The notes beneath the pieces were generated by a model. It was given only the letters and a program-made list of their open reading frames with translations. It searched no databases and was not told where the DNA came from. This document shows, in pieces, positions 1-63,036 of a stretch of 63,036 bases of DNA. The position numbers were made by a program, and so were the translations under genes. The DNA is taken from the IMG/VR virus record IMGVR_UViG_3300037504_000923, positions 1 to 63,036 of that record, one strand, 5' to 3'. This DNA comes from a virus. How positions within the stretch are numbered: the first letter of the stretch is position 1; the number at the start of each line of letters is the position of its first letter.

Positions 1-127
1 GGGATATGAGACACCTGATAGGGTACCTGAGGTATTCAAAAATGTAAGGGATTGGAATATAGAGGACACAAATATTGTTAACGGAGCTTTTGCGGATTCA
101 TTGGCAGCTCTTTCTACTGACCTTGAA
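1..127. repeat. Terminal direct repeat, exact copy of 62910..63036 (overlap of a circularly closed contig)
   Basis: Bases 1-127 (gggatatgagacacc...ctgaccttgaa) recur verbatim as the last 127 bases. The recA-like reading frame is continuous across the junction. Confidence 0.95.
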
Positions 128-703
128 ATGGAGAAGGATGAAGGTGATAAGATGGGAGGGCGTAGGGCAAAAGAATTTTCGGAACAGCTGCGTAAAACTG
201 CCCGGATCATAAAAAGTAAGAATCTTTTGATGGTTTGTAGTAATCAAATCAGACAGACGATGAATTCGTTCGGCCCTAAATACACTTCTCCTGGTGGTGA
301 GGCAATTGGTTTTTATTCATCCGTACGACTGCAATTCAATAACGCCCAGAAAGTTTGGAAAGAAAAAAATACGAAAGGCAAAAAAATCAAAAAGGTGGTA
401 GGTGTGGAAACACAAATTGATGTGGCAAAAAATTCAACTTGGAAGCCTTATCGCTCTGCTCCCATTTACATTGATTATGATTATGGTATTGATGATATAC
501 GAACCAATTTGCAATTCATCAAGGATTACACCTCTCATAAAACTTATACATTGGATGGACAATCTTTGCATAATGAAATGGATAGAGCGATTCGTATTAT
601 TGAGAAAGATGACTTGGAAGAGCAGTTGAAGGAAGAGGTTATTGATTTGTGGGAAGAGATTGAGAGAAAATTTGTATCAAACCGTAAAAAGAAGAAGAGA
701 TGA
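1..703 (+). CDS. recA: RecA-family recombinase, C-terminal part (continuation of 62563..63036; bases 1-127 are duplicated)
   Basis: Codons starting at base 2 are in frame with the listed ORF 101..703. The joined product is about 349 aa. SLAALSTDLEMEKDEGDKMGGRRAKEFSEQLRKT...LLMVCSNQIRQTM resembles RecA DSVAAL...GD.HMG..AR.MSQALRKL...IFINQIR. Confidence 0.85.
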   Translation, partial: GYETPDRVPEVFKNVRDWNIEDTNIVNGAFADSLAALSTDLEMEKDEGDKMGGRRAKEFSEQLRKTARIIKSKNLLMVCSNQIRQTMNSFGPKYTSPGGEAIGFYSSVRLQFNNAQKVWKEKNTKGKKIKKVVGVETQIDVAKNSTWKPYRSAPIYIDYDYGIDDIRTNLQFIKDYTSHKTYTLDGQSLHNEMDRAIRIIEKDDLEEQLKEEVIDLWEEIERKFVSNRKKKKR

Positions 704-1266
704 AAAATGAATATAAAATAACAATAAACAGGAATTCAATCCGTAAAAATCCTCATTATCAACGCAAAGAACAGATGAAAGGAGCAGAACAATTCTATAT
801 AGTGATAGAAGCCGATATGTATGACAAGATTTTACCAACCATTGGTTCTTGTAGCGGAGGGTATTGGAGTGATAGATATGGATTTCGTCGTGAGTATATC
901 ATAGACAGAGCCTTAGATATGAAAGAACTTTACCTACTAATGAAAGGGATTAAAGAGGGATTCTATGAGATTGTTCATACAGATTATTCCTGCGATATGA
1001 TTGAAGTGACTTCTATTGATACTTATAACACCAAATACCTATACACCTATAACTTAGTAAGAATCCAATGTCCTGAATGCCATTCCACATTCATTTATGA
1101 CAAATTGAAAACAGAAACGGATTCAGATGAGAATGTGATCAGGAAAAACATTTGCCCAGTCTGTAATAAATCCGATTGTGCGAATTTGGTATTTGAGACT
1201 ATGAGTGAGAATGAATTGGCTGGATGGGCTGAGATAAATGGAAATAAAAAGAAAAAGGAATTATGA
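700..1266 (+). CDS. Hypothetical protein with C-terminal zinc ribbon
   Basis: ATGA overlap with the upstream gene. Has CPECH...CPVCNKSDC cysteine pairs. Confidence 0.6.
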   Translation: MKNEYKITINRNSIRKNPHYQRKEQMKGAEQFYIVIEADMYDKILPTIGSCSGGYWSDRYGFRREYIIDRALDMKELYLLMKGIKEGFYEIVHTDYSCDMIEVTSIDTYNTKYLYTYNLVRIQCPECHSTFIYDKLKTETDSDENVIRKNICPVCNKSDCANLVFETMSENELAGWAEINGNKKKKEL

Positions 1267-1649
1267 AACAAATAGTATTATTAACAGAAGTAGGATTAAA
1301 CCGTGTTTCTCAACACCAAAACGGTCAGGAATATCATATTGAATTAAGTTGTGCATTAATAAAATCTGATTATATCCCTGATTTGGATGCTAAGCAAGTA
1401 GGAGTGTCTCTACTACATGAGATTATGGATAAAATTGAATCAATTGAAATTAACACCAAAAAGCCCATTAATCCTGCACTTGCAGATTTCCTCTCGATGC
1501 AATACCCAGTAAAACGGTCTAAAATTGTGGAAGGATTTAATCGCTGTCAGAGTTATGATATACTGATGAAAGGACTTGAAAAAAGTTTAAAAGGAGGTAT
1601 TGATTTTATTGATATTATACAAGTATTGATTAACGAGGAAGAGGAATGA
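1263..1649 (+). CDS. Hypothetical protein
   Basis: Translationally coupled ORF (ATGA overlap) in a co-directional block. Confidence 0.55.
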   Translation: MKQIVLLTEVGLNRVSQHQNGQEYHIELSCALIKSDYIPDLDAKQVGVSLLHEIMDKIESIEINTKKPINPALADFLSMQYPVKRSKIVEGFNRCQSYDILMKGLEKSLKGGIDFIDIIQVLINEEEE

Positions 1650-1855
1650 CTTATAATGAAAAGACCTGCGCAAAATACAGGAAAAAATGGGTAAAGATTT
1701 GGTTTGATTTGAATTCATTCACGGGAATCATCCAGTCCACAAACCGTCAATTCCTTGTATTTGACATCAATAACGAATTTGAAATTAAAATCAGCTATAA
1801 ATCCATAAAAGACATACGACGTATTAAACCTAAAAAACAAAAGAAAAATGGATAA
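1646..1855 (+). CDS. Hypothetical small basic protein
   Basis: Coupled ORF, 69 aa. Confidence 0.45.
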   Translation: MTYNEKTCAKYRKKWVKIWFDLNSFTGIIQSTNRQFLVFDINNEFEIKISYKSIKDIRRIKPKKQKKNG

Positions 1856-2426
1856 AGAACTTATTAAAGAAAAAATAGATATTGGGTTCCAATTACTTGA
1901 CGGATTTGATTTGGAGATTATCGATAGAAAATATGCTCTTTGCCTAACAGAACTGACGAATATTCTAAGAGTGATAAAAAGAGAATTATCATACCTATCA
2001 AAAGAGGAAGAAAAAATACCTATTGAACCTGAAGTCATAGATTTTGATTATGATGAATATTCAAAAGGGATGTATGAACTGAAAACTCGTTGTGGTAATG
2101 AGGTTAATTATACAACAAAAATTAATAATGAAGATTTTCCTTTTGTATTTGTTATGAAAGTAAAGAATGCTCCTGATAAAATACTACATACCACAAAAAA
2201 TGGAAAAACCACTCCTGTACTTGGACAACATCCTTATGATGTACAAATGTATCTTAAAGAATTATATGTTAATCTATATGGAGTGTGGGATGAGGAAAAG
2301 GAAACATGGTATGATATAGTTTGTTCTCAGCCTTTGGAAAAGGATTTTGCCTTTATTGTTAATAAATATGCACCAGTAATAGGAGAATCAGTAAAAACAA
2401 AAATCAAAACCATACAAATAAGATGA
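1848..2426 (+). CDS. Hypothetical protein
   Basis: 192-aa ORF overlapping its neighbours by a few nt. Confidence 0.55.
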   Translation: MDKELIKEKIDIGFQLLDGFDLEIIDRKYALCLTELTNILRVIKRELSYLSKEEEKIPIEPEVIDFDYDEYSKGMYELKTRCGNEVNYTTKINNEDFPFVFVMKVKNAPDKILHTTKNGKTTPVLGQHPYDVQMYLKELYVNLYGVWDEEKETWYDIVCSQPLEKDFAFIVNKYAPVIGESVKTKIKTIQIR

Positions 2427-2989
2427 AAAGACAATCAAAAAAGAATAAACCATGCATCCTGACACTCGATCCATCGCTGAAAGCTTGGGGATGGGCAGTC
2501 GTTGATTTAGAAGGGGAGGTATTGGATTATGGATGTATTGAGACTAAACCGGATGATAAAAAAAGCAGAATCAGAAAAGGAGACCAGTTGATAAGACGTA
2601 CGACAGAATTGGCTCATGTATTGTGGACTGAGATAATACAGAGATATGATATTTGGTTGATACTATCTGAATTACCTCACGGAGCACAGTCCTACAATGG
2701 AGCTATAATCATAGGACTGACAGCTGGTATGAATGTAATGATGTCATACGCCTCAAGCATTGCAATTGAGTGGTACAGTGAAAATGATGTCAAGAAATTC
2801 CTTTTCAATAGGAAAGGTGTTTCAAAAGAGGAGATGAAGGAGAAAATATATTCTATGATGGATGTAAAATCACTTGGTTCAAAAGTGAGAGATTATGGAG
2901 TGGCAGATGCTTTGGCTGTGTATCAAACGGCATTAGGACAATCAGATAATTTGAAAGTTATTAAAACAATGAATAGAAAAAATTATTGA
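2423..2989 (+). CDS. ruvC: RuvC-like Holliday junction resolvase
   Basis: ILTLDPSLKAWGWAVVD (first catalytic Asp), LILSELPHG (Glu) and YGVADALAVYQTAL (C-terminal Asp) follow the RuvC/RNase H-fold pattern. Confidence 0.7.
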   Translation: MKRQSKKNKPCILTLDPSLKAWGWAVVDLEGEVLDYGCIETKPDDKKSRIRKGDQLIRRTTELAHVLWTEIIQRYDIWLILSELPHGAQSYNGAIIIGLTAGMNVMMSYASSIAIEWYSENDVKKFLFNRKGVSKEEMKEKIYSMMDVKSLGSKVRDYGVADALAVYQTALGQSDNLKVIKTMNRKNY

Positions 2990-3489
2990 GAGTTATGAGT
3001 CATAATGAATTAGTTGAAATAGGATACAAATGGTTGGATACTCGGTGTGGGGTAGTATTCAAAGAACTCACCAGTTTAGGACCTTTTAGAGAAATACCTG
3101 ATGTCATTGGTTTTATAAGTGAGGGTTCATTCTTATTGGAAGCAAAGACTTCCCGTTCGGATTTTTTCAATGATACAAAAAAGAGATTCCGTATGAAACC
3201 ACACCATGGTATGGGTGATTGGAGGTTTATTATTTGTGAGAAAGGAATCATTGAAAAAGGAGAGGTTATTCTTATGCCGGGTACATGGGGGCTGATTGAG
3301 GTGAATGAAAAAGGTAAAGCGAAGATGAGGTTCAATCCATTTGGAAAAGGTAATATTTACAGTAATTGGGAAAGGAATGAAAAGAATCAGGTAGCAGAAA
3401 TACAATTAATGTATAGTGCTTTGAGAAGACTACATAAAAAAGGACTGACTGAAAAGATTTACAATAATCCAAATCACACCTATATTTAG
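2986..3489 (+). CDS. PD-(D/E)XK family nuclease
   Basis: IPDVIGF...LLEAKTSRSDF gives a PD...ExK motif. Confidence 0.55.
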   Translation: MRVMSHNELVEIGYKWLDTRCGVVFKELTSLGPFREIPDVIGFISEGSFLLEAKTSRSDFFNDTKKRFRMKPHHGMGDWRFIICEKGIIEKGEVILMPGTWGLIEVNEKGKAKMRFNPFGKGNIYSNWERNEKNQVAEIQLMYSALRRLHKKGLTEKIYNNPNHTYI

Positions 3490-3494
3490 AATTT

Positions 3495-3505
3495 TTTGTA
3501 TAATA
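3495..3505 (+). promoter_or_regulatory. Conserved 11-mer TTTGTATAATA (extended -10-like TGnTATAAT), copy 1
   Basis: Exact 11-mer in an intergenic spacer, preceded by a T-run, 12 nt upstream of the ATG at 3518. Confidence 0.5.
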
Positions 3506-3517
3506 AAGTAAAAAGAC

Positions 3518-3697
3518 ATGAATTGGTTGGAAAACATAGAATGGTTATATCATCATCTAAAACAAGGAGACAGATGTGTCATAACCACCAATGATCCCGA
3601 TTGGAAAAGACTTGTTTTTGAACAGATAACGGGTGAGCGATTGATATTGAAACGATTATTTTTCACTTCTAACCTCTACAAAGCCACATTAAAATGA
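3518..3697 (+). CDS. Hypothetical small protein (59 aa, below the ORF-track cutoff)
   Basis: Hand translation MNWLENIEWLYHHLKQGDRCVITTNDPDWKRLVFEQITGERLILKRLFFTSNLYKATLK. Its stop overlaps the next ATG (ATGA) and it fills an otherwise empty gap. Confidence 0.5.
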   Translation: MNWLENIEWLYHHLKQGDRCVITTNDPDWKRLVFEQITGERLILKRLFFTSNLYKATLK

Positions 3698-4740
3698 TAA
3701 ATAAAATACATATAAAAAACATTCAATCACATGAGGATTCCCGGCTTGAATTCTCAAAAGGACTGAATGTCATAGTAGGAGAATCAGATGCTGGTAAATC
3801 TGCTATAATAAGAGCTTTGCGTTGGATCATAGAAAACCGCCCAATGGGAGATTCAATACGTTCTTCGTGGGGTGGAGAGAGTAAAGCAGTCATTCAATTA
3901 ACGGAAGGTAATGAAGTAGGCAGAGTTAAGTCAAAAAAGAAAAATGAATATTATCTAAACAATCAAATATTCAAAGCAATTAAATCCGATGTACCTCCTG
4001 AAATCGCAGATGCCCTCCGATTAAATTACACCAATATTAAATACCAAATTGATCCTCATTTCCTTATATCGAAAACGCCCGGAGAAGTGGCAAAACACTT
4101 CAACCGAGTAGCTCAACTAAATCAAATTGATTTAGGATATAAAAATATAGATGGTTGGATTAGTGGGCATAAACAGGATTTAAGCAAAATTGAAAAAGAC
4201 ATAGAAGAAATAAACCAAGACCTTATTCAGTACAAAGACCTTGATAAAATAGAAACGCAGGTTGAAGTATTGGAAGAGATTGAAAAAAGTAAGAAAAACG
4301 ATAAGGAAAGTAAAAAACAATTGCGAGAATTGAAAAGTCAGATTGAGGAAACGGATGGAAAGATTAATGCGTTTGATGAGTTGTTGGATTTTGAAAAACG
4401 TATTGATCCCATTCTCAATCTCTATGACAAAAGGAAAGAAGTATTGACGAAGGCCAGTGAATTACAAGAATTAACAACTGAAATATCAAAAGTACAATTG
4501 GATATTGATTATGAACAATCCCTTCTTTCTCATGAAGAGCAGATTGACTCGTTAATTAGCATAATAGGGAAGAGGGATGAGAAGAATGAGGAGTTAGAAG
4601 AATTGAGTGAAATTATGGAAAACTTAAATAAAACGATTTTAAGGCTCGAACGTAAAGAAAACAAATTAATAGACCTTGAAGAAGAATTTCATGAAAATAT
4701 GAAAGGAAAATGTCCTTTATGCGGTTCAAAAATAGATTAA
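3694..4740 (+). CDS. Rad50/SbcC-like ATPase, N-terminal half (Walker A, coiled coil, terminal CxxC)
   Basis: IHIKNIQSHEDSRLEFSKGLNVIVGESDAGKSAIIRAL is an SMC/Rad50-type N-terminus. A long heptad-rich region follows, and the product ends in KCPLCGSKID. Confidence 0.7.
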   Translation: MINKIHIKNIQSHEDSRLEFSKGLNVIVGESDAGKSAIIRALRWIIENRPMGDSIRSSWGGESKAVIQLTEGNEVGRVKSKKKNEYYLNNQIFKAIKSDVPPEIADALRLNYTNIKYQIDPHFLISKTPGEVAKHFNRVAQLNQIDLGYKNIDGWISGHKQDLSKIEKDIEEINQDLIQYKDLDKIETQVEVLEEIEKSKKNDKESKKQLRELKSQIEETDGKINAFDELLDFEKRIDPILNLYDKRKEVLTKASELQELTTEISKVQLDIDYEQSLLSHEEQIDSLISIIGKRDEKNEELEELSEIMENLNKTILRLERKENKLIDLEEEFHENMKGKCPLCGSKID

Positions 4741-4742
4741 TC

Positions 4743-6116
4743 ATGAAAGAATTACCAAATATAGTAAAAAATGAAATAAGTGAAGCAGAATCTGCTTCTT
4801 ATATTGAACGTCTTAGAAATGGAGGTTCAATTACAATTGAAATGAAATGGAAGAAACCTATAAATTTAAACATTATGGAAACAAAAAATGAAACATTATT
4901 AGCCGGATTAAAGGAGTTACTTTCAATAATGATAGGAGAACCTCGGTATTCTGGTCTTTGCACAAATGCTAAGAATATTAAAGATGTAAATCAATATCAT
5001 GAAGTACAAAAATTTTTAGATAAAAATTTGCCAGAAAGAAAATACCTAAATAACATGGGACAACTTGCTTTTTCATGGGATATGAAGGATATACAATCCC
5101 GTATTAATTGGTTGGAAAAACAGATTATGAAAATAGAGGGAAAAGGAAAAAATGATAAAGAATTTAAATTACTCACTCTACTTCCCAAGTTAAGACGACT
5201 TGTTGAAGCTGCAAACCATGATGATTATGCCGGACCTCGTGGGATTTGTGAATTCGTAAATATGGGGAATTTTGACGATTCTGAACAATTAGAATTATTA
5301 GAAGATTTCCTTAAATTCAATCTACCTCCTTTTCGTATGAAAGGCAGTACTTATTGTTGGCCTCCTGATGACAAACAATCTCGTTTGGATTGGTTAGATG
5401 AGCAAATTAGAAAATTACAATCCGTCACTACCACTGACCCGAAGAAAGGGGAAAAGACAGAATATATCCACACTCGTATGACGGAACAACAAAAGGATTC
5501 AATATATCGTCTAAAGGATTCAATAGATGAGGAGATTAGAAGAAAGACAGAAAGAGATTTTCATAAACATATAACTGATCCTTTTACTCATCTAACGATG
5601 CCTCCTCGTCTAACATGTTCTCCTGAACTTGGGCCGAGACTCTTTTGGATGGATGAACAAATTAAAAAAATAGTAGAGGAAATAAGAGCAAGACAAAATG
5701 AAGGTTCTACAAACGTCCGGGTCATATTGGATGGATCACTCCAAGATAATTCCATGATTATAAGAGCAGGGAAGAAGGCATTTCAGGCATTAGAAAAAAC
5801 AGATTCAGATGTTAAAGGATTTGATGCTAATGACCATAGATTACCAAAGGTATTGGAATTATTGATCACTCTGCGTTCATTTACAGGAGATTTCTATCAA
5901 TACCACGATAATGGACTTTGCACTCTTATCTCTGTACTTGTTAATGAAGAAGCTAAATTGAATAATGAAGAAGCAAGGTTACTTAATCGATATCTAAAAT
6001 ATAATCTACCTCCTAGAGATATTAACAAGTATTATTGTTGGAATCCTGAGGATAAGCAATCTCGTGTTGAATGGTTGGGTGAGCAAATAGCTAAAGTTAA
6101 AGAATTGATAAAATGA
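4743..6116 (+). CDS. Hypothetical protein with four internal repeats
   Basis: Repeats: FSWDMKDIQSRINWLEKQI, YCWPPDDKQSRLDWLDEQI, PELGPRLFWMDEQI and YCWNPEDKQSRVEWLGEQI. The start is taken at the ATG at 4743, just after the upstream stop. Confidence 0.6.
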   Translation: MKELPNIVKNEISEAESASYIERLRNGGSITIEMKWKKPINLNIMETKNETLLAGLKELLSIMIGEPRYSGLCTNAKNIKDVNQYHEVQKFLDKNLPERKYLNNMGQLAFSWDMKDIQSRINWLEKQIMKIEGKGKNDKEFKLLTLLPKLRRLVEAANHDDYAGPRGICEFVNMGNFDDSEQLELLEDFLKFNLPPFRMKGSTYCWPPDDKQSRLDWLDEQIRKLQSVTTTDPKKGEKTEYIHTRMTEQQKDSIYRLKDSIDEEIRRKTERDFHKHITDPFTHLTMPPRLTCSPELGPRLFWMDEQIKKIVEEIRARQNEGSTNVRVILDGSLQDNSMIIRAGKKAFQALEKTDSDVKGFDANDHRLPKVLELLITLRSFTGDFYQYHDNGLCTLISVLVNEEAKLNNEEARLLNRYLKYNLPPRDINKYYCWNPEDKQSRVEWLGEQIAKVKELIK

Positions 6117-7000
6117 GAAGACAAAAAAGAAGTAAAAATAAAAAAGCGGATTTAATTATTGTATCAGATATTCATTTGATGGAACGACAACCCCCTGCCC
6201 GTACCGATGATTTTGTGTCTGCTCAATTCATAAAACTTGACTTTATTTCTCAGTTACAAAAGGAACATGATTGTGATGTAGTTTGTGGAGGTGATTTATT
6301 CGATCATTGGAAACCCTCTCCTTGGTTAATCAGAAAAACAATAAAACATTTACCTGGCAGATTTCACACGGTGTATGGTCAACATGACCTCCAAAATCAT
6401 AATTTCGAATTATGGGAAAAATCAGGAATTGCAGTATTAGAAGCAGCAGGAGCGTTGACAGTATTAGATGAAGCTCATTGGGGGCATAAACCAAAGGAAG
6501 GATCATTGTTTTTCCCGCGATATGAAAGAAGCATTTTGGTATGGCATAAATATAATTATATTGGAAAACAACCGTGGCCTGATTGTCAAGAACCTACCGG
6601 ACATACTCTATTGGATGACCACCCGGAATTTGATCTTATCATCACCGGAGACAATCATATTCCTTTTGTAGTGAAAAAAGACGGTAGATTATTGGTTAAT
6701 CCTGGATCAATGACCCGTACAAAAGCCGATCAAATTGATCATGGACCCCGTGTATATCTTTGGTATGCTGAAGAAAATAAAGTTGAACCTGTGTACCTAC
6801 CAATCGCAGATGATGTGGTGTCTCGTGAACATATTGACAAAAAACAAGCTCGGGATGATCGTCTCGATGCTTTCATTTCGCGATTGGATAGTGAGTGGTT
6901 AGTATCTTTGAATTTTGAGGATAATTTGAAGGAATTTTCTCAAAAAAATAAAGTATCAAATAAAGTCATGGAAGTTATTTGGGATGCAATTGAAAAATAA
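6113..7000 (+). CDS. Mre11/SbcD-like metallophosphoesterase nuclease
   Basis: Calcineurin-like phosphoesterase motifs SDIHL, GGDLFDH, GQHD and ITGDNH. Confidence 0.75.
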   Translation: MRRQKRSKNKKADLIIVSDIHLMERQPPARTDDFVSAQFIKLDFISQLQKEHDCDVVCGGDLFDHWKPSPWLIRKTIKHLPGRFHTVYGQHDLQNHNFELWEKSGIAVLEAAGALTVLDEAHWGHKPKEGSLFFPRYERSILVWHKYNYIGKQPWPDCQEPTGHTLLDDHPEFDLIITGDNHIPFVVKKDGRLLVNPGSMTRTKADQIDHGPRVYLWYAEENKVEPVYLPIADDVVSREHIDKKQARDDRLDAFISRLDSEWLVSLNFEDNLKEFSQKNKVSNKVMEVIWDAIEK

Positions 7001-7011
7001 TTTGTATAATA
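7001..7011 (+). promoter_or_regulatory. Conserved 11-mer TTTGTATAATA, copy 2
   Basis: Exact 11-mer immediately after the stop at 7000 and 13 nt upstream of the ATG at 7025. Confidence 0.5.
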
Positions 7012-7024
7012 TAATAAAAACGTT

Positions 7025-7294
7025 ATGACAAACAAACAACTACAAAGAGCAAAAGAGCTTGAAGAGCTTGGTAAAAGAACAAAGGAAACTATTAATGTTC
7101 TTCAGAATATGGTAGATGATACCAGTGAACAGAATTGGAAATATTTTCCTTTACTTCTAACAAGAAATCAACACCCGACTGCTCATCTTCATGACATTAT
7201 GTCGGTGAAAGACCAGAAAGAAATCATTAAATTAACCATCTTCAAACTTCAGGATAATTTGAAGGAGATTGAAGACGAATTCAAAAATCTGTGA
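7025..7294 (+). CDS. Hypothetical protein
   Basis: 89-aa ORF directly downstream of the motif. Confidence 0.5.
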   Translation: MTNKQLQRAKELEELGKRTKETINVLQNMVDDTSEQNWKYFPLLLTRNQHPTAHLHDIMSVKDQKEIIKLTIFKLQDNLKEIEDEFKNL

Positions 7295-7295
7295 T

Positions 7296-7544
7296 ATGAA
7301 AATGTATTCATTAGGATATTTCGCTTCAGGACATAAAGGTATTTGTCAAAATGATTTCACGAATAGTAAAGTGATTGATATTAATTTGGATTTCATTTTG
7401 TCTATAACCAGACCTGAATTATTCACTACTCCATTAACTGATAAACCAATTGCTTATTATTCAATAGTAACAATGTATAATAGTGATAAATATTATATAA
7501 CTGAATCTGAATATGAACGATTAATAAAATATATAAAATCATGA
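7296..7544 (+). CDS. Hypothetical protein
   Basis: In-frame ATG at 7296, one nt after the upstream stop. The listed ORF begins at 7269. Confidence 0.5.
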   Translation: MKMYSLGYFASGHKGICQNDFTNSKVIDINLDFILSITRPELFTTPLTDKPIAYYSIVTMYNSDKYYITESEYERLIKYIKS

Positions 7545-7774
7545 CCCGTAAAAAAAGAACGTACAAAGCAGGATGGAATGGAAAGAACATTCCGTTTAAA
7601 GGTGATACGAAAGAAGTTGGTAATATCGTAAGCCCATTTGTTAACAGAAAGCAAAGAAGATCCGGGATGCCACAAAACATCCTACCAAATTCAACGAAAG
7701 TAGGTAATCTGCCAAACGGAGTAACTCCACCATTGAGAAACATGAAACAATTGAAATATGCAGGACTTAGGTAA
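7541..7774 (+). CDS. Hypothetical basic protein
   Basis: ATGA overlap with the upstream ORF. Confidence 0.45.
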   Translation: MTRKKRTYKAGWNGKNIPFKGDTKEVGNIVSPFVNRKQRRSGMPQNILPNSTKVGNLPNGVTPPLRNMKQLKYAGLR

Positions 7775-7931
7775 TAAAGAAAGACATGAGATCATACAAA
7801 AGATAAAAAACGCCCGGACTGAGGTTGAATTGGATATTATCCACAGACAATACCCGGATGTTTTTTACGATGATCAACAATTAAATTCACTTATGTATTC
7901 ACAACGGTATAAAATACTTGAAAATGAATAA
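7758..7931 (+). CDS. Hypothetical small protein (57 aa, below the cutoff)
   Basis: Hand translation MQDLGNKERHEIIQKIKNARTEVELDIIHRQYPDVFYDDQQLNSLMYSQRYKILENE. It fills a gap and overlaps both neighbours. Confidence 0.4.
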   Translation: MQDLGNKERHEIIQKIKNARTEVELDIIHRQYPDVFYDDQQLNSLMYSQRYKILENE

Positions 7932-8163
7932 GACTGAAGAAAAGCTGTTAAAGCTCAAAAAAGAGATTGAAGAGGGTAAATTTAAAGTCTCTGAATTAAA
8001 AGGAACCAAGTCTCATCTTATTCAAACTCTGAAAAAAAAGTGGGGATGTTCATCAGTGGAGGAAGCTCAGGAAAAAATAAAGGAGTTTGAAGAGCAGATT
8101 GAAAAATATGACAAACAAATTGAAAAAGGTATAAAGGAATTGGAAGATGAATACGACTTCTAA
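7924..8163 (+). CDS. Hypothetical coiled-coil protein
   Basis: ATG at 7924 lies within the listed ORF 7918..8163. The sequence is charged and heptad-rich. Confidence 0.5.
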   Translation: MNKTEEKLLKLKKEIEEGKFKVSELKGTKSHLIQTLKKKWGCSSVEEAQEKIKEFEEQIEKYDKQIEKGIKELEDEYDF

Positions 8164-8323
8164 CTTATTGGTATTTCATTTTGCTCCAAATGCTTCACCT
8201 GCGGTTTGGATTTGGATTAACATTGATCCTATTAAACAAGGAAATACCTTCTATCAATATTATCAAGGAGAGGTAACTTTATATGGAGAGCATTTCGATA
8301 AATTTAAAATATTTCCAAACTAA
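8147..8323 (+). CDS. Hypothetical small protein (58 aa, below the cutoff)
   Basis: Hand translation MNTTSNLLVFHFAPNASPAVWIWINIDPIKQGNTFYQYYQGEVTLYGEHFDKFKIFPN. It has a TAATG junction with the next ORF. Confidence 0.45.
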   Translation: MNTTSNLLVFHFAPNASPAVWIWINIDPIKQGNTFYQYYQGEVTLYGEHFDKFKIFPN

Positions 8324-8535
8324 TGAAAAAGCCTTTTTTAAATAGCGAACAAAGAAGTTGTCTGAAGTATTATAGACTTGGTAGAAGGCATAGAAGATTT
8401 TTGCCCGAGATGTATGATGAAGGGGCTTTTTTAGAATCTAAATACCAAAAGGCTTTACTTTTCAGAGAGTTGATAAATAAAATAAAAATAAATAGGCTTG
8501 TAGAATGGATTTACAAACGATTAGACAAAAATTAG
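8323..8535 (+). CDS. Hypothetical protein
   Basis: 70-aa ORF in a coupled arrangement. Confidence 0.45.
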   Translation: MKKPFLNSEQRSCLKYYRLGRRHRRFLPEMYDEGAFLESKYQKALLFRELINKIKINRLVEWIYKRLDKN

Positions 8536-9128
8536 AACAAAGAAAAGGACAAAAGCAGCAGCTCCTCAAAAACAAACAGCGTGTAAAACAGAAACAAAAA
8601 GCTGCAAAACAGAGTTTGAGGAGATGTGAAAAAGCCCGTGAGATATTGAAGGAAGTGGCTATTCAAACACAACAACAGCTTCAATATCATATTTCAAATA
8701 TAACCACCACGGCTTTGGAAGCTGTATTTGATGATCCTTATCAATTAGAGGTGGAATTCGTCGAACGACGAAATAAAACGGAGTGTGATATATATTTCAC
8801 TCGGGATGATTCGCGGGTGGATCCTCTGCAAGCGAGTGGGTATGGAGCGGTAGATGTAGCTTCATTCGCCCTGCGAGTGGCGAGTTGGTCAATGGAAAAT
8901 CCTCGTTCCCGTCCGACGTTAATATTGGATGAACCTTTTAAACACTTGAAAGGAGAGGAAGCTAATCGCAGGGTGTTGCAAATGGTAAAAGAAGTTTGTG
9001 ATAAATTAGGATTACAAATTATTATGGTATCAGACGAGAGAGTATCCCGGGAAGCTACTATTGAAGCCACCGACCGGTTATTTGATGTCTCGATTAAGAA
9101 TGGAAAATCAAAAATCAAAGTACAATGA
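8505..9128 (+). CDS. Rad50/SbcC-like ATPase, C-terminal half (signature motif, Walker B, D-loop)
   Basis: Short coiled coil, then LQASGYGAVDVASFALRVA (ABC/SMC signature-like) and PTLILDEPFKHL...IIMVSDE (Walker B/D-loop). Confidence 0.7.
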   Translation: MDLQTIRQKLEQRKGQKQQLLKNKQRVKQKQKAAKQSLRRCEKAREILKEVAIQTQQQLQYHISNITTTALEAVFDDPYQLEVEFVERRNKTECDIYFTRDDSRVDPLQASGYGAVDVASFALRVASWSMENPRSRPTLILDEPFKHLKGEEANRRVLQMVKEVCDKLGLQIIMVSDERVSREATIEATDRLFDVSIKNGKSKIKVQ

Positions 9129-9364
9129 ATAAAATATTAATAATACATTTAAAAGCTGAAACACCACCGGATGAATATAGCAATCCTGTGACTGGTGATA
9201 TTGAATATCATAGTCATACAGAAGATCCACTTGTTATTTTAAATATTTGGAAAGTCGAACCTTTGCCTGAATGCCTGAAGGTTGAATGTTATGGTATTGA
9301 TACGTATTTCATACCTTGGGAAAATATTCGTTATACTCAATTGACTGAAAAAGAGGAGAAATAA
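9125..9364 (+). CDS. Hypothetical protein (paralogue of 9366..9629)
   Basis: Shares a C-terminal (F/W)IPxxNIxY motif with the next ORF. Confidence 0.5.
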   Translation: MNKILIIHLKAETPPDEYSNPVTGDIEYHSHTEDPLVILNIWKVEPLPECLKVECYGIDTYFIPWENIRYTQLTEKEEK

Positions 9365-9365
9365 A

Positions 9366-9629
9366 ATGAGAAAAACCAGAGTGACAATCGTATTAAAATC
9401 AGTTTCCAAACGGGAAGTCATAGAAGATGCAATAAGAGGTGATAAGAAAATAAATACAATTCATGAAACTATCAAAATCGATGATGTATTGAGTGTGAGT
9501 ACTTCTGATGAAGAAAGGTATCTGATCGTAACCGGTGATGGGGCAGATATAAATCGAGATTGGTGGATTCCAACTGCTAATATTCATTATATAATTGAAG
9601 AGGAGTATGAAGATAAAGAAACTAACTGA
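9366..9629 (+). CDS. Hypothetical protein (paralogue of 9125..9364)
   Basis: WWIPTANIHYIIE compares with YFIPWENIRYTQL in the upstream ORF. Confidence 0.5.
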   Translation: MRKTRVTIVLKSVSKREVIEDAIRGDKKINTIHETIKIDDVLSVSTSDEERYLIVTGDGADINRDWWIPTANIHYIIEEEYEDKETN

Positions 9630-9810
9630 TGAAAGCCCGATGCCTTTTGGCAAACACAAAGGAACAGAAATGAGTGATGTTCCTGCAGACTATCTCCTGT
9701 GGCTTGGTGAACAGATGGCTCACGAAGACTCGTTACCTGACTGGAAAAAACCAGTGTATGATTACATAGAAGATAATTATGAAGCATTACAAAAGGAGGT
9801 TGAAAAATAA
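9595..9810 (+). CDS. DUF3820-like protein
   Basis: The MPFGKHKG...VPADYLLWL motif is characteristic of the DUF3820 family. The true start may be an internal Met. Confidence 0.6.
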   Translation: MKRSMKIKKLTDESPMPFGKHKGTEMSDVPADYLLWLGEQMAHEDSLPDWKKPVYDYIEDNYEALQKEVEK

Positions 9811-9812
9811 CT

Positions 9813-9920
9813 ATGGAACCAGTCGATCCAATCTACATCTACATTGTAATAGGAATCATAGCAATAGCTATATTTCTAACGATAAAAGGAATATCAAACA
9901 GAAACGAAGGCAAAAAATGA
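9813..9920 (+). CDS. Small single-pass membrane protein (35 aa)
   Basis: Hand translation MEPVDPIYIYIVIGIIAIAIFLTIKGISNRNEGKK. AAAGGAGG lies upstream and the stop forms an ATGA overlap with the next gene. Confidence 0.45.
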   Translation: MEPVDPIYIYIVIGIIAIAIFLTIKGISNRNEGKK

Positions 9921-10486
9921 ATCCTATATTTGAAAATCCATTATTCCAAGCAATATCTTTTACTTTGCCTATTGTGGCGTTAATGGGATATTTGTTTTAT
10001 ATTTCAATGAGACCCCGAATAAGACAACTTCGTATCATTGAAGATTTAAAACGAAAAAAAGTATCACCTTATATCACTTCAGGTCTAATTCAAGGTAAAC
10101 ACAATGAAAAAGAAGATCCTAGCTTCTTCAATCTTAAAATACCTAAAAAAGAAAGAAAAACAAAAGCCTCCACGGAAGTGATTTGGAAAATGGTAGGTGA
10201 TTATTATAACATACCGCCTGTCAAATTATTAGAACCAATTAGAAAACACGAAGTAAAAGAAAAAAGACAAATTATTATGTACCTGGCCACAATCTATACT
10301 ATTGAGGGACCAACAAATATAGGTTTATTTTTCAACAAAACTCATGCTACCGTTTTGCATGCCTACAAAAGAATCAGAGACCTGCAAGATAATGAAATCA
10401 AATTAGCAAATCAAATTGAAACATTAAGACAAAAGATTGAATCAAATTTAGAATTTCATACCAATCCAAAATACTATCACGATTGA
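9917..10486 (+). CDS. Membrane-anchored protein with DnaA domain IV-like HTH
   Basis: N-terminal TM segment LFQAISFTLPIVALMGYLFYISM. C-terminal KRQIIMYLATIYTIEGPTNIGLFFNKTHATVLHAYKRI matches the DnaA C-terminal pattern R.iamYL...s...IG..F.rdHsTVlha. Confidence 0.6.
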   Translation: MNPIFENPLFQAISFTLPIVALMGYLFYISMRPRIRQLRIIEDLKRKKVSPYITSGLIQGKHNEKEDPSFFNLKIPKKERKTKASTEVIWKMVGDYYNIPPVKLLEPIRKHEVKEKRQIIMYLATIYTIEGPTNIGLFFNKTHATVLHAYKRIRDLQDNEIKLANQIETLRQKIESNLEFHTNPKYYHD

Positions 10487-10942
10487 AACACCCCATGTCA
10501 TCCAAACCCACCACGGAGTATATGGTTTTTCAATAGGCACTTCCACTTTCTTTTCTAAAAATACCGTATCCGTTCTCATTTTCATTATCTCAATCGTTTC
10601 ATGGAGTATTTGAATAGAATCTAATAAGTAACCTTTCACCTGCAACTGATTATTTTTTAGTTCCGTTTGAATAGAGTCTTCCCCTTCAATTCTATTCAAC
10701 AAGACATTATAATTTGAGTCACATTCTAAAAACATCATCCATTCGAGTGAGTCCAAGAAAGGTTCCATTCGTACATCGGTGTATTTGACAGAATCATTTG
10801 TAATATTTCCTTTTTCTACTTTCAATACAGGCACCGCACCATAAAATCTGAGAATATCCTCACGGTTATTTTTTAACCATTTATGATATAAACCACAACT
10901 CGTAGCTATAAATATTAGTATAAGTATCAAAATTTGCCTCAT
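10448..10942 (-). CDS. Putative unimolecular spanin (N-terminal lipoprotein signal plus C-terminal TM)
   Basis: MRQILILILIFIATSCG carries a lipobox (ATSC). The C-terminus is the TM segment PWWVWMTWGVSIVIVFWIGMKF. It is the last gene of the lysis cassette. Confidence 0.5.
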   Translation of the reverse strand: MRQILILILIFIATSCGLYHKWLKNNREDILRFYGAVPVLKVEKGNITNDSVKYTDVRMEPFLDSLEWMMFLECDSNYNVLLNRIEGEDSIQTELKNNQLQVKGYLLDSIQILHETIEIMKMRTDTVFLEKKVEVPIEKPYTPWWVWMTWGVSIVIVFWIGMKF

Positions 10943-11019
10943 TTCCTTGCGATTTTTAAGAGGAAACTCCTAAAGTAATGTAATTATATAACTTTAAGAA
11001 TTTCCTCGAAATTTACATC

Positions 11020-11292
11020 TTACTTCAATAATTCATTCAAATCACGTTTTTTCTTCCAGTTGAATTTCCAAATACTAGTTAAAACAGGAATAACGACTTC
11101 GAGAGTTTTCATTGCTCGATCAGCGAATTCCTGTTTTTCTTTGTCCGTGATTTTTCCATCCTCTTTAATGGCTTTCCATTTCTCCACAGTCTTCTCAACT
11201 GCTTTTTTGGCTTCCTTCATGTCAACCCAGTGCTTCACAAAGAATGTGATCAACACTATAACAAATCCTAAAATGCTCATTAATGTTTCCAT
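11020..11292 (-). CDS. Holin-like small membrane protein
   Basis: N-terminal TM segment SILGFVIVLITFFV followed by a charged tail, adjacent to the lysin candidate. Confidence 0.4.
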   Translation of the reverse strand: METLMSILGFVIVLITFFVKHWVDMKEAKKAVEKTVEKWKAIKEDGKITDKEKQEFADRAMKTLEVVIPVLTSIWKFNWKKKRDLNELLK

Positions 11293-11309
11293 AATCCATA
11301 AATTTTAAA

Positions 11310-11756
11310 TTAAACAATAGTTATTCTCGCTTTGCCTCCATGGTCTTGTATCATTTGAACAAGATCCCTTTCGGCTTCTCTACTTCTCCAAATTTGATCT
11401 CCATCCTCATCCTTTTCATATCCAACCAATATACATCCAAGCGAATGAGCTATTCTGTTTCCTGAATGTATCTGAATGTAATCAAAATGATTGACATCTC
11501 TGAGTTGAGGAACCACTCTGCCCCGGGATGGGCTTTCACGTAGGAATATCTCATATATCCCGTATGGAATAGCCGTTTCTCCATACACCTTCTCCTCACC
11601 CGAATCATTCAAATCACCATCTGCATTTAAATCCCTCACCTGATCCTCAAGGGTATGCATGAGGAATTCACCAGTCGTCTTATTGAAAAGTTTACCGTGG
11701 GTGAATTTCTTACCCTCATGCACATTCAACCTAATTAATAATAATTCCAATCCCAT
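11310..11756 (-). CDS. DUF5675-like protein, candidate cell-wall enzyme/endolysin
   Basis: IQIHSGNRIAHSLGCILVG resembles the H.G....S.GC signature of YkuD-like folds and of DUF5675. It sits between membrane proteins. Confidence 0.4.
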   Translation of the reverse strand: MGLELLLIRLNVHEGKKFTHGKLFNKTTGEFLMHTLEDQVRDLNADGDLNDSGEEKVYGETAIPYGIYEIFLRESPSRGRVVPQLRDVNHFDYIQIHSGNRIAHSLGCILVGYEKDEDGDQIWRSREAERDLVQMIQDHGGKARITIV

Positions 11757-11770
11757 AGTTCATTAAGTTT

Positions 11771-12118
11771 TTATTTGTGTAATAAAGGAACTATTGCATT
11801 CCCTCCTCCTCGTGTAATAACTGGGTCATTATCTAATTCATGTAACTCACGGAAATAACGAATATGAGCCGTGTGATTATCAAGACGTTGTTCGTGTGTT
11901 TCAGAAATCTGCTCCAAGTCTGTTATCCTCTTCTGATGATTACTTAACATAATACGCATTGTTATATAACTACCACCGAGCATTAGAATCACACCAGATA
12001 CGACAGTCACGACAATGGCTTTAAACCATTTTTTCAGATGCAATGATTTTTCTACTGCTTGTTTGGAGGATTCATGTATAACCTCCTTCATTAACTTAAT
12101 TTGTTCTTCTGTACTCAT
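11771..12118 (-). CDS. Membrane protein (holin/antiholin candidate)
   Basis: Central TM segment AIVVTVVSGVILMLGGSYITM followed by a coiled-coil segment. Confidence 0.4.
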   Translation of the reverse strand: MSTEEQIKLMKEVIHESSKQAVEKSLHLKKWFKAIVVTVVSGVILMLGGSYITMRIMLSNHQKRITDLEQISETHEQRLDNHTAHIRYFRELHELDNDPVITRGGGNAIVPLLHK

Positions 12119-12119
12119 A

Positions 12120-14849
12120 TTACCAAGCTATTGAGACGTTATCACTAATGTTATTTGTATCACCATCATCCAGAACCTGTAATGAAGCGATTCCATTTGA
12201 AAGTATATAATACATTGTTAATTGAGTTGCCCCGGTTTTTTCGATATATGAAATATTTGCTGTAAAAGAAGTACCATTTGTTTCAAAACCCCCGTTAACA
12301 ATCAACTTATCACCAGTCTTTCCAAAGTAAGGACTTAACTTATCATACCAATCATTTTCATCCTGAGTCGTTGAATTATGCCATGTATCCTGAGCCATGT
12401 GACTGCCTTTGACCGCTGTGGTTATTACTGTATCTTCAACCGTATGATTACCATTAATTCTCATTCCTCCTTGCGTTACATTGACTGAATCTGCCTGTAT
12501 TTCTATAAGTTCATAAGTTGAATTGTCATAGTCATAAGCCTTCATTAGTACAAGATCAAGACTATTTTCCCAACGCAATTCAAGACCTACACCTGTTGAA
12601 GGCACTATTGTTCCATCCACCCGTAACCCGTCAAAATAACTATTGCCATCAAAATCATTACTTCCCGTTCCATTCTGATCAATTTCACCCGATAGAGTTA
12701 TATCTGTTCCTGTAAGAGTATTAGAAAAATTCCCAGTTCCCGAAACATCAAGGGTGTAGCTGGGTGAAGTTTTTCCTATTCCTACGTTGCCCTGAAAATA
12801 AGAATCGCCTGTTCCATCTACTTGGAGGTTGCCATCGGTGATGTTAACGTTGCCTCCACCTAAATTGATTGGTATTCCTCTTATATCTAATCTTTCATAA
12901 TTATTTCCATCTCTGTCATAAGGATATATGACACCATAATTCGATGCTGTATTATATTTTAGTTCTAATCCTGAGCCAGTTGTTGGTACATTTATTGTTC
13001 CATTTATAACTATATTATTGTCTGTTATATTCCCTTGATCCGTCACATTCTGTAGGGTTGACCAAGTTCTTGTAGCTACTCGGTTGTTGTTTTCTCTTAA
13101 ATCAGTTGAAATATTTACATAAGAACCATCGTAAGCCCACTCTGTCATTATTTTAGTGGACGTTCTATTATACATCCATAACTCATTGTTTTCTGGACGG
13201 TGGTATAATTCAAACGAAGCATTATTACCAGCATCAGTCATTTTCAATTGCTGGTAATCCCGCTGAACCCTTATGTAATCTGTTGTTGAATAATCATCAA
13301 GATTTGAAAGTCCTGTATTATGAGGATTTGAAGTATTTGAAAAGTGTGAATAAGAAGATGTAATATAGCCCTGTGATGTTACCCAACTCTGTGTTGCCAT
13401 CGTGTACCAGCTACTCCATACGCCTGTAGATGAATTTCCCTGCCTGAATAATAGATCATTATTACCATCCTGGTTGCCTATTTGCCAAGCATTATCCCCT
13501 CCATCCTGCTCCCATGCAACAATATGGTTTGGGCTTCCTGATATAGATATATCATAGAATCCTGAGTAGGTAAGATTATCCTCCGCTCCGCTGGCAATAT
13601 CCTGTGTCTCAATTTTTGCTGAACTAATACCATTAACCCAATTGCTGCCATCATATCTCAATACCTCCCCGGTGCCCGGAGAAGATACTGAGACATCCCC
13701 CAAATTATCAATTGTTGATCCATCAAAATCATTGGACGAATCCTTATCCCAACCATCAAAAGCCGTCTCATCTCCCGATATATCACTGTCTGTATAATAG
13801 TCATGTTGAGCTGTAGAACCATGGTCAGCATCATTGTTGATCGCTGTCTGTACTTCGCTTTCCGAATCATAAAACCCACTTGTGGTGTTGTCATATAGAC
13901 TTAAATCATCATTGACTACGAAATCTACATTATTACTGACATCATCATACGTGACATTGATAAGAGTTTGCGTTCCGGTAAGAACGTCCCACGCATCATC
14001 CTGTACCTCTTCTTTAGATAACTCCGTGTCCTTGAATTTCACAGTGTTTCCGTTTTCTATTGATAGACTGAAAACTCTATTAGATGAATCAATTGATAAC
14101 GTCTGGTCATCCGTTTCAATAGCCAAAACAGAATCCCTCACATCTGCTTTGAAAATAGGATCCTCTTCTTCAATTCCTCCGCCTCCATGTGTAGTATCTG
14201 GCCAAAGATTTTTCACGAATAATGTATCATTTCGCGTGTAAAAGACACTATCCGAGACAATGATATTACCATTAACCATTAGACGGTGATCATTGTGCAC
14301 ATCCTCAAAATAATAAGGATAACCCCCTACCAATACCCCGGAATGATTAGTAGCAGTATCTGCATATATGACAAGCGGTGGTTCGTCGGCATTTCTAATA
14401 CCAAAACGATAATATTGAAAAAGTGATGCATTCAATCCAGCTCGAACCGGACGAATAACCATATCAGTATTTTTCTGTATATCATTTGATCCTTGAACAA
14501 TTAACCTTCCTCCTAATTGTAGTGAATCAGGCCAGGTTTGATCAATCAAACTTGAATCTTGTATTACATTCGAAATACTATCTCTTATGTCTGCTTTGAA
14601 GTGAGGATCAGTTTCAGTCCCTCCTCCTGCATTCATTAATTTATTTATCCAAATTGAATCGGTGGCAGTCAAAAAAACTGTGTCACCTTGAAAATACACT
14701 GCCAAGGTATCTGCCAAATCAAAACTTATGAAATGCATGGTTCCATAAATTGGTTCATTCTGACTATTTGGAATAGTATCAACCTGCGATTTTACAATAA
14801 AACCCGTAAAAAATAAAAAGATAAATAAAATTAATTTTTTCATAGTCAC
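12120..14849 (-). CDS. Tail fibre / receptor-binding protein with N-terminal signal-like peptide
   Basis: 909 aa, rich in G/N/T/S/D. Contains the tail-fibre motif GNVGIGKTSPSYTLDVSGTGNF and duplicated DP(H/I)FKAD(I/V)RDS segments. The N-terminus is MKKLILFIFLFFTGFIVKSQ. Confidence 0.65.
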   Translation of the reverse strand: MTMKKLILFIFLFFTGFIVKSQVDTIPNSQNEPIYGTMHFISFDLADTLAVYFQGDTVFLTATDSIWINKLMNAGGGTETDPHFKADIRDSISNVIQDSSLIDQTWPDSLQLGGRLIVQGSNDIQKNTDMVIRPVRAGLNASLFQYYRFGIRNADEPPLVIYADTATNHSGVLVGGYPYYFEDVHNDHRLMVNGNIIVSDSVFYTRNDTLFVKNLWPDTTHGGGGIEEEDPIFKADVRDSVLAIETDDQTLSIDSSNRVFSLSIENGNTVKFKDTELSKEEVQDDAWDVLTGTQTLINVTYDDVSNNVDFVVNDDLSLYDNTTSGFYDSESEVQTAINNDADHGSTAQHDYYTDSDISGDETAFDGWDKDSSNDFDGSTIDNLGDVSVSSPGTGEVLRYDGSNWVNGISSAKIETQDIASGAEDNLTYSGFYDISISGSPNHIVAWEQDGGDNAWQIGNQDGNNDLLFRQGNSSTGVWSSWYTMATQSWVTSQGYITSSYSHFSNTSNPHNTGLSNLDDYSTTDYIRVQRDYQQLKMTDAGNNASFELYHRPENNELWMYNRTSTKIMTEWAYDGSYVNISTDLRENNNRVATRTWSTLQNVTDQGNITDNNIVINGTINVPTTGSGLELKYNTASNYGVIYPYDRDGNNYERLDIRGIPINLGGGNVNITDGNLQVDGTGDSYFQGNVGIGKTSPSYTLDVSGTGNFSNTLTGTDITLSGEIDQNGTGSNDFDGNSYFDGLRVDGTIVPSTGVGLELRWENSLDLVLMKAYDYDNSTYELIEIQADSVNVTQGGMRINGNHTVEDTVITTAVKGSHMAQDTWHNSTTQDENDWYDKLSPYFGKTGDKLIVNGGFETNGTSFTANISYIEKTGATQLTMYYILSNGIASLQVLDDGDTNNISDNVSIAW

Positions 14850-14861
14850 TTCCTCTCATTA

Positions 14862-17800
14862 TTATAATATTCGATATGTGAATTCCGTACCTGCTGAATG
14901 AGGGTAATTCACTGTCAATGTGAATACCCCAGTAGATTTATTAGTTATTGTGAAATTTGTAATCTGTTTATTATCCACACCTAATACCACTATTATATTC
15001 TGATCTCCTTTTGTATGTGATATGACAATTTGTCTGTTATCCAAATCAGCTCCTGTAAACGTTCCACTATCTCCTTCGATCAATGCATTAATTTCATTTT
15101 CCTTCAAATATTCACTCAAATCAATATCTCCTCCATCATCTCCCCCACCAGTCGGAGTTCCTTCTGTAGTATAAGTCAAAGAACCTGTGCTCTCTGTTAA
15201 TACCACTTTTTTACTTATAATACTATCTCCAGACGGTTCATCAGGTAGTAATTGATGAAACTCTCCATTATATTCCTTTTTGCGAATATCCCAATCACCT
15301 CCGGTCGGTATCATCTTCATATTACCATTCAATGTGTCATTTATTATATCAAACATCTGTACCCCGCCTTGTATCTGTGCATCCAATAAGGCCTGATTAG
15401 TAGCATATTGTTTAAGGTATCGTTTGCGTGTTATATCTATTAATGATTCATATTCAGGCGAATTAATATCCGTAAACCAAGTGGATGTTAATTGATAATC
15501 ATTATTTTCATCTAAATAATACAAGGCGTTTTTCATTATTTGAAAAGAGTTTGGAAACTCCTTTGGCACATCACCTAGTTCGAAAGATATTTCCAAATCT
15601 TCCGTAAATAAATTTGTATGATAATCTTCGTAATAACTCTCAATCCTTTGACCTGTTTTTTGAATTGATTTGATTTCTATTTTTGTATTTTTGATAGCAC
15701 AACGAGTAATATCTCCCGAGTCAATAATACTTGAATCTGGTTGTCTGATATACAGTGTAGCTTGAGCCGTGTCTGCACTAAACCCAGATGGATAGTTGAA
15801 AGCATATTTGATAGTCTTAGCAGATTTACTAGCATTGAACATACCTATATAGGTTTCACTCTCGACAAATTCGTCAGTCAACTGTAGATACAAAGTATCT
15901 GTACCATCCGTCAATTTCAATTTGATTTCAAAAAAAGCACTTTCCAAAATTTCAATAGAAAATTGATAGTCATAATCCCCTGTTTTATATTGACCGCTGA
16001 TTCGTTCTATTTCAAAATTTTGGATTAATTCATATCTATTCCCTACATGCTCAGAATCATCCTCTATGTACAATACTTCATTTTGTAGATATATTTCACC
16101 TAAATAATCACTACGAATGACACCTGCTAAAGTCCAATTCCAAGGGTATTGTAGGTTATAAGCATTTGCCTTTGAAAAATTTTGGAATTTTGGAAATTGT
16201 AATATTTGAGCAACTACTCCAAAATCCTGATTACTAATTATTTTTTTATATGGTTTATTATATCGTTGAAGACCAGAGGCATATACAAAAAGATTATCTG
16301 AATCATGTCCACCTACCTCAATTGTATTATCTATATCAACCGTCTCAACATATTGTCCTCGATAACTGTAGATATTACAACGTATAGAGGTTTCATGTAA
16401 TTTCCCAATAGGAATGATTTCCCATCTACCTTTTCTTTGCCTAATAACCGTACCAAAAGTCTTCATAATTGACTCAATGGTTGAATAAGCATCCTTTCCA
16501 TTATAACGAATCGCTTGCACGTATGTCTGAGCAAGTGAGGAACGTCCGGTATCATGATGTACTTCAAAAGCGTCTGTTGCATCATATATTCGTAGATTAA
16601 AACCTATCGAGGATAATGCATCTACCAAAATACTCATCAATGACACTTTCTGATATACGGTTGTATTTTGAAATTCGAAATCTATGTTTTTAAGGTCTTT
16701 GAGGGCATCATACGCTTTCAAAACAAGAGGTATATTACCGGGTAAACGAGGTCGTTCATAGAAATCAGTTAATACGTATCCCTGCCATAAAGTTTGCGTT
16801 TCTCCTGCAACCTGCGTAAAAGTATCAAATCCTGCTGAGGATGGATCAGTCGTGGATCCTCCATCCGTTGTCAATTTATAATTATAACCACTTCCTTTTT
16901 CATTATATACCAATAATTGAGTATTGTCATTCGGATCCAATTCAGGTGTATAATCTTCATTATTAGCAATAATATCATCTCTTAATCTTTCAAGTATATC
17001 TGCTATCGCATCACCTGAATATGCTTTTGCCTGTCCAATTGTTTGGAATCCAGTAGAATCCTCCTCTACTTCATATAAAAAAGTGTCTCCTCCATCATCT
17101 CCTCCACTGAAATTACTAGTTGAAAAAGTATAACTACTCCCATCCTTTTTTACCACTCGAATGTATGTTTCATTAACTTGGGTTGATTGTATTTCAATTC
17201 CATTACCATCTGCTCCAAGCTCCAATAACGTCAACTCTATTTTAGCGGCATTTGCAGAAGTGATCTCTGCTTGTATCTTTATTGTACGAATTCCATCATC
17301 TACAGAACTGTCCTTTAATATGTCTATGAAAACATTTTCATAGATTAATCCATCCAATTGAGATTGCAGATCAGATGCCACCGAGGATAATGTCTCACCG
17401 GACTCATATTCATGCCTTGCTATGACAATCTCTTTCTGCGTTTCTGATTCATTTGCTTCTACCAAACGTACTTCAATCCAATGAGGCTCGTAAGCCTGAT
17501 TATAATTATAATAAGTTTTCCCTGTAAAAGGATTCTCAGCCACTACCCAAAAATATATTATATTCCACTTATATTCTCTTTCATACTCAGCTTGAATCTT
17601 TAACTGGTAATCAGCATTTATATCAATATAAGATTCTGGGATATGCTTTAATGAAGTGGAAGATACCTTTGTTATATCTGAATCAGCTGCAAAAGCATCA
17701 ATCACATCTTCCACAGTTGAGATACTAGCAGAGGATACAGTTTTACGTGAAATAATAATAGCATTAGGAGAATCTATTCCTTCTGTCTCAGGAACCGCGT

Positions 17801-18281
17801 ATAAGGTGAATCTATAAGAATCATCATCCGTACCGGGTAAATCTAATGTACTACCTAAATCCAAAAGACATTCAACCTCCCCACTAAAACTACTCCCTGT
17901 CGCTGTGATTTCAATACTACCTGTAGCATCCGATGAAGTATTGGTTATATTTAATGTAGTTATACCAACTGTAGATTTATACGTAGAAACGGAATAATCA
18001 TACAGAATTGCCCTCCATTCCCTTTCAGTAACATTATTGAAATCACTATCAAAGTCATAGGATGAATGTTCCATATCTATAACTAATGAAGCCTTCAATA
18101 CGGTAGTTCTCATTTCTTTAAATTTACTTTCTCCATGACTTTGATCAGATACAATGATTGGATTAGAACTACCATTCATATAATAAGAGCCTCCTGAATA
18201 CCCATCCTGTTGAAGATGTAATTCATACTCCCCTCCATCAATGTCATAGACTTTCATCATATATTTAGTCGTATAGCTCAT
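14862..18281 (-). CDS. Large distal tail / baseplate protein (Dit/Tal-like position)
   Basis: 1139-aa ORF immediately downstream of the tape measure gene. Confidence 0.5.
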   Translation of the reverse strand: MSYTTKYMMKVYDIDGGEYELHLQQDGYSGGSYYMNGSSNPIIVSDQSHGESKFKEMRTTVLKASLVIDMEHSSYDFDSDFNNVTEREWRAILYDYSVSTYKSTVGITTLNITNTSSDATGSIEITATGSSFSGEVECLLDLGSTLDLPGTDDDSYRFTLYAVPETEGIDSPNAIIISRKTVSSASISTVEDVIDAFAADSDITKVSSTSLKHIPESYIDINADYQLKIQAEYEREYKWNIIYFWVVAENPFTGKTYYNYNQAYEPHWIEVRLVEANESETQKEIVIARHEYESGETLSSVASDLQSQLDGLIYENVFIDILKDSSVDDGIRTIKIQAEITSANAAKIELTLLELGADGNGIEIQSTQVNETYIRVVKKDGSSYTFSTSNFSGGDDGGDTFLYEVEEDSTGFQTIGQAKAYSGDAIADILERLRDDIIANNEDYTPELDPNDNTQLLVYNEKGSGYNYKLTTDGGSTTDPSSAGFDTFTQVAGETQTLWQGYVLTDFYERPRLPGNIPLVLKAYDALKDLKNIDFEFQNTTVYQKVSLMSILVDALSSIGFNLRIYDATDAFEVHHDTGRSSLAQTYVQAIRYNGKDAYSTIESIMKTFGTVIRQRKGRWEIIPIGKLHETSIRCNIYSYRGQYVETVDIDNTIEVGGHDSDNLFVYASGLQRYNKPYKKIISNQDFGVVAQILQFPKFQNFSKANAYNLQYPWNWTLAGVIRSDYLGEIYLQNEVLYIEDDSEHVGNRYELIQNFEIERISGQYKTGDYDYQFSIEILESAFFEIKLKLTDGTDTLYLQLTDEFVESETYIGMFNASKSAKTIKYAFNYPSGFSADTAQATLYIRQPDSSIIDSGDITRCAIKNTKIEIKSIQKTGQRIESYYEDYHTNLFTEDLEISFELGDVPKEFPNSFQIMKNALYYLDENNDYQLTSTWFTDINSPEYESLIDITRKRYLKQYATNQALLDAQIQGGVQMFDIINDTLNGNMKMIPTGGDWDIRKKEYNGEFHQLLPDEPSGDSIISKKVVLTESTGSLTYTTEGTPTGGGDDGGDIDLSEYLKENEINALIEGDSGTFTGADLDNRQIVISHTKGDQNIIVVLGVDNKQITNFTITNKSTGVFTLTVNYPHSAGTEFTYRIL

Positions 18282-21184
18282 CCCGTCCTACCTTTTTCTT
18301 TCAACCATCTTTTTCTAACTATTTCAATATATTGACCGCTTAATCGTGTCAATATTTCTTCTCCTATATTATCACCTCCTCCATTATTAGGAAGTACCTT
18401 AGCCCTACCGGGCAAAACCACAGTCTCTTCTCCTTCTTCTCCAACCTTAAATGCTCCTGCTCTCACTACTTCTCCTCCTGTTGCTAAGCCTTGAGGAGCA
18501 CCAGCTGTAGGAGTAGCATTTCGAGGATTATAAGTATTCACATTCCCATCACCTCCTCCACTTGCAAGATTAGCTGCAGCACTCTTAACAGCTACGGATA
18601 AAGCAATCAATGCCGCTCCAGCTGCTATTGCTGCTACTGGATTCAATGATTGTAATGCTCTTTTAATCCCTTCAACAGCAATACCAGTCGCAATTGCCAT
18701 TTCTCCTAATCTTTTCAACATGTCGGCCAATGTAGTCAGTAAAGGCGCCCAAATTCCACGAGTAGATTTTCCTGTAATCACCATCTCTGCAGTTAATGCT
18801 ACGAATTGAGAAGCAGTATCTGCTAATGCTTGATTGATAGTAGAAGCTGCTTGACTTGCGAAATCCTGCATAACTGTCATCACCTCTTTGCCACCTTCAC
18901 TCGTTTCTTTTTGAGCATTATTCAAATCATTGTAACGTTGTGTTAATTCTTGTAATACCTGATTTGTTGGGTCATATCCCTGTGATAATAATGATTGAAT
19001 AGTAGATTGAAGAATTCTTTGTTTTTCAGCATTGACATTGACGATATCTCCAAACAATAATGATTCATTATGCAATGCCCTCAGTTGATTTCTCATATTC
19101 CTCATTGCATCCGTTGACCGTATCTGCTCATCTATATTGAGTCCTAATGATGGTACTTGTAAATTTTCAATATCCATCTTCGCCAATTCATCATTCAAAT
19201 CCTTATATGCCTTGACTTGTTTCTTTACTTCTTCGGTCTCTTCGGGAGTCACAGTAGGTTTAGGATCCGGTTTATTACTAATCTCTTCATTCAGATTAGA
19301 ATTTGCCAGCGTCTGTTCTTTTATCACTCCCAATAATGCCTCCTTCCTCTCCTGATATTCTTTCTCGGCTTCACTTGCGTTTTTAGCCATCTGTGCCCGT
19401 TTGATTTCCTGTGATGACATTATTCCCTGTGCACTTGTGATGACCCCTGTGATTTTTTGCCATGTAGAACGTTGTTCATCAGCTCCCGTGGAGAGGGCTT
19501 CAATTCTTTCCTTCTCTAATTCAACCAATCTTTCTTCAGCCGCCTGCAAACGTGCTTTCTCCATCAAACTCTCAATATAACTATCAATCGCTTCCTTTGC
19601 TTCTCCCGTTTTTATAGCTTCCTCATCAATATTATCAATATGATCAGGCATGATTTCATTTATCCTTTGTATCGCTTGTCTCCGTTGTTCCTTCGACGCC
19701 CTCTCATCCTCTGCAATCCTCAATAATTTCTCCAATTCAACTCTTTCATCCGCCACCGCTTTTTTAGCTTCTACCTCAACAGCATTCAATTCTTTTTGAG
19801 CAGCGGATGCCTCTTTCGACCTGCGAATAAATGCAACAATCGCGGCCGTCGCCCCTACTATCAATGTAGCTAAAGCAGCATAAGGATTGGCCAATATAAC
19901 AGCTCTAAGTACATTGAATGCTTGAATTGCTCCCCTGACCATTTTAATCAATCCCGGCAGTACATTTTGCGTAATAAATCCGAGTGCTAAAGTCAGAGGA
20001 CCTACGGCAGTAACCACTGCCCCCACCTTAACAATCATTTGTTGCTGAGCATCAGTCAATCCATTGAACCAATCAGTAACAGCCTGTAACTTATCAGTCA
20101 AACTCTCTAAAACTGGTATAAATGCTGTTTGTACAGAGCCTCCGAGACTAACCAATGCGGCTTTCCCCTGTGAAATTGACTGATTCCATTTGAATTCTGC
20201 TGTCTCTGCTGCTGCATCAAATGCCGTATTCAATGCTCCTGTACTATCAGCCAATGACTCAAAAATAGCAATGTTACTTTCTGCATTTGATCCCATGATA
20301 TCCAAAACACCAGACAACGCACGAATGTTTGGAAACACTTTTGCCAAAGTGTCATCACCATATTCATTTTGTAGGTTCTTTAATCGTGATAATGTGGCTA
20401 TTAATCCATCCTCACTCATTGTACTTCTCAATTCCTTAGCAGATGTACCCATTGCATTTAATGCTTCCTCTGATTGAGATGTGGGTTTCAGTAATGAAGC
20501 AAGTATTTGTCTCAACTGAATTGCAGCAGTCGAAGCATCCGTACCTGTACGAGTCATAGCAGCCGTGGCAGCACCTACCTGATCAAATGTGACTCCAAGT
20601 TCCGATGCTAGTGGTAATACTTGTCCCATCGCTTCTGCTAATTGAGGAGCCTCTGCCTTACCCTCACGTACTGCTGCAACCAATATATCCGTAGCTTGGG
20701 CAGCGTTCAAATTTTCCGATCCATAAGCATTCATCGCGGATGTAACTAAATCAGCTACCACCTTTGTCTCTCCCAATCCCGCAGCCGATGCTTTAGCTGA
20801 CATTTCTAACACTTCCATCGCTTCTGCTCCTCGTAAACCTGCTGAAGTAACAAAGAATAAAGCATCCGCAAGTTCTTGTGGAGATTTACCAAGTTGAGGA
20901 GCCATCTCAATGATGTCTTGTCCCCATGCATTTACCTGTTCCTGAGCAACACCTACCAAGCCTGTTATTTTAGACATGGAGGTTTCAAAATCCTGACTCA
21001 TCTTAAAAGCAGCAGCACCAATGCCAGCAAGGGGTAAAGAAACAAAGGTAGAAAGGTCTTTTCCAATCTTCTTCATTTTTCTACCGGTGTCTTTCATACG
21101 TCCTTCAGCTCCCCTCAATGCGGAGTCGAGTTCAGTTGTGTCTGCTCCAAATTTCGTAATCAATTCACCAAGTGACATACTCAT
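18278..21184 (-). CDS. Tail tape measure protein
   Basis: 968 aa. The N-terminal TP901-type TMP region reads KITGLVGVAQEQV...FFVTSAGLRGAEAMEVLEMSAKASAAGLGE. It also has central hydrophobic segments and a coiled coil. Confidence 0.85.
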   Translation of the reverse strand: MSMSLGELITKFGADTTELDSALRGAEGRMKDTGRKMKKIGKDLSTFVSLPLAGIGAAAFKMSQDFETSMSKITGLVGVAQEQVNAWGQDIIEMAPQLGKSPQELADALFFVTSAGLRGAEAMEVLEMSAKASAAGLGETKVVADLVTSAMNAYGSENLNAAQATDILVAAVREGKAEAPQLAEAMGQVLPLASELGVTFDQVGAATAAMTRTGTDASTAAIQLRQILASLLKPTSQSEEALNAMGTSAKELRSTMSEDGLIATLSRLKNLQNEYGDDTLAKVFPNIRALSGVLDIMGSNAESNIAIFESLADSTGALNTAFDAAAETAEFKWNQSISQGKAALVSLGGSVQTAFIPVLESLTDKLQAVTDWFNGLTDAQQQMIVKVGAVVTAVGPLTLALGFITQNVLPGLIKMVRGAIQAFNVLRAVILANPYAALATLIVGATAAIVAFIRRSKEASAAQKELNAVEVEAKKAVADERVELEKLLRIAEDERASKEQRRQAIQRINEIMPDHIDNIDEEAIKTGEAKEAIDSYIESLMEKARLQAAEERLVELEKERIEALSTGADEQRSTWQKITGVITSAQGIMSSQEIKRAQMAKNASEAEKEYQERKEALLGVIKEQTLANSNLNEEISNKPDPKPTVTPEETEEVKKQVKAYKDLNDELAKMDIENLQVPSLGLNIDEQIRSTDAMRNMRNQLRALHNESLLFGDIVNVNAEKQRILQSTIQSLLSQGYDPTNQVLQELTQRYNDLNNAQKETSEGGKEVMTVMQDFASQAASTINQALADTASQFVALTAEMVITGKSTRGIWAPLLTTLADMLKRLGEMAIATGIAVEGIKRALQSLNPVAAIAAGAALIALSVAVKSAAANLASGGGDGNVNTYNPRNATPTAGAPQGLATGGEVVRAGAFKVGEEGEETVVLPGRAKVLPNNGGGDNIGEEILTRLSGQYIEIVRKRWLKEKGRTG

Positions 21185-21187
21185 AAT

Positions 21188-21574
21188 TTACCCCTTTCCT
21201 TCTTTTGGCATTGGTTTTCCTGCAAATGCATATAAAATACTCTTCATCTCTTCTACTGACTGCTTTTTCACCTTCTTTCTTTTCTCCAATTGTTCTTTTT
21301 TCAAATCTTCTTCCTCGAATGAAAAAATCATCAGTGTTTTTGGATCGGATAACATCTTATTCTCATCAGTACAAAGAAAGTTATGTATGAACATTGTCTG
21401 TATTCTCATTGCATCATATACTGCTTTCTTCGTATTATCCTCGACTCTGTAATCCGCTTCCTTTTCCTCATTCCAAGCCACCATTGCATTATGAAATTCC
21501 AACGGTGTTACTCCTTCTATTCCGTAGAATTGTGAGGGGGTATATTTTAGTCGAGCCATCGCATACCCACACAA
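21188..21574 (-). CDS. Tail assembly chaperone, -1 frame extension (T-like segment)
   Basis: This ORF is in the -1 frame relative to 21586..21951 and is open across the upstream stop, at the canonical position between tail tube and TMP. Confidence 0.5.
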   Translation of the reverse strand: MCGYAMARLKYTPSQFYGIEGVTPLEFHNAMVAWNEEKEADYRVEDNTKKAVYDAMRIQTMFIHNFLCTDENKMLSDPKTLMIFSFEEEDLKKEQLEKRKKVKKQSVEEMKSILYAFAGKPMPKEGKG

Positions 21575-21585
21575 TTCCTCAAAGT

Positions 21586-21951
21586 TTATTTCTCCTTCTT
21601 CTGTTTGTTTTTCTCCTTCTGATTTTCCTTCACTTTCTGAGTGAATGTCTTCTTCATTTGATTGCCTGCCTCCTCCCCGCCTTCTTGGAAAAATAATGGA
21701 ATGATTTTAATGAATTCAAAAAAGCATTCATCTAATACCTGCTCCATATCTTCCAATTTGAAATCAAAGTCTTCTCCTTCAACTTTAGCACCTTGCTTTA
21801 GTCCGTAGAATAAAAGAGGTTCATACACCTCAATGTCTCCTTCTTCAATGTCTGCAAGTCCTTTTGAAAACTCTTCTTTCACTTTCTTTAAGGCATAGTA
21901 CCCAATTCTCACTGGGTACTTTTTTCCTTTGTATGTGATGTGTTTTACCAT
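21586..21951 (-). CDS. Tail assembly chaperone (G-like)
   Basis: 121-aa acidic protein between the tail tube and TMP genes. Confidence 0.6.
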   Translation of the reverse strand: MVKHITYKGKKYPVRIGYYALKKVKEEFSKGLADIEEGDIEVYEPLLFYGLKQGAKVEGEDFDFKLEDMEQVLDECFFEFIKIIPLFFQEGGEEAGNQMKKTFTQKVKENQKEKNKQKKEK

Positions 21952-22010
21952 GATTAGTAATTTTTTTAAAATTAAACACTAAAAACAACCTGTGATTAAG
22001 GTCATTTCAA

Positions 22011-22451
22011 TTAAGCACCTGATCCACTACCAGAATTCAATACTGGTTTCCCACTAATTTGAATAGTGATGTCAGTAGTTATCTTATCATCTGGTGATAT
22101 TTCAAGTGGCAGTTCTGAAACCAATCCCTCAAACTCCAATGAAGTATTGTCTGCATCGGGCAGTACAATTTCATAATTCTTAACAACGTCTGATTCAAAA
22201 TCAGATTTCATGGTTTCATAAGTATCTCTGCGGAAGTTCATTGAAAGTCCGATTGTACCCGGATTTCTGAACCCTCCAATATACGTACGATAACCACCTG
22301 TTGTGTCAAGGGAAGTTGTTTCGATCATGTCTCTCGACATCGAAGGTCCACTAATTGAGTTTACCTCGGCGATTTTCTCCCAAGCTCCTACTGAACCTCC
22401 TCCGGTCGGATCCCATCTACGAAATTCCGTTCCTTTTCCAGCTACAGCCAT
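22011..22451 (-). CDS. Major tail (tube) protein
   Basis: GTEFRRWDP...WEKIAEVNSISGPSMSRDMIETTSLDT.GGYRTYIGGFRNPGT matches the siphovirus tail tube pattern, and the position fits. Confidence 0.7.
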   Translation of the reverse strand: MAVAGKGTEFRRWDPTGGGSVGAWEKIAEVNSISGPSMSRDMIETTSLDTTGGYRTYIGGFRNPGTIGLSMNFRRDTYETMKSDFESDVVKNYEIVLPDADNTSLEFEGLVSELPLEISPDDKITTDITIQISGKPVLNSGSGSGA

Positions 22452-22476
22452 TTTTTACCTCCTTTTCTTTTTGTTT

Positions 22477-22872
22477 TTAATATCGCTGTATGTCAAAATT
22501 CACTATGAACCGTGGACGATGATTTTCATCATAATCCAATAAAGCCGGTCCAGTCGTACATTTGACGAGTGTATATAAAGTACCATTCCATCTCTCCTGT
22601 GCCCGGCCATGTAACGATACCATTATATCATTTGCTAAAGCCTCCGCATCCACATACTTCGTGTCTCTTACTCGTATTTGAATGGAAGGGTAATAATAAT
22701 TCTCTCCCTTTTGTAATGTTGATTGTGGAGGGGCTCCCGGTGTATCAAATATAGTGACACAATCATCAGGAGTCGATGGTTCTCTACCAATAAATAGATT
22801 CGTAGTAAATACCAATCCAAGAGAACTATCCCCTTCCAACATATCCTTTATATCCACGCTTACTGCATTCAT
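22477..22872 (-). CDS. Tail completion / terminator protein
   Basis: Synteny (immediately upstream of the tail tube gene) and size of 131 aa. Confidence 0.4.
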   Translation of the reverse strand: MNAVSVDIKDMLEGDSSLGLVFTTNLFIGREPSTPDDCVTIFDTPGAPPQSTLQKGENYYYPSIQIRVRDTKYVDAEALANDIMVSLHGRAQERWNGTLYTLVKCTTGPALLDYDENHRPRFIVNFDIQRY

Positions 22873-23357
22873 ATCTTTGCCTTATTAGCTATTAATGATA
22901 ACATAACTGCTTGATTGCGTTTCAAAGCTGCCTCAAAAAACTTTGCTCCGGCTCCGGGTCTCTTAAAAGTCACGTCAACCCTCTCATGAACTATTGAGGC
23001 GTAATTGGCAGAAAAACCAAAAATCATAAACGGCTCTCTATGTGTTGAAGCTTCTGCTTTGTACTTTGCTATGACGGATGAATGGTTTGATCTGACTTTA
23101 GAAGCATTATCTCCTTTAAATGATCCTCCTCCCTGACCTACTCCCTTTCCTTTCATAGTAACCACAAACCAGCTCGCCCGTAAATTACCTTCATCAATCG
23201 GAATAAGAGGTGAGGTCTGTTCCATATCTCTTCGCAAATGAATAATAGCATCAATCATCCCTTCGAAGGATCGGTCTTTTATTTTCTTGACTTCCTTATT
23301 CATATTCCGAACGACCTCCTCTATACCTTCCAATCTAAATTGTGGTTTACGTGCCAT
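22869..23357 (-). CDS. HK97 gp10-like head-tail adaptor
   Basis: Synteny, plus N-terminal KPQFRLEGIEEVVRNMNK...AIIHLRRD typical of gp10-family proteins. Confidence 0.45.
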   Translation of the reverse strand: MARKPQFRLEGIEEVVRNMNKEVKKIKDRSFEGMIDAIIHLRRDMEQTSPLIPIDEGNLRASWFVVTMKGKGVGQGGGSFKGDNASKVRSNHSSVIAKYKAEASTHREPFMIFGFSANYASIVHERVDVTFKRPGAGAKFFEAALKRNQAVMLSLIANKAKI

Positions 23358-23365
23358 AATACCTC

Positions 23366-23728
23366 CTATATATAAGCCATTCTGACAAATTCATCAGTCT
23401 TCTTAATCATTGAAGTCTTATCAAATCTACGTATCTGATAAGCTCCATCAACAAGTCTGGGATCACTTTTTTGGGCTGCTGTCAGATCACTCAATGATCC
23501 TTTATACAAATACCCCTCATAATCGACATCCTGTGTCACCAATATCTTTGCTTTACTAACAACTTCTCTTCCCTCATCATCAGTAATGACCTCGGTTTTC
23601 TCATCCCACCTCACGTCTATCTCCACGGCAGTATCAAATGTATAATGACCGTAACCATCATTTTGAGGATTCCCCCAATATACTGCTGTCTCTACACATA
23701 CGGATTGTATAAACTTTTCAATTCCCAT
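23366..23728 (-). CDS. Head closure / head-tail joining protein
   Basis: Synteny only. Confidence 0.35.
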   Translation of the reverse strand: MGIEKFIQSVCVETAVYWGNPQNDGYGHYTFDTAVEIDVRWDEKTEVITDDEGREVVSKAKILVTQDVDYEGYLYKGSLSDLTAAQKSDPRLVDGAYQIRRFDKTSMIKKTDEFVRMAYI

Positions 23729-23730
23729 CG

Positions 23731-24105
23731 TTAGTCGTCTTTAAATGATTTAATTGATTTAAAACTTGCTACTTTTCTACCAAGAGAAGCCAACTTACCA
23801 GTAGTATCCAATTCTCTGACTTGTTGACCGTATGGTGTAGCAGCTAATCCTTCTCCAAATTTCCCGGTATATTCAATTGATGCTCCTCCTGCTCCTTCCT
23901 TCTTTGCCATTCTTTCCCTCGAAGTAGCTATCATGTGAGCAGCCAACCACTTTTCAATTGATGTCAACAAAGTGGATCCGAGGCCTTCATTCGTTAATTG
24001 TTGATCCACCAAAGCACTCGCATCATCAATATAGGCTTCAACGATTCCATCCGTTAAATCCGTGTCAATGATCTTTTTTACTGCTGTAGCTGTTGTACGT
24101 GCCAT
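23731..24105 (-). CDS. Head-tail connector (gp6-like)
   Basis: Synteny, small alpha-helical protein. Confidence 0.4.
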   Translation of the reverse strand: MARTTATAVKKIIDTDLTDGIVEAYIDDASALVDQQLTNEGLGSTLLTSIEKWLAAHMIATSRERMAKKEGAGGASIEYTGKFGEGLAATPYGQQVRELDTTGKLASLGRKVASFKSIKSFKDD

Positions 24106-24118
24106 TTATTTTTCCTCC

Positions 24119-24826
24119 TTACTTTTTACGAGCTTTCCATAATTTCTCATCCACAAATTTCAATGCCTCAGGATTCCATTTTAATCCCAGCCATTCAATC
24201 GTATTCATCAATTGTGTATAATCACCATACACCAACCTCTCAGGCCATACGATTTGAACATTCAATCCCTCAGTTATCATCTCAATAAATCTATTCTCAT
24301 GTTGATGTACCCACCATTTCCATCCATCAGCTTCATTCTGTACATTTACTTTCCTTTGAGCCAACTCATCAGAAAAAGCCCTCATAAATCCTGTTTTGAT
24401 ACAAGAACTAACAATATCACCAGTCCTTCGACGTACAATCACCCACTTGGCATTTGGAAAAGCATGCTGCCATACAGGCCACATCAGACACATCTTCGCT
24501 CCCTTATAAAACCAAGGTCCTCCGTTATATCCTTGCCTTCCAATAACTGAATGAATCATACTCCTCCAATTGTTTGGTATATTCATTGTATGAGGATCAG
24601 GGAGAGGGAATTGTCCCATCGGATCAACTCCTATTTCACGCAGATAGGGTTTAACCACATTATTTCTGATCTCACTATTCTCATACATACCTTTTTTATT
24701 GTTTAAATTCGGACCGGACATTTTTCCACCCCAAGCTCCACAGCGATTTATCATACCCGCTATTAGAGAGGTGCCTGACCTGGCAGCTCCTGTGATTAAT
24801 ATTGGTGATTGTATTTTCTTTTCCAT
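24119..24826 (-). CDS. Sulfotransferase family protein
   Basis: PAPS-binding 5'-PSB-like ILITGAARSGTS and 3'-PB-like VIVRRRTGDIVSS. Confidence 0.65.
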   Translation of the reverse strand: MEKKIQSPILITGAARSGTSLIAGMINRCGAWGGKMSGPNLNNKKGMYENSEIRNNVVKPYLREIGVDPMGQFPLPDPHTMNIPNNWRSMIHSVIGRQGYNGGPWFYKGAKMCLMWPVWQHAFPNAKWVIVRRRTGDIVSSCIKTGFMRAFSDELAQRKVNVQNEADGWKWWVHQHENRFIEMITEGLNVQIVWPERLVYGDYTQLMNTIEWLGLKWNPEALKFVDEKLWKARKK

Positions 24827-24827
24827 T

Positions 24828-25499
24828 TTATCTCCAATTCTCTTTTATCCAGTTAATATTCATTAGTTCATGAGGACGAGGTTTGCCGTGAAAGGATATT
24901 ATCTTTGCTGTATCCGGTAATGTTTCTCCCTGTATGTGTCTTCTATATGAATAATAAGTGTTTGGAAAAAGGTCTTGCCAAAACACTATGTCTTCTTTCA
25001 TCAATATTTCATGATAAGCCGTCCTTTCCGAACCTCCTGATTTCCTTATCAACCAATCCGTTTTCTCAATGAATAACCGCCAAATTCGATCACCAAAACC
25101 AGCATGGAAACTAAGAAGATCACCCCCTATGCCACCATTTGGTTGATTTAGTTTGAATGACCGTCTGCAAATAAAGGGTTCTTTTCTGATCAAATATTCA
25201 TCAATATTCCTAACAATAATCGTATCCAAATCAAATACCACTACCCTTCCTTTTAAATCATAATGAGGATTGAATACTGATAATTTTGGTAGATTTCCTC
25301 GGTATGTAGGAACATCGATTGGTAGAAGATTTATTCCTTCATCAAATCCTTTTCGATCAGTTATACAAAAGAATTTGAATTTCAGACATGTTCTCCTTTT
25401 CAGCATCCTATACAAATTATTTACATATTGAATACTAAGTTCCCTATCTCCAGCGGGCCAATTACCCCATAACGTGCATACAATATTTAACTGTGCCAT
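24828..25499 (-). CDS. Putative GT-A fold glycosyltransferase (DxD)
   Basis: Rossmann-like N-terminus IVCTLWG and VVVFDLDTIIV (DxD motif). Confidence 0.4.
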   Translation of the reverse strand: MAQLNIVCTLWGNWPAGDRELSIQYVNNLYRMLKRRTCLKFKFFCITDRKGFDEGINLLPIDVPTYRGNLPKLSVFNPHYDLKGRVVVFDLDTIIVRNIDEYLIRKEPFICRRSFKLNQPNGGIGGDLLSFHAGFGDRIWRLFIEKTDWLIRKSGGSERTAYHEILMKEDIVFWQDLFPNTYYSYRRHIQGETLPDTAKIISFHGKPRPHELMNINWIKENWR

Positions 25500-26149
25500 A
25501 ATTTTGGATTTATTGTCATTTTATACATATCAGGATTGAACGCCAATCCACATTTCTCAATGAATTTTTTAGCTTTCTTTTCACTATCAATCAAATCCTG
25601 TGAACGTATCCAAATATAATTATTGGTTTGTTGAGGAATATAATCCTGTATTATATTCAAATGATACACCATTCGTCTAACATAATCCACTGGATCACTC
25701 TCGTTTTTCAATCTTCTTTCCCAAACTTTATGTCTTAATATAGATTCCCTGACCTTGGTTTTATCCCGGTATGGTAGAATCCATGTTGCTTCGGGAAAAG
25801 CCTTCATCATTATTTCAGTTATAAGCAATAACTTTGTGTCTTTGAATAACCACAAGTCCTCGTTCCCTATAGCCTGTAAAATCTCTTCTCTCAGTCCATC
25901 ATATTTACTTACCATATTTTTATTGATAACACTAAACACACCATCCGCACGTGCTGGAATGTTATTGGTTTTCAATACCTGTTTCACTATATCAACTATA
26001 TGACGGTTTTCATAATATCCCATCTCATTATACTCATCAGGTTCACCACACTCACCAACCCATACTCCGTGTGCTTCCAATAATGCTGCAATCATTGAAG
26101 TACCGGATCTTGGAGGTGCTGCAATTAAATATTCTTTTTGTAACCCCAT
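25487..26149 (-). CDS. Sulfotransferase family protein
   Basis: YLIAAPPRSGTSMIAALL (5'-PSB) and ILPYRDKTKVRES (3'-PB-like). Confidence 0.65.
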   Translation of the reverse strand: MGLQKEYLIAAPPRSGTSMIAALLEAHGVWVGECGEPDEYNEMGYYENRHIVDIVKQVLKTNNIPARADGVFSVINKNMVSKYDGLREEILQAIGNEDLWLFKDTKLLLITEIMMKAFPEATWILPYRDKTKVRESILRHKVWERRLKNESDPVDYVRRMVYHLNIIQDYIPQQTNNYIWIRSQDLIDSEKKAKKFIEKCGLAFNPDMYKMTINPKLWHS

Positions 26150-26685
26150 AATGGTTTAACTTTTACGATTAATTCCCTTTCTTCCCATCCTCTTCCTTCT
26201 AATTCCTGAACTTCAAAACGTTTCTTCAATTCATCCATCCACCATTCTCTACTGCGGATTAATACATGAGCATTTCTACCATCCGGGAGGATGTGTTTTC
26301 GAGCCGGTCCAAGACAGATCGTGAAAAATCCACCTTTCCTCATATACTCCCTCAATTCATTCAACACATTTTCAATATACTCAGGTTCTACATGTTCCAA
26401 TACATCCGTACAAACAATGAAATCAAACTTCCCAACTGGTTTATCTGATTTCTCAGGTATAGCGGGATCATATTCTTGTACCCTAAATCCTTTATTTTTC
26501 AAACGAGCAGCCAAAATCCCTTTCCCTGCTCCATAATCCAACACGTACTTGGATCCGGTATCATCTATCAACTTAGATACAAGACCAAGCCATTTTTTAC
26601 CCGAACGACCCCATCCCGATCGACGCCTGTGATGTTCCATATTTAATTCTTTATACTCTTCAGATATTGTCTTTGTCATAACCAA
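26125..26685 (-). CDS. Class I SAM-dependent methyltransferase
   Basis: Motif I VLDYGAGKG, acidic loop VQEYDP, motif post-II/III FDFIVCTDVLEHV. Confidence 0.75.
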   Translation of the reverse strand: MVMTKTISEEYKELNMEHHRRRSGWGRSGKKWLGLVSKLIDDTGSKYVLDYGAGKGILAARLKNKGFRVQEYDPAIPEKSDKPVGKFDFIVCTDVLEHVEPEYIENVLNELREYMRKGGFFTICLGPARKHILPDGRNAHVLIRSREWWMDELKKRFEVQELEGRGWEERELIVKVKPLWGYKKNI

Positions 26686-27239
26686 TTTATTTTAGTTGCT
26701 TTTTCCTCGGCCAACCTTTCAATCAATTCTTTTTCTCCTTGCCAATCATGCGTATTCTGAACTCTCTTCTCATTGAGCCAGCGTTCCATCTCTTTTGGAT
26801 GATGGTTTTTGTTATATTCTCCGTTTTGTATAGCATCAAATCCAGCCAAATTAATACATTCAGGAGTGTATAAATATAGAGCAATAAGAAAAGACGCTGC
26901 TCCTCTGCTCAAATGATGTTCTTTGAGTTTTGGTATATGATAATGTATATAAGGGTTTACAATCCGAGTATGTTTCCCATTCATCTTATAACTTTTTCGA
27001 TGGGATTCTGAAATCATATAATGCCAATATTCTTTTCGTGGTATAGGACAACTGAGCAGGTATTTATGAGAAGGTCCTGAAGTGAAAACAATAATATCAG
27101 ACCTCTTTCCATAATCCTTTTCATTTTGCCACGCACAATCACTCATTCTAATAACACACTCATGCTCATCAATGAATTTTCCAAGCGCTTTCCCTTCAAG
27201 ACTCGGACCATGACCTACTATACATACAGTATCAATCAT
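26676..27239 (-). CDS. Sialyltransferase-like (GT42 / DUF115 Maf-like) transferase
   Basis: VCIVGHGPSLEG...VIRMSDC resembles the Cst-II/Maf N-terminal IIAGNGPSL...VFRCN pattern. Confidence 0.4.
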   Translation of the reverse strand: MIDTVCIVGHGPSLEGKALGKFIDEHECVIRMSDCAWQNEKDYGKRSDIIVFTSGPSHKYLLSCPIPRKEYWHYMISESHRKSYKMNGKHTRIVNPYIHYHIPKLKEHHLSRGAASFLIALYLYTPECINLAGFDAIQNGEYNKNHHPKEMERWLNEKRVQNTHDWQGEKELIERLAEEKATKINWL

Positions 27240-27940
27240 AACACATCCTCCAATTTAACTTTCTTTAATTCAGTGATGGAACTGTCAGGGCTACAATTCA
27301 ATATCTCAATTCCTAACTTCTTTGCATGCCTTGCAATATCAGCAAAGCCTTTTAAATGACCATTAAAAGGTAATTTGATCATGCTCCCTTTCACATTACC
27401 ACTTCCTCCCTTTCTGTATTCACTATGCCAGTGCTGTTTGTTTTCTATTAATTTCATATCAAATCCTAACAAAGTGATTCGTTTCACACCCAAATGATAA
27501 GCCAATGATATTGCAGCCGCTCCGCTATTACCATTCCATGACACTGTTTTTGGATTGGTACTTATACCTTTTGATTTATGATGATCCCGTTCTAAATACT
27601 TAATAGACGGATAATATTCTTTTGAAGCAAATTTATTGTGGCAACTGACTTTAACACCGGGATAATATAATAATGGTGTTTTATGTTGTAAGAAGAATTT
27701 ATGATCTCCAAAAAATACAAAATCCATCCAATCACCAAGTTTATAAGCCGCGTTGACACCAATGACATGTTTGTTATAAATGGGTGAGAAGTATGGAGAG
27801 TAAATGGAAGGAGATTCACTTCCTTCCAAAACTTTCTTTGTTATTGCTTGAGGAATATTGAATACTTTGGTGATAGAACTTCCACCACCAATAATAAAAC
27901 ACTCTCCATCCTTCCATAATTTAGGGACCACCCATTTCAT
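27236..27940 (-). CDS. DUF115/Maf-like or related glycosyltransferase
   Basis: ECFIIGGGSSI, VIGVNAAY and DFVFFGD show the same architecture as the upstream gene. Confidence 0.35.
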   Translation of the reverse strand: MKWVVPKLWKDGECFIIGGGSSITKVFNIPQAITKKVLEGSESPSIYSPYFSPIYNKHVIGVNAAYKLGDWMDFVFFGDHKFFLQHKTPLLYYPGVKVSCHNKFASKEYYPSIKYLERDHHKSKGISTNPKTVSWNGNSGAAAISLAYHLGVKRITLLGFDMKLIENKQHWHSEYRKGGSGNVKGSMIKLPFNGHLKGFADIARHAKKLGIEILNCSPDSSITELKKVKLEDVL

Positions 27941-27943
27941 ACA

Positions 27944-28522
27944 TTATTCCTCTTCTAACATTTCAAGCATTTTATCCTGAAGTACATCGAATTCCATTTC
28001 TTTCAATTTGTCAAATGACTCATCTCCCAAGTCATCCACAAACTCAAAAAATTCTTCATTTTCCTTAATCAGTTCAATGAGGTCATCCATAGACTCTGCG
28101 TCATTTGTCTTTTCAACGAGTCCATGTTTATTCTCATCATCCTGTCCTTTGATAATTGTACTAACAACAACTCCACCAAGGTCGTTAACCATCTTCTCTG
28201 CCTGTTTCTTGGTGATCGCTTTCTCACTGACCTGCTTCTTATTGTTAGCATCCAATATGTTATAATAATTGGATTTGGGAGTCGTTCTCTCAAGGATGTA
28301 CTCCGGTTCACTACCTTTAGGTATCTGCTTTTCAGCAGTCTCACCCGGGACAGTGTCAATAGGAGTGATTTGATCTCTGAATGATTGAGGAATGTCCTCG
28401 GGACGTGAGTAAAACACCTGATTTGGTTTGATTATATTACCACGAGAGTCACGAAAAGTACCTCCTCCATTCTTCTTCCATCTGATTTCACCTTCATTCT
28501 TATCTTTCTGTCTTTTCATCAC
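27944..28522 (-). CDS. Hypothetical acidic protein
   Basis: 192-aa ORF downstream of the capsid gene terminator. Confidence 0.5.
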   Translation of the reverse strand: MMKRQKDKNEGEIRWKKNGGGTFRDSRGNIIKPNQVFYSRPEDIPQSFRDQITPIDTVPGETAEKQIPKGSEPEYILERTTPKSNYYNILDANNKKQVSEKAITKKQAEKMVNDLGGVVVSTIIKGQDDENKHGLVEKTNDAESMDDLIELIKENEEFFEFVDDLGDESFDKLKEMEFDVLQDKMLEMLEEE

Positions 28523-28537
28523 GTTTGATTTAAATTA

Positions 28538-28575
28538 GAAAAAAAGAAAAAAGTGTCACTATGGTTAAGTGACCC
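28538..28575 (-). terminator. Rho-independent terminator downstream of the major capsid gene
   Basis: Minus strand reads GGTCACT-taaccat-AGTGAC followed by ACTTTTTTCTTTTTTT. Confidence 0.55.
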
Positions 28576-28589
28576 CTTTCATCATATAT

Positions 28590-29705
28590 TTACGCCAAAT
28601 GAGCAATACCACATTTGTTGTTCTGATCAGAACGAATCTGAGGAACTTGAATGGTCATGACTTTGTAATCAGTAACCATATTACCCTGTGATTGCCATTC
28701 TACGTTAGTAAGACCCATACCACGTACCAAACGAACCACATCATTTGTCATCTGGACAAGTAACACGTTGTCATCAGGTAAGAAATCCACAACCTTCACA
28801 TCTGTGATGTTATTCAATTGAAGGATTCTTTCTCTGATAGTATTGTTTTTATAGACATTATAGTCTTTGTCCATCAGAGTTTCATAGTTGGTTGGTACAT
28901 ACAGTGTATAAGGTCCATAGTAATGAGCATTCAATAATGATTGCTTCATACTCTGCACATCATCGATAATCTGTTCACCTACTGACTGAGTAGAAGTCGC
29001 AGAAAGATCATCCCAGTTAGTTGACAGAGTTACCTGATTACGGTGTGGGTAATTCAAATAAGAATATATAGTTCCTCCACCGTAAGCTTTAGTAATGTCA
29101 GTGAATAACATCTTTTCCAAGTACTCTCTTACTTTACGGGCAGCCCTTTCTGCCAATGTGGTGTCAATAGGATTACCACTATTTCTACTCGCGTCCAATG
29201 CCCTCATATTGATTGTATAATCAACGTGAATAATAGGCAGAGGTAAGTAGTTGGTTTCATAGTTAGGACGATCATTATTGGCTCTGGAAATACCATCCAT
29301 GGTTAATTCAGCCTCCAGTGCATCACTGACATCATGCCATTCGAGTACTGTAGTTCCCATACCATTACCGAGATCATAAGTCAGTCCTTTACTGATCAGA
29401 TCATCCACTCCACCAAGTCTTTGTTCAACAATTTTCAAAACTACATCATCCAATTGCTTCCATTCGTCACGCCTCAGCGTGGCATTGGTTTGAATTGGAA
29501 CAACTCGATAATTTTTCAAATCATTTGGATCACTACCCGGTCCTCCTACATATACAGATACAACAGGACCAAGGTCTTTGTCGAGATATGGACGCATTAC
29601 ACCGGGATCCATCCGGTTATTCGCAAGAAGCCGTGAGTTAGCAAACTGACCATTCACCGCTCCCCCTTTTCCAATGAAATCCATATTTATATTCATATTA
29701 CTCAT
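28590..29705 (-). CDS. Major capsid protein (HK97 fold, encapsulin-like family)
   Basis: 371 aa. Position follows the decoration/scaffold genes, and RRDEWKQLDDVVLKIVEQRLGGVDDLISKGLTYDLGNGMGTTVLEWHDVSD is typical of this capsid/encapsulin family. Confidence 0.8.
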   Translation of the reverse strand: MSNMNINMDFIGKGGAVNGQFANSRLLANNRMDPGVMRPYLDKDLGPVVSVYVGGPGSDPNDLKNYRVVPIQTNATLRRDEWKQLDDVVLKIVEQRLGGVDDLISKGLTYDLGNGMGTTVLEWHDVSDALEAELTMDGISRANNDRPNYETNYLPLPIIHVDYTINMRALDASRNSGNPIDTTLAERAARKVREYLEKMLFTDITKAYGGGTIYSYLNYPHRNQVTLSTNWDDLSATSTQSVGEQIIDDVQSMKQSLLNAHYYGPYTLYVPTNYETLMDKDYNVYKNNTIRERILQLNNITDVKVVDFLPDDNVLLVQMTNDVVRLVRGMGLTNVEWQSQGNMVTDYKVMTIQVPQIRSDQNNKCGIAHLA

Positions 29706-29719
29706 CTTTTCCTCCTTTC

Positions 29720-30220
29720 TTATACAATTCTTACAATTAATCTTTGATTACCTTGCAGACCACTGGATTCAGCAGCAGAAGATGCTGAAAGATCGAGGTC
29801 TTCAAGTGCTTGGGCAACAATCTGGTTGGTGTAGAATGAATTTACATTCCCTGAAGAATCTGTTCCAATTGATTCTTTATCAGGTACATGTTTCTTCAAA
29901 TAACCATTACCATCGGATTCCAAGAAATCTCCTTTAGAAACATCCTCACCATCTGCCAAAATAGCATATACTTTATCCCCTCGTTGAGGGATCCAGACCT
30001 TCACAGGGTCTCCTGAATCATAATCATCATCAATTCCATTGCCTTGCTCCTCATCCTCGAAAGCAAACATCGGAATCATATTCTGTCCAGCGTTTGAATG
30101 CGCTTGTACCTTACCCGCGCTGGTAAGCTCAATAAGCATACCGGGAGTAATAGCAGCTGCCGCATCATATTCATCAAACACCTTCAGATTATCCAATATT
30201 CTTACACTATGATAAGCCAT
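29720..30220 (-). CDS. DUF2190-like head decoration protein
   Basis: PGMLIELTSAGKVQAH...GDPVKVWIPQRGDKVYAIL...KGDFLESDGNG follows the DUF2190 pattern, immediately upstream of the capsid gene. Confidence 0.55.
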   Translation of the reverse strand: MAYHSVRILDNLKVFDEYDAAAAITPGMLIELTSAGKVQAHSNAGQNMIPMFAFEDEEQGNGIDDDYDSGDPVKVWIPQRGDKVYAILADGEDVSKGDFLESDGNGYLKKHVPDKESIGTDSSGNVNSFYTNQIVAQALEDLDLSASSAAESSGLQGNQRLIVRIV

Positions 30221-30236
30221 TTTTTACCTCCTTCTT

Positions 30237-31958
30237 TTATTTATTTTGTTTTTCTTTGTTTACACCGAGTCCAGTTGGTAGAAGGACTTTCTCTTCCTTA
30301 TTCGCCTGAACTTCTTTTTCAAAATTAGGATTACCAAGTCCGCTGTAATCCATCTGATCATCCTTTGTGACTGACTTTGCAAATTTCTCCAACCTCTCGG
30401 TTGACATCGCATTCAATTCTTCCTCAGTCCATAGGTCTTTCTCAGTGTTGTTTTGAATCTGAGAAATAAGAACCTGTCTCTTTTCCTTATGCAGGCGTAA
30501 TCCATTTTCCATCTGATCCCTGTACTGATCTGGTACAAAGTTTAGGAAATCATCCGGGGACTTCATAGACTCCTTCATGATCTCCTTTATTTGATCAGCA
30601 TTAATCTGAGGATCAGTAGTCTTCTTAGATTCCTGTTTTTTAACAGGTTCCTCAGAGGGCATCAAATCATCGATGATTCTTTCCTCCAATCCTAAGAGAT
30701 ACTCCCGATCCTCTTTTGTGTACTTAGTGCTTTTGTGAGCGATAAGTTTATCAACTTTTTCTTCACAGCACCCTTCCTTTTTGTTATTTGCCATTTTTGA
30801 ATCCTCCTTCTTTTTGTTGTTATGTCTTGTACGCGTCATTCTATTGTTTTGAAGGGGCACGTACTCAACCTTCTGCATTACTTGCTGAGCTTGTCCAACA
30901 AACTCAACCGTTCCGTCCTCTTCGTTTGCTTCGTATTCCTGTTTATAGAAACGATTACCTCCTGTGGCACGTGATCTCATTTCATATATCAGATGATCAT
31001 CATACACCGCCCGTAGGTAATGTATCCGGTCCTCATTATCCCAACCATCCAATTTTGCAGAAAGATCGTGTACTAACTCCTGATAATCTGTTCCTTGGTT
31101 TACTAATACAGGAATAACAAAGTCACCTTTCTTAGAACTATGGTTGACAAAATTCTTTTTCTGTGAACCATCATCTTTCTTTGTGTTTGGCACTTCATTA
31201 CCTCCTTTCTTATTAATACCAATGCCACATCCATCATCCAAAGAACAGGCACCTCTTTCGCCGGGCAAGAGAGCAAGGTGATCTGGTCTGTGATTTCTGG
31301 ACACAGCTATATAGTGTTCCCCATTCCAATCTCCCTCCTGTTGTTCGTCTTCAGTAAATACTCCAATCGAAACATCAAAAGGTTGATTGTTCCTTATGTG
31401 ATTAAGGGCTTGGGGAGAGCGTGCAATAAGTCTTTGTTCATCCAACCACGCCTCTGCTTTGAGTTTTCCGTCTTCCACGCGGGCGTTATATACCGTACCT
31501 ACACTGAATTCCTCTTCCACACCATCCGAAAAAACAGAAACATATTGTCCATTTCTTTCAGGATGTGGTACGGTGACGGGTATCCCTTCCCAACTAGATG
31601 GATCATTTCCGAATTCTTCAGCTTCATGTAAAAGAGGTCCAGCACTGCCTGCGTGAACTCCTTCCACCATCATTACAACCGGCATAACGATGTAATTTTT
31701 CCCATCCAATGTCTCAGTCCTCATCTGATAACCGGATTGGTTGTAATTGACTTGTATCAATGATTGTGGTTCCATATTATTGTTATTTGTTGTTCCTACC
31801 CTTGAATTCGCCGTTCTCATAGCCCGGGCTTCACAACCCGTTTCATTGCTTTGTTGACATTGACGCAGAACACCATTCGCTATACTCACCCATCTGCGTT
31901 TCTGCGCCTGAGTAAGTCCTGATTTGAATCTGTCAACGTCTCCTGTTGTCCACGGCAT
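30237..31958 (-). CDS. DUF2213-like prohead scaffold/protease protein
   Basis: YIVMPVVMMVEGVHAGSAGPLLHEAEEFG...WEGIPVTVPHP is DUF2213-like. It has a long charged C-terminal half and lies between the MuF-like and capsid genes. Confidence 0.5.
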   Translation of the reverse strand: MPWTTGDVDRFKSGLTQAQKRRWVSIANGVLRQCQQSNETGCEARAMRTANSRVGTTNNNNMEPQSLIQVNYNQSGYQMRTETLDGKNYIVMPVVMMVEGVHAGSAGPLLHEAEEFGNDPSSWEGIPVTVPHPERNGQYVSVFSDGVEEEFSVGTVYNARVEDGKLKAEAWLDEQRLIARSPQALNHIRNNQPFDVSIGVFTEDEQQEGDWNGEHYIAVSRNHRPDHLALLPGERGACSLDDGCGIGINKKGGNEVPNTKKDDGSQKKNFVNHSSKKGDFVIPVLVNQGTDYQELVHDLSAKLDGWDNEDRIHYLRAVYDDHLIYEMRSRATGGNRFYKQEYEANEEDGTVEFVGQAQQVMQKVEYVPLQNNRMTRTRHNNKKKEDSKMANNKKEGCCEEKVDKLIAHKSTKYTKEDREYLLGLEERIIDDLMPSEEPVKKQESKKTTDPQINADQIKEIMKESMKSPDDFLNFVPDQYRDQMENGLRLHKEKRQVLISQIQNNTEKDLWTEEELNAMSTERLEKFAKSVTKDDQMDYSGLGNPNFEKEVQANKEEKVLLPTGLGVNKEKQNK

Positions 31959-31972
31959 TTTATTGTTCCTCC

Positions 31973-33028
31973 TTATACATTTTCTAATATTGGTAATTGT
32001 CCTTTTTTCACTGCTTCAAGCTCATTCCACCGACGAGGTTTATCTGTACCCGGTCTAAACGGAAGAGCAATACATCTACATTGAGGATGAAGAGGTATCA
32101 TTCCCTCAATCTTATCCAATGTAAATACCGATCCTTGTAACGATGCACACTGATTACAAACTCTATTATCACCAGCTGTCATCCATTCGGCTTTTACCTT
32201 AACTCCTTCTACTCCCCAATTCCTATATTCTTGTATCGTGGCAAGATGATGAGCCCGTATGATTTCAGTACGTGCCAATATCGTTGCTCTTCTCTCTGCC
32301 GGGATAAATCGTCCTAAAGTATCCGTGATACCAAGCTCTCCAATCCTATTACCACTTATGACTGCATTGAGCTTTCTTGCCAACGTCGATCCTCTGTCTC
32401 CCTCTGCAATACCTTGAGCCAATACCCTACTAATTTGTTGATCCATTGCATCCGTTATCCCCTTCAATTCATTAAACGTCCGGGTGTATAACAGACCAAG
32501 TCTATCGACGTGGAATGGAGTGTTCATTGAGGCTGATATACCACCACTTTGTTCGATAGAGGGAACTTCAAACCCTGCTTTTCCTAACTCATACCGCGCC
32601 CGGATCACTCCCCTTTTATAGGCGTCTCTGACATATAGATTTGTCCAAGCTCCTTCTCCTGCTTGTCCTATTTGATTGAATTCTACAATCTCCAGTAACT
32701 CTCTATCCACCTGTCTTCTCAACCACGTCATAAACCCCTGTACTTTGTCAGCAGAACGAGGAAAATCAAAAGCCCTCGGTCCCGGAGTGGTCACAGCAAG
32801 TGTCTGTGGGTTGGAAGTCAATCCAAACACATCCTCCTCTACAATTGCCTTCCTTATTGCTCCTCGTATATTCTGAAACCGCTTCCTTACTTTCCGGGCG
32901 AATTCATTACGTAAGGTTGTGGTGCGAGTAGGATCATACCCCTCAGCCTGATAAGTAGTGATCCCACCACCACAACCGCAGTCATGAGAGTGAGTGTGAA
33001 TAGGCTTTATGTTACTGATTGTCTCCAT
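31973..33028 (-). CDS. Head morphogenesis protein (SPP1 gp7 / Mu F family)
   Basis: RTEIIRAHHLATIQEY...MTAGDNRVCNQCASLQGSVF...PLHPQCRC is the family signature. Confidence 0.85.
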   Translation of the reverse strand: METISNIKPIHTHSHDCGCGGGITTYQAEGYDPTRTTTLRNEFARKVRKRFQNIRGAIRKAIVEEDVFGLTSNPQTLAVTTPGPRAFDFPRSADKVQGFMTWLRRQVDRELLEIVEFNQIGQAGEGAWTNLYVRDAYKRGVIRARYELGKAGFEVPSIEQSGGISASMNTPFHVDRLGLLYTRTFNELKGITDAMDQQISRVLAQGIAEGDRGSTLARKLNAVISGNRIGELGITDTLGRFIPAERRATILARTEIIRAHHLATIQEYRNWGVEGVKVKAEWMTAGDNRVCNQCASLQGSVFTLDKIEGMIPLHPQCRCIALPFRPGTDKPRRWNELEAVKKGQLPILENV

Positions 33029-33266
33029 TTAAATAGTATGTGCGTTTATTTTGTTGTTTCTTACTACTTAGTTTCTCACTTAATAAAAATCGCTTGAAAA
33101 ACCTGATCAATGGATGTATTTGTTCTTTCTCTGCATACTCCCATGTCTCTATCGTTATTGGCTCTCCAACCTCCATTGTTATTTGTACCTTCGCTACTCT
33201 GTTTGGATTAATACCAAGTATCTCCAAAAGTTCCCTACCTGTATCACTATTTGATAATATTGCCAT
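33012..33266 (-). CDS. Hypothetical protein
   Basis: 84-aa ORF between the portal and MuF-like genes. Confidence 0.45.
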   Translation of the reverse strand: MAILSNSDTGRELLEILGINPNRVAKVQITMEVGEPITIETWEYAEKEQIHPLIRFFKRFLLSEKLSSKKQQNKRTYYLNGDNQ

Positions 33267-33268
33267 CT

Positions 33269-34699
33269 TTATTCCTCCTCCATATTTTGATTACTACCAT
33301 CATCCATATCATCATCCGCTCCTCTCATCTCCTCTTCTTCCTCCGTTATCATCGAACCTCTCAATTCATTAACATACTCAATCTGTTCATCCGTGAACTT
33401 CAATACATACTTCATAAATGCCTCAGTCGGGAAAATCATTTCAAGACCCGGAGCCGTACCATACGACTTCAATGCACTGGAGAGGTTACTAGCAATCTCA
33501 GCCTGTTCCTTCTCACCTGTCTTGAATAAGGACATCCATTCCACGGAGTATTCTCCTTCTTGTTTCGGAGGTCTGAGAATACCCATCTGAATGAACCTTT
33601 CCACAACGGGACGAATGATTTGTGGTTCTGCAAACTCTTCCCTCCTTGTCTGTATTTCTTCAAACCAGTTGTTCCTATCCTGAGAAGATGCCAATTCACC
33701 ACGTTCACTACCAAGTAAGATACGAAGCGGGATGCCTCTCTCCGCTGCTATCATTTGTAGTTGTACTTCCACGTGTGATTTGGGGTCACTGACTTGTGGT
33801 TTCAATTCTTTCAATTCCAATCCTTCCAACGTTATGAATCGACGGAGGTTGTGTTCGTATTCATCAAGTTGTTGACGTAATTGATCCTCCGTCTGTGTGG
33901 TGGATTGATATCCTTCTTTCAGTTCATTGGAGTAACCCGGCCTTGCTCCTCTCCAAAACATTTCGGCACTGCCTCCTACTAACTTCTCCAAATCCTTCAA
34001 CCTGTTAAATACTGCTTGTAAGGCCGGGACTCCTTCAACCTCTGATTCCAACAATTCACCTGTTATATGTATTATTCTGCTATGATGTACTCTTAATATG
34101 GTAGATGTTTTTTGACCGGGGTTATATATCGTGACGTTATAATATACAGGCAGTCCGAAACGTGGATTATTAGACCGGGATTCCCATGACTGAATCTCTG
34201 CATGTTTCTCACCAAGCGGTTTAATGTAATTTAATTTTACTGAGGTTTGCACGGGCTTCATATAATCATCCCGGTTCTTAACGTCAGAAAGACCGAGTAA
34301 TAATACTCCATACTTACCAAGTTGGGTAAGTTTATCAACTCTAATGAATTTGGATTTCAATCGATGTTTCCTATCTAGTTCCTTCCAATCTGCTTCCAAT
34401 AGAGTTTCATTCTCATCATTTGATTCCAATAACGTGATATCTCCTCTCCATGTTGCTTTCACCGGTCTGTTTATGATAGCCTTTGCTATCGCCTGTCTTA
34501 GATACTGAGTAGCATAATCCTCATACTCCAATTCCGTTTTATATCCCAGTGCTTCATATAAATTTCTATCCGTGCCGTATGAACGACCGAGAAGAGATGC
34601 TAACCTCGCTCTGCCTACCAGTTCATGCATTGCCTGTAATTTTTGTCGCAATGCCTGTACCGTTTCCGTTTGTTGTGTATGATGTTTAGTTCTTTTCAT
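33269..34699 (-). CDS. Portal protein (DUF1073-like)
   Basis: About 476 aa, immediately downstream of terL with an acidic C-terminus. The start is taken at Met21 of the listed ORF, one nt after the terL stop. Confidence 0.75.
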   Translation of the reverse strand: MKRTKHHTQQTETVQALRQKLQAMHELVGRARLASLLGRSYGTDRNLYEALGYKTELEYEDYATQYLRQAIAKAIINRPVKATWRGDITLLESNDENETLLEADWKELDRKHRLKSKFIRVDKLTQLGKYGVLLLGLSDVKNRDDYMKPVQTSVKLNYIKPLGEKHAEIQSWESRSNNPRFGLPVYYNVTIYNPGQKTSTILRVHHSRIIHITGELLESEVEGVPALQAVFNRLKDLEKLVGGSAEMFWRGARPGYSNELKEGYQSTTQTEDQLRQQLDEYEHNLRRFITLEGLELKELKPQVSDPKSHVEVQLQMIAAERGIPLRILLGSERGELASSQDRNNWFEEIQTRREEFAEPQIIRPVVERFIQMGILRPPKQEGEYSVEWMSLFKTGEKEQAEIASNLSSALKSYGTAPGLEMIFPTEAFMKYVLKFTDEQIEYVNELRGSMITEEEEEMRGADDDMDDGSNQNMEEE

Positions 34700-34700
34700 A

Positions 34701-36236
34701 TTATATAACCCTCGCCGTTTTCTTTGATGTAAGCATAGCAAACGCTCCTGAAGCAGCATCCACTTGGTCTTTAGTCATCCCCCGTGGGAAGTTTCTTAGT
34801 TCATTGATGAAAGCAGTGTTCCAGTCCGCTCTCATTATATACACATTTCCTTTATTAACTTGCACTGAAAATTTATCCGCTCTGAATACCTTGTCTCCAA
34901 CTGGACGATCAGTGGTGACGTGAAATCCTGCGAGGTTTTTAACCGTCCCCTCTGCTGATTCCTTCCCACCTGATCCCGGTTCCTGTTCTACTCCTACAAA
35001 TGTATTTTCCGTGTCTGCAAATGCCGTCTCTCTGATAACGTCTTCTCTTTCATCCGACCCCCATTGTCCTCTCTTTACGTCCTCTATTATATAAATGCCT
35101 GTTTTTAATTTGTGCATCTTTATCCCTGCCGTACGTGCTCCTTTTCCTTTTGCTTTCTCCTTCGATGTGCCCGCTTTATCCCAATACCTAACAGTATGTT
35201 CTATATTGACAGAAGCAGGCATTTGATTAATAACTTGCAGATGATCAACTTTAAACATTCCTCCTTCGGGTGGGATGGCATTCTGTCCGACTTGATTTGC
35301 ATATCCATACGTACCGAGGTCATCTAACATCTCATCCAATACTTTCAGGTTCAATCTGACCGGATCTAATAACCCATCCTTATAATATTTCAACAATTCT
35401 TTTGGTTTAACCAGTTCCCTGTATCCCTCGGTAAGTATCTCACCCGGTAAACAAATATGACGTATATTCTTTTTCTTTTTGGATAGTAAATGCCCGGTTG
35501 GATCATCTTCATGTAAACGCTGCATGATTCCAATCGTGACCGTTATCTCCTTATCTGTTTTCCTTGTTGATAGAGTATGATCAACCCATTTGTTTGCATT
35601 CTCCAATTCCGTTTCGGAGGCAGCTTGTTTTGGATTTAATGGATCATCCCACAATATGATATGTGCATGAAAGCCTGTTCCTTTTCCTTTTACCGATGTA
35701 GATATTCTGCCACCACCTGTTCTGACCCTCGGTAATTGCCCGGTATAAACCTGTTCCTTCTTAACGATTCTAAAATTGGACTTCACATCCTTATCCTGTT
35801 TGATGTCTATCTCCGGGAAGAGTTGTTGGAACTTTTCCGATCTTATTAAGTCTCTACTATACTCTGCTGACTCCAATGACAGATCCCCTCCGTAACTACC
35901 TGTTATGAACCTCATCCAATACCAGTTAACCCAGCACCAGACGGGGAAGAAGATCATCACGGTAGAAGTTTTCGAGGTACCGGGAGGGACGTTTATGATC
36001 AGATCGTTTTCTTTAGGTTTTTTCTTTGCTACTCTCTGAGCAATCTTTTCAAGTTCATTACATATATATTCAATATGCCAATTATCTTTGTACTCATCCT
36101 CCGAGTACTCGGACCAAAAGTATTTGATAAACTCATGTAGTGATTCCTTTACACGCATACGTTTATATGCCACTGGATTTTCCAATACCATATTAATAAG
36201 TTTTTTGCGTTGTTTTTCAATTACTTTTTCCATCAC
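34701..36236 (-). CDS. terL: Terminase large subunit
   Basis: Walker A-like VPPGTSKTS, Walker B HIILWDDP, and a C-terminal RNase H-like nuclease region (VGVEQEPGSGGKE, DQVDA). Confidence 0.9.
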   Translation of the reverse strand: MMEKVIEKQRKKLINMVLENPVAYKRMRVKESLHEFIKYFWSEYSEDEYKDNWHIEYICNELEKIAQRVAKKKPKENDLIINVPPGTSKTSTVMIFFPVWCWVNWYWMRFITGSYGGDLSLESAEYSRDLIRSEKFQQLFPEIDIKQDKDVKSNFRIVKKEQVYTGQLPRVRTGGGRISTSVKGKGTGFHAHIILWDDPLNPKQAASETELENANKWVDHTLSTRKTDKEITVTIGIMQRLHEDDPTGHLLSKKKKNIRHICLPGEILTEGYRELVKPKELLKYYKDGLLDPVRLNLKVLDEMLDDLGTYGYANQVGQNAIPPEGGMFKVDHLQVINQMPASVNIEHTVRYWDKAGTSKEKAKGKGARTAGIKMHKLKTGIYIIEDVKRGQWGSDEREDVIRETAFADTENTFVGVEQEPGSGGKESAEGTVKNLAGFHVTTDRPVGDKVFRADKFSVQVNKGNVYIMRADWNTAFINELRNFPRGMTKDQVDAASGAFAMLTSKKTARVI

Positions 36237-36849
36237 CCAGCATAAGTTGTTTATTCGTTATACTATCCAACCACTTTTTATCCTCCTCTGACAGGACATG
36301 GTCAGGTAATTCCTCAATCTTTTTAAATTGGTGTTCTATTGCCCCGGAGTGTTCGTGTTTGTATTTTGTCACATCCGCCCATACGTCTTTGAAGTTTATG
36401 CTCAGCCATTTATACGCTGCATTGGCGTCCTTTGGGAAGTATTTCATGTAGGGTTCCTTTTCAAGTTGATCGTATTCAATCTCCCTGATTACATTTCCCT
36501 CGGTGTCAAATTCAGTTTCCTTTACTTTCTTCTTATAAAAGTATAAGGCAGGTACGTAATATCCATTGGCTTTTTCGAATAATGAGTTTCCTACTTTGTT
36601 GATTGCTTCGATTTTTCCAAGATCACGTGCACGTCGAAATTCTCTATAATTTTTCAGCCAATAATCTACGGTAGATTTTCCTACATCAAAATAAACGGCG
36701 AGTTCTTGTATCCTTGCTCCTGCTCTCGTTAATGAACGTACGTCTTCGAGTTGTTGCTCGGTGAATTCACGTTTAGGACCGCGTTTATTCCGCCCACTTT
36801 TCCTGTTTTTTATTTTTCCGTTATACCGTGTACGTTTCATTTCGACCAA
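36217..36849 (-). CDS. terS: Terminase small subunit
   Basis: HTH RIQELAVYFDVGKSTVDYWLKNY, directly upstream of and overlapping terL. Confidence 0.65.
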   Translation of the reverse strand: MVEMKRTRYNGKIKNRKSGRNKRGPKREFTEQQLEDVRSLTRAGARIQELAVYFDVGKSTVDYWLKNYREFRRARDLGKIEAINKVGNSLFEKANGYYVPALYFYKKKVKETEFDTEGNVIREIEYDQLEKEPYMKYFPKDANAAYKWLSINFKDVWADVTKYKHEHSGAIEHQFKKIEELPDHVLSEEDKKWLDSITNKQLMLGDGKSN

Positions 36850-36949
36850 AAATTTTTGTAAATATAAGAAGGAAAAAAGGACAGAACTAAATAAATTTGT
36901 TTAAAATCATTCTAAATAAGGAAATTTTTTAAAAAAAGTTTAAAAAAAG

Positions 36950-36980
36950 TTTGTTTGTTTAAAAATTTGCCGTATCTTTA
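36950..36980 (+). promoter_or_regulatory. Bacteroidota-type early promoter candidate (TTTG-N19-TATCTTTA)
   Basis: TTTG at 36950-36953, a 19-nt spacer, then TATCTTTA at 36973-36980. This compares with the TTTG/TAnnTTTG consensus. It lies in the divergent intergenic region. Confidence 0.45.
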
Positions 36981-36989
36981 TATTAACAA

Positions 36990-37219
36990 ATTAAAACAAA
37001 CGGATCTTTGAAATTTTGAGCCTTGAGAATCTGAAAGCCGCGGTCACAACGTGTTAGGGAGTAGGATAAGGAGGCAAACAAGAGAGCATGACAGTCTTAG
37101 AAAAACGGAGTTCCCTGATGGCTCATAAGAGCCCCGGATGAGTTGATTTGTTGCGGTGTTGTAAATGGAAGGGTAAAACATCATAATGACCGTTGAATAA
37201 ATAAGAGTCAGTTTTCAAA
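36990..37219 (+). ncRNA. Candidate structured 5' leader RNA released by HH-1 cleavage
   Basis: About 230 nt with no long ORF, visibly more G+C-rich than its flanks. Hand-found complementarities: 37040-37046/37187-37193, 37051-37060/37112-37120, and hairpin 37120-37133. Confidence 0.3.
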
Positions 37220-37278
37220 GACAAACTGAAGAGACTTTAATAGTCGAAACGCTATCACTTGTTGATAGCGTCTTTGTC
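37220..37278 (+). ncRNA. Hammerhead ribozyme HH-1 (type I)
   Basis: GACAAA|CUGAAGA|GACU-uuaau-AGUC|GAAA|CGCUAUCA-cuugu-UGAUAGCG|UC^|UUUGUC. Predicted cleavage after C37272. Confidence 0.85.
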
Positions 37279-37298
37279 AAACCAAAAATTTATTTATT

Positions 37299-37613
37299 AT
37301 GGAAACTACAGATTATTTAAAACTTAGAAAAATTGGGTATTCAAAAGAATATTTAAATCAAATGAATAACCCAGAATTTACTCATGTTCGATTTACTTTT
37401 GAAGAGCTTGTATTTCTTGAATCATTAGTTGGGAAAAAAATAAAAACATCAACTGGTAATCACACAATTGTAAATATTGATCCTTCAATCGTTGGATGTG
37501 CTATGTATTATAATCATCCAAATGGCTTGAAAGGAGTCATTCATATTGAAAAACAAAATGGTATATTGGTTGCTGGTCGTTCAAAAACCCCACTAAAAAA
37601 TATAATATTTTAA
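37299..37613 (+). CDS. Hypothetical early protein
   Basis: ORF starting 26 nt after the HH-1 cleavage site. Starts METTD, as does the next gene. Confidence 0.6.
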   Translation: METTDYLKLRKIGYSKEYLNQMNNPEFTHVRFTFEELVFLESLVGKKIKTSTGNHTIVNIDPSIVGCAMYYNHPNGLKGVIHIEKQNGILVAGRSKTPLKNIIF

Positions 37614-37620
37614 CCAATAA

Positions 37621-37677
37621 GACTAACTGATGAGACCTAAATGGTCGAAACCGGGATTTTATTTCCCGGTCTTAGTC
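37621..37677 (+). ncRNA. Hammerhead ribozyme HH-2 (type I)
   Basis: GACUAA|CUGAUGA|GACC-uaaau-GGUC|GAAA|CCGGGA-uuuuauu-UCCCGG|UC^|UUAGUC. Predicted cleavage after C37671. Confidence 0.85.
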
Positions 37678-37697
37678 AAACCAAAAATTTATTTATT

Positions 37698-38564
37698 ATG
37701 GAAACTACAGACTTAAAAGTAACGGAAAAAGAACTAAAGGTTCTGAATGGAATTATCTTCAATGACTATGTTGATTTTGATACTGATAACCCTGTGCATC
37801 CAAATGATTATGAAGAATTACAAACTTGGATGTGGGCTGCTCAGGAGTCAAGTGGATTATCTGGTAAATCATTCTCAGGCGTTTGTTCATCATTGGAAAA
37901 AAAGAAAATGATTGTAACAGATACTGAAGGTAGTAAAACCACAGAAGGGATGGAAATCAGAGATACTTGGGGTATTACTCTTTTGAAAAAAGGATATGAA
38001 GCTTGGTTAAATGAACTGAGGAAAAAAGACAAGTTATTTGAAGAGCCAAAAAAATCAAACTCTGAAAAACTTACTCTTAATCAAATTAAGAAGATGAGTG
38101 AAGAAAATTTTAATGATCTTTTGGAAAAGACAGTTTTGACAAAAGGTGATTATTATTTGGATAAACTCGAAAATGGACAATACTTAGTTTCTCACGCTGA
38201 AACTCCTAAAATTCTTTGTGATGATTATGAGGAAGGGTGTCATTATTTCTCCGTCGAGTCAAATAAAAATGATGCCAAACAAAAAGGAAAGGAATCAAAA
38301 ATGACAACTACAACAAAAGCAAAAAAGAAATCAGAAAAAACTCCAAAGGAAAAAGGAGTTATTGCTACAATCGTTGCTTTAATTGAAAATGCAAATAAAG
38401 CTGGAATTTCAAAAGAACAAATTCTGAATATTCTTGTAAAAACATTTCCTGATAGAAATAAAAATTCTATGAAAAATACTATTAATGTGCAGGTACCTAA
38501 TAGAATTTCAAAAGAACGATTTAAAGTAAAAAAACTTGAAAATGGAAATTATAAAAAAGCCTAA
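37698..38564 (+). CDS. Hypothetical early protein; C-terminal domain paralogous to that of 50828..51700
   Basis: Start taken at the ATG at 37698, because the listed ORF start at 37641 lies inside HH-2. C-terminus: KGVIATIVALIENANKAGISKEQILNILVKTFPDRNKNSMKNTINVQVPNRISKERFKVKKLENGNYKKA. Confidence 0.65.
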   Translation: METTDLKVTEKELKVLNGIIFNDYVDFDTDNPVHPNDYEELQTWMWAAQESSGLSGKSFSGVCSSLEKKKMIVTDTEGSKTTEGMEIRDTWGITLLKKGYEAWLNELRKKDKLFEEPKKSNSEKLTLNQIKKMSEENFNDLLEKTVLTKGDYYLDKLENGQYLVSHAETPKILCDDYEEGCHYFSVESNKNDAKQKGKESKMTTTTKAKKKSEKTPKEKGVIATIVALIENANKAGISKEQILNILVKTFPDRNKNSMKNTINVQVPNRISKERFKVKKLENGNYKKA

Positions 38565-38626
38565 GGCATACTGATGAGGATTTAATATCCGAAACATTCT
38601 CCTTTTTTAGGGAGAATGTATATGTC
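38565..38626 (+). ncRNA. Hammerhead ribozyme HH-3 (type I)
   Basis: GGCAUA|CUGAUGA|GGAU-uuaau-AUCC|GAAA|CAUUCUCC-uuuuuuag-GGAGAAUG|UA^|UAUGUC. Predicted cleavage after A38620. It begins directly after the stop codon at 38562-38564. Confidence 0.85.
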
Positions 38627-38647
38627 AAATCAAAAAATTTATTAGTT

Positions 38648-38887
38648 ATGAAAAAATTAAGAAAAAATCAAATTTTAGAAGTTAGAGGTGACAGAGGAGC
38701 AAATAAATACCAAGTACAAATCATTCAAAGAATGATTAAATTAGAAAAGTATTATGAAACCCTAACTGGAGAAAAAGAATGTATCTATTTAGCCAAAGAT
38801 ATAAAAGATGGTAAAAAAGTATATATTACCAATTCTCCCGGTTATTGGGAAATTGATCCTCTTATCAATGAAGAACAGGAGGTGTGA
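38648..38887 (+). CDS. Hypothetical early protein
   Basis: ORF starting 27 nt after the HH-3 cleavage site. Confidence 0.55.
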   Translation: MKKLRKNQILEVRGDRGANKYQVQIIQRMIKLEKYYETLTGEKECIYLAKDIKDGKKVYITNSPGYWEIDPLINEEQEV

Positions 38888-39105
38888 TCATGTTAAACAC
38901 TAAAGAACGCAGAGAAATCGCAAAAATTGCCACTCAATTAATGAGTAAAGGCGTCAAATTACAAAGCAAAAAACTCGTCATTCGTGCATTTGACATGATT
39001 GATGAAGATGATGAATTCAACTGGGATTATTTGGATAGTGAATTTTCCCAGTGGGATGAAATAAGTGAAAAAGGAATTGATATCATTTATTCAAATATTC
39101 ATTAA
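38884..39105 (+). CDS. Hypothetical early protein
   Basis: Coupled ORF, 73 aa, acidic. Confidence 0.5.
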   Translation: MIMLNTKERREIAKIATQLMSKGVKLQSKKLVIRAFDMIDEDDEFNWDYLDSEFSQWDEISEKGIDIIYSNIH

Positions 39106-39106
39106 T

Positions 39107-39268
39107 ATGGCTGTTAAAAAATTCAAACATCGTACAGGAACTGTCATTGTTACTAAGTATAATGACGAGATCAAGATCCACAAACCGAAAAAGATGACCG
39201 AGGAAGAACTCAAACAATTTAAAAGGGTTCATGCTCAGGAAATTGAGAACATAGGGAAGACATACTGA
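39107..39268 (+). CDS. Hypothetical small early protein
   Basis: ATG at 39107, one nt after the upstream stop. Its UGA stop (39266-39268) lies inside the CUGAUGA core of HH-4. Confidence 0.45.
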   Translation: MAVKKFKHRTGTVIVTKYNDEIKIHKPKKMTEEELKQFKRVHAQEIENIGKTY

Positions 39269-39370
39269 TGAGGATTTAATATCCGAAACCGGAGGGATGG
39301 GAACAGGAATGAAAAGCCTAATAGATTGTGCAAAGCAAAGCTCCCCTGCCATCCTATACCGGTCTATGTC
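39259..39370 (+). ncRNA. Hammerhead ribozyme HH-4 (type I, extended stem III)
   Basis: GACAUA|CUGAUGA|GGAU-uuaau-AUCC|GAAA|CCGG-[66-nt insert 39293-39358]-CCGG|UC^|UAUGUC. Predicted cleavage after C39364. Confidence 0.8.
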
Positions 39371-39393
39371 AAACATTCTAAACTATAACAATT

Positions 39394-39747
39394 ATGGCGG
39401 AAGAAACCAAACAAAGACAAGAAAAAACCCCAAAAGACATTGAGTTTGATCATCTATGTAAAAAACTACTCGAATTAACAAAAGACGAGGAATTTTCATT
39501 GATGATCATACAAACAAATGTCATACCGGGTGACAAAGAAAAAAATGAAGAAGATGGATTGAATGTTCGTTATTTTCATGAAGGAGATGTCAAACTGACC
39601 GGATATGCACTGAAGGACTATTCTAACAGAGATGCAAGGATTAAGGCAATTGTGAATGCTGTGCATCTTTCAAACACCACCAACATCCCAATGGCTATGC
39701 TTTTGGAAGCTAAGATAAAAGGGAATGAAAGTGAAGGTAAAGAATAA
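39394..39747 (+). CDS. Hypothetical early protein
   Basis: ORF starting 29 nt after the HH-4 cleavage site. Confidence 0.55.
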   Translation: MAEETKQRQEKTPKDIEFDHLCKKLLELTKDEEFSLMIIQTNVIPGDKEKNEEDGLNVRYFHEGDVKLTGYALKDYSNRDARIKAIVNAVHLSNTTNIPMAMLLEAKIKGNESEGKE

Positions 39748-39756
39748 TATTGTAAA

Positions 39757-39788
39757 GCCTGTTTCTATCAAAGGAAGCAGGCTTTTTT
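39757..39788 (+). terminator. Rho-independent terminator ending the ribozyme-containing early operon
   Basis: GCCUGUUUC-uaucaaag-GAAGCAGGC followed by UUUUUU. Confidence 0.7.
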
Positions 39789-39814
39789 AAGTTAAATCAA
39801 AAATAAGAGATATT

Positions 39815-40339
39815 ATGAAAACACATGTATTAAAATTAAGGAAACTAAGAGCTTGTGAAGAAGCTGTAGAATTTGCAGAACAATTCAATTCAATTGAAGA
39901 AACATTAGAAAATACAGAACGTGGAGATTGGATTTTATGGCTTGCTCAAAGAGTTGGAGTTAATAAACGTAAATTAACACTTGCAAAGGCTCTTTGTGCT
40001 GAAACAGTTATACATCTGATGACAGATGAAAGGAGTAAAAAAGCTGTTAAAATAGCTAAAAAATATGGCAAAAGTGAAGCGACTGAAGAAGAATTAAGTA
40101 CTGCTGCTTATGCTGCTGATGCTGCTTATGCTGCTGCTGATGCTGCTGCTTATGCTGCTTATGCTGCTTATGCTGCTGATGCTGCTGCTGATGCTGCTGC
40201 TTATGCTGCTTATGCTGCTTATGCTGCTGATGCTGCTGCTGATGCTGCTTATGCTGAAAAAGATAACCAGAAAAAGACAGCAAAAATAAGTAAAGAAATA
40301 CTATTTGAAGAAATTGTTGAAAAATTTAATGAACTATGA
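39815..40339 (+). CDS. Hypothetical protein with (AAY/AAD)n low-complexity repeat
   Basis: N-terminal LRKLRACEEAVEFAEQF...GDWILWLAQRVG, then AAYAADAAYAAADAAAYAAYAAYAADAAADAAAYAAYAAYAADAAADAAYA. Confidence 0.6.
   Translation: MKTHVLKLRKLRACEEAVEFAEQFNSIEETLENTERGDWILWLAQRVGVNKRKLTLAKALCAETVIHLMTDERSKKAVKIAKKYGKSEATEEELSTAAYAADAAYAAADAAAYAAYAAYAADAAADAAAYAAYAAYAADAAADAAYAEKDNQKKTAKISKEILFEEIVEKFNEL
40103..40256 (+). repeat. GCT-rich trinucleotide-based tandem repeat (48-nt unit, about 2 copies plus partial copies)
   Basis: gctgct(tat/gat) periodicity, with the block gctgcttatgctgcttatgctgcttatgctgctgatgctgctgctgat repeated. Confidence 0.85.
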
Positions 40340-40611
40340 ATAAATCAATTATTGATGAAATAAAAGAGAATGATCCCTTAAAGACTGAAATTATTAGTAA
40401 AAGTCAAATAATGGAGAATCATGAAAAGCTCTATGTTATTCAGAAAGGAGCTTTGTTTGAAGTAAGAACTGTTTCAAATAGACAAACCGTAGAGACGGAA
40501 GGTTATTGGTCTATGTCTCATATCAACTATCAATTCATTACATCATTTCAAATAAGGGATTATGATGAGTTGAATTTAATTGTGGACATGCTTGTAATAC
40601 AGGGGAGGTAA
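40336..40611 (+). CDS. Hypothetical protein
   Basis: Coupled ORF, 91 aa. Confidence 0.5.
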   Translation: MNKSIIDEIKENDPLKTEIISKSQIMENHEKLYVIQKGALFEVRTVSNRQTVETEGYWSMSHINYQFITSFQIRDYDELNLIVDMLVIQGR

Positions 40612-40612
40612 A

Positions 40613-41017
40613 ATGAATTATGTAATACTTGCAACCGCTTTTCCAAACTCAATGTATGTTTTTCTTAATTCTTTAAGGGATATGAAAATTGAAGTGTGTA
40701 TGAAAAGGGAGAGGATTATATACTTTGAAGTTTGGGATGATGGTTATAGAAAAAGAATAACAGAGGAGACAGTTAAAAATCTGTTTCCTTTAGATCGTCA
40801 AATCAAAAAAAGACCGTTTTTGTCAAAGGATAACAAAACATTTTATACTGTTTTGATGAGGCATAAACGGAAATACAAAAAAGAATTTGAAAATATTGTC
40901 AAACAAAAATTAGAAAATCATGAGTCAAACAAAAATTTACAAAATAAGCCGAGGATTCGCCGAACGAAAAGACATACCAAGACTTTTCGTCGCACGCGAA
41001 GTAGTAGAAACAAATAA
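40613..41017 (+). CDS. Hypothetical basic protein
   Basis: 134-aa ORF. Its 3' end overlaps the SNF2 gene start by about 98 nt, so the real stop or the downstream start is uncertain. Confidence 0.4.
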   Translation: MNYVILATAFPNSMYVFLNSLRDMKIEVCMKRERIIYFEVWDDGYRKRITEETVKNLFPLDRQIKKRPFLSKDNKTFYTVLMRHKRKYKKEFENIVKQKLENHESNKNLQNKPRIRRTKRHTKTFRRTRSSRNK

Positions 41018-43046
41018 AGCCGTGTATCTATATGGTCACGGGACGTTAGAAACTAAAAATCATGGTATATGTTGTGCTTGTGGTAGAGTATTGACCCACC
41101 CTGTGTCTATTGAATTGGGTATTGGACCGGTGTGTGGAGAACATTGGTGGGATTGGAATAAGGTCGGTGGATACTCTATTGAAAACATAAACCGATTGAA
41201 AGAAGAAATAGGGAGAAAATTAGTTGAAATGAAAGTAGATAGTTGGTTTCCAAAGGGAGCTATTGATGAAGTATTAGAAAGTGATCAATCAGTGGATATC
41301 CCTAAAGACCATCCAATGATTAAAAAGAAGGAGGAAATGAAAACAAAACGCGTTATCATAAAAAGTGCAAAAATTATTGAGACTACAAAAGGAAATCAAC
41401 TAATAAAAATCAGTTTTCCTTTTGACAGAGAAACCATTGCTCAAGTTAAGACACTACCGGGACGAAAGTATAATCCCGAGAAAAAATACTGGACAACTCC
41501 CCTATCAGTTGAATCTATTGAGAAACTGAGAGAATGGGGTTTCAAATGTAGTGATGAATTATTGGAGATACTGAGAAAAAGTAAATTAAATGTAAATGAT
41601 GTCAAACCGATTGATGTTCCCGGTTTGAAAGGAGGAACGTTGATGGAATATCAGAAAAAAGGAGTATCATTCATTGAACAAAAAGATGGGAATGTTTTGG
41701 TGGCTGATGAAATGGGACTTGGTAAGACGGTTGAATCAATTGCTTGGTTAAAACTCCATCCGGAAAAACGCCCGGTGGATATTATCGTTCCCTCTTCCGT
41801 TAAATACAATTGGCAGAAAGAGATAATGAAATGGTTAGGGGAGAAGGCAGAAGTTTTGGAAGGACAAACTCCTTACACCCCTACCAAAGACATTTGTATT
41901 CTTAATTATTCAATTCTGCCTTATTGGGTAGAAGAATTAAAAAAGAGAGAATCAAAAGTAATGATCACTGATGAAGCTCATTATTATAAAAATAATAAAG
42001 CGAAAAGAACCAAAGCAGTGAAAAAACTTGCTAAACATATTCCTCATAAAATCGCCCTGACTGGTACTCCTATTGAGAATCGTCCTCAGGAGATTTTCAA
42101 TGCCGTGAATGTAATTGATCCAACCATTTTCCCAGACTTTTGGTCATTTGCAAAAAAGTATTGTGGAGCCCATTACAATGGATTTGGTTGGGATTTTAGC
42201 GGAGCGACTAATGTCGAGGAATTACATGAAAAATTAGTAAATACTATCATGATCCGTCGTCTAAAAAAGGATGTATTAACCGATCTGCCTGATAAAAGGT
42301 ATAATCATTTGGTATTTGAAATTGATAACCGTGATGAGTACAACTCCGCGGAATCTGATTTCATTTCATTCGTTAAAGGAGAAGTACAACAAAACTTGGA
42401 GAAGGAGTTAGAAGAAAAGCTCGGTGCTGAATTAAGTCAGATGGTTGAATTGAATGGAAATCGTTTGAAGGAGTTACAATCTGAAAAAGCATCCAAGGTC
42501 AATGTTCTGACCGAGATGGAAAAGCTAAAGCAATTAGCCGTTAAAGGAAAGATGAAATCAGTAAAGGATTGGATTCGTGACTTCCTTGAAACCGGCGAAA
42601 AGTTAGTTGTATTTGGTACTCATCGCTTTGTTATTGATGAATTGATGAATGAATTTGGTAATATCGCTGTCAAGATCGATGGTTCCACTCCAAATAAAGA
42701 GCGTTCCGAGATTGTTGAAAAATTCCAAACAAATAAAAACATTCAACTTTTCGTAGGTAACATAAAGGCGGCTGGTGTAGGTATAACATTGACCGCTGCC
42801 TCACGTGGTCTTATTGTTGAATATCCATGGACTCCTGCTCAATTAGATCAGGCGATTGATCGTCTGCATAGAGTGACACAGGAGAATGCAGTAGATATTT
42901 ATTTCACACTCTCAGACAATACCATTGAAGAAAGGATCATTGAATTACTCGATAAAAAGAGGAAAGTATTTGATGCTGTCATGGATGGTATTGATACTTC
43001 ACAGGAATCACTAATTACGGAACTCATAAAATCTTATAAGGAATGA
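40920..43046 (+). CDS. SNF2-family helicase with N-terminal DUF6011-like zinc motif
   Basis: CCACGRVLTHPVSIELGIGPVCG; helicase motifs I DEMGLGKT and II DEAH, ALTGTPIENRP, and C-terminal AAGVGITLTAAS...QAIDRLHRVTQ. Confidence 0.85.
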   Translation: MSQTKIYKISRGFAERKDIPRLFVAREVVETNKAVYLYGHGTLETKNHGICCACGRVLTHPVSIELGIGPVCGEHWWDWNKVGGYSIENINRLKEEIGRKLVEMKVDSWFPKGAIDEVLESDQSVDIPKDHPMIKKKEEMKTKRVIIKSAKIIETTKGNQLIKISFPFDRETIAQVKTLPGRKYNPEKKYWTTPLSVESIEKLREWGFKCSDELLEILRKSKLNVNDVKPIDVPGLKGGTLMEYQKKGVSFIEQKDGNVLVADEMGLGKTVESIAWLKLHPEKRPVDIIVPSSVKYNWQKEIMKWLGEKAEVLEGQTPYTPTKDICILNYSILPYWVEELKKRESKVMITDEAHYYKNNKAKRTKAVKKLAKHIPHKIALTGTPIENRPQEIFNAVNVIDPTIFPDFWSFAKKYCGAHYNGFGWDFSGATNVEELHEKLVNTIMIRRLKKDVLTDLPDKRYNHLVFEIDNRDEYNSAESDFISFVKGEVQQNLEKELEEKLGAELSQMVELNGNRLKELQSEKASKVNVLTEMEKLKQLAVKGKMKSVKDWIRDFLETGEKLVVFGTHRFVIDELMNEFGNIAVKIDGSTPNKERSEIVEKFQTNKNIQLFVGNIKAAGVGITLTAASRGLIVEYPWTPAQLDQAIDRLHRVTQENAVDIYFTLSDNTIEERIIELLDKKRKVFDAVMDGIDTSQESLITELIKSYKE

Positions 43047-43510
43047 TAATCAGTAACATTGACATGATTCGGAAAATAGCTTGGTCTTTTCATCATACGA
43101 CACGTATTGAATATGATGAGCTGTTTTCCGAGGCTTGTTTTTACTATGTGAAAGCATTGAAAAAGTATGATCATAAAAGCAAATTCAAATTCACGACATT
43201 TGCTTATCGAGTCATGAATAATGGACTGAAGAATTTTGTTAATAAATACCAAAATTTCGTTCATCCTGATACCAATGATGTATTTGATCGAGTGGTTCAA
43301 TTTAACTCTTATATGGAGTTATTTTACGGTGAGAAAGCAAAGAAAATATCCGATATGATTATTGAAAATGCTAATTTCTTTTCCTCTCTACCTGATCATA
43401 GAGTCATCCGAAGCATTATCAGTAAATTATCACACAAAGGTTGGAGTCATGGAGATATAAAAGAAGGAATTGAGGAAATTCAAAACACACTGGCACATGG
43501 ACATTATTGA
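43043..43510 (+). CDS. Sigma-70 family-like transcription factor (region 2 and possible region 4)
   Basis: YDELFSEACFYYVKALKKYDHKSKFKFTTFAYRVMNNGLKNFVNK resembles sigma region 2.1-2.4. Confidence 0.45.
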   Translation: MIISNIDMIRKIAWSFHHTTRIEYDELFSEACFYYVKALKKYDHKSKFKFTTFAYRVMNNGLKNFVNKYQNFVHPDTNDVFDRVVQFNSYMELFYGEKAKKISDMIIENANFFSSLPDHRVIRSIISKLSHKGWSHGDIKEGIEEIQNTLAHGHY

Positions 43511-44417
43511 ATTTTACAGGGATTTTTCAGTCGAAACAGCCCCAGACGGTCACAAACATCATCAACCGGGATGGGTGAATATTGAATGCCCATTTTGTAC
43601 AGGAGAACATGCTGGATACCACCTCGGATACAATATTGATGGTAATTATTATCATTGTTGGAGATGTGGTGGGAAACCAGTGTGGCTTGTTATAAGTCGG
43701 GTAATTGATGTTTCACGACAAAGAGCAGAGGAGTTGATCCGTGAATATAAAGGAACCTCTCCACAACCACAAAAAGATTTTCAAAATCAAAAACCATTCA
43801 AATTACCTACGGATACAGGTGATCTCAGCCGACACCATCGTAAATACCTTAGAAAAAGAAGTTTCAGTCCTTCTCAATTAATTAGGGACTGGAATATACA
43901 AGGTACTGGTCCAATCGCCTCTCTCAATGATGGTGAAGGAGAAAGGATTGATTATCGTAATAGAATACTTGTTCCAATTATTTGGGATGATCAGATTGTC
44001 AGTTTTCAAGCACGTGACATCACCGATAAACATTCATTGAAATACAAAGCCTGTCCTCAATTAAGAGAAAAAATACATCATAAAGACATAATATATGGTA
44101 GGCAGGATAAATGGGGGGAAGTAGGTATTGGTGTGGAAGGAGTATTTGATGTTTGGAGACTTGGTTTTCAATCAGTCGGTACCTTTGGAATTGAATTCAC
44201 CCATAGACAGGTGAGGATAATAGCAAAAAATTTCAAAAGATTTGTTACTGTATTTGACCCGGATCCCCAAGCAAAAGAACAAGCAAAAAAACTTACGGCG
44301 GAATTACAATTTCGCCGGGTGGATGCTTCTTATGAAATCATGAACACTGATCCGGGTGATATGACAAATGAAGAAGCAGAATATTTAGTCAAATATATTA
44401 ACAAAAAATTTTATTAA
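43497..44417 (+). CDS. DNA primase (zinc ribbon plus Toprim)
   Basis: CPFCTGEH...YHCWRCG zinc motif. Toprim EGVFDVWRL and VTVFDPDPQAKEQAKKL. Start taken at the internal Met (MDIIEFYRDF). Confidence 0.7.
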   Translation: MDIIEFYRDFSVETAPDGHKHHQPGWVNIECPFCTGEHAGYHLGYNIDGNYYHCWRCGGKPVWLVISRVIDVSRQRAEELIREYKGTSPQPQKDFQNQKPFKLPTDTGDLSRHHRKYLRKRSFSPSQLIRDWNIQGTGPIASLNDGEGERIDYRNRILVPIIWDDQIVSFQARDITDKHSLKYKACPQLREKIHHKDIIYGRQDKWGEVGIGVEGVFDVWRLGFQSVGTFGIEFTHRQVRIIAKNFKRFVTVFDPDPQAKEQAKKLTAELQFRRVDASYEIMNTDPGDMTNEEAEYLVKYINKKFY

Positions 44418-44544
44418 TATAAAAAATAAATAATAAATAATCCATTCGATATATAACCCTCATAAATAGTGAAAAATTAAAATTTTTTATATACTTATTT
44501 GATTTTTATTTTATTTTATTTTAATTTTACAAAAATTTTCTAAT

Positions 44545-44644
44545 GGGACATATTATGTGATAAAGACATTGATTCGGCCAATTAATAGCCCGGAAACCAT
44601 GCATAATGTGTCCCAACATAAAAAAGGTTCCGGGCTTTTATTTT
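44545..44644 (+). other. Interleaved inverted repeats plus U-tract (pseudoknot or alternative-structure element, terminator-like)
   Basis: GGGACAUAUUAUG (44545-44557) pairs with CAUAAUGUGUCCC (44602-44614). AGCCCGGAAACC (44587-44598) pairs with GGUUCCGGGCU (44626-44636), followed by UUUUAUUUU. Confidence 0.45.
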
Positions 44645-44669
44645 GGTCAAAAATTAATATTTTGGGACT

Positions 44670-45599
44670 ATGAAAAGACGTAAGAAATTAGAACTCTCCG
44701 AACTACAAATAGAATCCTTGGTAGTTGAATCACTTAAAAGCACTGGATACCTCGTCATCAATAAATCACTGATAAAACAATTTGGAATAATTGGAGCATC
44801 TATTCTCTCCATGTATATTGATAAATATCGCTACTACAAAAAGAACTATTCTAAAAACAAAGGATGGTTCTTTTTTCTTATAGAAGAGCAGAAAGAAGTG
44901 CTTGGTATAGGTGGTCCTACGATTCGTAAATGGAAAAAGAAATTCATTGAAGATGGTATTTTAATCAGTAAAAGAAAAGGGAATCCATCTAAGGAATGGT
45001 TGAAATTTGATTTTACACAATTAATGAGACTTTTACAATTATACGAACAAAATTCAGCCATTCAGGAATGTGAAGGGCAAGCCATTCAGGAATGTGAAGG
45101 GCAAGCCATTCAGGAATGTGAAGGGCAAGCCATTCAGGAATGTGAAGGGCTATATAATAATAATAAAAACAGAATAAATAAAAACAGAAATAATATATCA
45201 TTATCTGACCAAAAAAATAAACCTTCCTCCAAAGAAAGAAGTAAACAATACCTTCCATTAGCAAAACAACTCGCTCAATCCATCCAAAAAGTAAAAAATA
45301 TAAAACATACTTCCCAACAACTTAACACATGGACGAATGACATTCGTCGTTTAGTCGAAAATAATGAAATTGATCCAAAACGAATAAAAAAGGCGTTAAA
45401 TTGGTATGACAAAAACATTGGAGGGGAATATATACCAGTTATAGAGAGTGGTTCCTCACTAAGAAATAAATTCATAAAACTTGAAAATGCCATTGAAAGA
45501 AGCAGAAATAAACCAAGTAAATCAACCAATACATCAGGGTCTCGTAATTGGTCAGATGATCGAGTGGACTATGGTGGACCGGATAAAGTAATTGAATAA
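44670..45599 (+). CDS. Replication initiator / replisome organiser candidate carrying internal iterons
   Basis: Position upstream of the DnaC-like and DnaB-like genes, with four tandem 24-bp repeats inside the ORF followed by an AT-rich stretch. Confidence 0.5.
   Translation: MKRRKKLELSELQIESLVVESLKSTGYLVINKSLIKQFGIIGASILSMYIDKYRYYKKNYSKNKGWFFFLIEEQKEVLGIGGPTIRKWKKKFIEDGILISKRKGNPSKEWLKFDFTQLMRLLQLYEQNSAIQECEGQAIQECEGQAIQECEGQAIQECEGLYNNNKNRINKNRNNISLSDQKNKPSSKERSKQYLPLAKQLAQSIQKVKNIKHTSQQLNTWTNDIRRLVENNEIDPKRIKKALNWYDKNIGGEYIPVIESGSSLRNKFIKLENAIERSRNKPSKSTNTSGSRNWSDDRVDYGGPDKVIE
45057..45150 (+). repeat. Four tandem 24-bp direct repeats (candidate origin iterons)
   Basis: gccattcaggaatgtgaagggcaa in three full copies plus a 22-nt fourth copy, encoding AIQECEGQ repeats. 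An AT-rich run (ctatataataataataaaaacagaataaataaaaacag) follows. Confidence 0.9.
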
Positions 45600-45607
45600 A
45601 AATAAAA

Positions 45608-45618
45608 TTTGTATAATA
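45608..45618 (+). promoter_or_regulatory. Conserved 11-mer TTTGTATAATA, copy 3
   Basis: Exact 11-mer 15 nt upstream of the ATG at 45634. Confidence 0.5.
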
Positions 45619-45633
45619 GGGAAAAATCAAAAT

Positions 45634-46248
45634 ATGAAACAATGTCCAAAATGTAAAAGGAATTATTCCCGGGATTATTGTGAATTCTGTAAAAGACAGG
45701 AAAGATGGGAGAATAAGGTAAAAAAGCTAAAAATAAAATCCCATTTCCCTGATTCACGAAGGATCCAAAGTTTTTTGCTTTCAAATGATTTGCCGGATAA
45801 TTTGGATCGAGAAAGTGCTTATTTATATGGACCTGTTCATTCTGGCAAGACCATAAGGGCTGCACAAATGCTTCTGCAATTTGAAAAAGAAAAATATGTT
45901 GAAGGATATAAGGTATTTACTGCATACATACCGGTTGTGGAATTATTTTTCAAAATCAAAAAAACATATGAAAAACAAGATCAATCCAGTGAATTTCAAT
46001 TGGTCGATTATTACAGTAAAGCAGTGGATTTTTTGTTATTGGACGACATAGGTCCAGAGTATTCAACGGACTGGGCTATGAATATTTTGTATCTGATTAT
46101 TAACAGAAGATATGAGATGATGAAAACCACTGTCATCACATCAAATCTTTCAATAAATAAACTTGCAGAAAGAGCAAATGATGATCGTATTCCATCAAGG
46201 ATACGGGCAATGTGTCAATTAATTGAGATGAAAAAGCAATATTTATGA
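45634..46248 (+). CDS. DnaC/IstB-like AAA+ helicase loader with N-terminal zinc ribbon
   Basis: CPKCKR...CEFCKR; Walker A YLYGPVHSGKT; Walker B FLLLDDIG; sensor TVITSN. Confidence 0.7.
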   Translation: MKQCPKCKRNYSRDYCEFCKRQERWENKVKKLKIKSHFPDSRRIQSFLLSNDLPDNLDRESAYLYGPVHSGKTIRAAQMLLQFEKEKYVEGYKVFTAYIPVVELFFKIKKTYEKQDQSSEFQLVDYYSKAVDFLLLDDIGPEYSTDWAMNILYLIINRRYEMMKTTVITSNLSINKLAERANDDRIPSRIRAMCQLIEMKKQYL

Positions 46249-47783
46249 GTGATTTAAGATTGGAACGTAGGATTATTATTGGTCTGATAGTATCAACTGA
46301 GTATATACAACTTATCCGTGATAATTGGAATACTCGGCTTTTACAGTCACCAACTGCTCGTACCCTTGCCAATTGGTGTATCGAGTATTACGACAGGTAT
46401 GGGAAAGCTCCATTCCGTGATATTGAGTCAATCTATGAGAAGAAGATAAAGAAACTTAATAAGGATATTGCGCAGGAAATCGAAGAGGATATATTACCCG
46501 ATCTATCAGAAGAGTATGAACATTCTACATTCAATGTGGATGCTTTGTTGGATGATACGAAGGAGTATTTCCTCGAAAAATCAATCACCCAACATACTGA
46601 ATACATACAAGGTCTATTGAATGAGGGAAAGGTGACGGAAGCTGAGAAAGAAGCCTTAAACTTTCAAAAGACGTTTGACTTTGATATTGATGATATTGAT
46701 CTGTCTGATGAAAGTGTATTGAAAGAGGTGGAGTCTGCTTTTTCTAAAAAGACCAAACCACTTTTCACTTTTCCTCGTCAGCTTGGAAAACTCGTAAATG
46801 ATCAATTGGTTAGGGATGCTTTTGTTGCTTTCATGGGTAGAGAGAAAGTAGGTAAGACGTGGAACCTCATGGAAATGGCGATGAGAGCAAATCAGCAAGG
46901 AAGTAACGTAGCTTTCTTTCAAGCTGGTGATATGACAAAGGATCAACAATTGAGGAGAATTGGAATCTATGATGCAAAGAAATCAGATTCCCCGGAGTAT
47001 TGTGGAAAAATGTGGGAACCAATTCGTGATTGTGTTTTCAATCAACTCGATACATGCGACAAATATGAAAGGACATGTGATTTCGGTATATTTGATGATA
47101 AAGATACGGAGTGGTTGAAGGATGATTTGACTCTAACTGAGATGATTGAAAGACATAAAGACAACCCGGATTATTCACCATGCACAGACTGTCCGCAGTA
47201 TTGGAATAATAAATGGGGAGCTGTTTGGATAAAACAGGTAGATGTAGGGGAGGATCCGATCACTGAAAAAGAAGTAAAAGATCGTTTCAAAAAAATATTC
47301 ATTGGAAAACAGCCTTTCAAACTCTCTTCCCATCCAAACAAAACCCTTTCTATTTCAACAATCAAAAGCAAACTTTCAAAATGGAAATCAAAGGATAATT
47401 TCATTCCGGATGTCATTATCATAGATTACGCTGATATAATGATTTCGGATAATCGAGCATTGAAGAATGAAAGAGACATACAGAATGATATATGGAAGGA
47501 TTTAAGAGGTCTTTCACAGGAACAGCATTGCCTTGTAATCACAGCAACTCAAGCAGATGCAAAGAGTTATAAGGCAAAATGGTTACAATTAGAGAATTTT
47601 AGTGAGGATAAAAGGAAGTATGCACATGCGACTGTTATGTATGGTCAGAATAAAATGCCGTGGGAAGAGGAGATTGGAATTATGAGACTGAATGAAATAG
47701 TAAAGAGAGAAGGCAAAAAGAAGCCTCCGGTCACTATTTTACAGAATTTACAACGCGGCAGACCGTTTCTTGGTAGTTACTAA
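46245..47783 (+). CDS. DnaB-like replicative helicase
   Basis: Walker A FMGREKVGKT and Walker B VIIIDYADIM, RecA-fold C-terminal domain, downstream of the loader. Confidence 0.65.
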   Translation: MSDLRLERRIIIGLIVSTEYIQLIRDNWNTRLLQSPTARTLANWCIEYYDRYGKAPFRDIESIYEKKIKKLNKDIAQEIEEDILPDLSEEYEHSTFNVDALLDDTKEYFLEKSITQHTEYIQGLLNEGKVTEAEKEALNFQKTFDFDIDDIDLSDESVLKEVESAFSKKTKPLFTFPRQLGKLVNDQLVRDAFVAFMGREKVGKTWNLMEMAMRANQQGSNVAFFQAGDMTKDQQLRRIGIYDAKKSDSPEYCGKMWEPIRDCVFNQLDTCDKYERTCDFGIFDDKDTEWLKDDLTLTEMIERHKDNPDYSPCTDCPQYWNNKWGAVWIKQVDVGEDPITEKEVKDRFKKIFIGKQPFKLSSHPNKTLSISTIKSKLSKWKSKDNFIPDVIIIDYADIMISDNRALKNERDIQNDIWKDLRGLSQEQHCLVITATQADAKSYKAKWLQLENFSEDKRKYAHATVMYGQNKMPWEEEIGIMRLNEIVKREGKKKPPVTILQNLQRGRPFLGSY

Positions 47784-47801
47784 CTAAAACTAAATATAGT
47801 T

Positions 47802-48743
47802 ATGAAACGATTACTATTTATTATTTTAGCTTTAAGTATTTCGATTCAATGTTATGCCCCAGTGAAATATGAAAAAAATGAAAATAAAACGCTTTTTTCG
47901 GCTTTTATTGAACAAGTTGAATATATACTCAAATACGAAAGAGAAAAGCAAAATTTCAAAGGATTTTTAAGTGATTTGAGTTGGAATGAAAGTAGAAATG
48001 ATTATGAAATTGTAAATAGTATTGGAGCGATGGGGAAGTACCAATTTATGCCCGGTACTTTAAAATGGTTAGGATATGAGGTATCAGTTACGAGATTTGA
48101 AAAAGATCCAATGCATTTTTCACCACAGATGCAAGAAGAGGCGATAATAAAATTGATTGAAAGTAATAGGAAAATATTGAAAGAAGTAATTGAAAAGTAT
48201 GATAAGACTGTTGTGAATGGTATTTTCATGACAGAAGGGGGAATACTTGGAGCAGCTCATTTGGCAGGAGCTTTTGGGGTAAAATGGTATTTTCAGAATG
48301 GACAAAATCCTGCTGATATAAATGGAACCTCACTCGAGGATTATTTGAGGAAATTCAGTCATCATGATTTGAGTTTTGATTATTTCTCCCTTCAAAGCAG
48401 AGATTCCGAGAGCCGTGAGGCGTCGGGGGACTTTTGGACTTTTGATAGTTCTTTTGGCCTGACAAAATCTCTGCTTTGTTATCATTTTGAAAAAAATTTG
48501 TATAATAAGAATGAAAACAACTTAGGTGAAGTAGCAGATAAGATGATGAACCATACCTTACCTGATGAAATCCTAAATATAATAGACACCAGAATTGCGA
48601 AAGACTCCGAAAGGTCACTAAGACATGAGGAGCCGATAGGCTTGCGTACTATCGTCAGAGCAATCCATAAACAGGGGTTTAGAGCTTGGTTCGGTGAGTT
48701 TACCCTGTTTTTGTTTTATGAAAGAAGGAGGAGGTTATTATGA
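47802..48743 (+). CDS. Secreted lytic transglycosylase-like protein (SLT domain); the 3' third is of uncertain coding status
   Basis: Signal peptide MKRLLFIILALSISIQCYA. SWNESRNDYEIVNSIGAMGKYQFMPGT matches the catalytic ES...G.(Y/M)Q pattern. Confidence 0.6.
   Translation: MKRLLFIILALSISIQCYAPVKYEKNENKTLFSAFIEQVEYILKYEREKQNFKGFLSDLSWNESRNDYEIVNSIGAMGKYQFMPGTLKWLGYEVSVTRFEKDPMHFSPQMQEEAIIKLIESNRKILKEVIEKYDKTVVNGIFMTEGGILGAAHLAGAFGVKWYFQNGQNPADINGTSLEDYLRKFSHHDLSFDYFSLQSRDSESREASGDFWTFDSSFGLTKSLLCYHFEKNLYNKNENNLGEVADKMMNHTLPDEILNIIDTRIAKDSERSLRHEEPIGLRTIVRAIHKQGFRAWFGEFTLFLFYERRRRLL
48497..48507 (+). promoter_or_regulatory. Conserved 11-mer TTTGTATAATA, copy 4 (inside the 3' part of ORF 47802..48743)
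   Basis: Exact 11-mer preceded by an A-run and followed by about 230 nt leading to the strong AAGGAGGAGG SD of the ATG at 48740. Confidence 0.4.
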
Positions 48744-49639
48744 AATACCAATTCAGAGACATACATTTAAGTAAAAAGAATCTTGAAAAACTCGATTTGA
48801 TAAACTCAATAATTGAAGAGTATCAGGATGAAGGATACGTTCTAACCTTGCGGCAATTGTATTACCAATTGGTTTCAAGGGATATCATTCCTAATCAACA
48901 AAAAGAATATTCCAAATTATCTATTCTATTAAAAGAGGGTAGAATGGGGGGTATAGTCGACTGGGAAGCTATTGAGGATAGGATGAGAGTACCAAAGATT
49001 CCTTACTATGTAAAAGGTATAGAAAATGCTATTGAAGATACCATCGACCAATATCGATTGGATAGGCAAATTGGTCAAGACACATATTTGGAAGTATGGG
49101 TGGAAAAAGATGCTTTAAGTGGGGTACTGAGTCGAATAACCAATAAATATCATATAAGAATAATGGTTAATCGTGGATATTCGAGTGTCTCGGCTATGTA
49201 TGATGCATTTATGCGATTCAGAAGATATGGATTTGAAAGAAACAGAAAAGTAAAAATACTATATCTTGGTGACTTTGACCCATCCGGATTGGATATGATC
49301 AGGGATATAAATGAACGAATCCGAGAATTTTCAATAGGTTATTATTCACCCTTAAAGGAGTATAATTTCAGAGTTGAACATATTGCATTGACCAAAGAAC
49401 AGATTGATCAATACAATCCCCCACCAAACCCAACTAAAGTAACTGATCCACGAGCAAAGGAATTCATACGAAAGCATGGAAATACCTCATGGGAAGTGGA
49501 TGCACTGAAACCAGAAACTTTGAATTATTTATTGGAAGCAACAATCAGGAAAAATATTGATGTGAGCGCATTTGATGCAATGGTTGAGAAAGAACAAATT
49601 GATAAAGATATATTACGGAATATAACTACTGAATTATAA
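48740..49639 (+). CDS. Topoisomerase VI-A / Spo11-like protein (5Y-CAP plus Toprim)
   Basis: LTLRQLYYQLV (candidate catalytic Tyr), VWVEKDALSGVL (Toprim Glu) and ILYLGDFDPSGLDM (DxD). Confidence 0.55.
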   Translation: MKYQFRDIHLSKKNLEKLDLINSIIEEYQDEGYVLTLRQLYYQLVSRDIIPNQQKEYSKLSILLKEGRMGGIVDWEAIEDRMRVPKIPYYVKGIENAIEDTIDQYRLDRQIGQDTYLEVWVEKDALSGVLSRITNKYHIRIMVNRGYSSVSAMYDAFMRFRRYGFERNRKVKILYLGDFDPSGLDMIRDINERIREFSIGYYSPLKEYNFRVEHIALTKEQIDQYNPPPNPTKVTDPRAKEFIRKHGNTSWEVDALKPETLNYLLEATIRKNIDVSAFDAMVEKEQIDKDILRNITTEL

Positions 49640-49669
49640 ACAAAAATATTAATCAAAAACCAAATAAAT

Positions 49670-50023
49670 ATGTATGAAATCAGAAAACAATTCCATTTTA
49701 GTGCGTCTCACGTACTGTATGAATTACCAAAAGGTCACCCGTGCGGGAGATTGCATGGTCACAACTACATCGTAGAATTAATACTACGATCAGAGAACTT
49801 AAACAGTGAAGGATTTGTAGTTGACTACGGTCAATTGAAACAGATTAAACAATGGATTGATGAAACTTTCGACCATCAACACCTAAACGACAAAATGAAC
49901 GTGAATCCAACGGCTGAAAACATTGCGAAATTAATCTATGACAGATGGGTACATTATTATCCACTGCATGGTGTGAAAGTCAAAGAAACTGAAAAAACGG
50001 AGGCAACTTATTATGGAAGTTAA
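49670..50023 (+). CDS. queD: 6-carboxy-5,6,7,8-tetrahydropterin synthase
   Basis: FHFSASHVL...GHPCGRLHGHNY...FDHQHLN are PTPS/QueD signatures. Confidence 0.9.
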   Translation: MYEIRKQFHFSASHVLYELPKGHPCGRLHGHNYIVELILRSENLNSEGFVVDYGQLKQIKQWIDETFDHQHLNDKMNVNPTAENIAKLIYDRWVHYYPLHGVKVKETEKTEATYYGS

Positions 50024-50780
50024 AACGATTATTGAAGCCCGGCCGGATTTCAAAAAAGACATCCCACCAGGTACGAATGATTTCCTTGAGGTAGCAGAGT
50101 TTTTCTGTGACACAATTCAAGGAGAAGGAGTAAATACAGGCGTTCCGGCTACGTTTCTCAGGATGCAACATTGTACTCAAAACTGTGTTTGGTGTGATAC
50201 TCAGGAAGTATGGAGGTATGGAAATCCTTATACTTTTGATGAGTTATTTGAATTGATTGAAAAATATGGAGTAGCAGGAAAATTGATGGAGGGTCAGCAT
50301 CTGGTATTAACAGGAGGCTCTCCATTGAAACAACAATCCCGACTTATCAATTTTCTGCATAAATTCATGGAGGTATTCGATTTCAAACCGCATATAGAAA
50401 TTGAAAACGAATGTACCTTGATGCCTTCAAAAGACATGATTGAATTAGTCGATACGTGGAATAATTCTCCAAAACTTGAGAATTCAGGCAATTTGAGAAT
50501 ATTGCGCTATCAACCTGAAATCCTCAGAAAATTATCTTCCCTGACAAACTCATGGTTTAAATTTGTTATCAGCAGTGAAAAAGAGTGGAAAGAGATTGAG
50601 GATGATTTCTTAGAACCAGAACTCATAGCACCAGAGCAAATAATACTCATGCCAGTCGGAGCAGACCGTAAAGAATTAGAACAAAACAGGGAGTCCGTAG
50701 TAGATATGGCTATTCAAAATAACGTCCGTTATACCACTCGCGAACATATTGTACTTTGGGATAAGAAAACCGGAGTGTAA
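50013..50780 (+). CDS. queE: 7-carboxy-7-deazaguanine synthase (radical SAM)
   Basis: FLRMQHCTQNCVWCDT is a Cx3CxxC-type radical SAM cluster in QueE context, plus LVLTGGSPL. Confidence 0.85.
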   Translation: MEVKTIIEARPDFKKDIPPGTNDFLEVAEFFCDTIQGEGVNTGVPATFLRMQHCTQNCVWCDTQEVWRYGNPYTFDELFELIEKYGVAGKLMEGQHLVLTGGSPLKQQSRLINFLHKFMEVFDFKPHIEIENECTLMPSKDMIELVDTWNNSPKLENSGNLRILRYQPEILRKLSSLTNSWFKFVISSEKEWKEIEDDFLEPELIAPEQIILMPVGADRKELEQNRESVVDMAIQNNVRYTTREHIVLWDKKTGV

Positions 50781-50785
50781 ATTTT

Positions 50786-50796
50786 TTTGTATAATA
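50786..50796 (+). promoter_or_regulatory. Conserved 11-mer TTTGTATAATA, copy 5
   Basis: Exact 11-mer after the queE stop, preceded by a T-run. Confidence 0.5.
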
Positions 50797-50827
50797 AATT
50801 AAAGTTTAATCAAAACAATTAAGAAAA

Positions 50828-51700
50828 ATGAAAACAAAAGATTTAAAGGAAGCAGCAAAGGAACTTAATGAAGTTCTACAACCTGAAGAAGGTGATGAGA
50901 TAAAAGTAAACCAATCTCATGAAAAAATCCTTGACAAAGTGAAAGAAGCAATGTATGTGCTTGAAAGTGCTGATTCTGAAGAATTATCAGAATCAACCAT
51001 TGAAGTACTTCATGAAATCGCCGTTGAAAATTACGAGGAATTTGAAGAAGCGGAAAATGATGCCGAGGAACCTTGTGTTGATGTCTTCAAAAACATCGGT
51101 ATTTTAACTGATAAAGATTTTGAAGAAGAAGAGCCTGAGGAGCCTGAGGAAGAAGAAGAGCCTGAGGAAGAAGAAGAGCCTGAGGAAGAAGAAGAGCCTG
51201 AGGAAGAAGAAGATATTGATTTGGCTTATATCGTTGATGGGATGACAAAACTCAAGGACCTCAAAGGACTTGTACAGGAAAGGGATGAATTTGAAGAGCT
51301 ACGAGATGAACTCGGCAAATACCGAAAGACTGCAGACTTAAAAGCAGTCATGATGGAAATGGTTAAAGAAGAACCCGAACCCGAATCTGAGAAAAAGGAA
51401 AAACCTGCTAAAGAAGCAAAAGGTAAATCATCCACAAAGAAGACTGGGAAGAAGGAAGCTCCTAAAAAAGCGAAAGGAAAATCAGGAAAAGGAGTTATTG
51501 CTACAATCACAGAATGCATTGAAGATTCTGGTAAAAAGGGAATTTCAAAAGAACAGATTTTTGAAAAACTGAAAAAAGAATTCCCTGATAGAAATGAAGA
51601 TTCCATGAAAAATACTATTGGAGTTCAAGTTCCCGGACGCATCAATAAAGAAAAATTTGAAATTGAAAAACTTGAAAACGGAAATTACAGAAAAAAATGA
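50828..51700 (+). CDS. Highly acidic repeat protein with conserved basic C-terminal domain
   Basis: EEPEEPEEEEEPEEEEEPEEEEEPEEEED encoded by an 18-bp tandem repeat. C-terminus: KGVIATITECIEDSGKKGISKEQIFEKLKKEFPDRNEDSMKNTIGVQVPGRINKEKFEIEKLENGNYRKK. Confidence 0.65.
   Translation: MKTKDLKEAAKELNEVLQPEEGDEIKVNQSHEKILDKVKEAMYVLESADSEELSESTIEVLHEIAVENYEEFEEAENDAEEPCVDVFKNIGILTDKDFEEEEPEEPEEEEEPEEEEEPEEEEEPEEEEDIDLAYIVDGMTKLKDLKGLVQERDEFEELRDELGKYRKTADLKAVMMEMVKEEPEPESEKKEKPAKEAKGKSSTKKTGKKEAPKKAKGKSGKGVIATITECIEDSGKKGISKEQIFEKLKKEFPDRNEDSMKNTIGVQVPGRINKEKFEIEKLENGNYRKK
51122..51213 (+). repeat. 18-bp tandem repeat gaagaagaagagcctgag (about 4-5 copies)
   Basis: Read directly from the sequence; encodes the (E)nPE repeats. 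Confidence 0.85.
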
Positions 51701-52410
51701 AAAAAGTAGTTTTAGGATTATCAGGAGGAATGGATTCTGCGACCTTGCTCGGTTATTTTATCGGGCAAGGTTTTGACAGCATTCATTGCTGTTCGTATAT
51801 GTATGGATCAAAACATAATGATTATGAGCTTGCAGCGGCTGGGAAGATTATTCAGTATTACAATGATTTTACTGCTGATCAACTAAATAAATCAATAGAT
51901 CGAATTACTACTGTCCATCATCACATTTTTGATATTAGAAATATATTTACAAATATACAATCAAATTTGATGCAATCAGGAGGAGAAATACCCGAAGGGC
52001 ATTACGAAGAAAAAAACATGAAAAAAACAGTAGTACCGGGTAGGAATTTAATTTTTGCTTCCATCATGGCATCTGTCGCTGAATCAGAAGGAGCAGAAAA
52101 AATAGCTCTTGGAGTACATTCAGGAGATCATCATATTTATCCAGATTGTCGTCCTGCTTTCATTGATAGATTAACGGAAACTATTCATCAAAGTACAGAT
52201 GGAAAGGTAGAAGTAATAGCTCCTTTTACAGATTTTGATAAAACAGAAATCTTAAAGTTAGGATATTCATTAAATCCACAGGTTCCCTATCACTTGACAC
52301 GAACCTGCTACAAAAACCAACCAATTTCCTGTGGTAAATGTGGCAGTTGTAATGAAAGATTAGAAGCATTTCAGATGATTAACAAAAAAGATCCTATCCA
52401 ATATGAATGA
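51697..52410 (+). CDS. queC: 7-cyano-7-deazaguanine (preQ0) synthase
   Basis: LGLSGGMDSATLL PP-loop, VVPGRN, and C-terminal zinc cysteines CYKNQPISCGKCGSC. Confidence 0.9.
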   Translation: MKKVVLGLSGGMDSATLLGYFIGQGFDSIHCCSYMYGSKHNDYELAAAGKIIQYYNDFTADQLNKSIDRITTVHHHIFDIRNIFTNIQSNLMQSGGEIPEGHYEEKNMKKTVVPGRNLIFASIMASVAESEGAEKIALGVHSGDHHIYPDCRPAFIDRLTETIHQSTDGKVEVIAPFTDFDKTEILKLGYSLNPQVPYHLTRTCYKNQPISCGKCGSCNERLEAFQMINKKDPIQYE

Positions 52411-52987
52411 AAATGATAAAGAATTGTTAATACAATCCATTTTAAAGGAAATAGGTGAAAATCCTGAACGCCCGGGTATAGTTGATACTCCACAGAGAGT
52501 AGTAAAAATGTGGAAAGAAATATTTCGAGGATATGACCCGTCTAATAAACCAAAAGTTTCTGTATTTAAAAACGGAACAGATGGTTTGGTTTATGATCAA
52601 ATGATTATAGATACCGGAGATTTTTATTCTCATTGTGAACATCACATGGTTCCTTTCTTTGGACAATATTGGTTTGGTTATATTCCTGATCCAAACGGAA
52701 ATATAATTGGTCTTTCTAAAGTAGCCCGATTAGTTGATTTTCATGCTGCTCGTTTACAAATACAAGAGCGTTTGGTACATGATATTGTAGAGGATATATG
52801 GAATATTTTATCAAAAGAAGCTGTTAGACCTATTGGTATGGGTTTAATAATGAAAGGGGAACATCTTTGTAAAACTATGAGAGGGGTAAAAAAGAAAGGA
52901 GAAATGACTACCACTAAACTAAAAGGAGCATTCTTTGATAACCAATCTGTAAAGAATGAATTTCTGCAAAAAGCAAATGGAAAATGA
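52403..52987 (+). CDS. folE: GTP cyclohydrolase I
   Basis: GIVDTPQRVVKMW, FYSHCEHHMVPFFG and ARLQIQERL are type I GCH signatures. Confidence 0.9.
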   Translation: MNENDKELLIQSILKEIGENPERPGIVDTPQRVVKMWKEIFRGYDPSNKPKVSVFKNGTDGLVYDQMIIDTGDFYSHCEHHMVPFFGQYWFGYIPDPNGNIIGLSKVARLVDFHAARLQIQERLVHDIVEDIWNILSKEAVRPIGMGLIMKGEHLCKTMRGVKKKGEMTTTKLKGAFFDNQSVKNEFLQKANGK

Positions 52988-52993
52988 AAAGGG

Positions 52994-53173
52994 ATGAAGA
53001 TATTTTTAGCAGGAAATACTCCTGATAGAGAGAAAGAGGAGAAAGTATTGATTAAAAAGAAACTCTCTCAAAGACGATTAATTTCTTTTTATTTTCTATT
53101 TGATAAAGCGATTTTCAAAATGTTTAAACTTTGGAAAAATGAAAATTTACTTCGCCGGGACTCCCGGGATTGA
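52994..53173 (+). CDS. Mini-ORF family member 1 (59 aa)
   Basis: Hand translation MKIFLAGNTPDREKEEKVLIKKKLSQRRLISFYF... Shares the M(K/R)(I/V)(Y/F)(L/F)AG...RE(R/K)E...RL(L/I/F/W)S(F/Y) pattern. Confidence 0.35.
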   Translation: MKIFLAGNTPDREKEEKVLIKKKLSQRRLISFYFLFDKAIFKMFKLWKNENLLRRDSRD

Positions 53174-53333
53174 AGAGAGAGAGAGAAACTGGCAGTCTGT
53201 TATTAAGACACGATTGCTTTCATTTTGGGATATAAAAAACAATCAATTTTCTATTCCTTTTGCTTTTAATTTAATCAAAAAAAATTATGAAAGTATATTT
53301 GGCAGGAGTACCCGGAGGAGCAACAACTGGTGA
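53139..53333 (+). CDS. Mini-ORF family member 2 (64 aa)
   Basis: MKIYFAGTPGIEERERNWQSVIKTRLLSFWD..., from an internal Met of the listed ORF 53100..53333. Confidence 0.35.
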   Translation: MKIYFAGTPGIEERERNWQSVIKTRLLSFWDIKNNQFSIPFAFNLIKKNYESIFGRSTRRSNNW

Positions 53334-53406
53334 TTGTAAGAGAGAGAGAATTAAACCGATTTTGGTATTTACGCCTTTGGTCTTATTATCATTTAAAAGA
53401 AAGTAA
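53287..53406 (+). CDS. Mini-ORF family member 3 (39 aa in frame; family alignment continues in the dpdA frame)
   Basis: MKVYLAGVPGGATTGDCKRER... in one frame. RERELNRFWYLRLWSYYHLKE is in the +1 frame, which runs without a stop into dpdA. Confidence 0.3.
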   Translation: MKVYLAGVPGGATTGDCKRERIKPILVFTPLVLLSFKRK

Positions 53407-53413
53407 CGGAATT

Positions 53414-54313
53414 ATGAAAAAAGGTAAAAAAGTAGAATTGTTTTTGGATTCTGGAGCATTTTCCGCTTGGTCACAAGATAAAGAAATACAAATCCAAGAT
53501 TATATTCAATTCATAAAAGATAATGAAAATGTAATTGATGTATATGCAAATTTAGATGTCATTGGAGATGCAAAAGGAACTTATAATAACCAAAGAATAA
53601 TGGAAAAGGCTGGATTGAATCCACTACCTGTTTTTCATTATGGAGAAGATATAAAATGGTTGAAGAAATATTTATCTTATCCTTATATTACACTTGGAGG
53701 AATGGTTCCTATTTCAAATAATGCTTTAATTGCTTGGTTAGATAATTTATTTGAGAATTATTTGACGGATGATAAAGGAATTCCGATTTGCAAAATACAT
53801 GGGTTTGGTCTGACTTCATTAAAACTTATGCTTCGTTATCCATGGTATTCAGTAGATTCTACATCATGGGTTGTGACCGGTAGAATGGGATCCATCTATG
53901 TTCCTCGTAGAAAAGGAGGGGAGTGGGTTTATAATGAAAATAGTTGGAAGATAGCTGTTTCCAACCGGTCACCTGACAAAAAAGAAGCAGGTAAACATAT
54001 AGATACGATGTCTCCTGCTGAGAAACAGGTTTTTCTTGACTATATCCATGAAAAAGGATACAAGCTGGGAAAATCAGAATATAAAGAAGTCAAACCGGGA
54101 TATAAATTGAAAGATAATGAAAGATGGTTGGATAAAAAACCAAAAAACAAAACTACTAATCGCAAAGTAGAAGTGATTGTTGAGGATGGAGTTTCTAATC
54201 GTTATCAACTTAGGGATGAAATGAATATTATTTATTTTCTTGATCTCGAAAAGAGAATGCCTAAGTGGCCGTGGCCTTTTAAGACAAAAACCAAACAGAA
54301 AGGACTTTTTTAA
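53414..54313 (+). CDS. dpdA: DpdA-like DNA (7-deazaguanine) transglycosylase, TGT superfamily
   Basis: FLDSGAFS (compare TGT DSGGFQ), ANLDVIGD, LGGMVP, IHGFGLTS and SVDSTSW, adjacent to folE-queDEC. Confidence 0.7.
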   Translation: MKKGKKVELFLDSGAFSAWSQDKEIQIQDYIQFIKDNENVIDVYANLDVIGDAKGTYNNQRIMEKAGLNPLPVFHYGEDIKWLKKYLSYPYITLGGMVPISNNALIAWLDNLFENYLTDDKGIPICKIHGFGLTSLKLMLRYPWYSVDSTSWVVTGRMGSIYVPRRKGGEWVYNENSWKIAVSNRSPDKKEAGKHIDTMSPAEKQVFLDYIHEKGYKLGKSEYKEVKPGYKLKDNERWLDKKPKNKTTNRKVEVIVEDGVSNRYQLRDEMNIIYFLDLEKRMPKWPWPFKTKTKQKGLF

Positions 54314-54885
54314 TGAAATGGAATGATGATTTTGTTAAAGCCCGTAGAAAAAGAATAGAAGACGCCTCTATAATTAATAATTATTTACAAAGTAATTATT
54401 ATTTGCGTCCAATACATTCAACCCACGAAATAATGTCTATACAAGAAAAAAAGAATAACAATAACATTAAAAATAGATTATTGACTGGGTCCGATGGGAA
54501 AATGGGACTATTTTATACTATCGTTAAAAATGATAAAGAACCGGGTAATTTGATAATTTTTGGATATAAAGAAGGAGGATCATTTTATATTAAAAATAGT
54601 GGTGATTATAAAGATGATTTTAATGGATTTTTAAAACTATTAGCAAATCATAATACCCATGTGATTATTGTAGATTCAAATAAACGATCTCATAAATTTT
54701 CTGAACTAATACCAATCGAAGTATTTATACGTCATTGGAATCCTTCTATTAGTACAAGTAAAAGCAATAAAAATAGAATAAATTTTCACGGTTCTATGAA
54801 AAAAATCACTTGTAAATTTCCAATAGATGAAAATATATATGGTGATTCATTGATAAAACAATTACAAAATTTAGCCGAATTATGA
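54313..54885 (+). CDS. Hypothetical protein
   Basis: 190-aa AT-rich ORF between dpdA and mini-ORF 4. Confidence 0.5.
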   Translation: MKWNDDFVKARRKRIEDASIINNYLQSNYYLRPIHSTHEIMSIQEKKNNNNIKNRLLTGSDGKMGLFYTIVKNDKEPGNLIIFGYKEGGSFYIKNSGDYKDDFNGFLKLLANHNTHVIIVDSNKRSHKFSELIPIEVFIRHWNPSISTSKSNKNRINFHGSMKKITCKFPIDENIYGDSLIKQLQNLAEL

Positions 54886-55067
54886 GAATATACTTTGCTA
54901 CATGGTTATTTGACAAGACACTCGGGGAAAGTCTGACTAAAAAACAGGCCTTTTCACGTCTTTTAAGTTTTCATTTTATAAGAGAACAAGGTCTGCAGAA
55001 TAATCATCTACGAAAATACTGCAGAACTGGTAAATTTAATCCTTCACTTTTAAAGGTAAAGAAATGA
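54882..55067 (+). CDS. Mini-ORF family member 4 (61 aa)
   Basis: MRIYFATWLFDKTLGESLTKKQAFSRLLSFHF... Confidence 0.35.
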   Translation: MRIYFATWLFDKTLGESLTKKQAFSRLLSFHFIREQGLQNNHLRKYCRTGKFNPSLLKVKK

Positions 55068-55288
55068 AAATTTATTTAGCAGGAGGAATGACTATAATAA
55101 ATGTTAAAGGCCGAGAGAGAGAGATCAGTCAAAAACACATGATTTGGAGAAGATTATTTTCTTATCATTATAAAGAATTAATATATAAATCCGAAATATT
55201 ACAACTAAGTTATGAAAGTAAACAAAAACGAATTACAAACGGCACTGGAAAAAGTACGTCCGGGATTAAGTACAAAGGAAATACTTGA
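55064..55288 (+). CDS. Mini-ORF family member 5 (74 aa; 3' end overlaps the clamp gene)
   Basis: MKIYLAGGMTIINVKGREREISQKHMIWRRLFSYHY... Confidence 0.35.
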   Translation: MKIYLAGGMTIINVKGREREISQKHMIWRRLFSYHYKELIYKSEILQLSYESKQKRITNGTGKSTSGIKYKGNT

Positions 55289-56231
55289 CCAATCCACTTC
55301 ATTTGCATTTATTGGTGGTAAGGTCATTACATTTAATGACAAAATAAGTATTTCACACCCTGTCGAGGGACTTGACCTCGAAGGAGCAATCAAAGCGGAG
55401 GAACTGTATAAAATCCTCTCTAAACTTAAATCCGAGGAAATAAAACTTCGTATATCAGATGGGAAAATACTGATGAGAAGTGGTAAAACAAAGGTAGAAT
55501 TAGTATTAGAAAATAAAATACTTCTACCATTGAATGAAATATCGGAAACAGAGGATTGGGAGGAGTTACCTGAAGATTTCACTGATGCTTTGACTTTCAC
55601 GATGGGATGTTGCACGCGGGATATGTCGAAACCAAAACTCACCTGCGTACACATCAACGCCGATGGATTTATGGAGGGTTCAGATGGTTTCAGAATCGGT
55701 CAATATATGTTTGACGATGGTTTTGATTTTGATACTTTCTTAATTCAAGCCGATTCAGTGAGAGAGGTAGTGAAAATAAAACCTACCGAAATCTCATTAT
55801 CTGAAGGATGGGTGCATTTTCGTAATGAAGAAGGAACCATTATATCAGCCCGTACATTTGCTGATGAAGAATACCCTGATACCACAAATGTATTAGAGGT
55901 AAGGGGGGAAGATATGAAACTACCGGATGATATAATTGATATACTGGACAGGGCTTCCGTATTTGCAAAGAGAGATCATATATTGGATGAATCAGTATCT
56001 GTAATATTTGAAGAAAATAAGGTGACTTTAAAAGCGAAGTCAGAAACTGGCTCACAATTTGAGGAATGGGCTAAAACGGAAAATAAATCAGAAGGAAACT
56101 TTCAAATCACTCCTTATCTATTACGGGATATACTTTCCCGTACATTAGATTTCACCATGTCTCCACAGATGCTGAAATTTGAAGCGAGTTCATGGATTTA
56201 TGTAACTGCATTAAAGGAAGATAATGAATAA
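55212..56231 (+). CDS. DNA polymerase sliding clamp (DnaN/beta-like)
   Basis: 339 aa. NELQTALEKVRPGLSTKEILDQSTSFAFIGGKVITFNDKISI follows the beta-clamp N-terminal pattern, next to the polymerase genes. Confidence 0.6.
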   Translation: MKVNKNELQTALEKVRPGLSTKEILDQSTSFAFIGGKVITFNDKISISHPVEGLDLEGAIKAEELYKILSKLKSEEIKLRISDGKILMRSGKTKVELVLENKILLPLNEISETEDWEELPEDFTDALTFTMGCCTRDMSKPKLTCVHINADGFMEGSDGFRIGQYMFDDGFDFDTFLIQADSVREVVKIKPTEISLSEGWVHFRNEEGTIISARTFADEEYPDTTNVLEVRGEDMKLPDDIIDILDRASVFAKRDHILDESVSVIFEENKVTLKAKSETGSQFEEWAKTENKSEGNFQITPYLLRDILSRTLDFTMSPQMLKFEASSWIYVTALKEDNE

Positions 56232-57441
56232 AGGATTTTTTTCACAAAAAGAAACCCAGTCGACAAAGATAAAAGGAAAAAGCCTTTCTTGTGCCTCGTG
56301 TGGTCTTTTTCGCAATGCCCTGACTCCAAAAATGAAACCGTATGGTAACTTCTCAAAACAAATATTGAACATTGGAGAGGCTCCGGGAGAAAGAGAAGAT
56401 GAAAAAGGAAGACAATGGCAGGGCAAAGTAGGTAGGCTTTTGAAAAAAACATATCGTCGATTGGAAGTAGATTTATTTGAAGATTGTCTGAATGTGAATT
56501 CCGTCAACTGCCGTCCTCCTAAAAATCGAACTCCTAAAAACCATGAAATTGACTGTTGTCGTGAAGTCATTGTTGACAATACCATCTCAGAAAATCAACC
56601 AAAATTAATCATTGCACTGGGAAATGCCGCTTTGTATAGTTTAATTGGACATAGGTGGAAGAAAGATTTTGGAGGTATCACGAAATGGAGGGGGTGGATA
56701 ATACCTGATAAGGAACATGATGCTTGGATTGCTCCTGTATATCATCCCTCTTATATAGAACGCATGGATGATAAAGCATGTAATACGATTTGGGAACAGG
56801 ATTTGAAAAGAGCTTTTGAAACGGTTAATTCATATTTTCCAAAATTTGACAAAAAGAAAATACATTATATAGAAGACCTTTCAATCCTTAATGACATACA
56901 AACCGATTTAGTAGCAATTGATTATGAAACTACCGGCTTGAAACCTTATGGTAAAGGACATAAAATCGTATGTGCTTCCGTTGCTGTGAGTGACTCGGAA
57001 GTATATGCGTTTATGATGCCTGAGTCAAAAAAGCAAAGACAGCCCTTTATTGATCTACTGAAAAATCCTAAAATCTCAAAAATGGCTCATAATATGAAGT
57101 TCGAAGAGATATGGAGTGATGTGATATTGGGTCAACCAGTTATTAATTGGGCTTTTGATTCGATGCTTGCGGCTCATATATTGGACAATCGCCCAGGTAT
57201 AACCGGATTGAAATTTCAAACGTATGTTCAATTTGGAGTTATTGATTATGATTCGGATATTAATAAATATTTGAAAGGTACGAGGGAAGGAGCAAACGCT
57301 TTTAATCGGGTAGAGGAATTGGCAGAAACTGAGAGAGGCAGAAAAAAGTTATTGACATATTGTGCTTTAGATAGTCTCTATGAATACCGTCTTGCAATGA
57401 GACAAATGCAGCAGATGAATTTTGACTTTTTACCATTTTAG
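56224..57441 (+). CDS. Family 4 UDG-like domain fused to a PolA-type 3'-5' exonuclease domain
   Basis: UDG4-like CASCGL...NIGEAPGEREDEKGRQWQGKVGRLL. Exo I VAIDYETTGL, Exo II HNMKFE, Exo III YCALDSLYEY. Confidence 0.7.
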   Translation: MNKGFFSQKETQSTKIKGKSLSCASCGLFRNALTPKMKPYGNFSKQILNIGEAPGEREDEKGRQWQGKVGRLLKKTYRRLEVDLFEDCLNVNSVNCRPPKNRTPKNHEIDCCREVIVDNTISENQPKLIIALGNAALYSLIGHRWKKDFGGITKWRGWIIPDKEHDAWIAPVYHPSYIERMDDKACNTIWEQDLKRAFETVNSYFPKFDKKKIHYIEDLSILNDIQTDLVAIDYETTGLKPYGKGHKIVCASVAVSDSEVYAFMMPESKKQRQPFIDLLKNPKISKMAHNMKFEEIWSDVILGQPVINWAFDSMLAAHILDNRPGITGLKFQTYVQFGVIDYDSDINKYLKGTREGANAFNRVEELAETERGRKKLLTYCALDSLYEYRLAMRQMQQMNFDFLPF

Positions 57442-57448
57442 TTTAGTT

Positions 57449-58849
57449 ATGAAAATAGATATAAATCCACAGACACAACAGGCCTATCAATTATTCCATG
57501 ATGGTATATTGGCTCTTTCACGTGCTGAAAAGCAAGGTATAAGAGTCGATATGCGTTATTTGAAAAGAAAGCAAAAGCAGCTTACAAATCGGATTGAAAA
57601 GAATGATGAAAAATTCAAAAAGACTGATTTGTATAAGGCTTGGAAAAAGAAATATGGAGCAAATATAAATCTCAATTCTGATCCTCAACTCGGTGAGGTA
57701 TTGTATAATGTATTGAATTATACACCTTACAAAACAACAAAAACAGGACGGGGAAAAGTCGATAAAGAGGCGCTGGAATACTTGGAGATTGAAGCACTGG
57801 ATATACTACTGGAAACTCGGAGACTAAAGAAAATCAGAGATACCTATTTGGCACAACTCGTCAGAGAACAATCAGGCCGGGTCGTACATCCTTTCTTCAA
57901 TCTACATACCGTTTCGACTTTTCGATCTTCCTCAAATGCCCCTAACTTTCAAAACATTCCCAAGCGCGAAAAAGATGCCCGTAAAATGATTCGATCAGCA
58001 CTGTATCCACGTGAAGGCCATCAATTAATGGCAATTGACTTTTCAAAACTTGAAGTCTCCATAGCCGCCTGTTATCATAAAGACCCTACCATGTTGAATT
58101 ATTTGAAAAGTGATTCATCGGACATGCATGGTGATATGACAGAGCAGATATTTATTATGGATGATTTTGACACGTCAATCCCGGAGCATTCTTACCTACG
58201 TTCAGCAATAAAGAATTCATTTGTATTTCCTCAATTCTACGGCGATTATTATAAGAACAATGCCTTGAGTATTGCTAAATGGTTGAAATTACCAAACAAA
58301 GGACGTTGGAAACCCGGCAAAGGCGTAAATATAAATAAGGATCAGACGATTACGGATCACTTACATGAGAAAGGAATAAAGACGTTTGATCATTTTGTGG
58401 ATCATTTAAAAGACATTGAGGATGATTTTTGGAATAACAGATTTCCAGCATATAAGAAATGGAAAGACTTTTGGTATTCTTTGTATCAAAAATATGGTTA
58501 TGTTGATATGCTGACAAAGTTCCGGGTTAAAGGCTATATGAAAAAGAACGAGGTTATAAATTACCCGGTACAAGGATCGGCATTTCATTGTTTGTTATGG
58601 TCTTTCATTGAATTAGACAAGGTGATGAGATTAGAGGATTGGAAAACTCGTTTGATTGGACAAATACATGATGAGGTGGTATTGGACGTACATCCTGATG
58701 AAAAGGATCATGTATTACAGATAGCAAAGAAAATTACGACAGTAGATTTACCAAAAGCATGGGATTGGATTATTGTACCACTTGACATTGATGCTGAAAT
58801 CGCTCCAGTCGACAGGCCTTGGTCGGAGATGGTAGAAATTGAAATTTAA
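57449..58849 (+). CDS. Family A DNA polymerase, polymerase domain
   Basis: RSSSNAPNFQNIPKR, motif A LMAIDFSKLEVSIAA, motif B RSAIKNSFVFPQFYG, motif C QIHDEVVLD. Start taken at the ATG at 57449. Confidence 0.85.
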   Translation: MKIDINPQTQQAYQLFHDGILALSRAEKQGIRVDMRYLKRKQKQLTNRIEKNDEKFKKTDLYKAWKKKYGANINLNSDPQLGEVLYNVLNYTPYKTTKTGRGKVDKEALEYLEIEALDILLETRRLKKIRDTYLAQLVREQSGRVVHPFFNLHTVSTFRSSSNAPNFQNIPKREKDARKMIRSALYPREGHQLMAIDFSKLEVSIAACYHKDPTMLNYLKSDSSDMHGDMTEQIFIMDDFDTSIPEHSYLRSAIKNSFVFPQFYGDYYKNNALSIAKWLKLPNKGRWKPGKGVNINKDQTITDHLHEKGIKTFDHFVDHLKDIEDDFWNNRFPAYKKWKDFWYSLYQKYGYVDMLTKFRVKGYMKKNEVINYPVQGSAFHCLLWSFIELDKVMRLEDWKTRLIGQIHDEVVLDVHPDEKDHVLQIAKKITTVDLPKAWDWIIVPLDIDAEIAPVDRPWSEMVEIEI

Positions 58850-58855
58850 AAATTT

Positions 58856-58866
58856 TTTGTATAATA
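58856..58866 (+). promoter_or_regulatory. Conserved 11-mer TTTGTATAATA, copy 6
   Basis: Exact 11-mer just after the polymerase stop and 18 nt upstream of the ATG at 58885. Confidence 0.5.
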
Positions 58867-58884
58867 ATATAAAAATAAGATATT

Positions 58885-59235
58885 ATGAAAAAGGTTATGG
58901 TGGTGAAGCATATAGCTTCAGAGGAATTAGATCATATTCTGAAAAAAGGAATAAATTTTTCAGAATATCTTCGCAGAGATATGTTTATGGCAGGGGCTCA
59001 GAAAATGAGTGAGGATGAGAAGTTGAAAATTGAAGAAAATAGCAAAAATAATAATCATAATTTTCAACTTAATAATCATAATTTTCAACTTAATATTTTC
59101 TATATGTATGAGAGTGAGGTTAATGAATTAAAAGAGCTTAGTGAAACCCTATCTCACCTTATTAATATGCATTGTAATAATGAATGGTTTTTTCGTGAGA
59201 TGAAAAATAAAATCGACAAAATACTTAAACTATGA
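58885..59235 (+). CDS. Hypothetical protein with 21-bp tandem duplication
   Basis: NNHNFQLNNHNFQL is encoded by aataatcataattttcaactt in two copies (59050-59091). Confidence 0.5.
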   Translation: MKKVMVVKHIASEELDHILKKGINFSEYLRRDMFMAGAQKMSEDEKLKIEENSKNNNHNFQLNNHNFQLNIFYMYESEVNELKELSETLSHLINMHCNNEWFFREMKNKIDKILKL

Positions 59236-59354
59236 AAACAAAGACATTACCATTTGACATATAAAGATGTATAAGAGGGGCATCAATTATATTAGAACAC
59301 AATCAATAAACTTAGTAAAGAAACATTATGTGAAATTTTAAAACATCGTAATAA

Positions 59355-60290
59355 ATGAGTCTATACAAAAAATATCGTCCACAAACATTTGATGAAGTAC
59401 TCGGTAATACCCAATCTATTGCCTCATTAAAAGGCATTGTTGAGGATTATCATAATGAAAAAGAGATTCCCCATTCCTTTCTTTTCACAGGTCCTACAGG
59501 TTGTGGAAAAACTACCCTTGGTAGAATTCTTGCCCGTGAACTCGGTAGTGAGGGAAATGATTATAGGGAGGTTGATTCGGCACAATTTCGTGGAATTGAT
59601 ACGGTCAGAGAAATAAGAAATCAAATGTACTACCGTCCTCAACAAAGTCCTTTACGAGTATTCCTATTAGATGAGTGCCACATGCTCGGTCGAGGAGGAA
59701 ATTCTTCCTCAAATGAAGCTCAGAATGCCTTATTGAAAGCATTAGAGGATACCCCTTCACATGTCATATTCATTCTTTGTACCACTGATCCTCAAAAACT
59801 CCTTGCAACTATAAAAGGTAGATGTAGTCACTTTGAGGTATCACCTCTGAATGACAAAACAATGTCAAGGCTGCTGAAGAAAGTCACTCGAAAAGAGGGG
59901 GAGAATATTGATAAGGAATTGGTAGAACAAATAACGATGGATTCATTAGGACATCCTCGTAATGCACTACAAATATTGGAACAGACTTTGAGGGTGGATG
60001 AAGATCAGAGATTGGAAATTGCTCGAAAAACAGCCGAGCAGAAACATCAATCCATTGAATTATGTAGGGCTTTGATTGATGGCTCACCTTGGAAAAAGGT
60101 AACAAAAATTATTAAAGGTCTTTCTGAGGAAAATCCTGAATCTATCCGTCATCATGTTCTCAGTTACTGTAATTCGATAATTCTTGGAGGTGTGAATAAT
60201 AAAGCCGCGGAGATTATGGAAGAATTTTCTGAACCATTCTATAATCCTTACATGTTGTCACTTGCTTGTTATGCAATAATAAACGGATAA
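59355..60290 (+). CDS. Clamp loader AAA+ ATPase (DnaX/RFC-like)
   Basis: KYRPQTFDEVLGN, Walker A GPTGCGKTT, Walker B FLLDECHML, and SRC-like GRCSHF. Confidence 0.85.
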   Translation: MSLYKKYRPQTFDEVLGNTQSIASLKGIVEDYHNEKEIPHSFLFTGPTGCGKTTLGRILARELGSEGNDYREVDSAQFRGIDTVREIRNQMYYRPQQSPLRVFLLDECHMLGRGGNSSSNEAQNALLKALEDTPSHVIFILCTTDPQKLLATIKGRCSHFEVSPLNDKTMSRLLKKVTRKEGENIDKELVEQITMDSLGHPRNALQILEQTLRVDEDQRLEIARKTAEQKHQSIELCRALIDGSPWKKVTKIIKGLSEENPESIRHHVLSYCNSIILGGVNNKAAEIMEEFSEPFYNPYMLSLACYAIING

Positions 60291-60294
60291 ATAT

Positions 60295-60519
60295 ATGAAA
60301 AGGACTAATTTTGATAAAGAGACCGAAAAAGCGTATAATAAATTACTTACTGATTTACTCTTACAGATGGGTAATGCAAGTGATAAAAGTCCCGGTGAAA
60401 TGATGAAAATACAATTAGCTTTATATGATTTTTTGAAAGGGTTGATTCAAAATGGATATAATGAAGGGTATGAAGATGGCAAAAAAGATGGTATTTATAA
60501 TAATTTATCTAAATCATAA
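60295..60519 (+). CDS. Hypothetical protein
   Basis: 74-aa ORF. Confidence 0.5.
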   Translation: MKRTNFDKETEKAYNKLLTDLLLQMGNASDKSPGEMMKIQLALYDFLKGLIQNGYNEGYEDGKKDGIYNNLSKS

Positions 60520-60524
60520 AAGAT

Positions 60525-61025
60525 ATGGATATTAACTATGAAAGAGATTTACACATTGATGATTCTGCATTGGATGTAGAATGGCTTGAACAAGCTGAAT
60601 TGGTACGGCGTTACGCGAAATATCTTTCTGAAAAGAGAAAAGAAGTTCGTGCATTGGAAGAAGAAAAGAAGACAGTACGATCCGAATTGATTTTACGGGC
60701 AAATAAAAACCCAATGAAGGAGATCGGAAAGGAAAAACCAAATTCAAATGATATTGAAGCATATTACAGAAATCATGATGAGTATAAAGAAATTATTGAA
60801 GAATTGTTAGATGCTCAATATGAATTGGATTATGCTGAATTGGCCTATGAACAAATAAATTGGACAAGAAAAAAAGCATTGGAAAATTTAGTTGAATTAC
60901 ATGGACAAATGTATTTTGCAGGTCCTAAAATACCACGTGATTTAAAGGATGAAAGGGAAAAGAGAGCAAAAAAACGTGAAGAATCAAATGAAAGAGTACA
61001 TAGGAAAATAAAACGTAAACGCTAA
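60525..61025 (+). CDS. UvsY-like recombination mediator candidate
   Basis: Size, helical/charged character, N-terminal LHIDDSALDVEWLEQAELVRRYAKYL, C-terminal ALENLVELHGQMYFAG, and position next to the gp32-like and RecA genes. Confidence 0.4.
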   Translation: MDINYERDLHIDDSALDVEWLEQAELVRRYAKYLSEKRKEVRALEEEKKTVRSELILRANKNPMKEIGKEKPNSNDIEAYYRNHDEYKEIIEELLDAQYELDYAELAYEQINWTRKKALENLVELHGQMYFAGPKIPRDLKDEREKRAKKREESNERVHRKIKRKR

Positions 61026-61037
61026 AAACAAAGTAAA

Positions 61038-62207
61038 ATGGCAAAAAAGAAAGAAAACAGATTCAGAAAAGATCATTTACGCGAAGAGCGTGAAGATAGA
61101 GAAAAGAAAGGATCCAATTTTGGATACTTAACACTTCCCAAAGGTGTTAAACTTTGGAAACCCGGTAAAGGAGAAAGAGTTATTGATATACTCCCTTACA
61201 TTGTCCAAAGTAAAAAGCACATGGATAGAAAGGAATCGAGTGGTAGAGCAGTAGAAGGTAACCCCTGGTATAAACGTCCTTTCAAAATTCACCGGGTAGG
61301 CTTCAAAAAATTCATTTGTCGAGGCACAGAAGGATTGAAATGTCCTATTTGTGAGTACCGTCAAAAATTATTCGATAAAGGGGATGAAGACAGTAAGGAA
61401 GAAGCAAAAAAACTATTCCCTACCGTTCGTAATCTTTACGCCGTTGTGCCTATTGATGATGAAGACTATGAAGCGGAAATACACGTGTGGGATGAGTCGG
61501 ATTACCTTTTCCAACAACAATTCGATGATGATATGGATGAGAAACCTGATTTAGAAGACTTTTACTTCCCAGATGAAGGCGTTTCAGTTGGTATAAAATT
61601 TAAAAGAAAACAGATCGATAAGAAAAACAAAAAGTCTGAGTTCTTTGAAGCAGTGGACTGTTACCCAGTTGATCGTGAAGAACAGTATGATGAGGATATT
61701 GTTGATGAGGTTCCTGATTTGGATGCTATGATTCAAATACCTTCATACGAAGAACTTGAAATGAAATTCTTTGATTTGGAAGATGAGGAACAGACTTCTG
61801 AAAGTGAAAAAGAGGAGGATGATGAAGATGAAGATGATGACAAATCAAAGAAAATCAGCAGAAAATCAAAGTCATTAAAGAGTAGAAAGAAGAAGGAAGA
61901 GGAACCGGATGAAGATGATGATGACAAATCAAAGAAAATCACGAAAAAGAGAAAAATTACCCAATCAAAGAAGAAAGAAGAGGAGTCGGATGATGATGAA
62001 GATGAGGACGGAGATGAAGAGTCAAAGAAAAAACGAACTTCTCGACGCTCATCACGCTCTAAGAAAAAAGAAGAAAAACCGGATGGTGATGATGAACGAT
62101 GTCCTCATGGTCATAAATTTGGTGTGGATACTGATGAATATCCTGAGTGTGAGGACTGTGAAATTTGGGAAGAGTGTGATGAAGAATACACAAAAAATAA
62201 GGGATAG
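61038..62207 (+). CDS. gp32-like ssDNA-binding protein with long acidic/basic repeat tail
   Basis: GERVIDILPY (compare T4 gp32 AVIRFLP), CPICEY zinc motif (compare CPVCQY), RNLYAVVPIDD, and an acidic C-terminus with repeated DDDKSKKI(S/T)(R/K)K units. Confidence 0.55.
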   Translation: MAKKKENRFRKDHLREEREDREKKGSNFGYLTLPKGVKLWKPGKGERVIDILPYIVQSKKHMDRKESSGRAVEGNPWYKRPFKIHRVGFKKFICRGTEGLKCPICEYRQKLFDKGDEDSKEEAKKLFPTVRNLYAVVPIDDEDYEAEIHVWDESDYLFQQQFDDDMDEKPDLEDFYFPDEGVSVGIKFKRKQIDKKNKKSEFFEAVDCYPVDREEQYDEDIVDEVPDLDAMIQIPSYEELEMKFFDLEDEEQTSESEKEEDDEDEDDDKSKKISRKSKSLKSRKKKEEEPDEDDDDKSKKITKKRKITQSKKKEEESDDDEDEDGDEESKKKRTSRRSSRSKKKEEKPDGDDERCPHGHKFGVDTDEYPECEDCEIWEECDEEYTKNKG

Positions 62208-62212
62208 AATCA

Positions 62213-62566
62213 ATGGAAGAATTCAAACAAAGGAGAACAAGAAAAGAAGAAAGAGTGTTTGCGGGTGGTTATATCCCGCAGGCACTTAATTCATTGATGA
62301 GCCTATACAGCGTAGCACATAATCAATCTAAGACCGAGGTAATTGTTGAATTATTAGATGAGTGGAGTAAGGAGAAAGATTCGTATGATTTGATTGGATT
62401 GATTGTTAATAAGGTACGAAATCAATGGAGAATTGAAAAATCTAAAATGTATAACTCACCAACTACTAAAGATTTTGAGGAGTTCAAATTAAAGACTTCT
62501 CAATATCTACGGAAAAGAGGAGTTGAAGAGAAGTATATTAATTTGATAATAAAAGGACTCGAATGA
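62213..62566 (+). CDS. Hypothetical protein
   Basis: 117-aa ORF. Its stop overlaps the recA-like start. Confidence 0.5.
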   Translation: MEEFKQRRTRKEERVFAGGYIPQALNSLMSLYSVAHNQSKTEVIVELLDEWSKEKDSYDLIGLIVNKVRNQWRIEKSKMYNSPTTKDFEEFKLKTSQYLRKRGVEEKYINLIIKGLE

Positions 62567-63036
62567 TGAAAAGAGGCAGTAAAAAACTATCCAGTCAGGT
62601 AAAAAGAAAAGTACAGAATAATAAAAAACCAAAAGAAAGCACAGAACTTGAAGGAAATCCTGATCTTATTATTCCAACCGGTTCTACTCTGTTGGATTTG
62701 GCAATATCAGGTGGAAGAGTTAGAGGTGGTGGATTGCTGGCAGGGATATTGGTAGAGGCATTTGGTCCGAGTTCTTCTGGTAAAACTGTCTTACTTTGTG
62801 AAATAGCTGGAGCAGTACAAAGACAAGGTGGAGGCACTATGTTTTTTGATCCTGAAGCCCGTTTGGATAAGCAATTCGCGCAAATATTTGACCTTGATAC
62901 GAATAACATGGGATATGAGACACCTGATAGGGTACCTGAGGTATTCAAAAATGTAAGGGATTGGAATATAGAGGACACAAATATTGTTAACGGAGCTTTT
63001 GCGGATTCATTGGCAGCTCTTTCTACTGACCTTGAA
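62563..63036 (+). CDS. recA: RecA-family recombinase, N-terminal part (continues at base 128 of the window)
   Basis: ATG at 62563, open to the window end. Walker A FGPSSSGKT and FFDPEARLD (compare RecA GPESSGKT and FIDAEHALD). Confidence 0.85.
   Translation, partial: MMKRGSKKLSSQVKRKVQNNKKPKESTELEGNPDLIIPTGSTLLDLAISGGRVRGGGLLAGILVEAFGPSSSGKTVLLCEIAGAVQRQGGGTMFFDPEARLDKQFAQIFDLDTNNMGYETPDRVPEVFKNVRDWNIEDTNIVNGAFADSLAALSTDLE
62910..63036. repeat. Terminal direct repeat, exact copy of 1..127
   Basis: Identical to the first 127 bases of the window. Confidence 0.95.

Follow-up and report, generated by a model that had tools for sequence, protein, structure and literature searches.

A variable island of predicted glycosyl-, methyl- and sulfotransferase genes in the structural operon of a 63 kb phage

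Why should a phage carry six transferase genes between its capsid and connector genes, and what do the enzymes modify? The window analysed here, a stretch of 63,036 nucleotides, is a complete phage genome of 63 kb. Six co-oriented and overlapping minus-strand ORFs, A to F (27940-24119), are flanked in it by the major capsid gene and a DUF4054 connector gene (Table 1); next come the tail terminator gene and the gene of a tail tube protein of lambda-like type. Overlaps are 4 nt for A/B, 10 nt for B/C, 25 nt for C/D and 13 nt for D/E, and a gap of 1 nt lies between E and F. The six-gene run described in the first-pass annotation was recovered within the same limits, every motif quoted there was found in the ORF translations, and its six family guesses all hold in profile or structure tests (Pfam, PHROG, PDB profiles, Foldseek). 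The run is clearly not a product of chance, since dozens of related contigs carry such genes at the same slot. From the analyses below it appears on balance probable that the genes form a late, low-expressed cassette which glycosylates, methylates and sulfates virion proteins. Because the set of enzymes at this slot differs from relative to relative, the island most likely gives the virion a glycan coat that is acidic and variable.

Table 1. Features of the island and its surroundings
Feature	Position	Strand	Characteristics
g166, at decoration-protein position	29720-30220		
Candidate acceptor: acidic Ser-rich loop of g166	29762..29788	-	S145-S153, DLSASSAAESSG, near C-terminus; from C-terminus alignment
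Major capsid protein gene, upstream of the island	28590-29705		DUF6260/Linocin_M18
Terminator-like hairpin with U-rich tract	28537..28573	-	GGUCAC...GUGAC; in the 67-nt gap after the major capsid gene
g192, small acidic protein	27944..28522	-	192 aa; between capsid gene and A
A, CstII/MptE-like (GT42-like fold) transferase	27236..27940	-	234 aa; IIGGGSS
B, short GT29 (sialyltransferase family) protein	26676..27239	-	187 aa; GHGPSL
C, class I SAM-dependent methyltransferase	26125..26685	-	186 aa; TTG start; VLDYGAGKG
D, PAPS-type sulfotransferase, second subfamily	25487..26149	-	220 aa; APPRSGTS, YRDKTKVRES
E, GT8-like (GT-A fold, DxD) glycosyltransferase	24828..25499	-	223 aa; FDLDT
F, PAPS-type sulfotransferase	24119..24826	-	235 aa; GAARSGTS, RRRTGDIVSS
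DUF4054 connector gene, downstream	23731-24105		beyond the F end of the island
Candidate acceptor: Ser/Gly tail at the C-terminus of the tail tube protein	22011..22037	-	NSGSGSGA and stop; gene 22011-22451, lambda-like

Protein A matched PHROG 4603 (E 3.8e-32) and reached 22.6 bits with the MptE-like Pfam profile, under the cut-off of 34.6; several of its homologues carry PF01973. Foldseek searches with its AF2 model (pLDDT 89) returned CstII (E 1e-4, TM 0.48) and the HPPK MptE (E 6e-4) as best matches, the structural match to CstII being modest. Among relatives, no enzyme of the slot is better conserved than A, which is also the only one present in the minimal versions of the slot, and hhalign connected A to gp8 of phage PMG1 (99.4%) and PmgO of P1 (99.3%). 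B scored 53.3 bits with PF00777 (cut-off 23). It is rare, with a homologue only in L016 among 24 clustered loci and no match in deposited phages; its family comprises 268 cluster representatives (50% identity) among 1.84 billion proteins, mostly of 180-220 aa. C was assigned by Methyltransf_23 (53.6 bits) and PHROG 24759 (E 1.1e-23), and E by PHROG 1962 (E 1.9e-19). The E family, in which the DLD motif aspartate is invariant, matched in the PDB Skp1 alpha-galactosyltransferase (6.5e-8), a GT8 enzyme, glycogenin and LgtC, and hhalign related E to P1 PmgQ (99.9%). All six island enzymes are predicted to be soluble and basic. Soluble glycosyltransferases may also act on lipid-linked host intermediates, which counts against a virion target.

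For F, the Sulfotransfer_3 score was 27.3 bits, with a cut-off of 27, and its profile detected TPST1/2 in the PDB at 1e-6. With the AF2 model (pLDDT 93.4), tyrosylprotein sulfotransferases were on top of the Foldseek results (E 1e-5, TM 0.56-0.61), followed by Stf9/Stf1 and SULTs. D, which is 24-27% identical to F in two alignments, scored slightly below the same cut-off (25.1 bits) and retains the residues R16/G18 and R133/S141 (F numbering) that are invariant in the F family. Sulfotransferases had been regarded as unusual in this position. In this phage clade they are the rule, being present at the slot in 18 of 24 relatives and usually encoded at the very end of the island, ahead of the connector gene. 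The family was not found in 50,697 deposited phage records; in metagenomes it is represented by 1378 protein clusters (90% identity). An APS kinase gene accompanies the sulfotransferase gene in four loci and lies directly upstream of it in L053/L054, an order shown by gene calls in one contig. This neighbourhood supports PAPS-dependent sulfation.

The slot is conserved in the 24 fully covered relatives, where it is confined to one strand, is about 100% coding and varies in length from 0.27 to 8.7 kb. Sister islands specify glycosyltransferases of GT2, GT8, GT11, GT25, GT47-like and DXD types, sugar-nucleotide enzymes (GDP-mannose-dehydratase/epimerase, RmlD-type), O- and C-methyltransferases (FkbM and TylF among them), a TupA ATP-grasp protein and APS kinase. 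L034 and L035 harbor glycosyltransferase-methyltransferase-glycosyltransferase fusions. Different cassettes are found even in phages whose capsid proteins are 93-95% identical. Such fast turnover between close relatives, resembling that of O-antigen loci, suggests a coat under diversifying selection, which might for instance shield the particle, keep it from attaching to debris or non-hosts, or help it escape recognition. Of 155 island ORFs, none contains two or more hydrophobic segments, and thus no flippase, polymerase or initiating phosphoglycosyltransferase appears to be encoded. The host phylum is probably Bacteroidota, to which MAG bins point.

Directly before the enzyme genes, all 24 related loci contain a member of the g192 family, as judged from clustering and a family alignment. 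No significant Pfam or PHROG match was obtained for g192, and its gene has no Shine-Dalgarno site. Its N-terminal module of about 50 aa also heads large multidomain glycosyltransferases in relatives, fused there to Capsule_synth, GT8 and methyltransferase domains, and g192 may therefore dock the enzymes to their target.

A terminator after the capsid gene had also been proposed. The gap does contain a hairpin with a 6-bp stem and, after it, a U-rich tract (28573-28555, by pattern scan and sequence), with a predicted fold of -12 kcal/mol (z = -2.0), and a terminator is annotated at the equivalent position in PMG1. Taken alone, the hairpin is a weak indication of a terminator: terminator-like sites were not in excess over chance in the scanned region (12 found, 10.1 expected), and it precedes the 192-aa ORF rather than the island. 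The late, low expression postulated for the island fared better, being supported by its position in the late structural operon and by Shine-Dalgarno sequences that are weak or absent, compared with AAGGAGG at neighbouring structural genes. This difference, along with the overlapping genes, argues for low and coupled expression.

Two virion proteins offer candidate acceptor segments. Among fully covered loci, all 19 with A (homologues counted at 44% identity or more) encode a tail tube protein that ends in a Ser/Gly tail, and none of seven without A does; the tail tube proteins of PMG1 and S20 have no such tail. The Ser-rich loop of g166, a protein with no Pfam match, is shared by 20 of 25 loci that have A and by none of seven that lack it. 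These co-occurrences are correlations among related sequences, and shared ancestry could be their cause.

The gene families with their folds, a slot that is conserved yet variable in content, the lack of membrane proteins and the patterns of co-occurrence are observations; acceptor, donors, order of steps and biological role are predicted in the following scheme. The low-copy enzymes would act inside the infected cell, where A would transfer a first sugar, probably a CMP-activated acidic one such as a nonulosonic acid or Kdo, onto exposed Ser/Thr-rich segments of virion proteins, with the tail tube tail and the g166 loop as candidates. B (GT29-like) and E (GT8-like) would extend the glycan, C would O-methylate it, and D and F would add sulfate from PAPS. 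CMP-sugar, UDP/NDP-sugar, SAM and PAPS would, for this genome, all be supplied by the host. We infer a sulfated and methylated virion glycan, a view strengthened by the genomic context.

The same enzymes could instead modify precursors of host LPS, capsule or exopolysaccharide during infection, for example to block superinfection or to keep progeny from adhering to lysed cells, comparable to the seroconversion caused by temperate phages. Enzymes of these families are commonly encoded in O-antigen and capsule loci, the quick cassette turnover is like that of surface-polysaccharide loci, and soluble glycosyltransferases normally use undecaprenyl-linked intermediates at the inner membrane face. 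Nevertheless, this appears unlikely, considering that ORFs resembling polytopic membrane proteins are missing from the 155 examined, that the slot in the late head-to-tail operon is the same throughout the clade and is found again in PMG1, that the P1 homologues of A and E are likewise part of a late operon, that late expression leaves little time to alter a surface, and that loci with A tend to encode virion proteins with Ser-rich segments. Rather unlikely, too, is that F, D or both sulfate a side chain of a virion protein without any glycan. Tyrosylprotein sulfotransferases are the closest solved relatives by profile and fold, the sulfotransferase gene usually stands last ahead of the connector genes, and L030, L037 and L057 have sulfotransferases without a glycosyltransferase. 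In L030 and L037 only a sulfotransferase follows g192, which glycan decoration does not explain unless the glycan is host-derived or the enzyme acts on protein directly. The TPST match is limited, though, to a TM of about 0.6 and 17-20% identity, with the carbohydrate and glycolipid sulfotransferases Stf9 and Stf1 ranking close behind, and the fold does not fix the acceptor. Moreover, the g192 family alignment revealed no conserved acidic Tyr motif, a conserved Tyr/Phe being located in variable context, and in most loci glycosyltransferases accompany the sulfotransferase.

The genes might also be a mixed set of morons or auxiliary metabolic genes that share no target and merely occupy a permissive intergenic site. 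This would agree with viromics papers in which sulfotransferases of phages are listed as auxiliary metabolic genes whose function is unclear (PMC10580990, PMC8290583). We consider it very improbable in view of the functional coherence of dozens of islands, the joint recurrence of A and E in the S20 record, Xanthomonas jumbo phages and P1, and the pairing of APS kinase with sulfotransferase. Transfer of sugars to modified bases of phage DNA, finally, is hardly credible. The genome does encode a preQ0/7-deazaguanine pathway, and phage glycosyltransferases are known by which DNA is hypermodified (Pyle 2024, as cited in PMC12619734). Against this, the island resides among the structural genes, a long way from those for replication and the Que pathway (about 50-53 kb), the P1 counterparts of A and E belong to a late operon annotated as putatively morphogenetic, and PMG1 carries A between capsid and adaptor genes. 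DNA sulfation, to our knowledge, has not been described.

Modification of virion proteins, the preferred reading, can be compared with several known systems. F shares with TPST1/2 and mycobacterial Stf proteins the PAPS-binding 5'-PSB loop (RSGTS) and the conserved 3'-PB Arg/Ser; unlike TPSTs, it is soluble, comprises only 235 aa and has no membrane anchor. Maf enzymes place CMP-activated nonulosonic acids directly on Ser/Thr of a polymerising structural protein, which is the mechanism proposed for A. A belongs to the fold class of Maf (DUF115/MptE-like) and the GT42 sialyltransferase CstII, but its sequence similarity to Maf is marginal, as seen in the Pfam score, and it has half the size of typical Maf proteins. 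Chlorovirus PBCV-1 uses its own soluble cytoplasmic glycosyltransferases and a sugar methyltransferase to produce a methylated capsid glycan, for which we know of no sulfation. Its A064R is a multidomain glycosyltransferase-methyltransferase, comparable to the fusions in L034 and L035, but PBCV-1 is a eukaryotic giant virus and its genes are not gathered in one slot of a structural operon.

Closer in arrangement are P1 and the Pseudomonas phage PMG1. In PMG1 the capsid gene is followed by a terminator, a small ORF, gp8 (annotated as similar to D3 Orf7) and then the head-tail adaptor, and in P1 pmgO and pmgQ are non-essential genes of a late-promoter operon. PmgO and gp8 are homologous to A and PmgQ to E, whereas sulfotransferases, GT29 and a methyltransferase are missing from the slot in these minimal versions. 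Annotations of the three range from 'putative morphogenetic function' to 'alpha-2,3-sialyltransferase', the latter by PHROG transfer. The record named Tetraselmis viridis virus S20 has an island of nine genes, placed two genes past the protease and immediately ahead of the head closure gene. Capsid-adjacent glycosyltransferases had been taken as documented in some phages; in a cluster F1 mycobacteriophage the genes are near the 3' end of the genome, not beside the capsid gene (PMC11256854). The island differs from mycobacteriophages also in its sialyltransferase-like, GT8-like and sulfotransferase families, in its hypervariable content, in the APS kinase of sister islands and probably in host phylum. 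As in mycobacteriophages of the Che8, Corndog and Myrna type, the glycosyltransferases are phage-encoded; theirs decorate virion proteins, and here such a role is read from the genes. According to Freeman 2023 as cited in PMC12619734, mycobacteriophage glycans are carried by the C-terminal ends of capsid and tail tube subunits, and it is the C-terminal Ser/Gly tail of the tail tube protein that co-occurs with A here.

The six overlapping ORFs proposed in the first-pass annotation as a sulfo-, glycosyl- and methyltransferase island are present on the minus strand within the claimed limits, and every motif quoted for them was found in the sequence of the window. Successive genes, designated A to F from the capsid side to the connector side, overlap by 4, 10, 25, and 13 nt, and E and F are separated by a single nucleotide. 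Genes for a tail terminator and a tape measure protein are also located downstream of the island. A terminator behind the capsid gene had been reported as well. The post-capsid gap (28573-28537) does contain a hairpin with a 6-bp stem and a long U-rich tract, but it is weak (z = -2.0) and precedes g192, the small ORF next to the capsid gene, rather than the island.

Features of the island and its surroundings and of related genes in other records
Source	Feature	Position	Strand	Remarks
Window	A	27940-27236	-	ORF
Window	B	27239-26676	-	ORF
Window	C	26685-26125	-	ORF
Window	D	26149-25487	-	ORF
Window	E	25499-24828	-	ORF
Window	F	24826-24119	-	ORF
Window	Major capsid protein	28590-29705		upstream of island; DUF6260/Linocin_M18, HK97-type
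Window	g192	27944-28522		upstream of A; 192-aa ORF without family assignment
Window	DUF4054 connector-type protein	23731-24105		downstream of island
Window	Lambda-like tail tube protein	22011-22451		downstream, beyond DUF4054
Window	QueE-like radical SAM protein	50013-50780	+	preQ0/7-deazaguanine cluster 49670-52987
Window	QueC	51697-52410	+	preQ0/7-deazaguanine cluster 49670-52987
Window	GTP cyclohydrolase I	52403-52987	+	preQ0/7-deazaguanine cluster 49670-52987
P1, L105 (NC_005856)	pmgO	79592-80254
P1, L105 (NC_005856)	pmgQ	81449-82150
L013	g192 module and KpsC/S-like Capsule_synth	12514-14631		g192 module: W-K-x-GGGSLR...IIKPGQxFxAxPxEIP
L035	g192 module, GT8 and methyltransferase domains	12286-14640
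L049	g192 module	12181-13122		protein without Pfam match

An exact terminal direct repeat of 127 bp (1-127 and 62910-63036) marks the window as a complete genome that closes into a circle of about 62.9 kb; a RecA-like ORF spans the junction of its ends. No tRNA genes are present in the window, and at the DNA level the region 23000-30000 has no match among 50,697 deposited phage records. The host probably belongs to the Bacteroidota, on the weak evidence that relatives were binned with MAGs of Bacteroidales, Balneolales, Bacteroidota, and Cyclobacteriaceae. The plus-strand block 37299-62566 specifies DNA polymerase A, a DnaB-like helicase, UDG, a SNF2 helicase, and RuvC. A Sigma-70 region 2 domain occurs in another protein of this block, its exact ORF not being mapped, so that middle or late transcription may be served by a phage-encoded sigma factor. 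The Que cluster listed in the table probably makes a 7-deazaguanine DNA modification, and a PTPS/QueD match was obtained among the plus-strand ORFs, its position not being mapped.

Two of the island proteins had been described as PAPS-type sulfotransferases. F passes the cut-off of Pfam Sulfotransfer_3 (PF13469; 27.3 versus 27 bits), as do many F homologues according to precomputed matches, and D stays just under it (25.1 bits) and aligns with the F family. In an alignment of 21 members including D, R16, G18, R133, and S141 are invariant and S17 is nearly so. R16/G18 and R133/S141 align with the PRSGTT loop and the R...S motif of tyrosylprotein sulfotransferases (TPSTs), and the 5'-phosphosulfate-binding loop (xxRSGT[ST]) and the 3'-phosphate-binding Arg...Ser are present in both F and D. 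TPSTs also rank first when the F-family profile is compared with the PDB (1e-6). The AF2 model of F (pLDDT 93.4) exhibits the sulfotransferase alpha/beta fold, and all 15 PDB matches obtained with Foldseek at E <= 0.001 are sulfotransferases, headed by TPST1/2 and the tick TPST (E ~1e-5, TM 0.56-0.61) and followed by mycobacterial Stf9 and Stf1. TPSTs are closest to F by structure, yet with a TM of only ~0.6. By their sequences, F and D are classified as PAPS-dependent sulfotransferases, and this type of sulfation has good contextual support from APS kinase genes in related islands. With tblastn, F and D found no counterpart in the 50,697 deposited phage records. BFVD holds other viral sulfotransferases, for example from Synechococcus phage S-SCSM1, and the role of such enzymes was termed unclear in the viromics literature (PMC10580990). 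The F family comprises 1378 metagenomic protein clusters at 90% identity, none of them informatively named.

For A, described before as sialyltransferase- or Maf-like, the picture is mixed. It matches PHROG 4603 ('alpha-2,3-sialyltransferase') with an E-value of 3.8e-32, and the structures nearest to its AF2 model (pLDDT 89) are CstII, a GT42 sialyltransferase (Foldseek E 1e-4, probability 1.0, TM 0.48), and the archaeal MptE kinase (MptE HPPK, E 6e-4). With Pfam PF01973, however, A scores 22.6 bits and remains below the cut-off of 34.6, and the A profile reaches MptE in the PDB only at E 0.09. Because of this MptE-like Pfam score below the cut-off, A was classed as superfamily-like only and assigned to neither GT42 nor Maf. 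A HWH motif is conserved in A. Its family contains 658 metagenomic protein clusters (90% identity), again without an informative name. That A, through its MptE-like fold, might be connected with the pterin-type Que enzymes was considered and rejected in view of the location of A in the structural operon and of its homologue in phage PMG1, which retains the slot between capsid and adaptor genes.

B was confirmed as sialyltransferase-like by Pfam PF00777 (GT29; 53.3 bits versus a cut-off of 23), its residues 6-84 covering profile positions 58-139, the CMP-sugar-binding sialyl-motif L region; B homologues carry PF00777 as well. Motifs S and VS were recognized by eye only. B has 187 aa versus ~270 aa for a full-length GT29 catalytic domain, and its family is small, with 268 cluster representatives in 1.84 billion proteins, mostly of 180-220 aa. 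With B, too, tblastn gave no match in the 50,697 deposited phage records. C contains VLDYGAGKG and matches Methyltransf_23 with 53.6 bits (cut-off 27), as expected for the proposed class I SAM methyltransferase. E, a glycosyltransferase candidate on account of its DxD motif, has no Pfam match itself, but its family profile matches GT8-type retaining enzymes, including Skp1 alpha-GalT (6.5e-8), a GT8 enzyme (2e-4), glycogenin, and LgtC. The family keeps D92 of its DLD motif without exception, and one protein of a sister island matches Glyco_transf_8. PDB searches with the single sequences of A, B, D, and F yielded nothing useful, and family profiles were required there. Five of the six proteins were without a match in NCBIfam. 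All six are soluble and basic, with a maximum 19-residue Kyte-Doolittle hydropathy of at most 1.27.

Searches with the capsid protein revealed 52 IMG/VR loci at 45-60% identity. In the 24 loci covering both flanks, the slot between the capsid and DUF4054 genes varies from 267 bp to 8.7 kb, and its genes always share one strand and fill it almost completely. Clustering detected the g192 family in all 24 loci, A in 21, the sulfotransferase family in 18, where it is usually the final gene ahead of DUF4054, and E in 12. B and C are restricted to the window and one other clustered locus (L016). The other genes form a toolkit for glycans. Sister islands specify glycosyltransferases of the GT11 fucosyltransferase, GT2, GT25, GT47-like, DXD, GT9-like, and KpsC/S-like types, the sugar-nucleotide enzymes NAD epimerase/GDP-mannose dehydratase and RmlD, methyltransferases (FkbM, TylF, C-methyltransferases), TupA ATP-grasp, a radical SAM enzyme, the short-chain dehydrogenase adh_short, and transketolase halves. 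Glycosyltransferase and sulfotransferase domains each occur fused to methyltransferase domains. APS kinase genes are present in four related islands (L008, L021, L053, and L054), in L053 and L054 immediately upstream of the sulfotransferase gene. Among loci with capsid proteins 93-95% identical (L006, L013, and L049), one, six, and four genes follow g192. Cassette turnover is much faster than that of the flanks, and at such capsid identity it points to selection acting on the exterior of the particle.

Some islands are of unusual composition. L042 (5068-8706) and L053 (1-7226) contain split transketolase halves, a Zn-dependent alcohol dehydrogenase, and adh_short, L053 additionally a PfkB kinase and DUF268; such a combination resembles a pathway leading to an unusual branched or higher-carbon sugar. 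In L008, a third kind of sulfotransferase (Sulfotransfer_3/Sulfotransfer_1) is fused to Methyltransf_24 (11747-12949), beside D-type and F-type sulfotransferases and the APS kinase.

The N-terminal module of g192, about 50 aa, heads large multidomain glycosyltransferases in L013 and L035 and a protein without Pfam match in L049. Its recurrence on multidomain glycosyltransferases ties g192 to the enzyme system and suggests that it is perhaps a docking or targeting module. No homology was detected between g192 and the small post-capsid ORFs of PMG1 and the S20 record (hhalign probability 0.1). As a substrate for tyrosine sulfation g192 was rejected: a conserved acidic Tyr motif was not found in it, and the conserved Tyr/Phe lies in variable, not consistently acidic, surroundings.

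Counterparts also exist in cultured phages. Homologues of A, 25-28% identical, were found in 75 deposited records. Pseudomonas phage PMG1 has its capsid gene followed by an annotated terminator, a small ORF, gp8, and the head-tail adaptor; gp8, annotated as similar to D3 Orf7, is an A homologue (hhalign 99.4%), which thus occupies the same slot as in the window. In P1, PmgO is homologous to A (99.3%) and PmgQ to E (99.9%) according to hhalign. Both are annotated with a 'putative morphogenetic function', and their genes are located in the operon of the late promoter LPpmgL together with the Ser/Thr phosphatase gene ppp. A genome-wide CRISPRi screen of P1 found pmgO and pmgQ non-essential (PMC10695390). 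The Xanthomonas jumbo phages XacN1 and Xoo-sp13 carry A and E homologues ~1.4 kb apart. A nine-gene island was detected in the siphovirus-like genome of 'Tetraselmis viridis virus S20' (NC_020840; L063/L065), where it is followed immediately by the head closure gene and lies two genes beyond the protease gene. It consists of two A-like genes, two glycosyltransferase genes, one of them an E homologue, a methyltransferase gene, and four unknowns. The record was deposited as an algal virus; it shows a terminase, portal, protease, and tail layout and is classified under Caudoviricetes, and S20 is probably a bacteriophage from the algal culture.

The signals for translation differ along the operon. 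Canonical AAGGAGG sites are found for the scaffold-region gene, the gene for g166 (29720-30220), which is in the position of a decoration protein beside the capsid gene, and the capsid, DUF4054, and tail tube genes. g192 is without a Shine-Dalgarno site, and the island genes have weak sites or none and are translationally coupled, which fits enzymes made late in catalytic, not stoichiometric, amounts. Scanning for sigma-70 promoters gave 36 sites versus 48.7 expected; the likely Bacteroidota host would use other promoters.

Two virion proteins are candidate acceptors, judged from their sequences. At its C-terminus, the tail tube protein carries a Ser/Gly tail (NSGSGSGA). All 19 fully covered loci whose A homologue is at least 44% identical have a comparable one; seven loci without A have none. 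An acidic Ser-rich loop (S145-S153 in the window) before the last strand of g166 is shared by 20 of the 25 A-containing loci and by none of seven that lack A; both co-occurrences are correlations among related sequences. The Ser/Gly tail is absent from the tail tube proteins of PMG1 and S20. In four loci with sulfotransferase-only slots (L030, L037, L038, and L057), the tail tube protein has ~225 instead of ~140 aa, an extra C-terminal domain replacing the Ser/Gly tail.

A late cassette glycosylating virion proteins is the best-supported model, to which we give somewhat better than even chances. Indirect evidence for such glycosylation comes from the place of the island in the structural operon, the solubility of its enzymes, and the Ser-rich candidate acceptors that co-occur with A. 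A would start the glycan; it is the sole enzyme of the minimal slots of L006 and PMG1, and the A of L012 carries a fused GT2 domain. Extension of the glycan would fall to B and E, methylation to C, and sulfation to D and F, with every donor supplied by the host. The 39 plus-strand ORFs located beyond the structural operon (25 of the 26 families listed) revealed no NeuA/NeuB, APS kinase, or ATP sulfurylase, and ten other structural-operon proteins scanned likewise gave no donor-synthesis enzyme. Remodelling of the host surface by the island enzymes, the other role envisaged at first, is rather unlikely: the position in the structural operon is fixed, and membrane components are absent. None of the 155 island ORFs of the relatives has two or more hydrophobic segments, so that flippases, polymerases, and initiating phosphoglycosyltransferases are missing from the islands. 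Integral membrane components as in seroconversion or host O-antigen modification modules of the gtrABC/Oac type (flippase, membrane glycosyltransferase, or acyltransferase) were found neither among these ORFs nor among the six proteins of the window.

Direct sulfation of proteins by TPST-like enzymes would agree with the sulfotransferase-only islands of L030, L037, and L057, and is given a similarly low, slightly smaller chance as the general explanation. That the island is a set of unrelated auxiliary genes seems very improbable, and hypermodification of DNA by its products still more so. Glycosylation of the virion may be developed further, tentatively, into a 'virion serotype locus', in which a fast-evolving cassette would give the tail tube protein and the decoration proteins of the head a coat of acidic (sialic-acid- or Kdo-like), methylated and sulfated glycan, and sulfotransferase-only variants would sulfate protein directly in the manner of TPSTs. 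If so, the first sulfated virion of a prokaryotic virus would be at hand, and the unexplained genes pmgO and pmgQ of P1 and orf7 of D3 would obtain a function. Homologues of A and E in P1 and of A in D3/PMG1 make the hypothesis testable at once in classical, tractable phages. Confirmation would bear on phage ecology (stickiness, grazing, decay) and on immune recognition of therapeutic phages, and would provide a source of new protein-glycosylating and protein-sulfating enzymes; the clade carrying these islands consists of abundant, uncultured phages.

Glycosylation of phage virions is already known, and the system in the window is no new category. To our knowledge, experiments have so far demonstrated virion glycosylation by phage enzymes in no more than a few mycobacteriophages. 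New are the fixed capsid-to-connector slot with its O-antigen-like hypervariability, the proposed role of sialyltransferase-like enzymes in initiation, the predicted methylation and sulfation (some relatives also have APS kinase), the metagenomic abundance of the F and A families, and homologues among the unexplained genes of P1 and D3/PMG1. Together they suggest that virion glycosylation is far commoner and chemically richer than so far shown. PMC12619734 places glycans at the C-termini of capsid and tail tube subunits of mycobacteriophages, and the candidate acceptors of the window parallel this arrangement.

Follow-up and report, generated by a model that had tools for sequence, protein, structure and literature searches.

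Clusters of hammerhead ribozymes are known from prophages, where multiple copies border individual genes or small groups of them (Perreault et al. 2011, PMC3088659). Long phage transcripts were proposed to be processed at these sites into operon- or gene-length mRNAs, and three such arrays cleaved in vitro as predicted (PMC3088659). A 2019 review still terms the function of the phage self-cleaving ribozymes elusive, though they are abundant (PMC6765202). A second related system is HHphage of the haloviruses HF1 and HF2. This hammerhead is placed 13 nt 5' of the gene that opens an early polycistronic transcript, and the mapped 5' end lies at most 3 nt from the cleavage site (Perreault et al. 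2011, PMC3088659).

The window analyzed here, the complete stretch of 63,036 nucleotides of the IMG/VR record IMGVR_UViG_3300037504_000923, is a phage genome of ~63 kb from a metagenome and is uncultured. Both terminase subunits, small and large, and a block of structural genes identify it as phage DNA, and the host is probably a member of the Bacteroidota. The window has the clustered phage arrangement: four hammerheads (HH1 to HH4), all on the plus strand, span 2.15 kb and flank ORF1, ORF2, ORF3-5 and ORF6. As in the published arrays of Clostridium scindens, Azorhizobium caulinodans and Agrobacterium tumefaciens, several copies lie within a few kilobases of phage DNA, on the coding strand, and the flanked genes are variable. 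The published arrays mix hammerhead types, whereas the copies in the window are all type I and of one compact subclass. The former are also placed in prophages of cultured bacteria, whereas the latter belong to the genome of a free phage from a metagenome. With HHphage, the window shares the short fixed distance between the hammerhead and the gene that follows. On the other hand, HHphage is a variant in core and structure, requires very high Mg2+ and is present as a single copy in an archaeal virus, whereas the window contains canonical cores, four copies and leaders of 26-29 nt. Neither the clustering of phage hammerheads nor the idea of transcript processing is new, as both date from the 2011 paper of Perreault et al. 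(PMC3088659). The arrangement has been described in phages and prophages since then, and the window is a clean new example of it, not a new kind of system. Its 2.8-kb locus is a compact and unambiguous case, with four ribozymes, six genes, leaders of similar length and a terminator, and is convenient for asking what cleavage does, insulate the translation starts or determine how stable the mRNA is.

The ribozymes punctuate a rightward unit of ~2.8 kb with six small ORFs on the same strand as the hammerheads (Table 1). The unit is bounded by the divergent intergenic region between the terminase and early genes, at its start, and by a terminator-like hairpin, at its end. This hairpin is the sole such site in 36500-41000. 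On the other side of the intergenic region, the gene of the small terminase subunit begins at 36849 and reads leftward. A Bacteroidota-type -7-like motif, TAAATTTG, is found at 36892-36899 and constitutes weak evidence for a promoter, with 27 such matches on the plus strand of the window. The leader stretch 37020-37219 is richer in G+C than its surroundings. It was considered as a structured RNA and rejected, since it folds no better than shuffled sequences on either strand and matches no Rfam family.

Table 1. Features of the hammerhead locus and the hammerhead of a cultured phage (z, fold z-score; R1, covariance model described in the text)
Feature	Positions	Strand	Description
Divergent intergenic region and untranslated leader 5' of HH1	36850-37219	+	From the ORF map
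HH1	37220-37278	+	Type I; predicted cleavage 37272 (C17)/37273; minimum-free-energy three-way junction, z -2.96; R1 57.2 bits, E 6e-15
ORF1	37299-37613	+	104 aa; no known family; 26-nt leader after HH1 cut
HH2	37621-37677	+	Type I; predicted cleavage 37671/37672; z -3.81; R1 58.1 bits, E 3e-15
ORF2	37698-38564	+	288 aa; also called independently on an identical Logan contig
HH3	38565-38626	+	Type I; predicted cleavage 38620 (A17)/38621; z -4.0; R1 49.5 bits, E 1e-12
ORF3	38648-38887	+	First of the tightly packed ORF3-5
ORF4	38890-39105	+	Preceded by GGAGG
ORF5	39107-39268	+	Last 10 nt overlapped by HH4
HH4	39259-39370	+	Type I; extended stem III of 76 nt; predicted cleavage 39364 (C17)/39365; R1 partial, 21.5 bits, E 6e-4
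ORF6	39394-39747	+	117 aa; no known family; 29-nt leader after HH4 cut
Terminator-like hairpin	39754-39791	+	13 pairs (39754-39785), then T-run; likely 3' end of unit
MEP301 hammerhead (cultured Methylophilales phage)	MW452941.1, 702-753		Unannotated; R1 51.1 bits

By all the tests run, the four motifs are complete and canonical type I hammerheads in sequence. The original prediction was exact in their sequences and coordinates, and the core, the stems, the compensatory changes, the model scores and the peripheral features all agree with it. The core (C3U4G5A6-N7-G8A9, G12A13A14 and the A15.1:U16.1 pair that closes stem III) shows no deviation in any of the four copies. N7 is A, U, U and U in HH1 to HH4, and the residue at position 17 is C, C, A and C, never G. 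The pairs adjacent to the core (10.1:11.1, 1.1:2.1 and 15.1:16.1) are formed in every copy. Stem I has 6 bp throughout, and stem II has 4 bp with G10.1:C11.1 as its core-side pair. Stem III has 9, 7, 11 and at least 5 bp in HH1 to HH4, respectively. Loops close stems II and III, while stem I is open and both ends exit there, which is the type I topology. Folded alone, each of the four elements has the three-way junction as its minimum-free-energy structure. When HH1 and HH3 are folded with their flanks, this structure swaps stem I for weak alternative pairings.

It had also been claimed that the stems differ between copies and stay complementary. This is borne out by compensatory changes at positions 4 and 5 of stem I and at positions 2 to 4 of stem II, and by stem III, which consists of four unrelated sequences that are all paired. 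The claim is too broad for HH3 and HH4, which share a near-identical 5' half of 33 nt, stem II included.

The number of copies is far above the chance expectation. A loose descriptor (stem I of at least 4 bp, stems II and III of at least 3 bp each) matches the window four times; in 200 dinucleotide shuffles it matched 0.09 times on average and never more than once. For the core pattern CTGANGA-N8-30-GAAAC, five matches compare with 1.1 expected. Each element was also scored with a covariance model, R1, built from 30 hammerheads that all come from other viral contigs. The scores obtained with this independent model reach E-values down to 3e-15 (Table 1), and its scan of both strands of the window gave no score above 9 bits beyond the four elements. 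It is hardly credible, given these numbers, the intact cores and the presence of every peripheral feature specific to the class described below, that the motifs arose by chance or are decayed remnants devoid of catalysis. What speaks for such a reading is that no Rfam family reaches its gathering score.

This last result deserves attention, as the Rfam covariance scan had been named as a check that could refute the hammerheads. At gathering thresholds, the Rfam hammerhead models give zero matches in the window. The best scores below threshold are 33.4 bits for RF03152 (gathering 56.3) and 18.6 bits for RF02275 (gathering 52). The check is misleading, since the same thresholds also miss about 30 members of the same class in 9 other loci. 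Because the independent model R1 scores the elements strongly, the Rfam miss was dismissed as a refutation; it means that the Rfam models do not cover this class and does not count against hammerhead identity. RF03152 is RAGATH-1, the best Rfam match of HH1 and HH2, and has in common with them the core, a long stem III and a stem I of 5-6 bp. On the other hand, stem II is minimal in its model, which also includes an additional 5' hairpin, whereas the copies in the window have a full stem II of 4 bp. The 5' hairpin has no convincing counterpart in the window, where the alignment takes a 27-nt insertion and A:U pairs. Membership of RAGATH-1 was rejected in view of this different architecture and of the scores of HH1 and HH2 (33.4 and 30.8 bits), both below the gathering value. 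Standard Rfam annotation misses the compact phage class and, consequently, phage genome annotations understate the ribozyme content.

The compact class was defined from viral contigs by a stem I of 6 bp with an outer G:C pair, A at -1, AA at +1/+2, a stem II of 4 bp, the loop UNAAU and a match to R1. The pattern used to gather the members fixes the length of stem II and the AAU of loop II, and these two features are therefore partly circular. Among the members, A is found at -1 in 96%, at +1 in 96% and at +2 in 81%, and the outer G:C pair in 93%. All the peripheral features of the class are present in the four copies of the window, including the UNAAU loop II and a stem I that exceeds stem II by two pairs. 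This length difference was linked by Perreault et al. to a stabilizing tertiary contact between them (PMC3088659). In the class alignment A3 (150 matches), 99.4% of the cells are paired, a count that leans towards the structure as the alignment was fitted to the model, and double changes occur at 13 of the 15 pairs. The covariation score of A3 is 0.84, compared with 0.16 in shuffles and about 0.06 for slid partners. Members were found in many bacterial phyla and in archaea, and, on the sequences surveyed, the class is common in phages.

The position of the hammerheads relative to the genes is equally regular. HH2 starts 7 nt past the stop codon of ORF1 and HH3 abuts that of ORF2. The copies had been described as lying in the spacers or upstream of the first ORF; their placement at gene boundaries is real, but HH4 overlaps the end of ORF5, whose stop codon TGA (39266-39268) doubles as U4G5A6 of the ribozyme core. 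The predicted cuts precede the start codons by 26, 26, 27 and 29 nt. In the class, the next start codon is 18-32 nt past the cut in 66% of 173 members (median 26), against 7.4% of random positions, and an upstream stop codon lies within the ribozyme or at most 10 nt away in 132 of 169. The start and stop geometry of the window is that of these 173 related hammerheads. The ORFs downstream of class members have a median of 79 aa, and arrays are common. These regularities turn the loose notion of processing into specific predictions, namely a cut at a median of 26 nt before the start codon, a stop codon inside the ribozyme, conserved A residues flanking a stem I of 6 bp, and a stem I specific to each genome.

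Judged from these sequence features, the window likely contains four active type I hammerheads of the compact phage class, which would cut a transcript and insulate its genes. Transcription would proceed rightward from the divergent intergenic region by the terminase genes, through the six ORFs, to the terminator-like hairpin. Each ribozyme would fold during synthesis: stems II and III can form as local hairpins, and stem I would close once its 3' strand emerges. Self-cleavage would then occur on the 3' side of C17 or A17 through internal transesterification, a chemistry that is established for the family and is expected to apply to these copies. The predicted products are the leader with HH1, ORF1 (399 nt), ORF2 (949 nt), ORF3-5 (744 nt) and ORF6 (about 430 nt). 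No ribozyme was found between ORF3, ORF4 and ORF5, and the three are therefore predicted to remain on one tricistronic product. The original prediction of monocistronic units throughout is at odds with this series, which is mono-, mono-, tri- and monocistronic. Its term 'early operon' is unsupported as written, as it was drawn from position. The gene of a phage sigma factor lies downstream (43043-43510), which fits an early unit read by the host polymerase.

Each processed mRNA would start with a 5'-OH, followed by a fixed A/U-rich leader of 26-29 nt that lacks a Shine-Dalgarno motif. At the 3' end, all but the ORF6 mRNA would carry the compact fold of the next ribozyme with a 2',3'-cyclic phosphate. 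The likeliest benefit would be insulation, in which each gene has its 5' end and its translation start region fixed regardless of the upstream sequence. The stability of each small gene's mRNA would also be uncoupled from that of its neighbors. A comparable design is found in the RiboJ-type insulators, in which a self-cleaving ribozyme just 5' of the translation start makes the 5' end independent of the upstream sequence. RiboJ is synthetic and derives from a satellite-RNA ribozyme with an added hairpin. The hammerheads of the window resemble these insulators in function by analogy only, not by membership. The predicted accessibility of the start sites increases from 0.62 to 0.68 on cleavage, a difference that is significant, small and about what the shortening of any RNA brings about. 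A leader motif like the one linked to the ribozymes also precedes two genes that have no ribozyme.

Cleavage might instead lower or time the expression of the genes, the 5'-OH products decaying faster or the efficiency being modulated, so that the ribozymes would be switches that shut early genes off or speed up decay, not stabilizing insulators. There is a precedent in glmS, where a ribozyme cut can trigger decay (PMC6765202), and regulated cleavage was raised for phage hammerheads by Perreault et al. (PMC3088659). The large stem III insert of HH4 could in principle sense something, and the alternative pairings of HH1 and HH3 compete with stem I. However, it is not obvious why such a switch would require a fixed distance of 26 nt to the start codon or an abutting stop codon. 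Long stem III inserts occur in about 10% of the class members and have no motif in common, and no ligand-binding family was matched. A role of this kind is, on balance, quite improbable.

The distribution of the array bears on another explanation. The closest relatives found, at 31-60% amino-acid identity, were located through the SNF2 helicase (3 loci in viral contigs) and through the large terminase subunit, TerL (18 loci), and none of these loci has a hammerhead. Since the array is absent from all 21, it is therefore dispensable for the lineage. One distant SNF2 locus in metagenomes also lacks a hammerhead. For ORF2, no relatives were found in viral contigs, and the context of one homologue elsewhere is devoid of hammerheads. 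The C-terminal ~70 aa of ORF2 form a widespread phage domain of unknown function, and comparison of the protein with solved structures returned nothing useful. GenBank phages have no similarity to the region at the DNA level, and an identical sequence was found just once, in a 2.5-kb Logan contig with zero differences. ORF2 and ORF1 have identical 26-nt leaders and first five codons (repeat family D3); the identity extends over the 37 nt that follow HH1 and HH2, despite the diverged stems of these two ribozymes.

Such a patchy distribution would also be expected if the ribozyme and leader were mainly the boundary of a portable cassette, the repeated ends serving as recombination sites and cleavage being secondary or keeping the cassette expressible. 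The moving unit would comprise a stop codon, a hammerhead, a 26-nt leader and a small accessory ORF passed between phages. The repeats after HH1 and HH2, the 5' half common to HH3 and HH4, the flanked ORFs without a known family, the spread of the class over many phyla and the small downstream ORFs in frequent arrays all fit this picture. On the other hand, no cassette turned up in more than one genomic context, the repeats, at 33-43 nt, are short, and perfect cores with strong covariation indicate selection on catalysis rather than merely repeated DNA. Overall, a boundary function as the main role seems unlikely, and the movement of such units between phages is doubtful to a similar degree, though it would be compatible with processing and insulation by active ribozymes.

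Stem I invites a further comparison between copies. In the class, 27 of 53 consecutive array pairs are fully cross-complementary in stem I, against 8.9% between genomes. Within a genome, 32% of the pairs have the same stem I even where the other two stems have diverged; between genomes, the share is 4.8%. Interchangeable stem I strands would let the 5'-OH end of a product base-pair with the ribozyme that this product carries at the 3' end. The excised RNAs might then be rejoined into circular, translatable mRNA by reversal of the hammerhead reaction or by a host ligase of the RtcB type. The 744-nt fragment would suit this scheme, as the 3' strand of HH3 (UAUGUC) pairs 6/6 with the 5' strand of HH4 (GACAUA) and its ends match perfectly. 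In contrast, the cross-pairing is just 5/6 between HH1 and HH2 and 4/6 between HH2 and HH3, and the window proteins that were scanned include neither RtcB nor a polynucleotide kinase or an RNA ligase. Spliced or circular products were sought by Perreault et al. and none was found (PMC3088659). A shared leader, or duplication and gene conversion, would account for the concordance of stem I just as well. Rejoining into circles is consequently very unlikely, and a pairing of the product ends for that purpose just as far-fetched. A milder version would be a factor that recognizes the 5'-OH end sequence common to the processed mRNAs of one phage.

Further candidates in the window were considered and set aside. 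A core-pattern match at 15853(-) is treated as chance, as it has no support from R1. The same holds for a scanner match at 46699-46838, which has a stem II of 2 bp and lies inside a coding region. A putative decayed ribozyme 5' of the SNF2 helicase gene (about 40840-40905) was suggestive by eye and was rejected, as it obtained no R1 score.

Outside metagenomes, a hammerhead was located in the cultured phage MEP301 (Table 1). It differs from the window in being a single copy, in a phage with a proteobacterial host and in a region of recombination genes, with no other sequence similarity to the window. On the other hand, it belongs to the same compact class, has the upstream stop codon inside the ribozyme, and its next gene starts 32 nt past the predicted cut.

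Inspection of the sequence matches exactly the four plus-strand type I hammerheads of the original prediction, HH1 to HH4, and their coordinates (see the table). Each element contains a 6-bp stem I, CUGANGA, a 4-bp stem II starting with the G10.1:C11.1 pair and then GAA, followed by a stem III shut by A15.1:U16.1, the H17 nucleotide (C, C, A and C, in order) and, last, the stem I 3' strand. The stem II loops have 5 nt (UAAAU in HH2, UUAAU in the others), and stem III of HH4 reaches 76 nt. The three-way junction is the minimum-free-energy structure of each element folded in isolation, with z-scores of -3.0, -3.8, -4.0 and -1.5 for HH1 to HH4; with flanks in the predicted fold, weak rival pairings compete for stem I of HH1 and HH3. 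Compensated changes between the copies affect stem I positions 4 and 5 and stem II positions 2-4. The claim that all stems differ between copies holds for stem III, which has four unrelated and fully paired sequences, but not for the 5' half of HH3 and HH4, near-identical over 33 nt.

Coordinates of the hammerheads, their predicted cuts and other features of the region
Feature	Coordinates	Strand	Predicted cut	Start codon after cut	Leader, cut to start codon (nt)
HH1	37220-37278	+	37272/37273	37299	26
ORF1	37299-37613	+
HH2	37621-37677	+	37671/37672	37698	26
ORF2	37698-38564	+
HH3	38565-38626	+	38620/38621	38648	27
ORF3	38648-38887	+
ORF4	38890-39105	+
ORF5	39107-39268	+
HH4	39259-39370	+	39364/39365	39394	29
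ORF6	39394-39747	+
Terminator-like hairpin, after ORF6	39754-39785
Leader motif without ribozyme	39790-39814
Leader motif without ribozyme	40897-40919
SNF2 helicase	40920-43046	+
Sigma-70-like factor (sigma-70 region 2 protein), just downstream of SNF2 helicase	43043-43510
7-deazaguanine (queuosine/archaeosine precursor) cluster: radical-SAM QueE-like, QueC, GTP cyclohydrolase I	50013-52987

In the window, CTGANGA-N8-30-GAAAC has 5 matches against 1.1 expected, and a loose full descriptor has 4, where 200 dinucleotide-preserving shuffles average 0.09 and never exceed 1. The strongest test against chance, being independent, is the scan with R1, a covariance model made from 30 distinct 50-nt hammerheads of IMG/VR contigs, window excluded; these contigs came from a scan with CTGATGAGNNNNNAATNNNCGAAAC that returned >119 viral loci. 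With filters off, R1 scores HH2, HH1 and HH3 at 58.1, 57.2 and 49.5 bits (E 3e-15 to 1e-12), and HH4, because of its insert, gives only a partial match of 21.5 bits. The best R1 score elsewhere in the whole window, both strands included, is 9 bits. The copy number is exactly four, on the plus strand and inside 2.15 kb, and the motif identity, family membership and geometry of HH1 to HH4 are established.

The window has no Rfam 15 match at gathering thresholds. In E-value mode the top scores go to the RAGATH-1 hammerhead (33.4 and 30.8 bits, below a gathering score of 56.3) and to HH9 (18.6 bits, below 52). At gathering thresholds no hammerhead is called either in nine other phage loci (L058, L035, L077, L012, L004, L024, L008, L034 and L234) with ~30 members of the compact phage type I class. 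The original prediction took the absence of a covariance-model hit as a refutation; since Rfam is silent on these class members too, and R1 nevertheless scores HH1 to HH3 at 49.5-58.1 bits, that rule would have misled. The compact class is a blind spot of the curated Rfam thresholds, and standard annotation overlooks it.

R1 has 159 matches in 100 sources. The best 150 of these (131 distinct) were aligned; the alignment, which is fitted to R1 and hence leans towards structure, has standard pairs in 99.4% of cells and both-side changes in 13 of 15 pairs, and its covariation scores 0.84, where shuffles reach 0.16 and slid partners ~0.06. A scanner set of 173 non-redundant type I hammerheads from 112 loci was gathered by a pattern fixing stem II length and part of loop II, and its figures describe that subclass. 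Stem I has exactly 6 bp in ~95% of the set, with an A before it in 96%, an outer G:C pair in 93% and A at the two bases after it in 96% and 81%. Stem I is two pairs longer than stem II, and Perreault et al. 2011 (PMC3088659) tied such a length difference to a stem I/II contact, which may form in the compact class.

The class is also regular in its position relative to genes. In 115 of the 173 the cut is followed after 18-32 nt (median 26) by the first ATG that begins an ORF of 40 or more codons, compared with 7.4% of random positions. The stop codon of an upstream open frame falls within the ribozyme's first 10 nt in 84 cases and 0-9 nt ahead of it in 48, together 132 of 169. The median downstream ORF has 79 aa, consecutive ribozymes are spaced by a median of ~540 nt, and 46 of 120 loci hold 2-7 copies, redundant copies still included. 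In four loci (L004, L024, L020 and L023) the stem I 5' strand is copied a few nt after the stem I 3' strand, as in TTAGAC-AATCAA-GTCTAA of L004. This copy could give the cleaved mRNA a 5'-terminal hairpin or let the ribozyme switch between two folds; it is absent from the window copies.

An independent gene caller, applied to a 2.5-kb Logan contig of identical sequence, returns the same ORFs. The ORF1 stop codon lies 7 nt upstream of HH2, that of ORF2 directly abuts HH3, and U4G5A6 of HH4 is the ORF5 stop codon (TGA, 39266-39268). No ribozyme separates the tightly packed ORF3, ORF4 and ORF5; GGAGG precedes ORF4 and the ORF5 start is adjacent to the ORF4 stop. The predicted products are a leader with HH1, ORF1, ORF2, ORF3-5 and ORF6, so that the proposed processing into monocistronic units fails for ORF3-5, which would stay joined.

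We infer transcription through the unit, cleavage and a benefit. Constitutive co-transcriptional self-cleavage, the mechanism that we favour, would convert a 2.8-kb transcript into gene-length mRNAs, each with a 5'-OH and a fixed short A/U-rich leader on its 5' side and, on its 3' side, the compact fold of the next ribozyme bearing a 2',3'-cyclic phosphate. Because the spacing is tight and conserved on both sides, we argue that what selection keeps is a defined region of translation start plus a defined 3' end, in effect a natural ribozyme insulator. On the other side, cleavage is predicted to raise the accessibility of the start site only slightly, from 0.62 to 0.68, and HH1 and HH3 have the rival stem I pairings noted above. 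After the cut of HH1 to HH3 stands the leader motif GT(C/T)AAA(C/T)(C)AAAAA, with the ATG ~10-15 nt later. A like motif (GTCAAAYCAAAAA) lies upstream of two ribozyme-less genes, the 39815 gene and the SNF2 helicase gene, and R1 has no match at either site. The motif may mark translation starts without any link to the hammerheads, or be what is left of lost ribozymes; since it also precedes ribozyme-less genes, the leader may itself be a translation signal.

Stem I is far more alike within genomes than between them, with identity of 0.79 against 0.52 and identical pairs in 37% against 5%. Even where stems II and III have clearly diverged, stem I is identical in 32% within and 4.8% between genomes. 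Among 53 pairs of consecutive ribozymes, 27 have a first 3' strand that pairs completely with the following 5' strand, compared with 8.9% between genomes; the window copies pair at 5/6, 4/6 and 6/6 positions, perfect from HH3 to HH4. The likeness could come from a common leader sequence, from gene conversion or from selection for interchangeable ends. Interchangeable ends would allow rejoining or circularisation, yet circular RNA is a very improbable outcome: Perreault et al. 2011 (PMC3088659) sought spliced or circular products and saw none, and the scanned window proteins include no RNA ligase, RtcB or polynucleotide kinase.

The finding of four hammerheads is real and well read, and the arrangement is of a sort already known. 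Perreault et al. [quoted passage not shown] In a halovirus they noted a hammerhead 13 nt ahead of an early helicase gene, and a mapped 5' end sits at its cut. The review of Weinberg, Weinberg and Hammann 2019 (PMC6765202) repeats the processing idea, with the role still to be defined. The value of the window array lies in being an especially neat test case, and in the class-level rules obtained alongside.

No orthologous array was found in any relative examined: hammerheads are absent from three SNF2 relatives (31-56% identity), 18 large terminase subunit relatives (52-60%) one metagenome locus and the surroundings of an ORF2 homologue, and no GenBank phage has DNA similarity to the region. 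Outside viral contigs the class occurs in 88 species-representative genomes, with Bacteroidota as the largest share, the others being Firmicutes, Proteobacteria, Planctomycetota, Verrucomicrobiota, Cyanobacteria, Patescibacteria and archaea. The cultured Methylophilales phage MEP301 carries an unannotated member, with a stop inside and a start after it. The patchy spread of the arrays also fits ribozyme-bounded small genes being exchangeable cassettes, as a rival or complement to the insulator reading, although none was caught in two contexts.

The window is a phage genome of ~63 kb. The terminase small and large subunit genes and a long structural block occupy the minus strand (10.4-36.8 kb). 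The plus-strand block starts at 37.3 kb with six small ORFs, none matching a PHROG or Pfam family, and then the SNF2 helicase; the ribozymes take up the first 2.2 kb of the block, adjoining the divergent intergenic region. The sigma-70-like factor suggests a phage redirecting host RNA polymerase once the early phase ends, and from its position and this downstream factor the ribozyme unit is presumably early. Primase, helicase loader and helicase genes follow. The 7-deazaguanine cluster suggests that the phage modifies its own DNA, and UDG-exonuclease, DNA polymerase A and clamp loader genes come after it; the left end carries RecA, RuvC and SbcCD-like genes. Phages of Cellulophaga, Riemerella and Croceibacter have the closest large terminase subunits (36-38% identity), and a strong Shine-Dalgarno motif precedes only ~20% of genes, both consistent with a Bacteroidota host.

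The C-terminal ~70 aa of ORF2 (residues ~215-288; GVIATIVA...TINVQVPNRI.KERF...LENG.Y) share 55-73% identity with >90 otherwise unrelated small metagenome proteins and have no match in Pfam, PHROG or PDB; they form an uncharacterised, widespread phage domain. The distant phage L141 has the same 7-deazaguanine cluster, with a homologue of this domain inside. Upstream of HH1, the untranslated stretch 37020-37200 is clearly above its surroundings in G+C and holds a mini-ORF of 17 codons (ATG at 37088, AAGGAGG ahead of it); the stretch folds no better than shuffles on either strand and has no Rfam match. The divergent intergenic region contains an 11-nt tandem repeat, TTTAAAAAAAG x2.3 (36928-36952), and a Bacteroidota-type -7-like motif, TAAATTTG (36892-36899), which might tentatively be taken as candidate promoter elements of the ribozyme-punctuated unit. 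The ORF at 39815-40339, matching only PHROGs of unknown function, has a 51-nt unit x2.9 at 40102-40256 (9-nt subunit, 17.6 copies) encoding an alanine/tyrosine/aspartate-rich stretch (AAYAADAA...). Three further in-frame tandem repeats, perfect or nearly so, occur within ORFs, at 45056-45150 (24 nt x4.0), 51140-51213 (18 nt x4.1, coding for an acidic repeat rich in Glu and Pro) and 61833-62005 (81 nt x2.1).

Follow-up and report, generated by a model that had tools for sequence, protein, structure and literature searches.

Type I hammerhead ribozymes between the genes of a phage operon share the layout of a widespread phage hammerhead family

Analysis of phage DNA over its full stretch of 63,036 nt (the window) revealed four canonical type I hammerheads between the genes of one operon. 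The four elements are hammerhead ribozymes whose geometry recurs throughout a widespread phage hammerhead family, so that the layout is a property of that family and is not peculiar to the window phage, and the window array is typical of an element type already known. As active ribozymes, they would probably cut the operon transcript while it is made, giving insulated mRNAs that are translated separately; cleavage in living cells and any consequences for expression or stability are our inference.

Four hammerheads in one operon

The operon and its surroundings comprise the following features:

36217-36849, minus strand, terS (terL is also on the minus strand, the hammerhead operon on the plus strand)
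36850-37219, plus strand, intergenic region of the divergent units and 5' untranslated segment of the operon transcript, which HH1 would remove
37220-37278, plus strand, type I hammerhead HH1, predicted cut 3' of C37272; stem I 37220-25 with 37273-78, core CUGAAGA 37226-32, stem II and loop 37233-45, GAAA 37246-49, stem III 37250-70
37299-37613, plus strand, gene A, 104 aa, no known family
37621-37677, plus strand, type I hammerhead HH2, core 37627-33, predicted cut 3' of C37671
37698-38564, plus strand, gene B, 288 aa
38565-38626, plus strand, type I hammerhead HH3, stem I 5' strand 38565-70, core 38571-77, predicted cut 3' of A38620
38648-38887, plus strand, gene C
38890-39105, plus strand, gene D, with GGAGG upstream
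39107-39268, plus strand, gene E
39259-39370, plus strand, type I hammerhead HH4, core 39265-71, predicted cut 3' of C39364
39394-39747, plus strand, gene F, 117 aa, no known family
39754-39785, plus strand, terminator-like hairpin 3' of gene F
39815, plus strand, ATG of gene G, which follows the hairpin and not a ribozyme

The elements were examined for the type I core (C3 U4 G5 A6 N7 G8 A9, G12 A13 A14, an A15.1-U16.1 pair and a non-G at 17). CTGAnGA cores start at 37226, 37627, 38571 and 39265, and CUGA(A/U)GA, GAAA and a U followed by C or A before the cut are present at all four sites. Stem I is open and has 6 bp, while the loop-closed stems II and III have 4 bp and 4-10 uninterrupted bp, respectively; stem III of HH4 is extended (~75 nt). 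The three-way junction is the minimum-energy structure of every element, with fold z-scores of -2.96, -3.81, -4.0 and -1.5 for HH1 to HH4. R1, a hammerhead model that we built, scores HH1 at 66.8 bits (E 3.5e-13), HH2 at 65.9, HH3 at 60.1 and HH4, whose alignment is disturbed by the insertion, at 31.9, and finds nothing else in the window; additional regex matches at 41968, 48562 and 59874 were discarded after failing the stem tests. A first-pass annotation of the window had proposed these four hammerheads with cuts 26, 26, 27 and 29 nt before an ATG, and, one slip at HH1 apart, its coordinates check out.

At gathering thresholds, Rfam hammerhead models matched nothing in the window or in six arrays of the family. 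The best sub-threshold match of HH1 and HH2 was RAGATH-1 (RF03152; 33.4 and 30.8 bits, gathering score 56.3), which HH3 and HH4 did not match, and the HH9 model reached 18.6 of 52 bits; other Rfam matches at the level of E-values (snoRNA and sRNA models) were at chance level. Features that RAGATH-1 has in common with HH1 and HH2 are a short stem I preceded by A-rich sequence, and CUGAUGAGACUU...CGAAAC. Membership was nevertheless rejected on the sub-gathering scores and because the extra 5' hairpin of RF03152 is not conserved, the 14 nt that precede the core showing no sign of a conserved hairpin in the upstream logo of the family. Without a gathering score, hammerhead identity rests on the core consensus, covariation and our own model R1, and since every structural feature of a type I hammerhead was found, we read the Rfam miss as a gap in model coverage.

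Genes A-F matched no Pfam or PHROG family. Proteins A and B are not homologous, and the C-terminal ~70 aa of gene B form a domain widespread in phages, with the motif TINVQVPxR. No ribozyme separates genes C, D and E, which are closely spaced and make up a single processing unit. Upstream, no plus-strand ORF of at least 30 aa lies between 36905 and 37298, promoter matches in 36850-37219 are no more than in shuffles, and a structured RNA in the G+C-richer 5' untranslated stretch was dismissed (fold z -0.9).

A blastn search against GenBank phages returned no close relative of the window phage. The terL relatives found in IMG/VR share no more than 52-60% identity and lack the hammerhead, and relatives with the same terminase/SNF2 layout have no hammerheads. 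Searching metagenomes with the SNF2 protein gave a single match (31%), and identical DNA was found only in one 2476-nt Logan contig. The idea of a gene-linked ribozyme was abandoned, as 17 viral loci with the gene B domain have no hammerhead. The lack of ribozymes within C-D-E and in the terminase/SNF2 relatives indicates that the elements are dispensable add-ons.

Covariation and leaders in the phage family

A search with the core and stem II pattern identified more than 119 IMG/VR contigs, and among the matches listed, 176 non-redundant type I hammerheads from 106 IMG/VR contigs were taken as the family set. Compensatory changes occur in 11 of 14 scored pairs (57 family sequences), with a covariation score of 0.77 versus 0.03-0.08 for slid partners, a figure inflated for stems I and III, which the detector required to pair. 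In 89% of members a G-C pair closes the 6-bp stem I, and 75% have A+8. Conservation is 95-98% for the unpaired As on either side of this stem (A+7 in 95%, A at -7 in 98%), and loop II never varies in its U and central A, a pattern that may reflect a tertiary contact of loop II with stem I. Many phages share a nearly identical segment of ~30 nt that covers stem I, core and stem II.

The predicted cuts leave leaders of 26, 26, 27 and 29 nt before the ATGs at 37299, 37698, 38648 and 39394. The near-constant spacing holds across the family, in which the median cut-to-ATG distance is 26 nt and 59% of members fall within 17-30 nt, compared to 6.7% of random positions on the same contigs. The leaders and related segments of the window are:

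37273-37298, plus strand, gene A leader, 26 nt: UUUGUC (stem I 3' strand), AAA, then CCAAAAAUUUAUUUAUU
37276-37312, plus strand, 37-nt block identical to 37675-37711, spanning -23 to +14 around the gene A ATG
37672-37697, plus strand, gene B leader, 26 nt
38621-38647, plus strand, gene C leader, 27 nt
39365-39393, plus strand, gene F leader, 29 nt, with only UAUGUCAAAC common to the other leaders
39791-39814, plus strand, leader-like motif GUUAAAUCAAAAA, which begins 24 nt before the gene G ATG and has no hammerhead upstream

The identity of the 37-nt block, which the first-pass annotation had pointed out, is exact. The similarity it saw among the leaders holds for HH1-3, whose 20 nt before the ATG have identities of 1.0 and 0.8, above the background of 2016 non-hammerhead gene pairs in the window (mean 0.37, 99th percentile 0.65), while HH4, at only 0.55, stays below that percentile. 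The earlier description of the whole released sequence as leader needs amending, since the first ~8 nt (U-W-W-GUC-AA) belong to the ribozyme (stem I 3' strand, A+7 and A+8); a leader thus consists of the 6-nt stem I 3' strand, the family-conserved As and a genome-specific ribosome-binding region. The ribozyme As are conserved across the family, whereas beyond them leaders resemble one another within a genome and not between phages. For leaders, identity is 0.66 within versus 0.51 between genomes (p 7e-9), and the difference in length is 3.2 nt versus 7.1 nt. A Shine-Dalgarno-like motif is present in about half of the family leaders and absent from the other half; for example, each of the 12 hammerheads in L087 is followed by TATTACAA-AGGAGG-ATG.

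In the window, GTCAAAYCAAAAA with at most one mismatch occurs five times, always on the plus strand and within 37276-40809, versus 1.05 expected in the whole window, and five occurrences were reached in 0 of 100 shuffles. The same motif in the same register before the ribozyme-free gene G argues that the leader is a translation-initiation module in its own right. A quite unlikely extension would make the leader a common operator, in which GUCAAAYCAAAAA, 10-11 nt and AUG are bound by one phage or host factor and the ribozymes only free the 5' end; T4 RegA, one factor controlling a set of genes jointly, provides the comparison. The enrichment of the motif in this 3.5-kb operon only, its register before four start codons and the extent of the HH1/HH2 identity, which is about the size of a ribosome or repressor footprint, would suit such an operator. 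However, the HH4 leader is without the motif, no candidate RNA-binding protein was found, and the motif is kept in no other contig, the leader pattern giving just two chance matches in IMG/VR, both in coding sequence, and no match in JGI metagenomes.

The HH1/HH2 tract is probably the result of a recent recombination or conversion event. It also bears on the possible, though rather improbable, proposal that ribozyme and leader serve mainly as a shared recombination site for swapping or duplicating small accessory genes, each incoming gene thereby bringing ready-made expression signals. This proposal would accommodate a perfect, sharp-edged tract that joins two diverged ribozymes to two unrelated genes, the near-identity of the ~30-nt segment in many phages, the membership of the flanked genes in no known family and the absence of hammerheads from the terminase/SNF2 relatives and the 17 loci with gene B homologues. 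It leaves unexplained the strict conservation of the catalytic core and the compensatory stem changes, which imply selection on cleavage itself, and no recombinant genome pair was found, as the searched collections hold no close relative. A role in recombination is compatible with cutting of the operon.

Cleavage appears to do little to expose the ribosome-binding site. Predicted accessibility rises only from 0.63 to 0.69 upon cleavage, and since this change is small, freeing a site hidden in structure was ruled out as the main effect. No complement of the stem I 3' strand that could form a RiboJ-like 5' hairpin was found within the window leaders, and in the family, 18 of 136 leaders could form such a 5' hairpin (9.1 expected). 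The distal complementarity noted earlier at HH1, 9 nt between AAUAAAUAA and UUAUUUAUU, is present but weak, being matched by 24 of 1000 shuffles; UUAUUUAUU lies at 37290-37298 and not, as given before, at 37289-37297. A conserved 9-bp helix was rejected because p is ~0.024 before correction for four tests and the pairing is absent at HH2-4, at HH2 despite an identical leader.

Stop codons, stem I and processing of the operon

The upstream stop codon lies close to or inside the ribozyme at three of the four sites. At HH2 it is a TAA (37611-13) 7 nt before stem I, at HH3 a TAA (38562-64) that directly adjoins stem I, and at HH4 the gene E stop is the UGA (39266-68) within the core CUGAUGA; HH1 has no upstream ORF. 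The coordinates agree with those reported for HH3 and HH4 in the first pass, and the pattern is family-wide. Among the 144 family members with a long upstream ORF, 96% have the stop 0-10 nt ahead of the ribozyme or inside it (41% 0-10 nt before stem I, 27% in stem I, 15% in CUGANGA and 12% in stem II or loop II), and only two upstream ORFs run beyond the cut. The remaining 32 of 176 (18%) are without an upstream ORF and keep the same downstream geometry.

It had been suggested from this arrangement that translation and the ribozyme are coupled, such that a ribosome ending the upstream ORF on stem I or the core controls cleavage and downstream expression. From the stop, a terminating ribosome extends roughly 12-15 nt in the 3' direction, a footprint that would melt the stem I 5' strand at HH2, HH3 and HH4, and the proximity of stop and ribozyme at these sites and in nearly all ORF-preceded members agrees with the proposal. 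Yet the stop register spreads over ~20 nt in several classes (-10, -6, -4, -1, 0 and +1 to +9), and because it varies, coupling is not specifically supported; moreover, HH1 and the family members lacking an upstream ORF have an unchanged downstream geometry. Even with no regulation, such a pattern is expected from genome compaction if the stop also has to stay on the 5' fragment, so tight packing and stop retention explain the stop positions without coupling, which we consider unlikely.

Within a genome, stem I and the adjoining leader are nearly constant across hammerheads, in contrast to the drifting stems II and III. No part of the ribozyme is more genome-specific than stem I, which has an excess identity of 0.50 compared to 0.09 for stem II, and whose 3' strand pairs fully with the 5' strand of the next hammerhead in 43% of adjacent pairs versus 9% of random pairs. 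These two properties could be taken to mean that the shared stem I lets fragments pair end to end, for circularisation or re-joining through RtcB or a reversed hammerhead reaction, as could the 6/6 match of HH3 to HH4 in the window. We regard end-joining as most improbable: adjacent pairs are no more compatible in stem I than non-adjacent ones on the same contig, the other two window junctions match at only 5/6 and 4/6, and spliced or circular products were sought by Perreault et al. and none found (PMC3088659). Very unlikely, too, is the broader notion that the sameness of stem I and leader within a genome is a deliberate system, in which a 5'-OH tag is read by one factor or by the ribosome, or fragments are re-joined or circularised, and upstream translation could set the balance of cut and uncut RNA. 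Given this sameness, all processed mRNAs would share a 5'-OH tag and upstream fragments would end in a matching ribozyme; reading of the tag could amount to 5'-end-dependent initiation without a Shine-Dalgarno sequence.

In the preferred explanation, operon cutting and insulation, each ribozyme would fold during transcription and cut just 3' of itself, dividing the operon RNA into five pieces: the 5' untranslated part, A, B, C-D-E and F. As stem I is the open stem in type I hammerheads, nearly the whole ribozyme lies upstream of the cut. The upstream fragment would therefore retain its stop codon and finish at its 3' end in a compact structure that bears a 2',3'-cyclic phosphate, and the downstream fragment would carry a 5'-OH, six nt of stem I, one or two As of the putative tertiary contact, the ribosome-binding region and the AUG. 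The near-constant ~26 nt would follow from a compact genome that packs the ribozyme between stop and ribosome-binding site with nothing to spare, and the likeness of leaders within a genome from a common translation-initiation module and sequence exchange between copies. The likely effect is to free the translation and stability of each cistron from its upstream neighbour. Since the geometry of stop and start holds across a large family, we regard it as a selected architecture and not an accident.

Known systems and significance for phage gene expression

Hammerheads clustered in prophages have been found to flank genes and to cleave both in vitro and in vivo, and a role in processing polycistronic RNA was proposed (PMC3088659). 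These clusters, described by Perreault et al. in 2011, resemble the window array in having several hammerheads per transcription unit between small variable phage genes, and the processing envisaged was of long phage transcripts into single- or few-gene mRNAs (PMC3088659). They differ in that the tested clusters are partly of type II or III, whereas all four window hammerheads are type I, and that work does not contain the quantitative layout found here, namely the stop position, the leader of ~19-27 nt and the stem I and leader shared within a genome (PMC3088659). The hammerhead HHphage of haloviruses HF1/HF2 likewise keeps a fixed, short spacing of 13 nt to the start codon that follows; it heads an early operon, and the mapped transcript 5' end lies at most 3 nt from the cut (PMC3088659). 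In contrast to the elements described here, HHphage belongs to an archaeal virus, has a variant core, is present in a single copy and was proposed to sense salt (PMC3088659). Type I hammerheads also precede the ORF in the 5' UTR of fungal and plant RNA viruses, where cleavage is reported to be required for translation initiation (bioRxiv 10.1101/2024.05.16.594327), but these differ in their eukaryotic cap-independent translation, RNA genomes and lack of operon arrays.

In the window hammerheads, the synthetic insulator RiboJ would have a natural counterpart. RiboJ goes back to the sTRSV hammerhead, and most of the ribozyme and a designed hairpin remain on the downstream RNA; here, unlike RiboJ, only 6-8 nt of ribozyme remain and the window leaders have no 5' hairpin. 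Insulators of the RiboJ type, as the elements here, place a hammerhead just before the ribosome-binding site, remove upstream context and leave a defined 5'-OH leader, and RiboJ was found to raise transcript abundance ~2-fold and protein 2- to 10-fold (PMC6206723). The predicted cut just before the ribosome-binding site (26-29 nt from the ATG in the window, 26 nt as the family median) fits an insulator, whereas a downstream hairpin holding the ribosome-binding site open is not found in the window leaders.

The role of bacterial and phage hammerheads was described as unresolved in a 2019 review (PMC6765202). The window by itself adds only four further examples, but following them into the family provides a simple layout rule for a large group of phage hammerheads below Rfam thresholds: the stop is at or inside the ribozyme, nearly all of the ribozyme is on the upstream fragment, the AUG is ~19-27 nt into the downstream fragment, and the leader matches the host's type of ribosome-binding site. 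Unannotated ribozymes and overlapping gene ends are thereby flagged in deposited phage genomes, such as that of Methylophilales phage MEP301, and the sharing of stem I within genomes offers a lead to follow. Lastly, the rule offers a rationale for the type I topology, in which the stop codon stays upstream and a clean leader is passed on, and the layout favours the view of hammerheads as natural cistron insulators.

Four hammerheads in a tailed-phage operon

The full hammerhead consensus was found at four plus-strand elements between 37220 and 39370. In each, a stem I of 6 bp leads into the core CUGA(A/U)GA and a stem II of 4 bp capped by UUAAU or UAAAU, followed by GAAA, a hairpin stem III, U then C or A, and the stem I 3' strand; because stem I is the open helix, all are type I. 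The minimum-energy structure is a three-way junction in 4/4 elements (z of -3.0, -3.8, -4.0 and -1.5 for HH1 to HH4), the weakest score, that of HH4, reflecting a ~75-nt extension of its stem III.

Hammerheads, with predicted cleavage sites, and surrounding features
37220-37278, plus: HH1, cleavage after C37272
37299-37613, plus: gene A
37621-37677, plus: HH2, cleavage after C37671
37698-38564, plus: gene B
38565-38626, plus: HH3, cleavage after A38620
38648-39268, plus: genes C, D and E
39259-39370, plus: HH4, cleavage after C39364
39394-39747, plus: gene F
39754-39785: terminator-like hairpin, operon end
39815, plus: ATG of gene G

Rfam gave no match in the window at gathering thresholds; in E-value mode, RAGATH-1-hammerhead (RF03152, gathering score 56.3) matches HH1 at 33.4 bits and HH2 at 30.8 bits. 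A covariance model built from relatives (R1) recovered exactly HH1 to HH4 from the 63-kb window. HH1 to HH4 add to a type of element already known, in which type I hammerheads cluster within a phage operon.

Transcribed divergently from terS and terL, the operon would be divided by the ribozymes into an untranslated 5' piece, gene A, gene B, the tightly packed C-D-E, which has no ribozymes between its genes, and gene F; no Pfam or PHROG family was found for proteins A to F. Ahead of HH1, a G+C-richer untranslated stretch (37000-37200) stands amid an A/T-rich region, without significant folding (z -0.9), and a putative ORF of 17 codons begins at 37089, 14 nt past AAGGAGG (37068-74). The window is a segment of a tailed-phage genome whose terL is closest (38%) to those of phages of the Flavobacteriia genera Cellulophaga, Riemerella and Croceibacter. 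No close relative was found among GenBank phages, IMG/VR or JGI metagenomes, the sole match to the window DNA being an identical 2.5-kb Logan contig. No hammerhead occurs in the DNA retrieved from distant relatives with the terS-terL/SNF2 layout, or at 17 loci encoding gene B homologues; the ribozymes are therefore tied to neither the phage lineage nor the genes they flank.

A layout rule across the hammerhead family

The search pattern CTGANGAGRMYTWAATRKYCGAAAC, which spans core, stem II and GAAAC, was found on more than 119 IMG/VR contigs among the matches listed, and in only 12 stretches, from several phyla, in 185,579 species-representative genomes. A detector requiring only three stems and a U-H dinucleotide, applied to the pattern-matched contigs, returned 191 type I hammerheads, 176 of them non-redundant on 106 contigs and up to 12 per contig, among the matches listed. 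Both sides changed in 11 of 14 scored pairs, although the detector itself demanded paired stems I and III. None of six family arrays reached any Rfam gathering score.

The first-pass annotation had claimed near-constant spacing before the next ATG, and leaders (the RNA from predicted cut to ATG) of 26, 26, 27 and 29 nt are confirmed for HH1 to HH4; its coordinates hold apart from a one-base slip (UUAUUUAUU lies at 37290-37298). Its placement of the upstream stops is likewise correct, the TAA at 38562-64 directly adjoining HH3 and the UGA at 39266-68 lying within the HH4 core. The stop upstream of HH2 ends 7 nt short of stem I, and HH1, with no upstream ORF, sits in the operon 5' untranslated region. 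From the predicted cut to the ATG that opens the next ORF (at least 40 codons), family distances have their median at 26 nt and their mode at 19-27 nt; 59% fall within 17-30 nt, versus 6.7% when positions on those strands are drawn at random (among the matches listed).

Position of the upstream stop in 144 family members having a long upstream ORF, among the matches listed
0-10 nt 5' of stem I: 41%
inside the 5' strand of stem I: 27%
inside CUGANGA: 15%
inside stem II or loop II: 12%
farther than 10 nt upstream: 3%
ORF reading past the cleavage site: 2 ORFs

Stop register varies, with classes at -10, -6, -4, -1, 0 and +1 to +9. Given these distributions, the window values (26-29 nt; stops at +7, 0 and -10) are typical. 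Conservation in other phages, on which the first-pass annotation had staked its reading, holds across the ribozyme family for spacing, but only within genomes for leader sequence. IMGVR_UViG_3300030382_001968 (L087) carries twelve type I hammerheads in 6.3 kb (2290-8610), nearly all with stem I GTAATA/TATTAC and some with stem III insertions of ~100-130 nt; each is followed by TATTACAA-AGGAGG-spacer-ATG, with AA, AGGAGG and ATG within 19-26 nt. In the cultured Methylophilales phage MEP301 (MW452941.1; L158, 700-756), an unannotated family hammerhead sits at the gp02-gp03 junction; the TAA annotated as the gp02 stop falls in loop II, and gp03 starts 32 nt past the predicted cut.

Leaders and similarity within genomes

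Over the 20 nt 5' of the ATG, leaders of HH1 to HH3 share identities of 1.0 and 0.8, far over the background of other gene pairs in the genome (mean 0.37, 99th percentile 0.65), whereas HH4 reaches only 0.55. The reported 37-nt identity is exact (37276-37312 and 37675-37711) and runs from the G of GUC through codon 5 of genes A and B, whose proteins are not homologous, while the ribozyme parts 5' of it have diverged between HH1 and HH2 with compensatory changes. This sharp-edged identity looks like recent sequence exchange between copies. That the hammerheads mark a recombination boundary, as the 37-nt tract and their patchy distribution would fit, is somewhat doubtful, though compatible with the main explanation of operon processing. 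The proposed distal 9-bp helix at HH1 did not stand up, being equalled by 24 of 1000 shuffles and missing at HH2 despite the same leader.

Across the family, leaders are more alike on the same contig than on different contigs in identity (0.66 versus 0.51, p 7e-9) and length (differences of 3.2 versus 7.1 nt). Within-genome excess identity is 0.50 in stem I, which makes it the most genome-specific ribozyme part family-wide (L021-L139), 0.30 in stem III, 0.09 in stem II, absent in loop II and, by ungapped comparison, 0.14 over the leader's first 10 nucleotides. Because stem I is shared, its 3' strand often pairs fully with the next hammerhead's 5' strand (43% of adjacent pairs versus 9% of random pairs), with no adjacency effect, since neighbours match no better than other hammerhead pairs of one contig. 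The sharing may stem from sequence exchange between copies or from slow divergence, as the strands double as upstream ORF end and mRNA start. On L021, L043, L040, L132 and L074 the leader repeats the stem I 5' strand a few nucleotides downstream (e.g. TTAGAC-AATCAA-GTCTAA), so that the cleaved mRNA could form a 5'-terminal hairpin; such a hairpin is possible in 18 of 136 family leaders, with 9.1 expected.

When family sequences are lined up on the cleavage site, a G-C pair closes the 6-bp stem I in 89%, an A stands directly 5' of stem I in 98%, and A+7 and A+8 occur in 95% and 75%; in loop II, the U and the central A residues never vary. The geometry of the stem I/loop II contact is known in natural hammerheads, and we infer by analogy that the conserved unpaired As flanking stem I are part of this tertiary contact. 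U-W-W-GUC-AA of the window leaders would therefore count as ribozyme; the rest of the leader is the ribosome-binding region. About half of family leaders contain GGAG-type motifs and about half are A/U-rich, with A at -3 in 83%. In the window, Shine-Dalgarno-like motifs precede only 24 of 84 crudely called genes, mostly structural; strong AAGGAGGT-type sites are concentrated in minus-strand structural genes (~22000-33300), and the regions upstream of most plus-strand genes are A/U-rich and lack them.

The motif GUCAAAYCAAAAA (at most one mismatch) has five copies in the window, all within 37276-40809, with 1.05 expected. One, GTTAAATCAAAAA, begins 24 nt before gene G in the register of the hammerhead leaders, preceded by a terminator-like hairpin rather than a ribozyme (39754-39814), so the leader is a module for translation initiation that occurs even where there is no ribozyme. 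That it serves as a common translational operator is quite unlikely; the restriction of the motif to the operon would fit this reading, but HH4 does not. The gene G ORF (39815-40339) encodes a long Ala/Tyr/Asp repeat (AAYAADAAYAAADAAAYAAYAAY...) and matches only the unknown-function PHROG families phrog_18326 and phrog_38757. An exact copy of GTCAAATCAAAAA (40797-40809) and a near-copy, TGTCAAACAAAAATT (40896-40912), lie inside ORF 40613-41017, just 5' of the ATG (40920) that comes first in the SNF2 helicase ORF; no hammerhead is detectable at either, and both may be relics or have arisen by chance in coding sequence rich in Lys.

Probable processing of the operon into separate mRNAs

Co-transcriptional self-cleavage probably makes separate mRNAs from the operon, which is the best-supported reading. 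Owing to the type I topology, the stop codon and folded ribozyme would remain on the upstream fragment, so that mRNAs lacking a stop codon would be avoided. The upstream fragment would bear a structured 3' end with a cyclic phosphate, and the downstream fragment a 5'-OH end ~26 nt before the AUG. During mRNA decay in bacteria, 5'-end-dependent RNases act poorly on 5'-OH ends, and exonucleases are slowed by structured 3' ends. Predicted ribosome-binding site accessibility rises from 0.63 to only 0.69 on cleavage; the likely gains would therefore be insulation and stability rather than site unmasking. RiboJ, a synthetic counterpart, increases transcript abundance ~2-fold and protein by between 2- and 10-fold (PMC6206723). 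For hammerheads clustered in prophages, processing of this kind was put forward by Perreault et al., who demonstrated that other examples cleave (PMC3088659), and a 2019 review still called the purpose of bacterial and phage hammerheads unresolved (PMC6765202).

The first-pass interpretation is supported in part. From the overlap of stop and core it had suggested that upstream termination is coupled to cleavage, which is physically plausible, as stem I of HH2 to HH4 would melt under a terminating ribosome; however, the stop register varies and some ribozymes have no upstream ORF, both of which speak against a dedicated mechanism, and we consider coupling unlikely. End-joining or circularisation of the fragments, which has no specific support, is very improbable. 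Beyond the four elements themselves, the analysis contributes a quantitative layout rule for a large hammerhead family missed by Rfam thresholds, together with the sharing of stem I within genomes.
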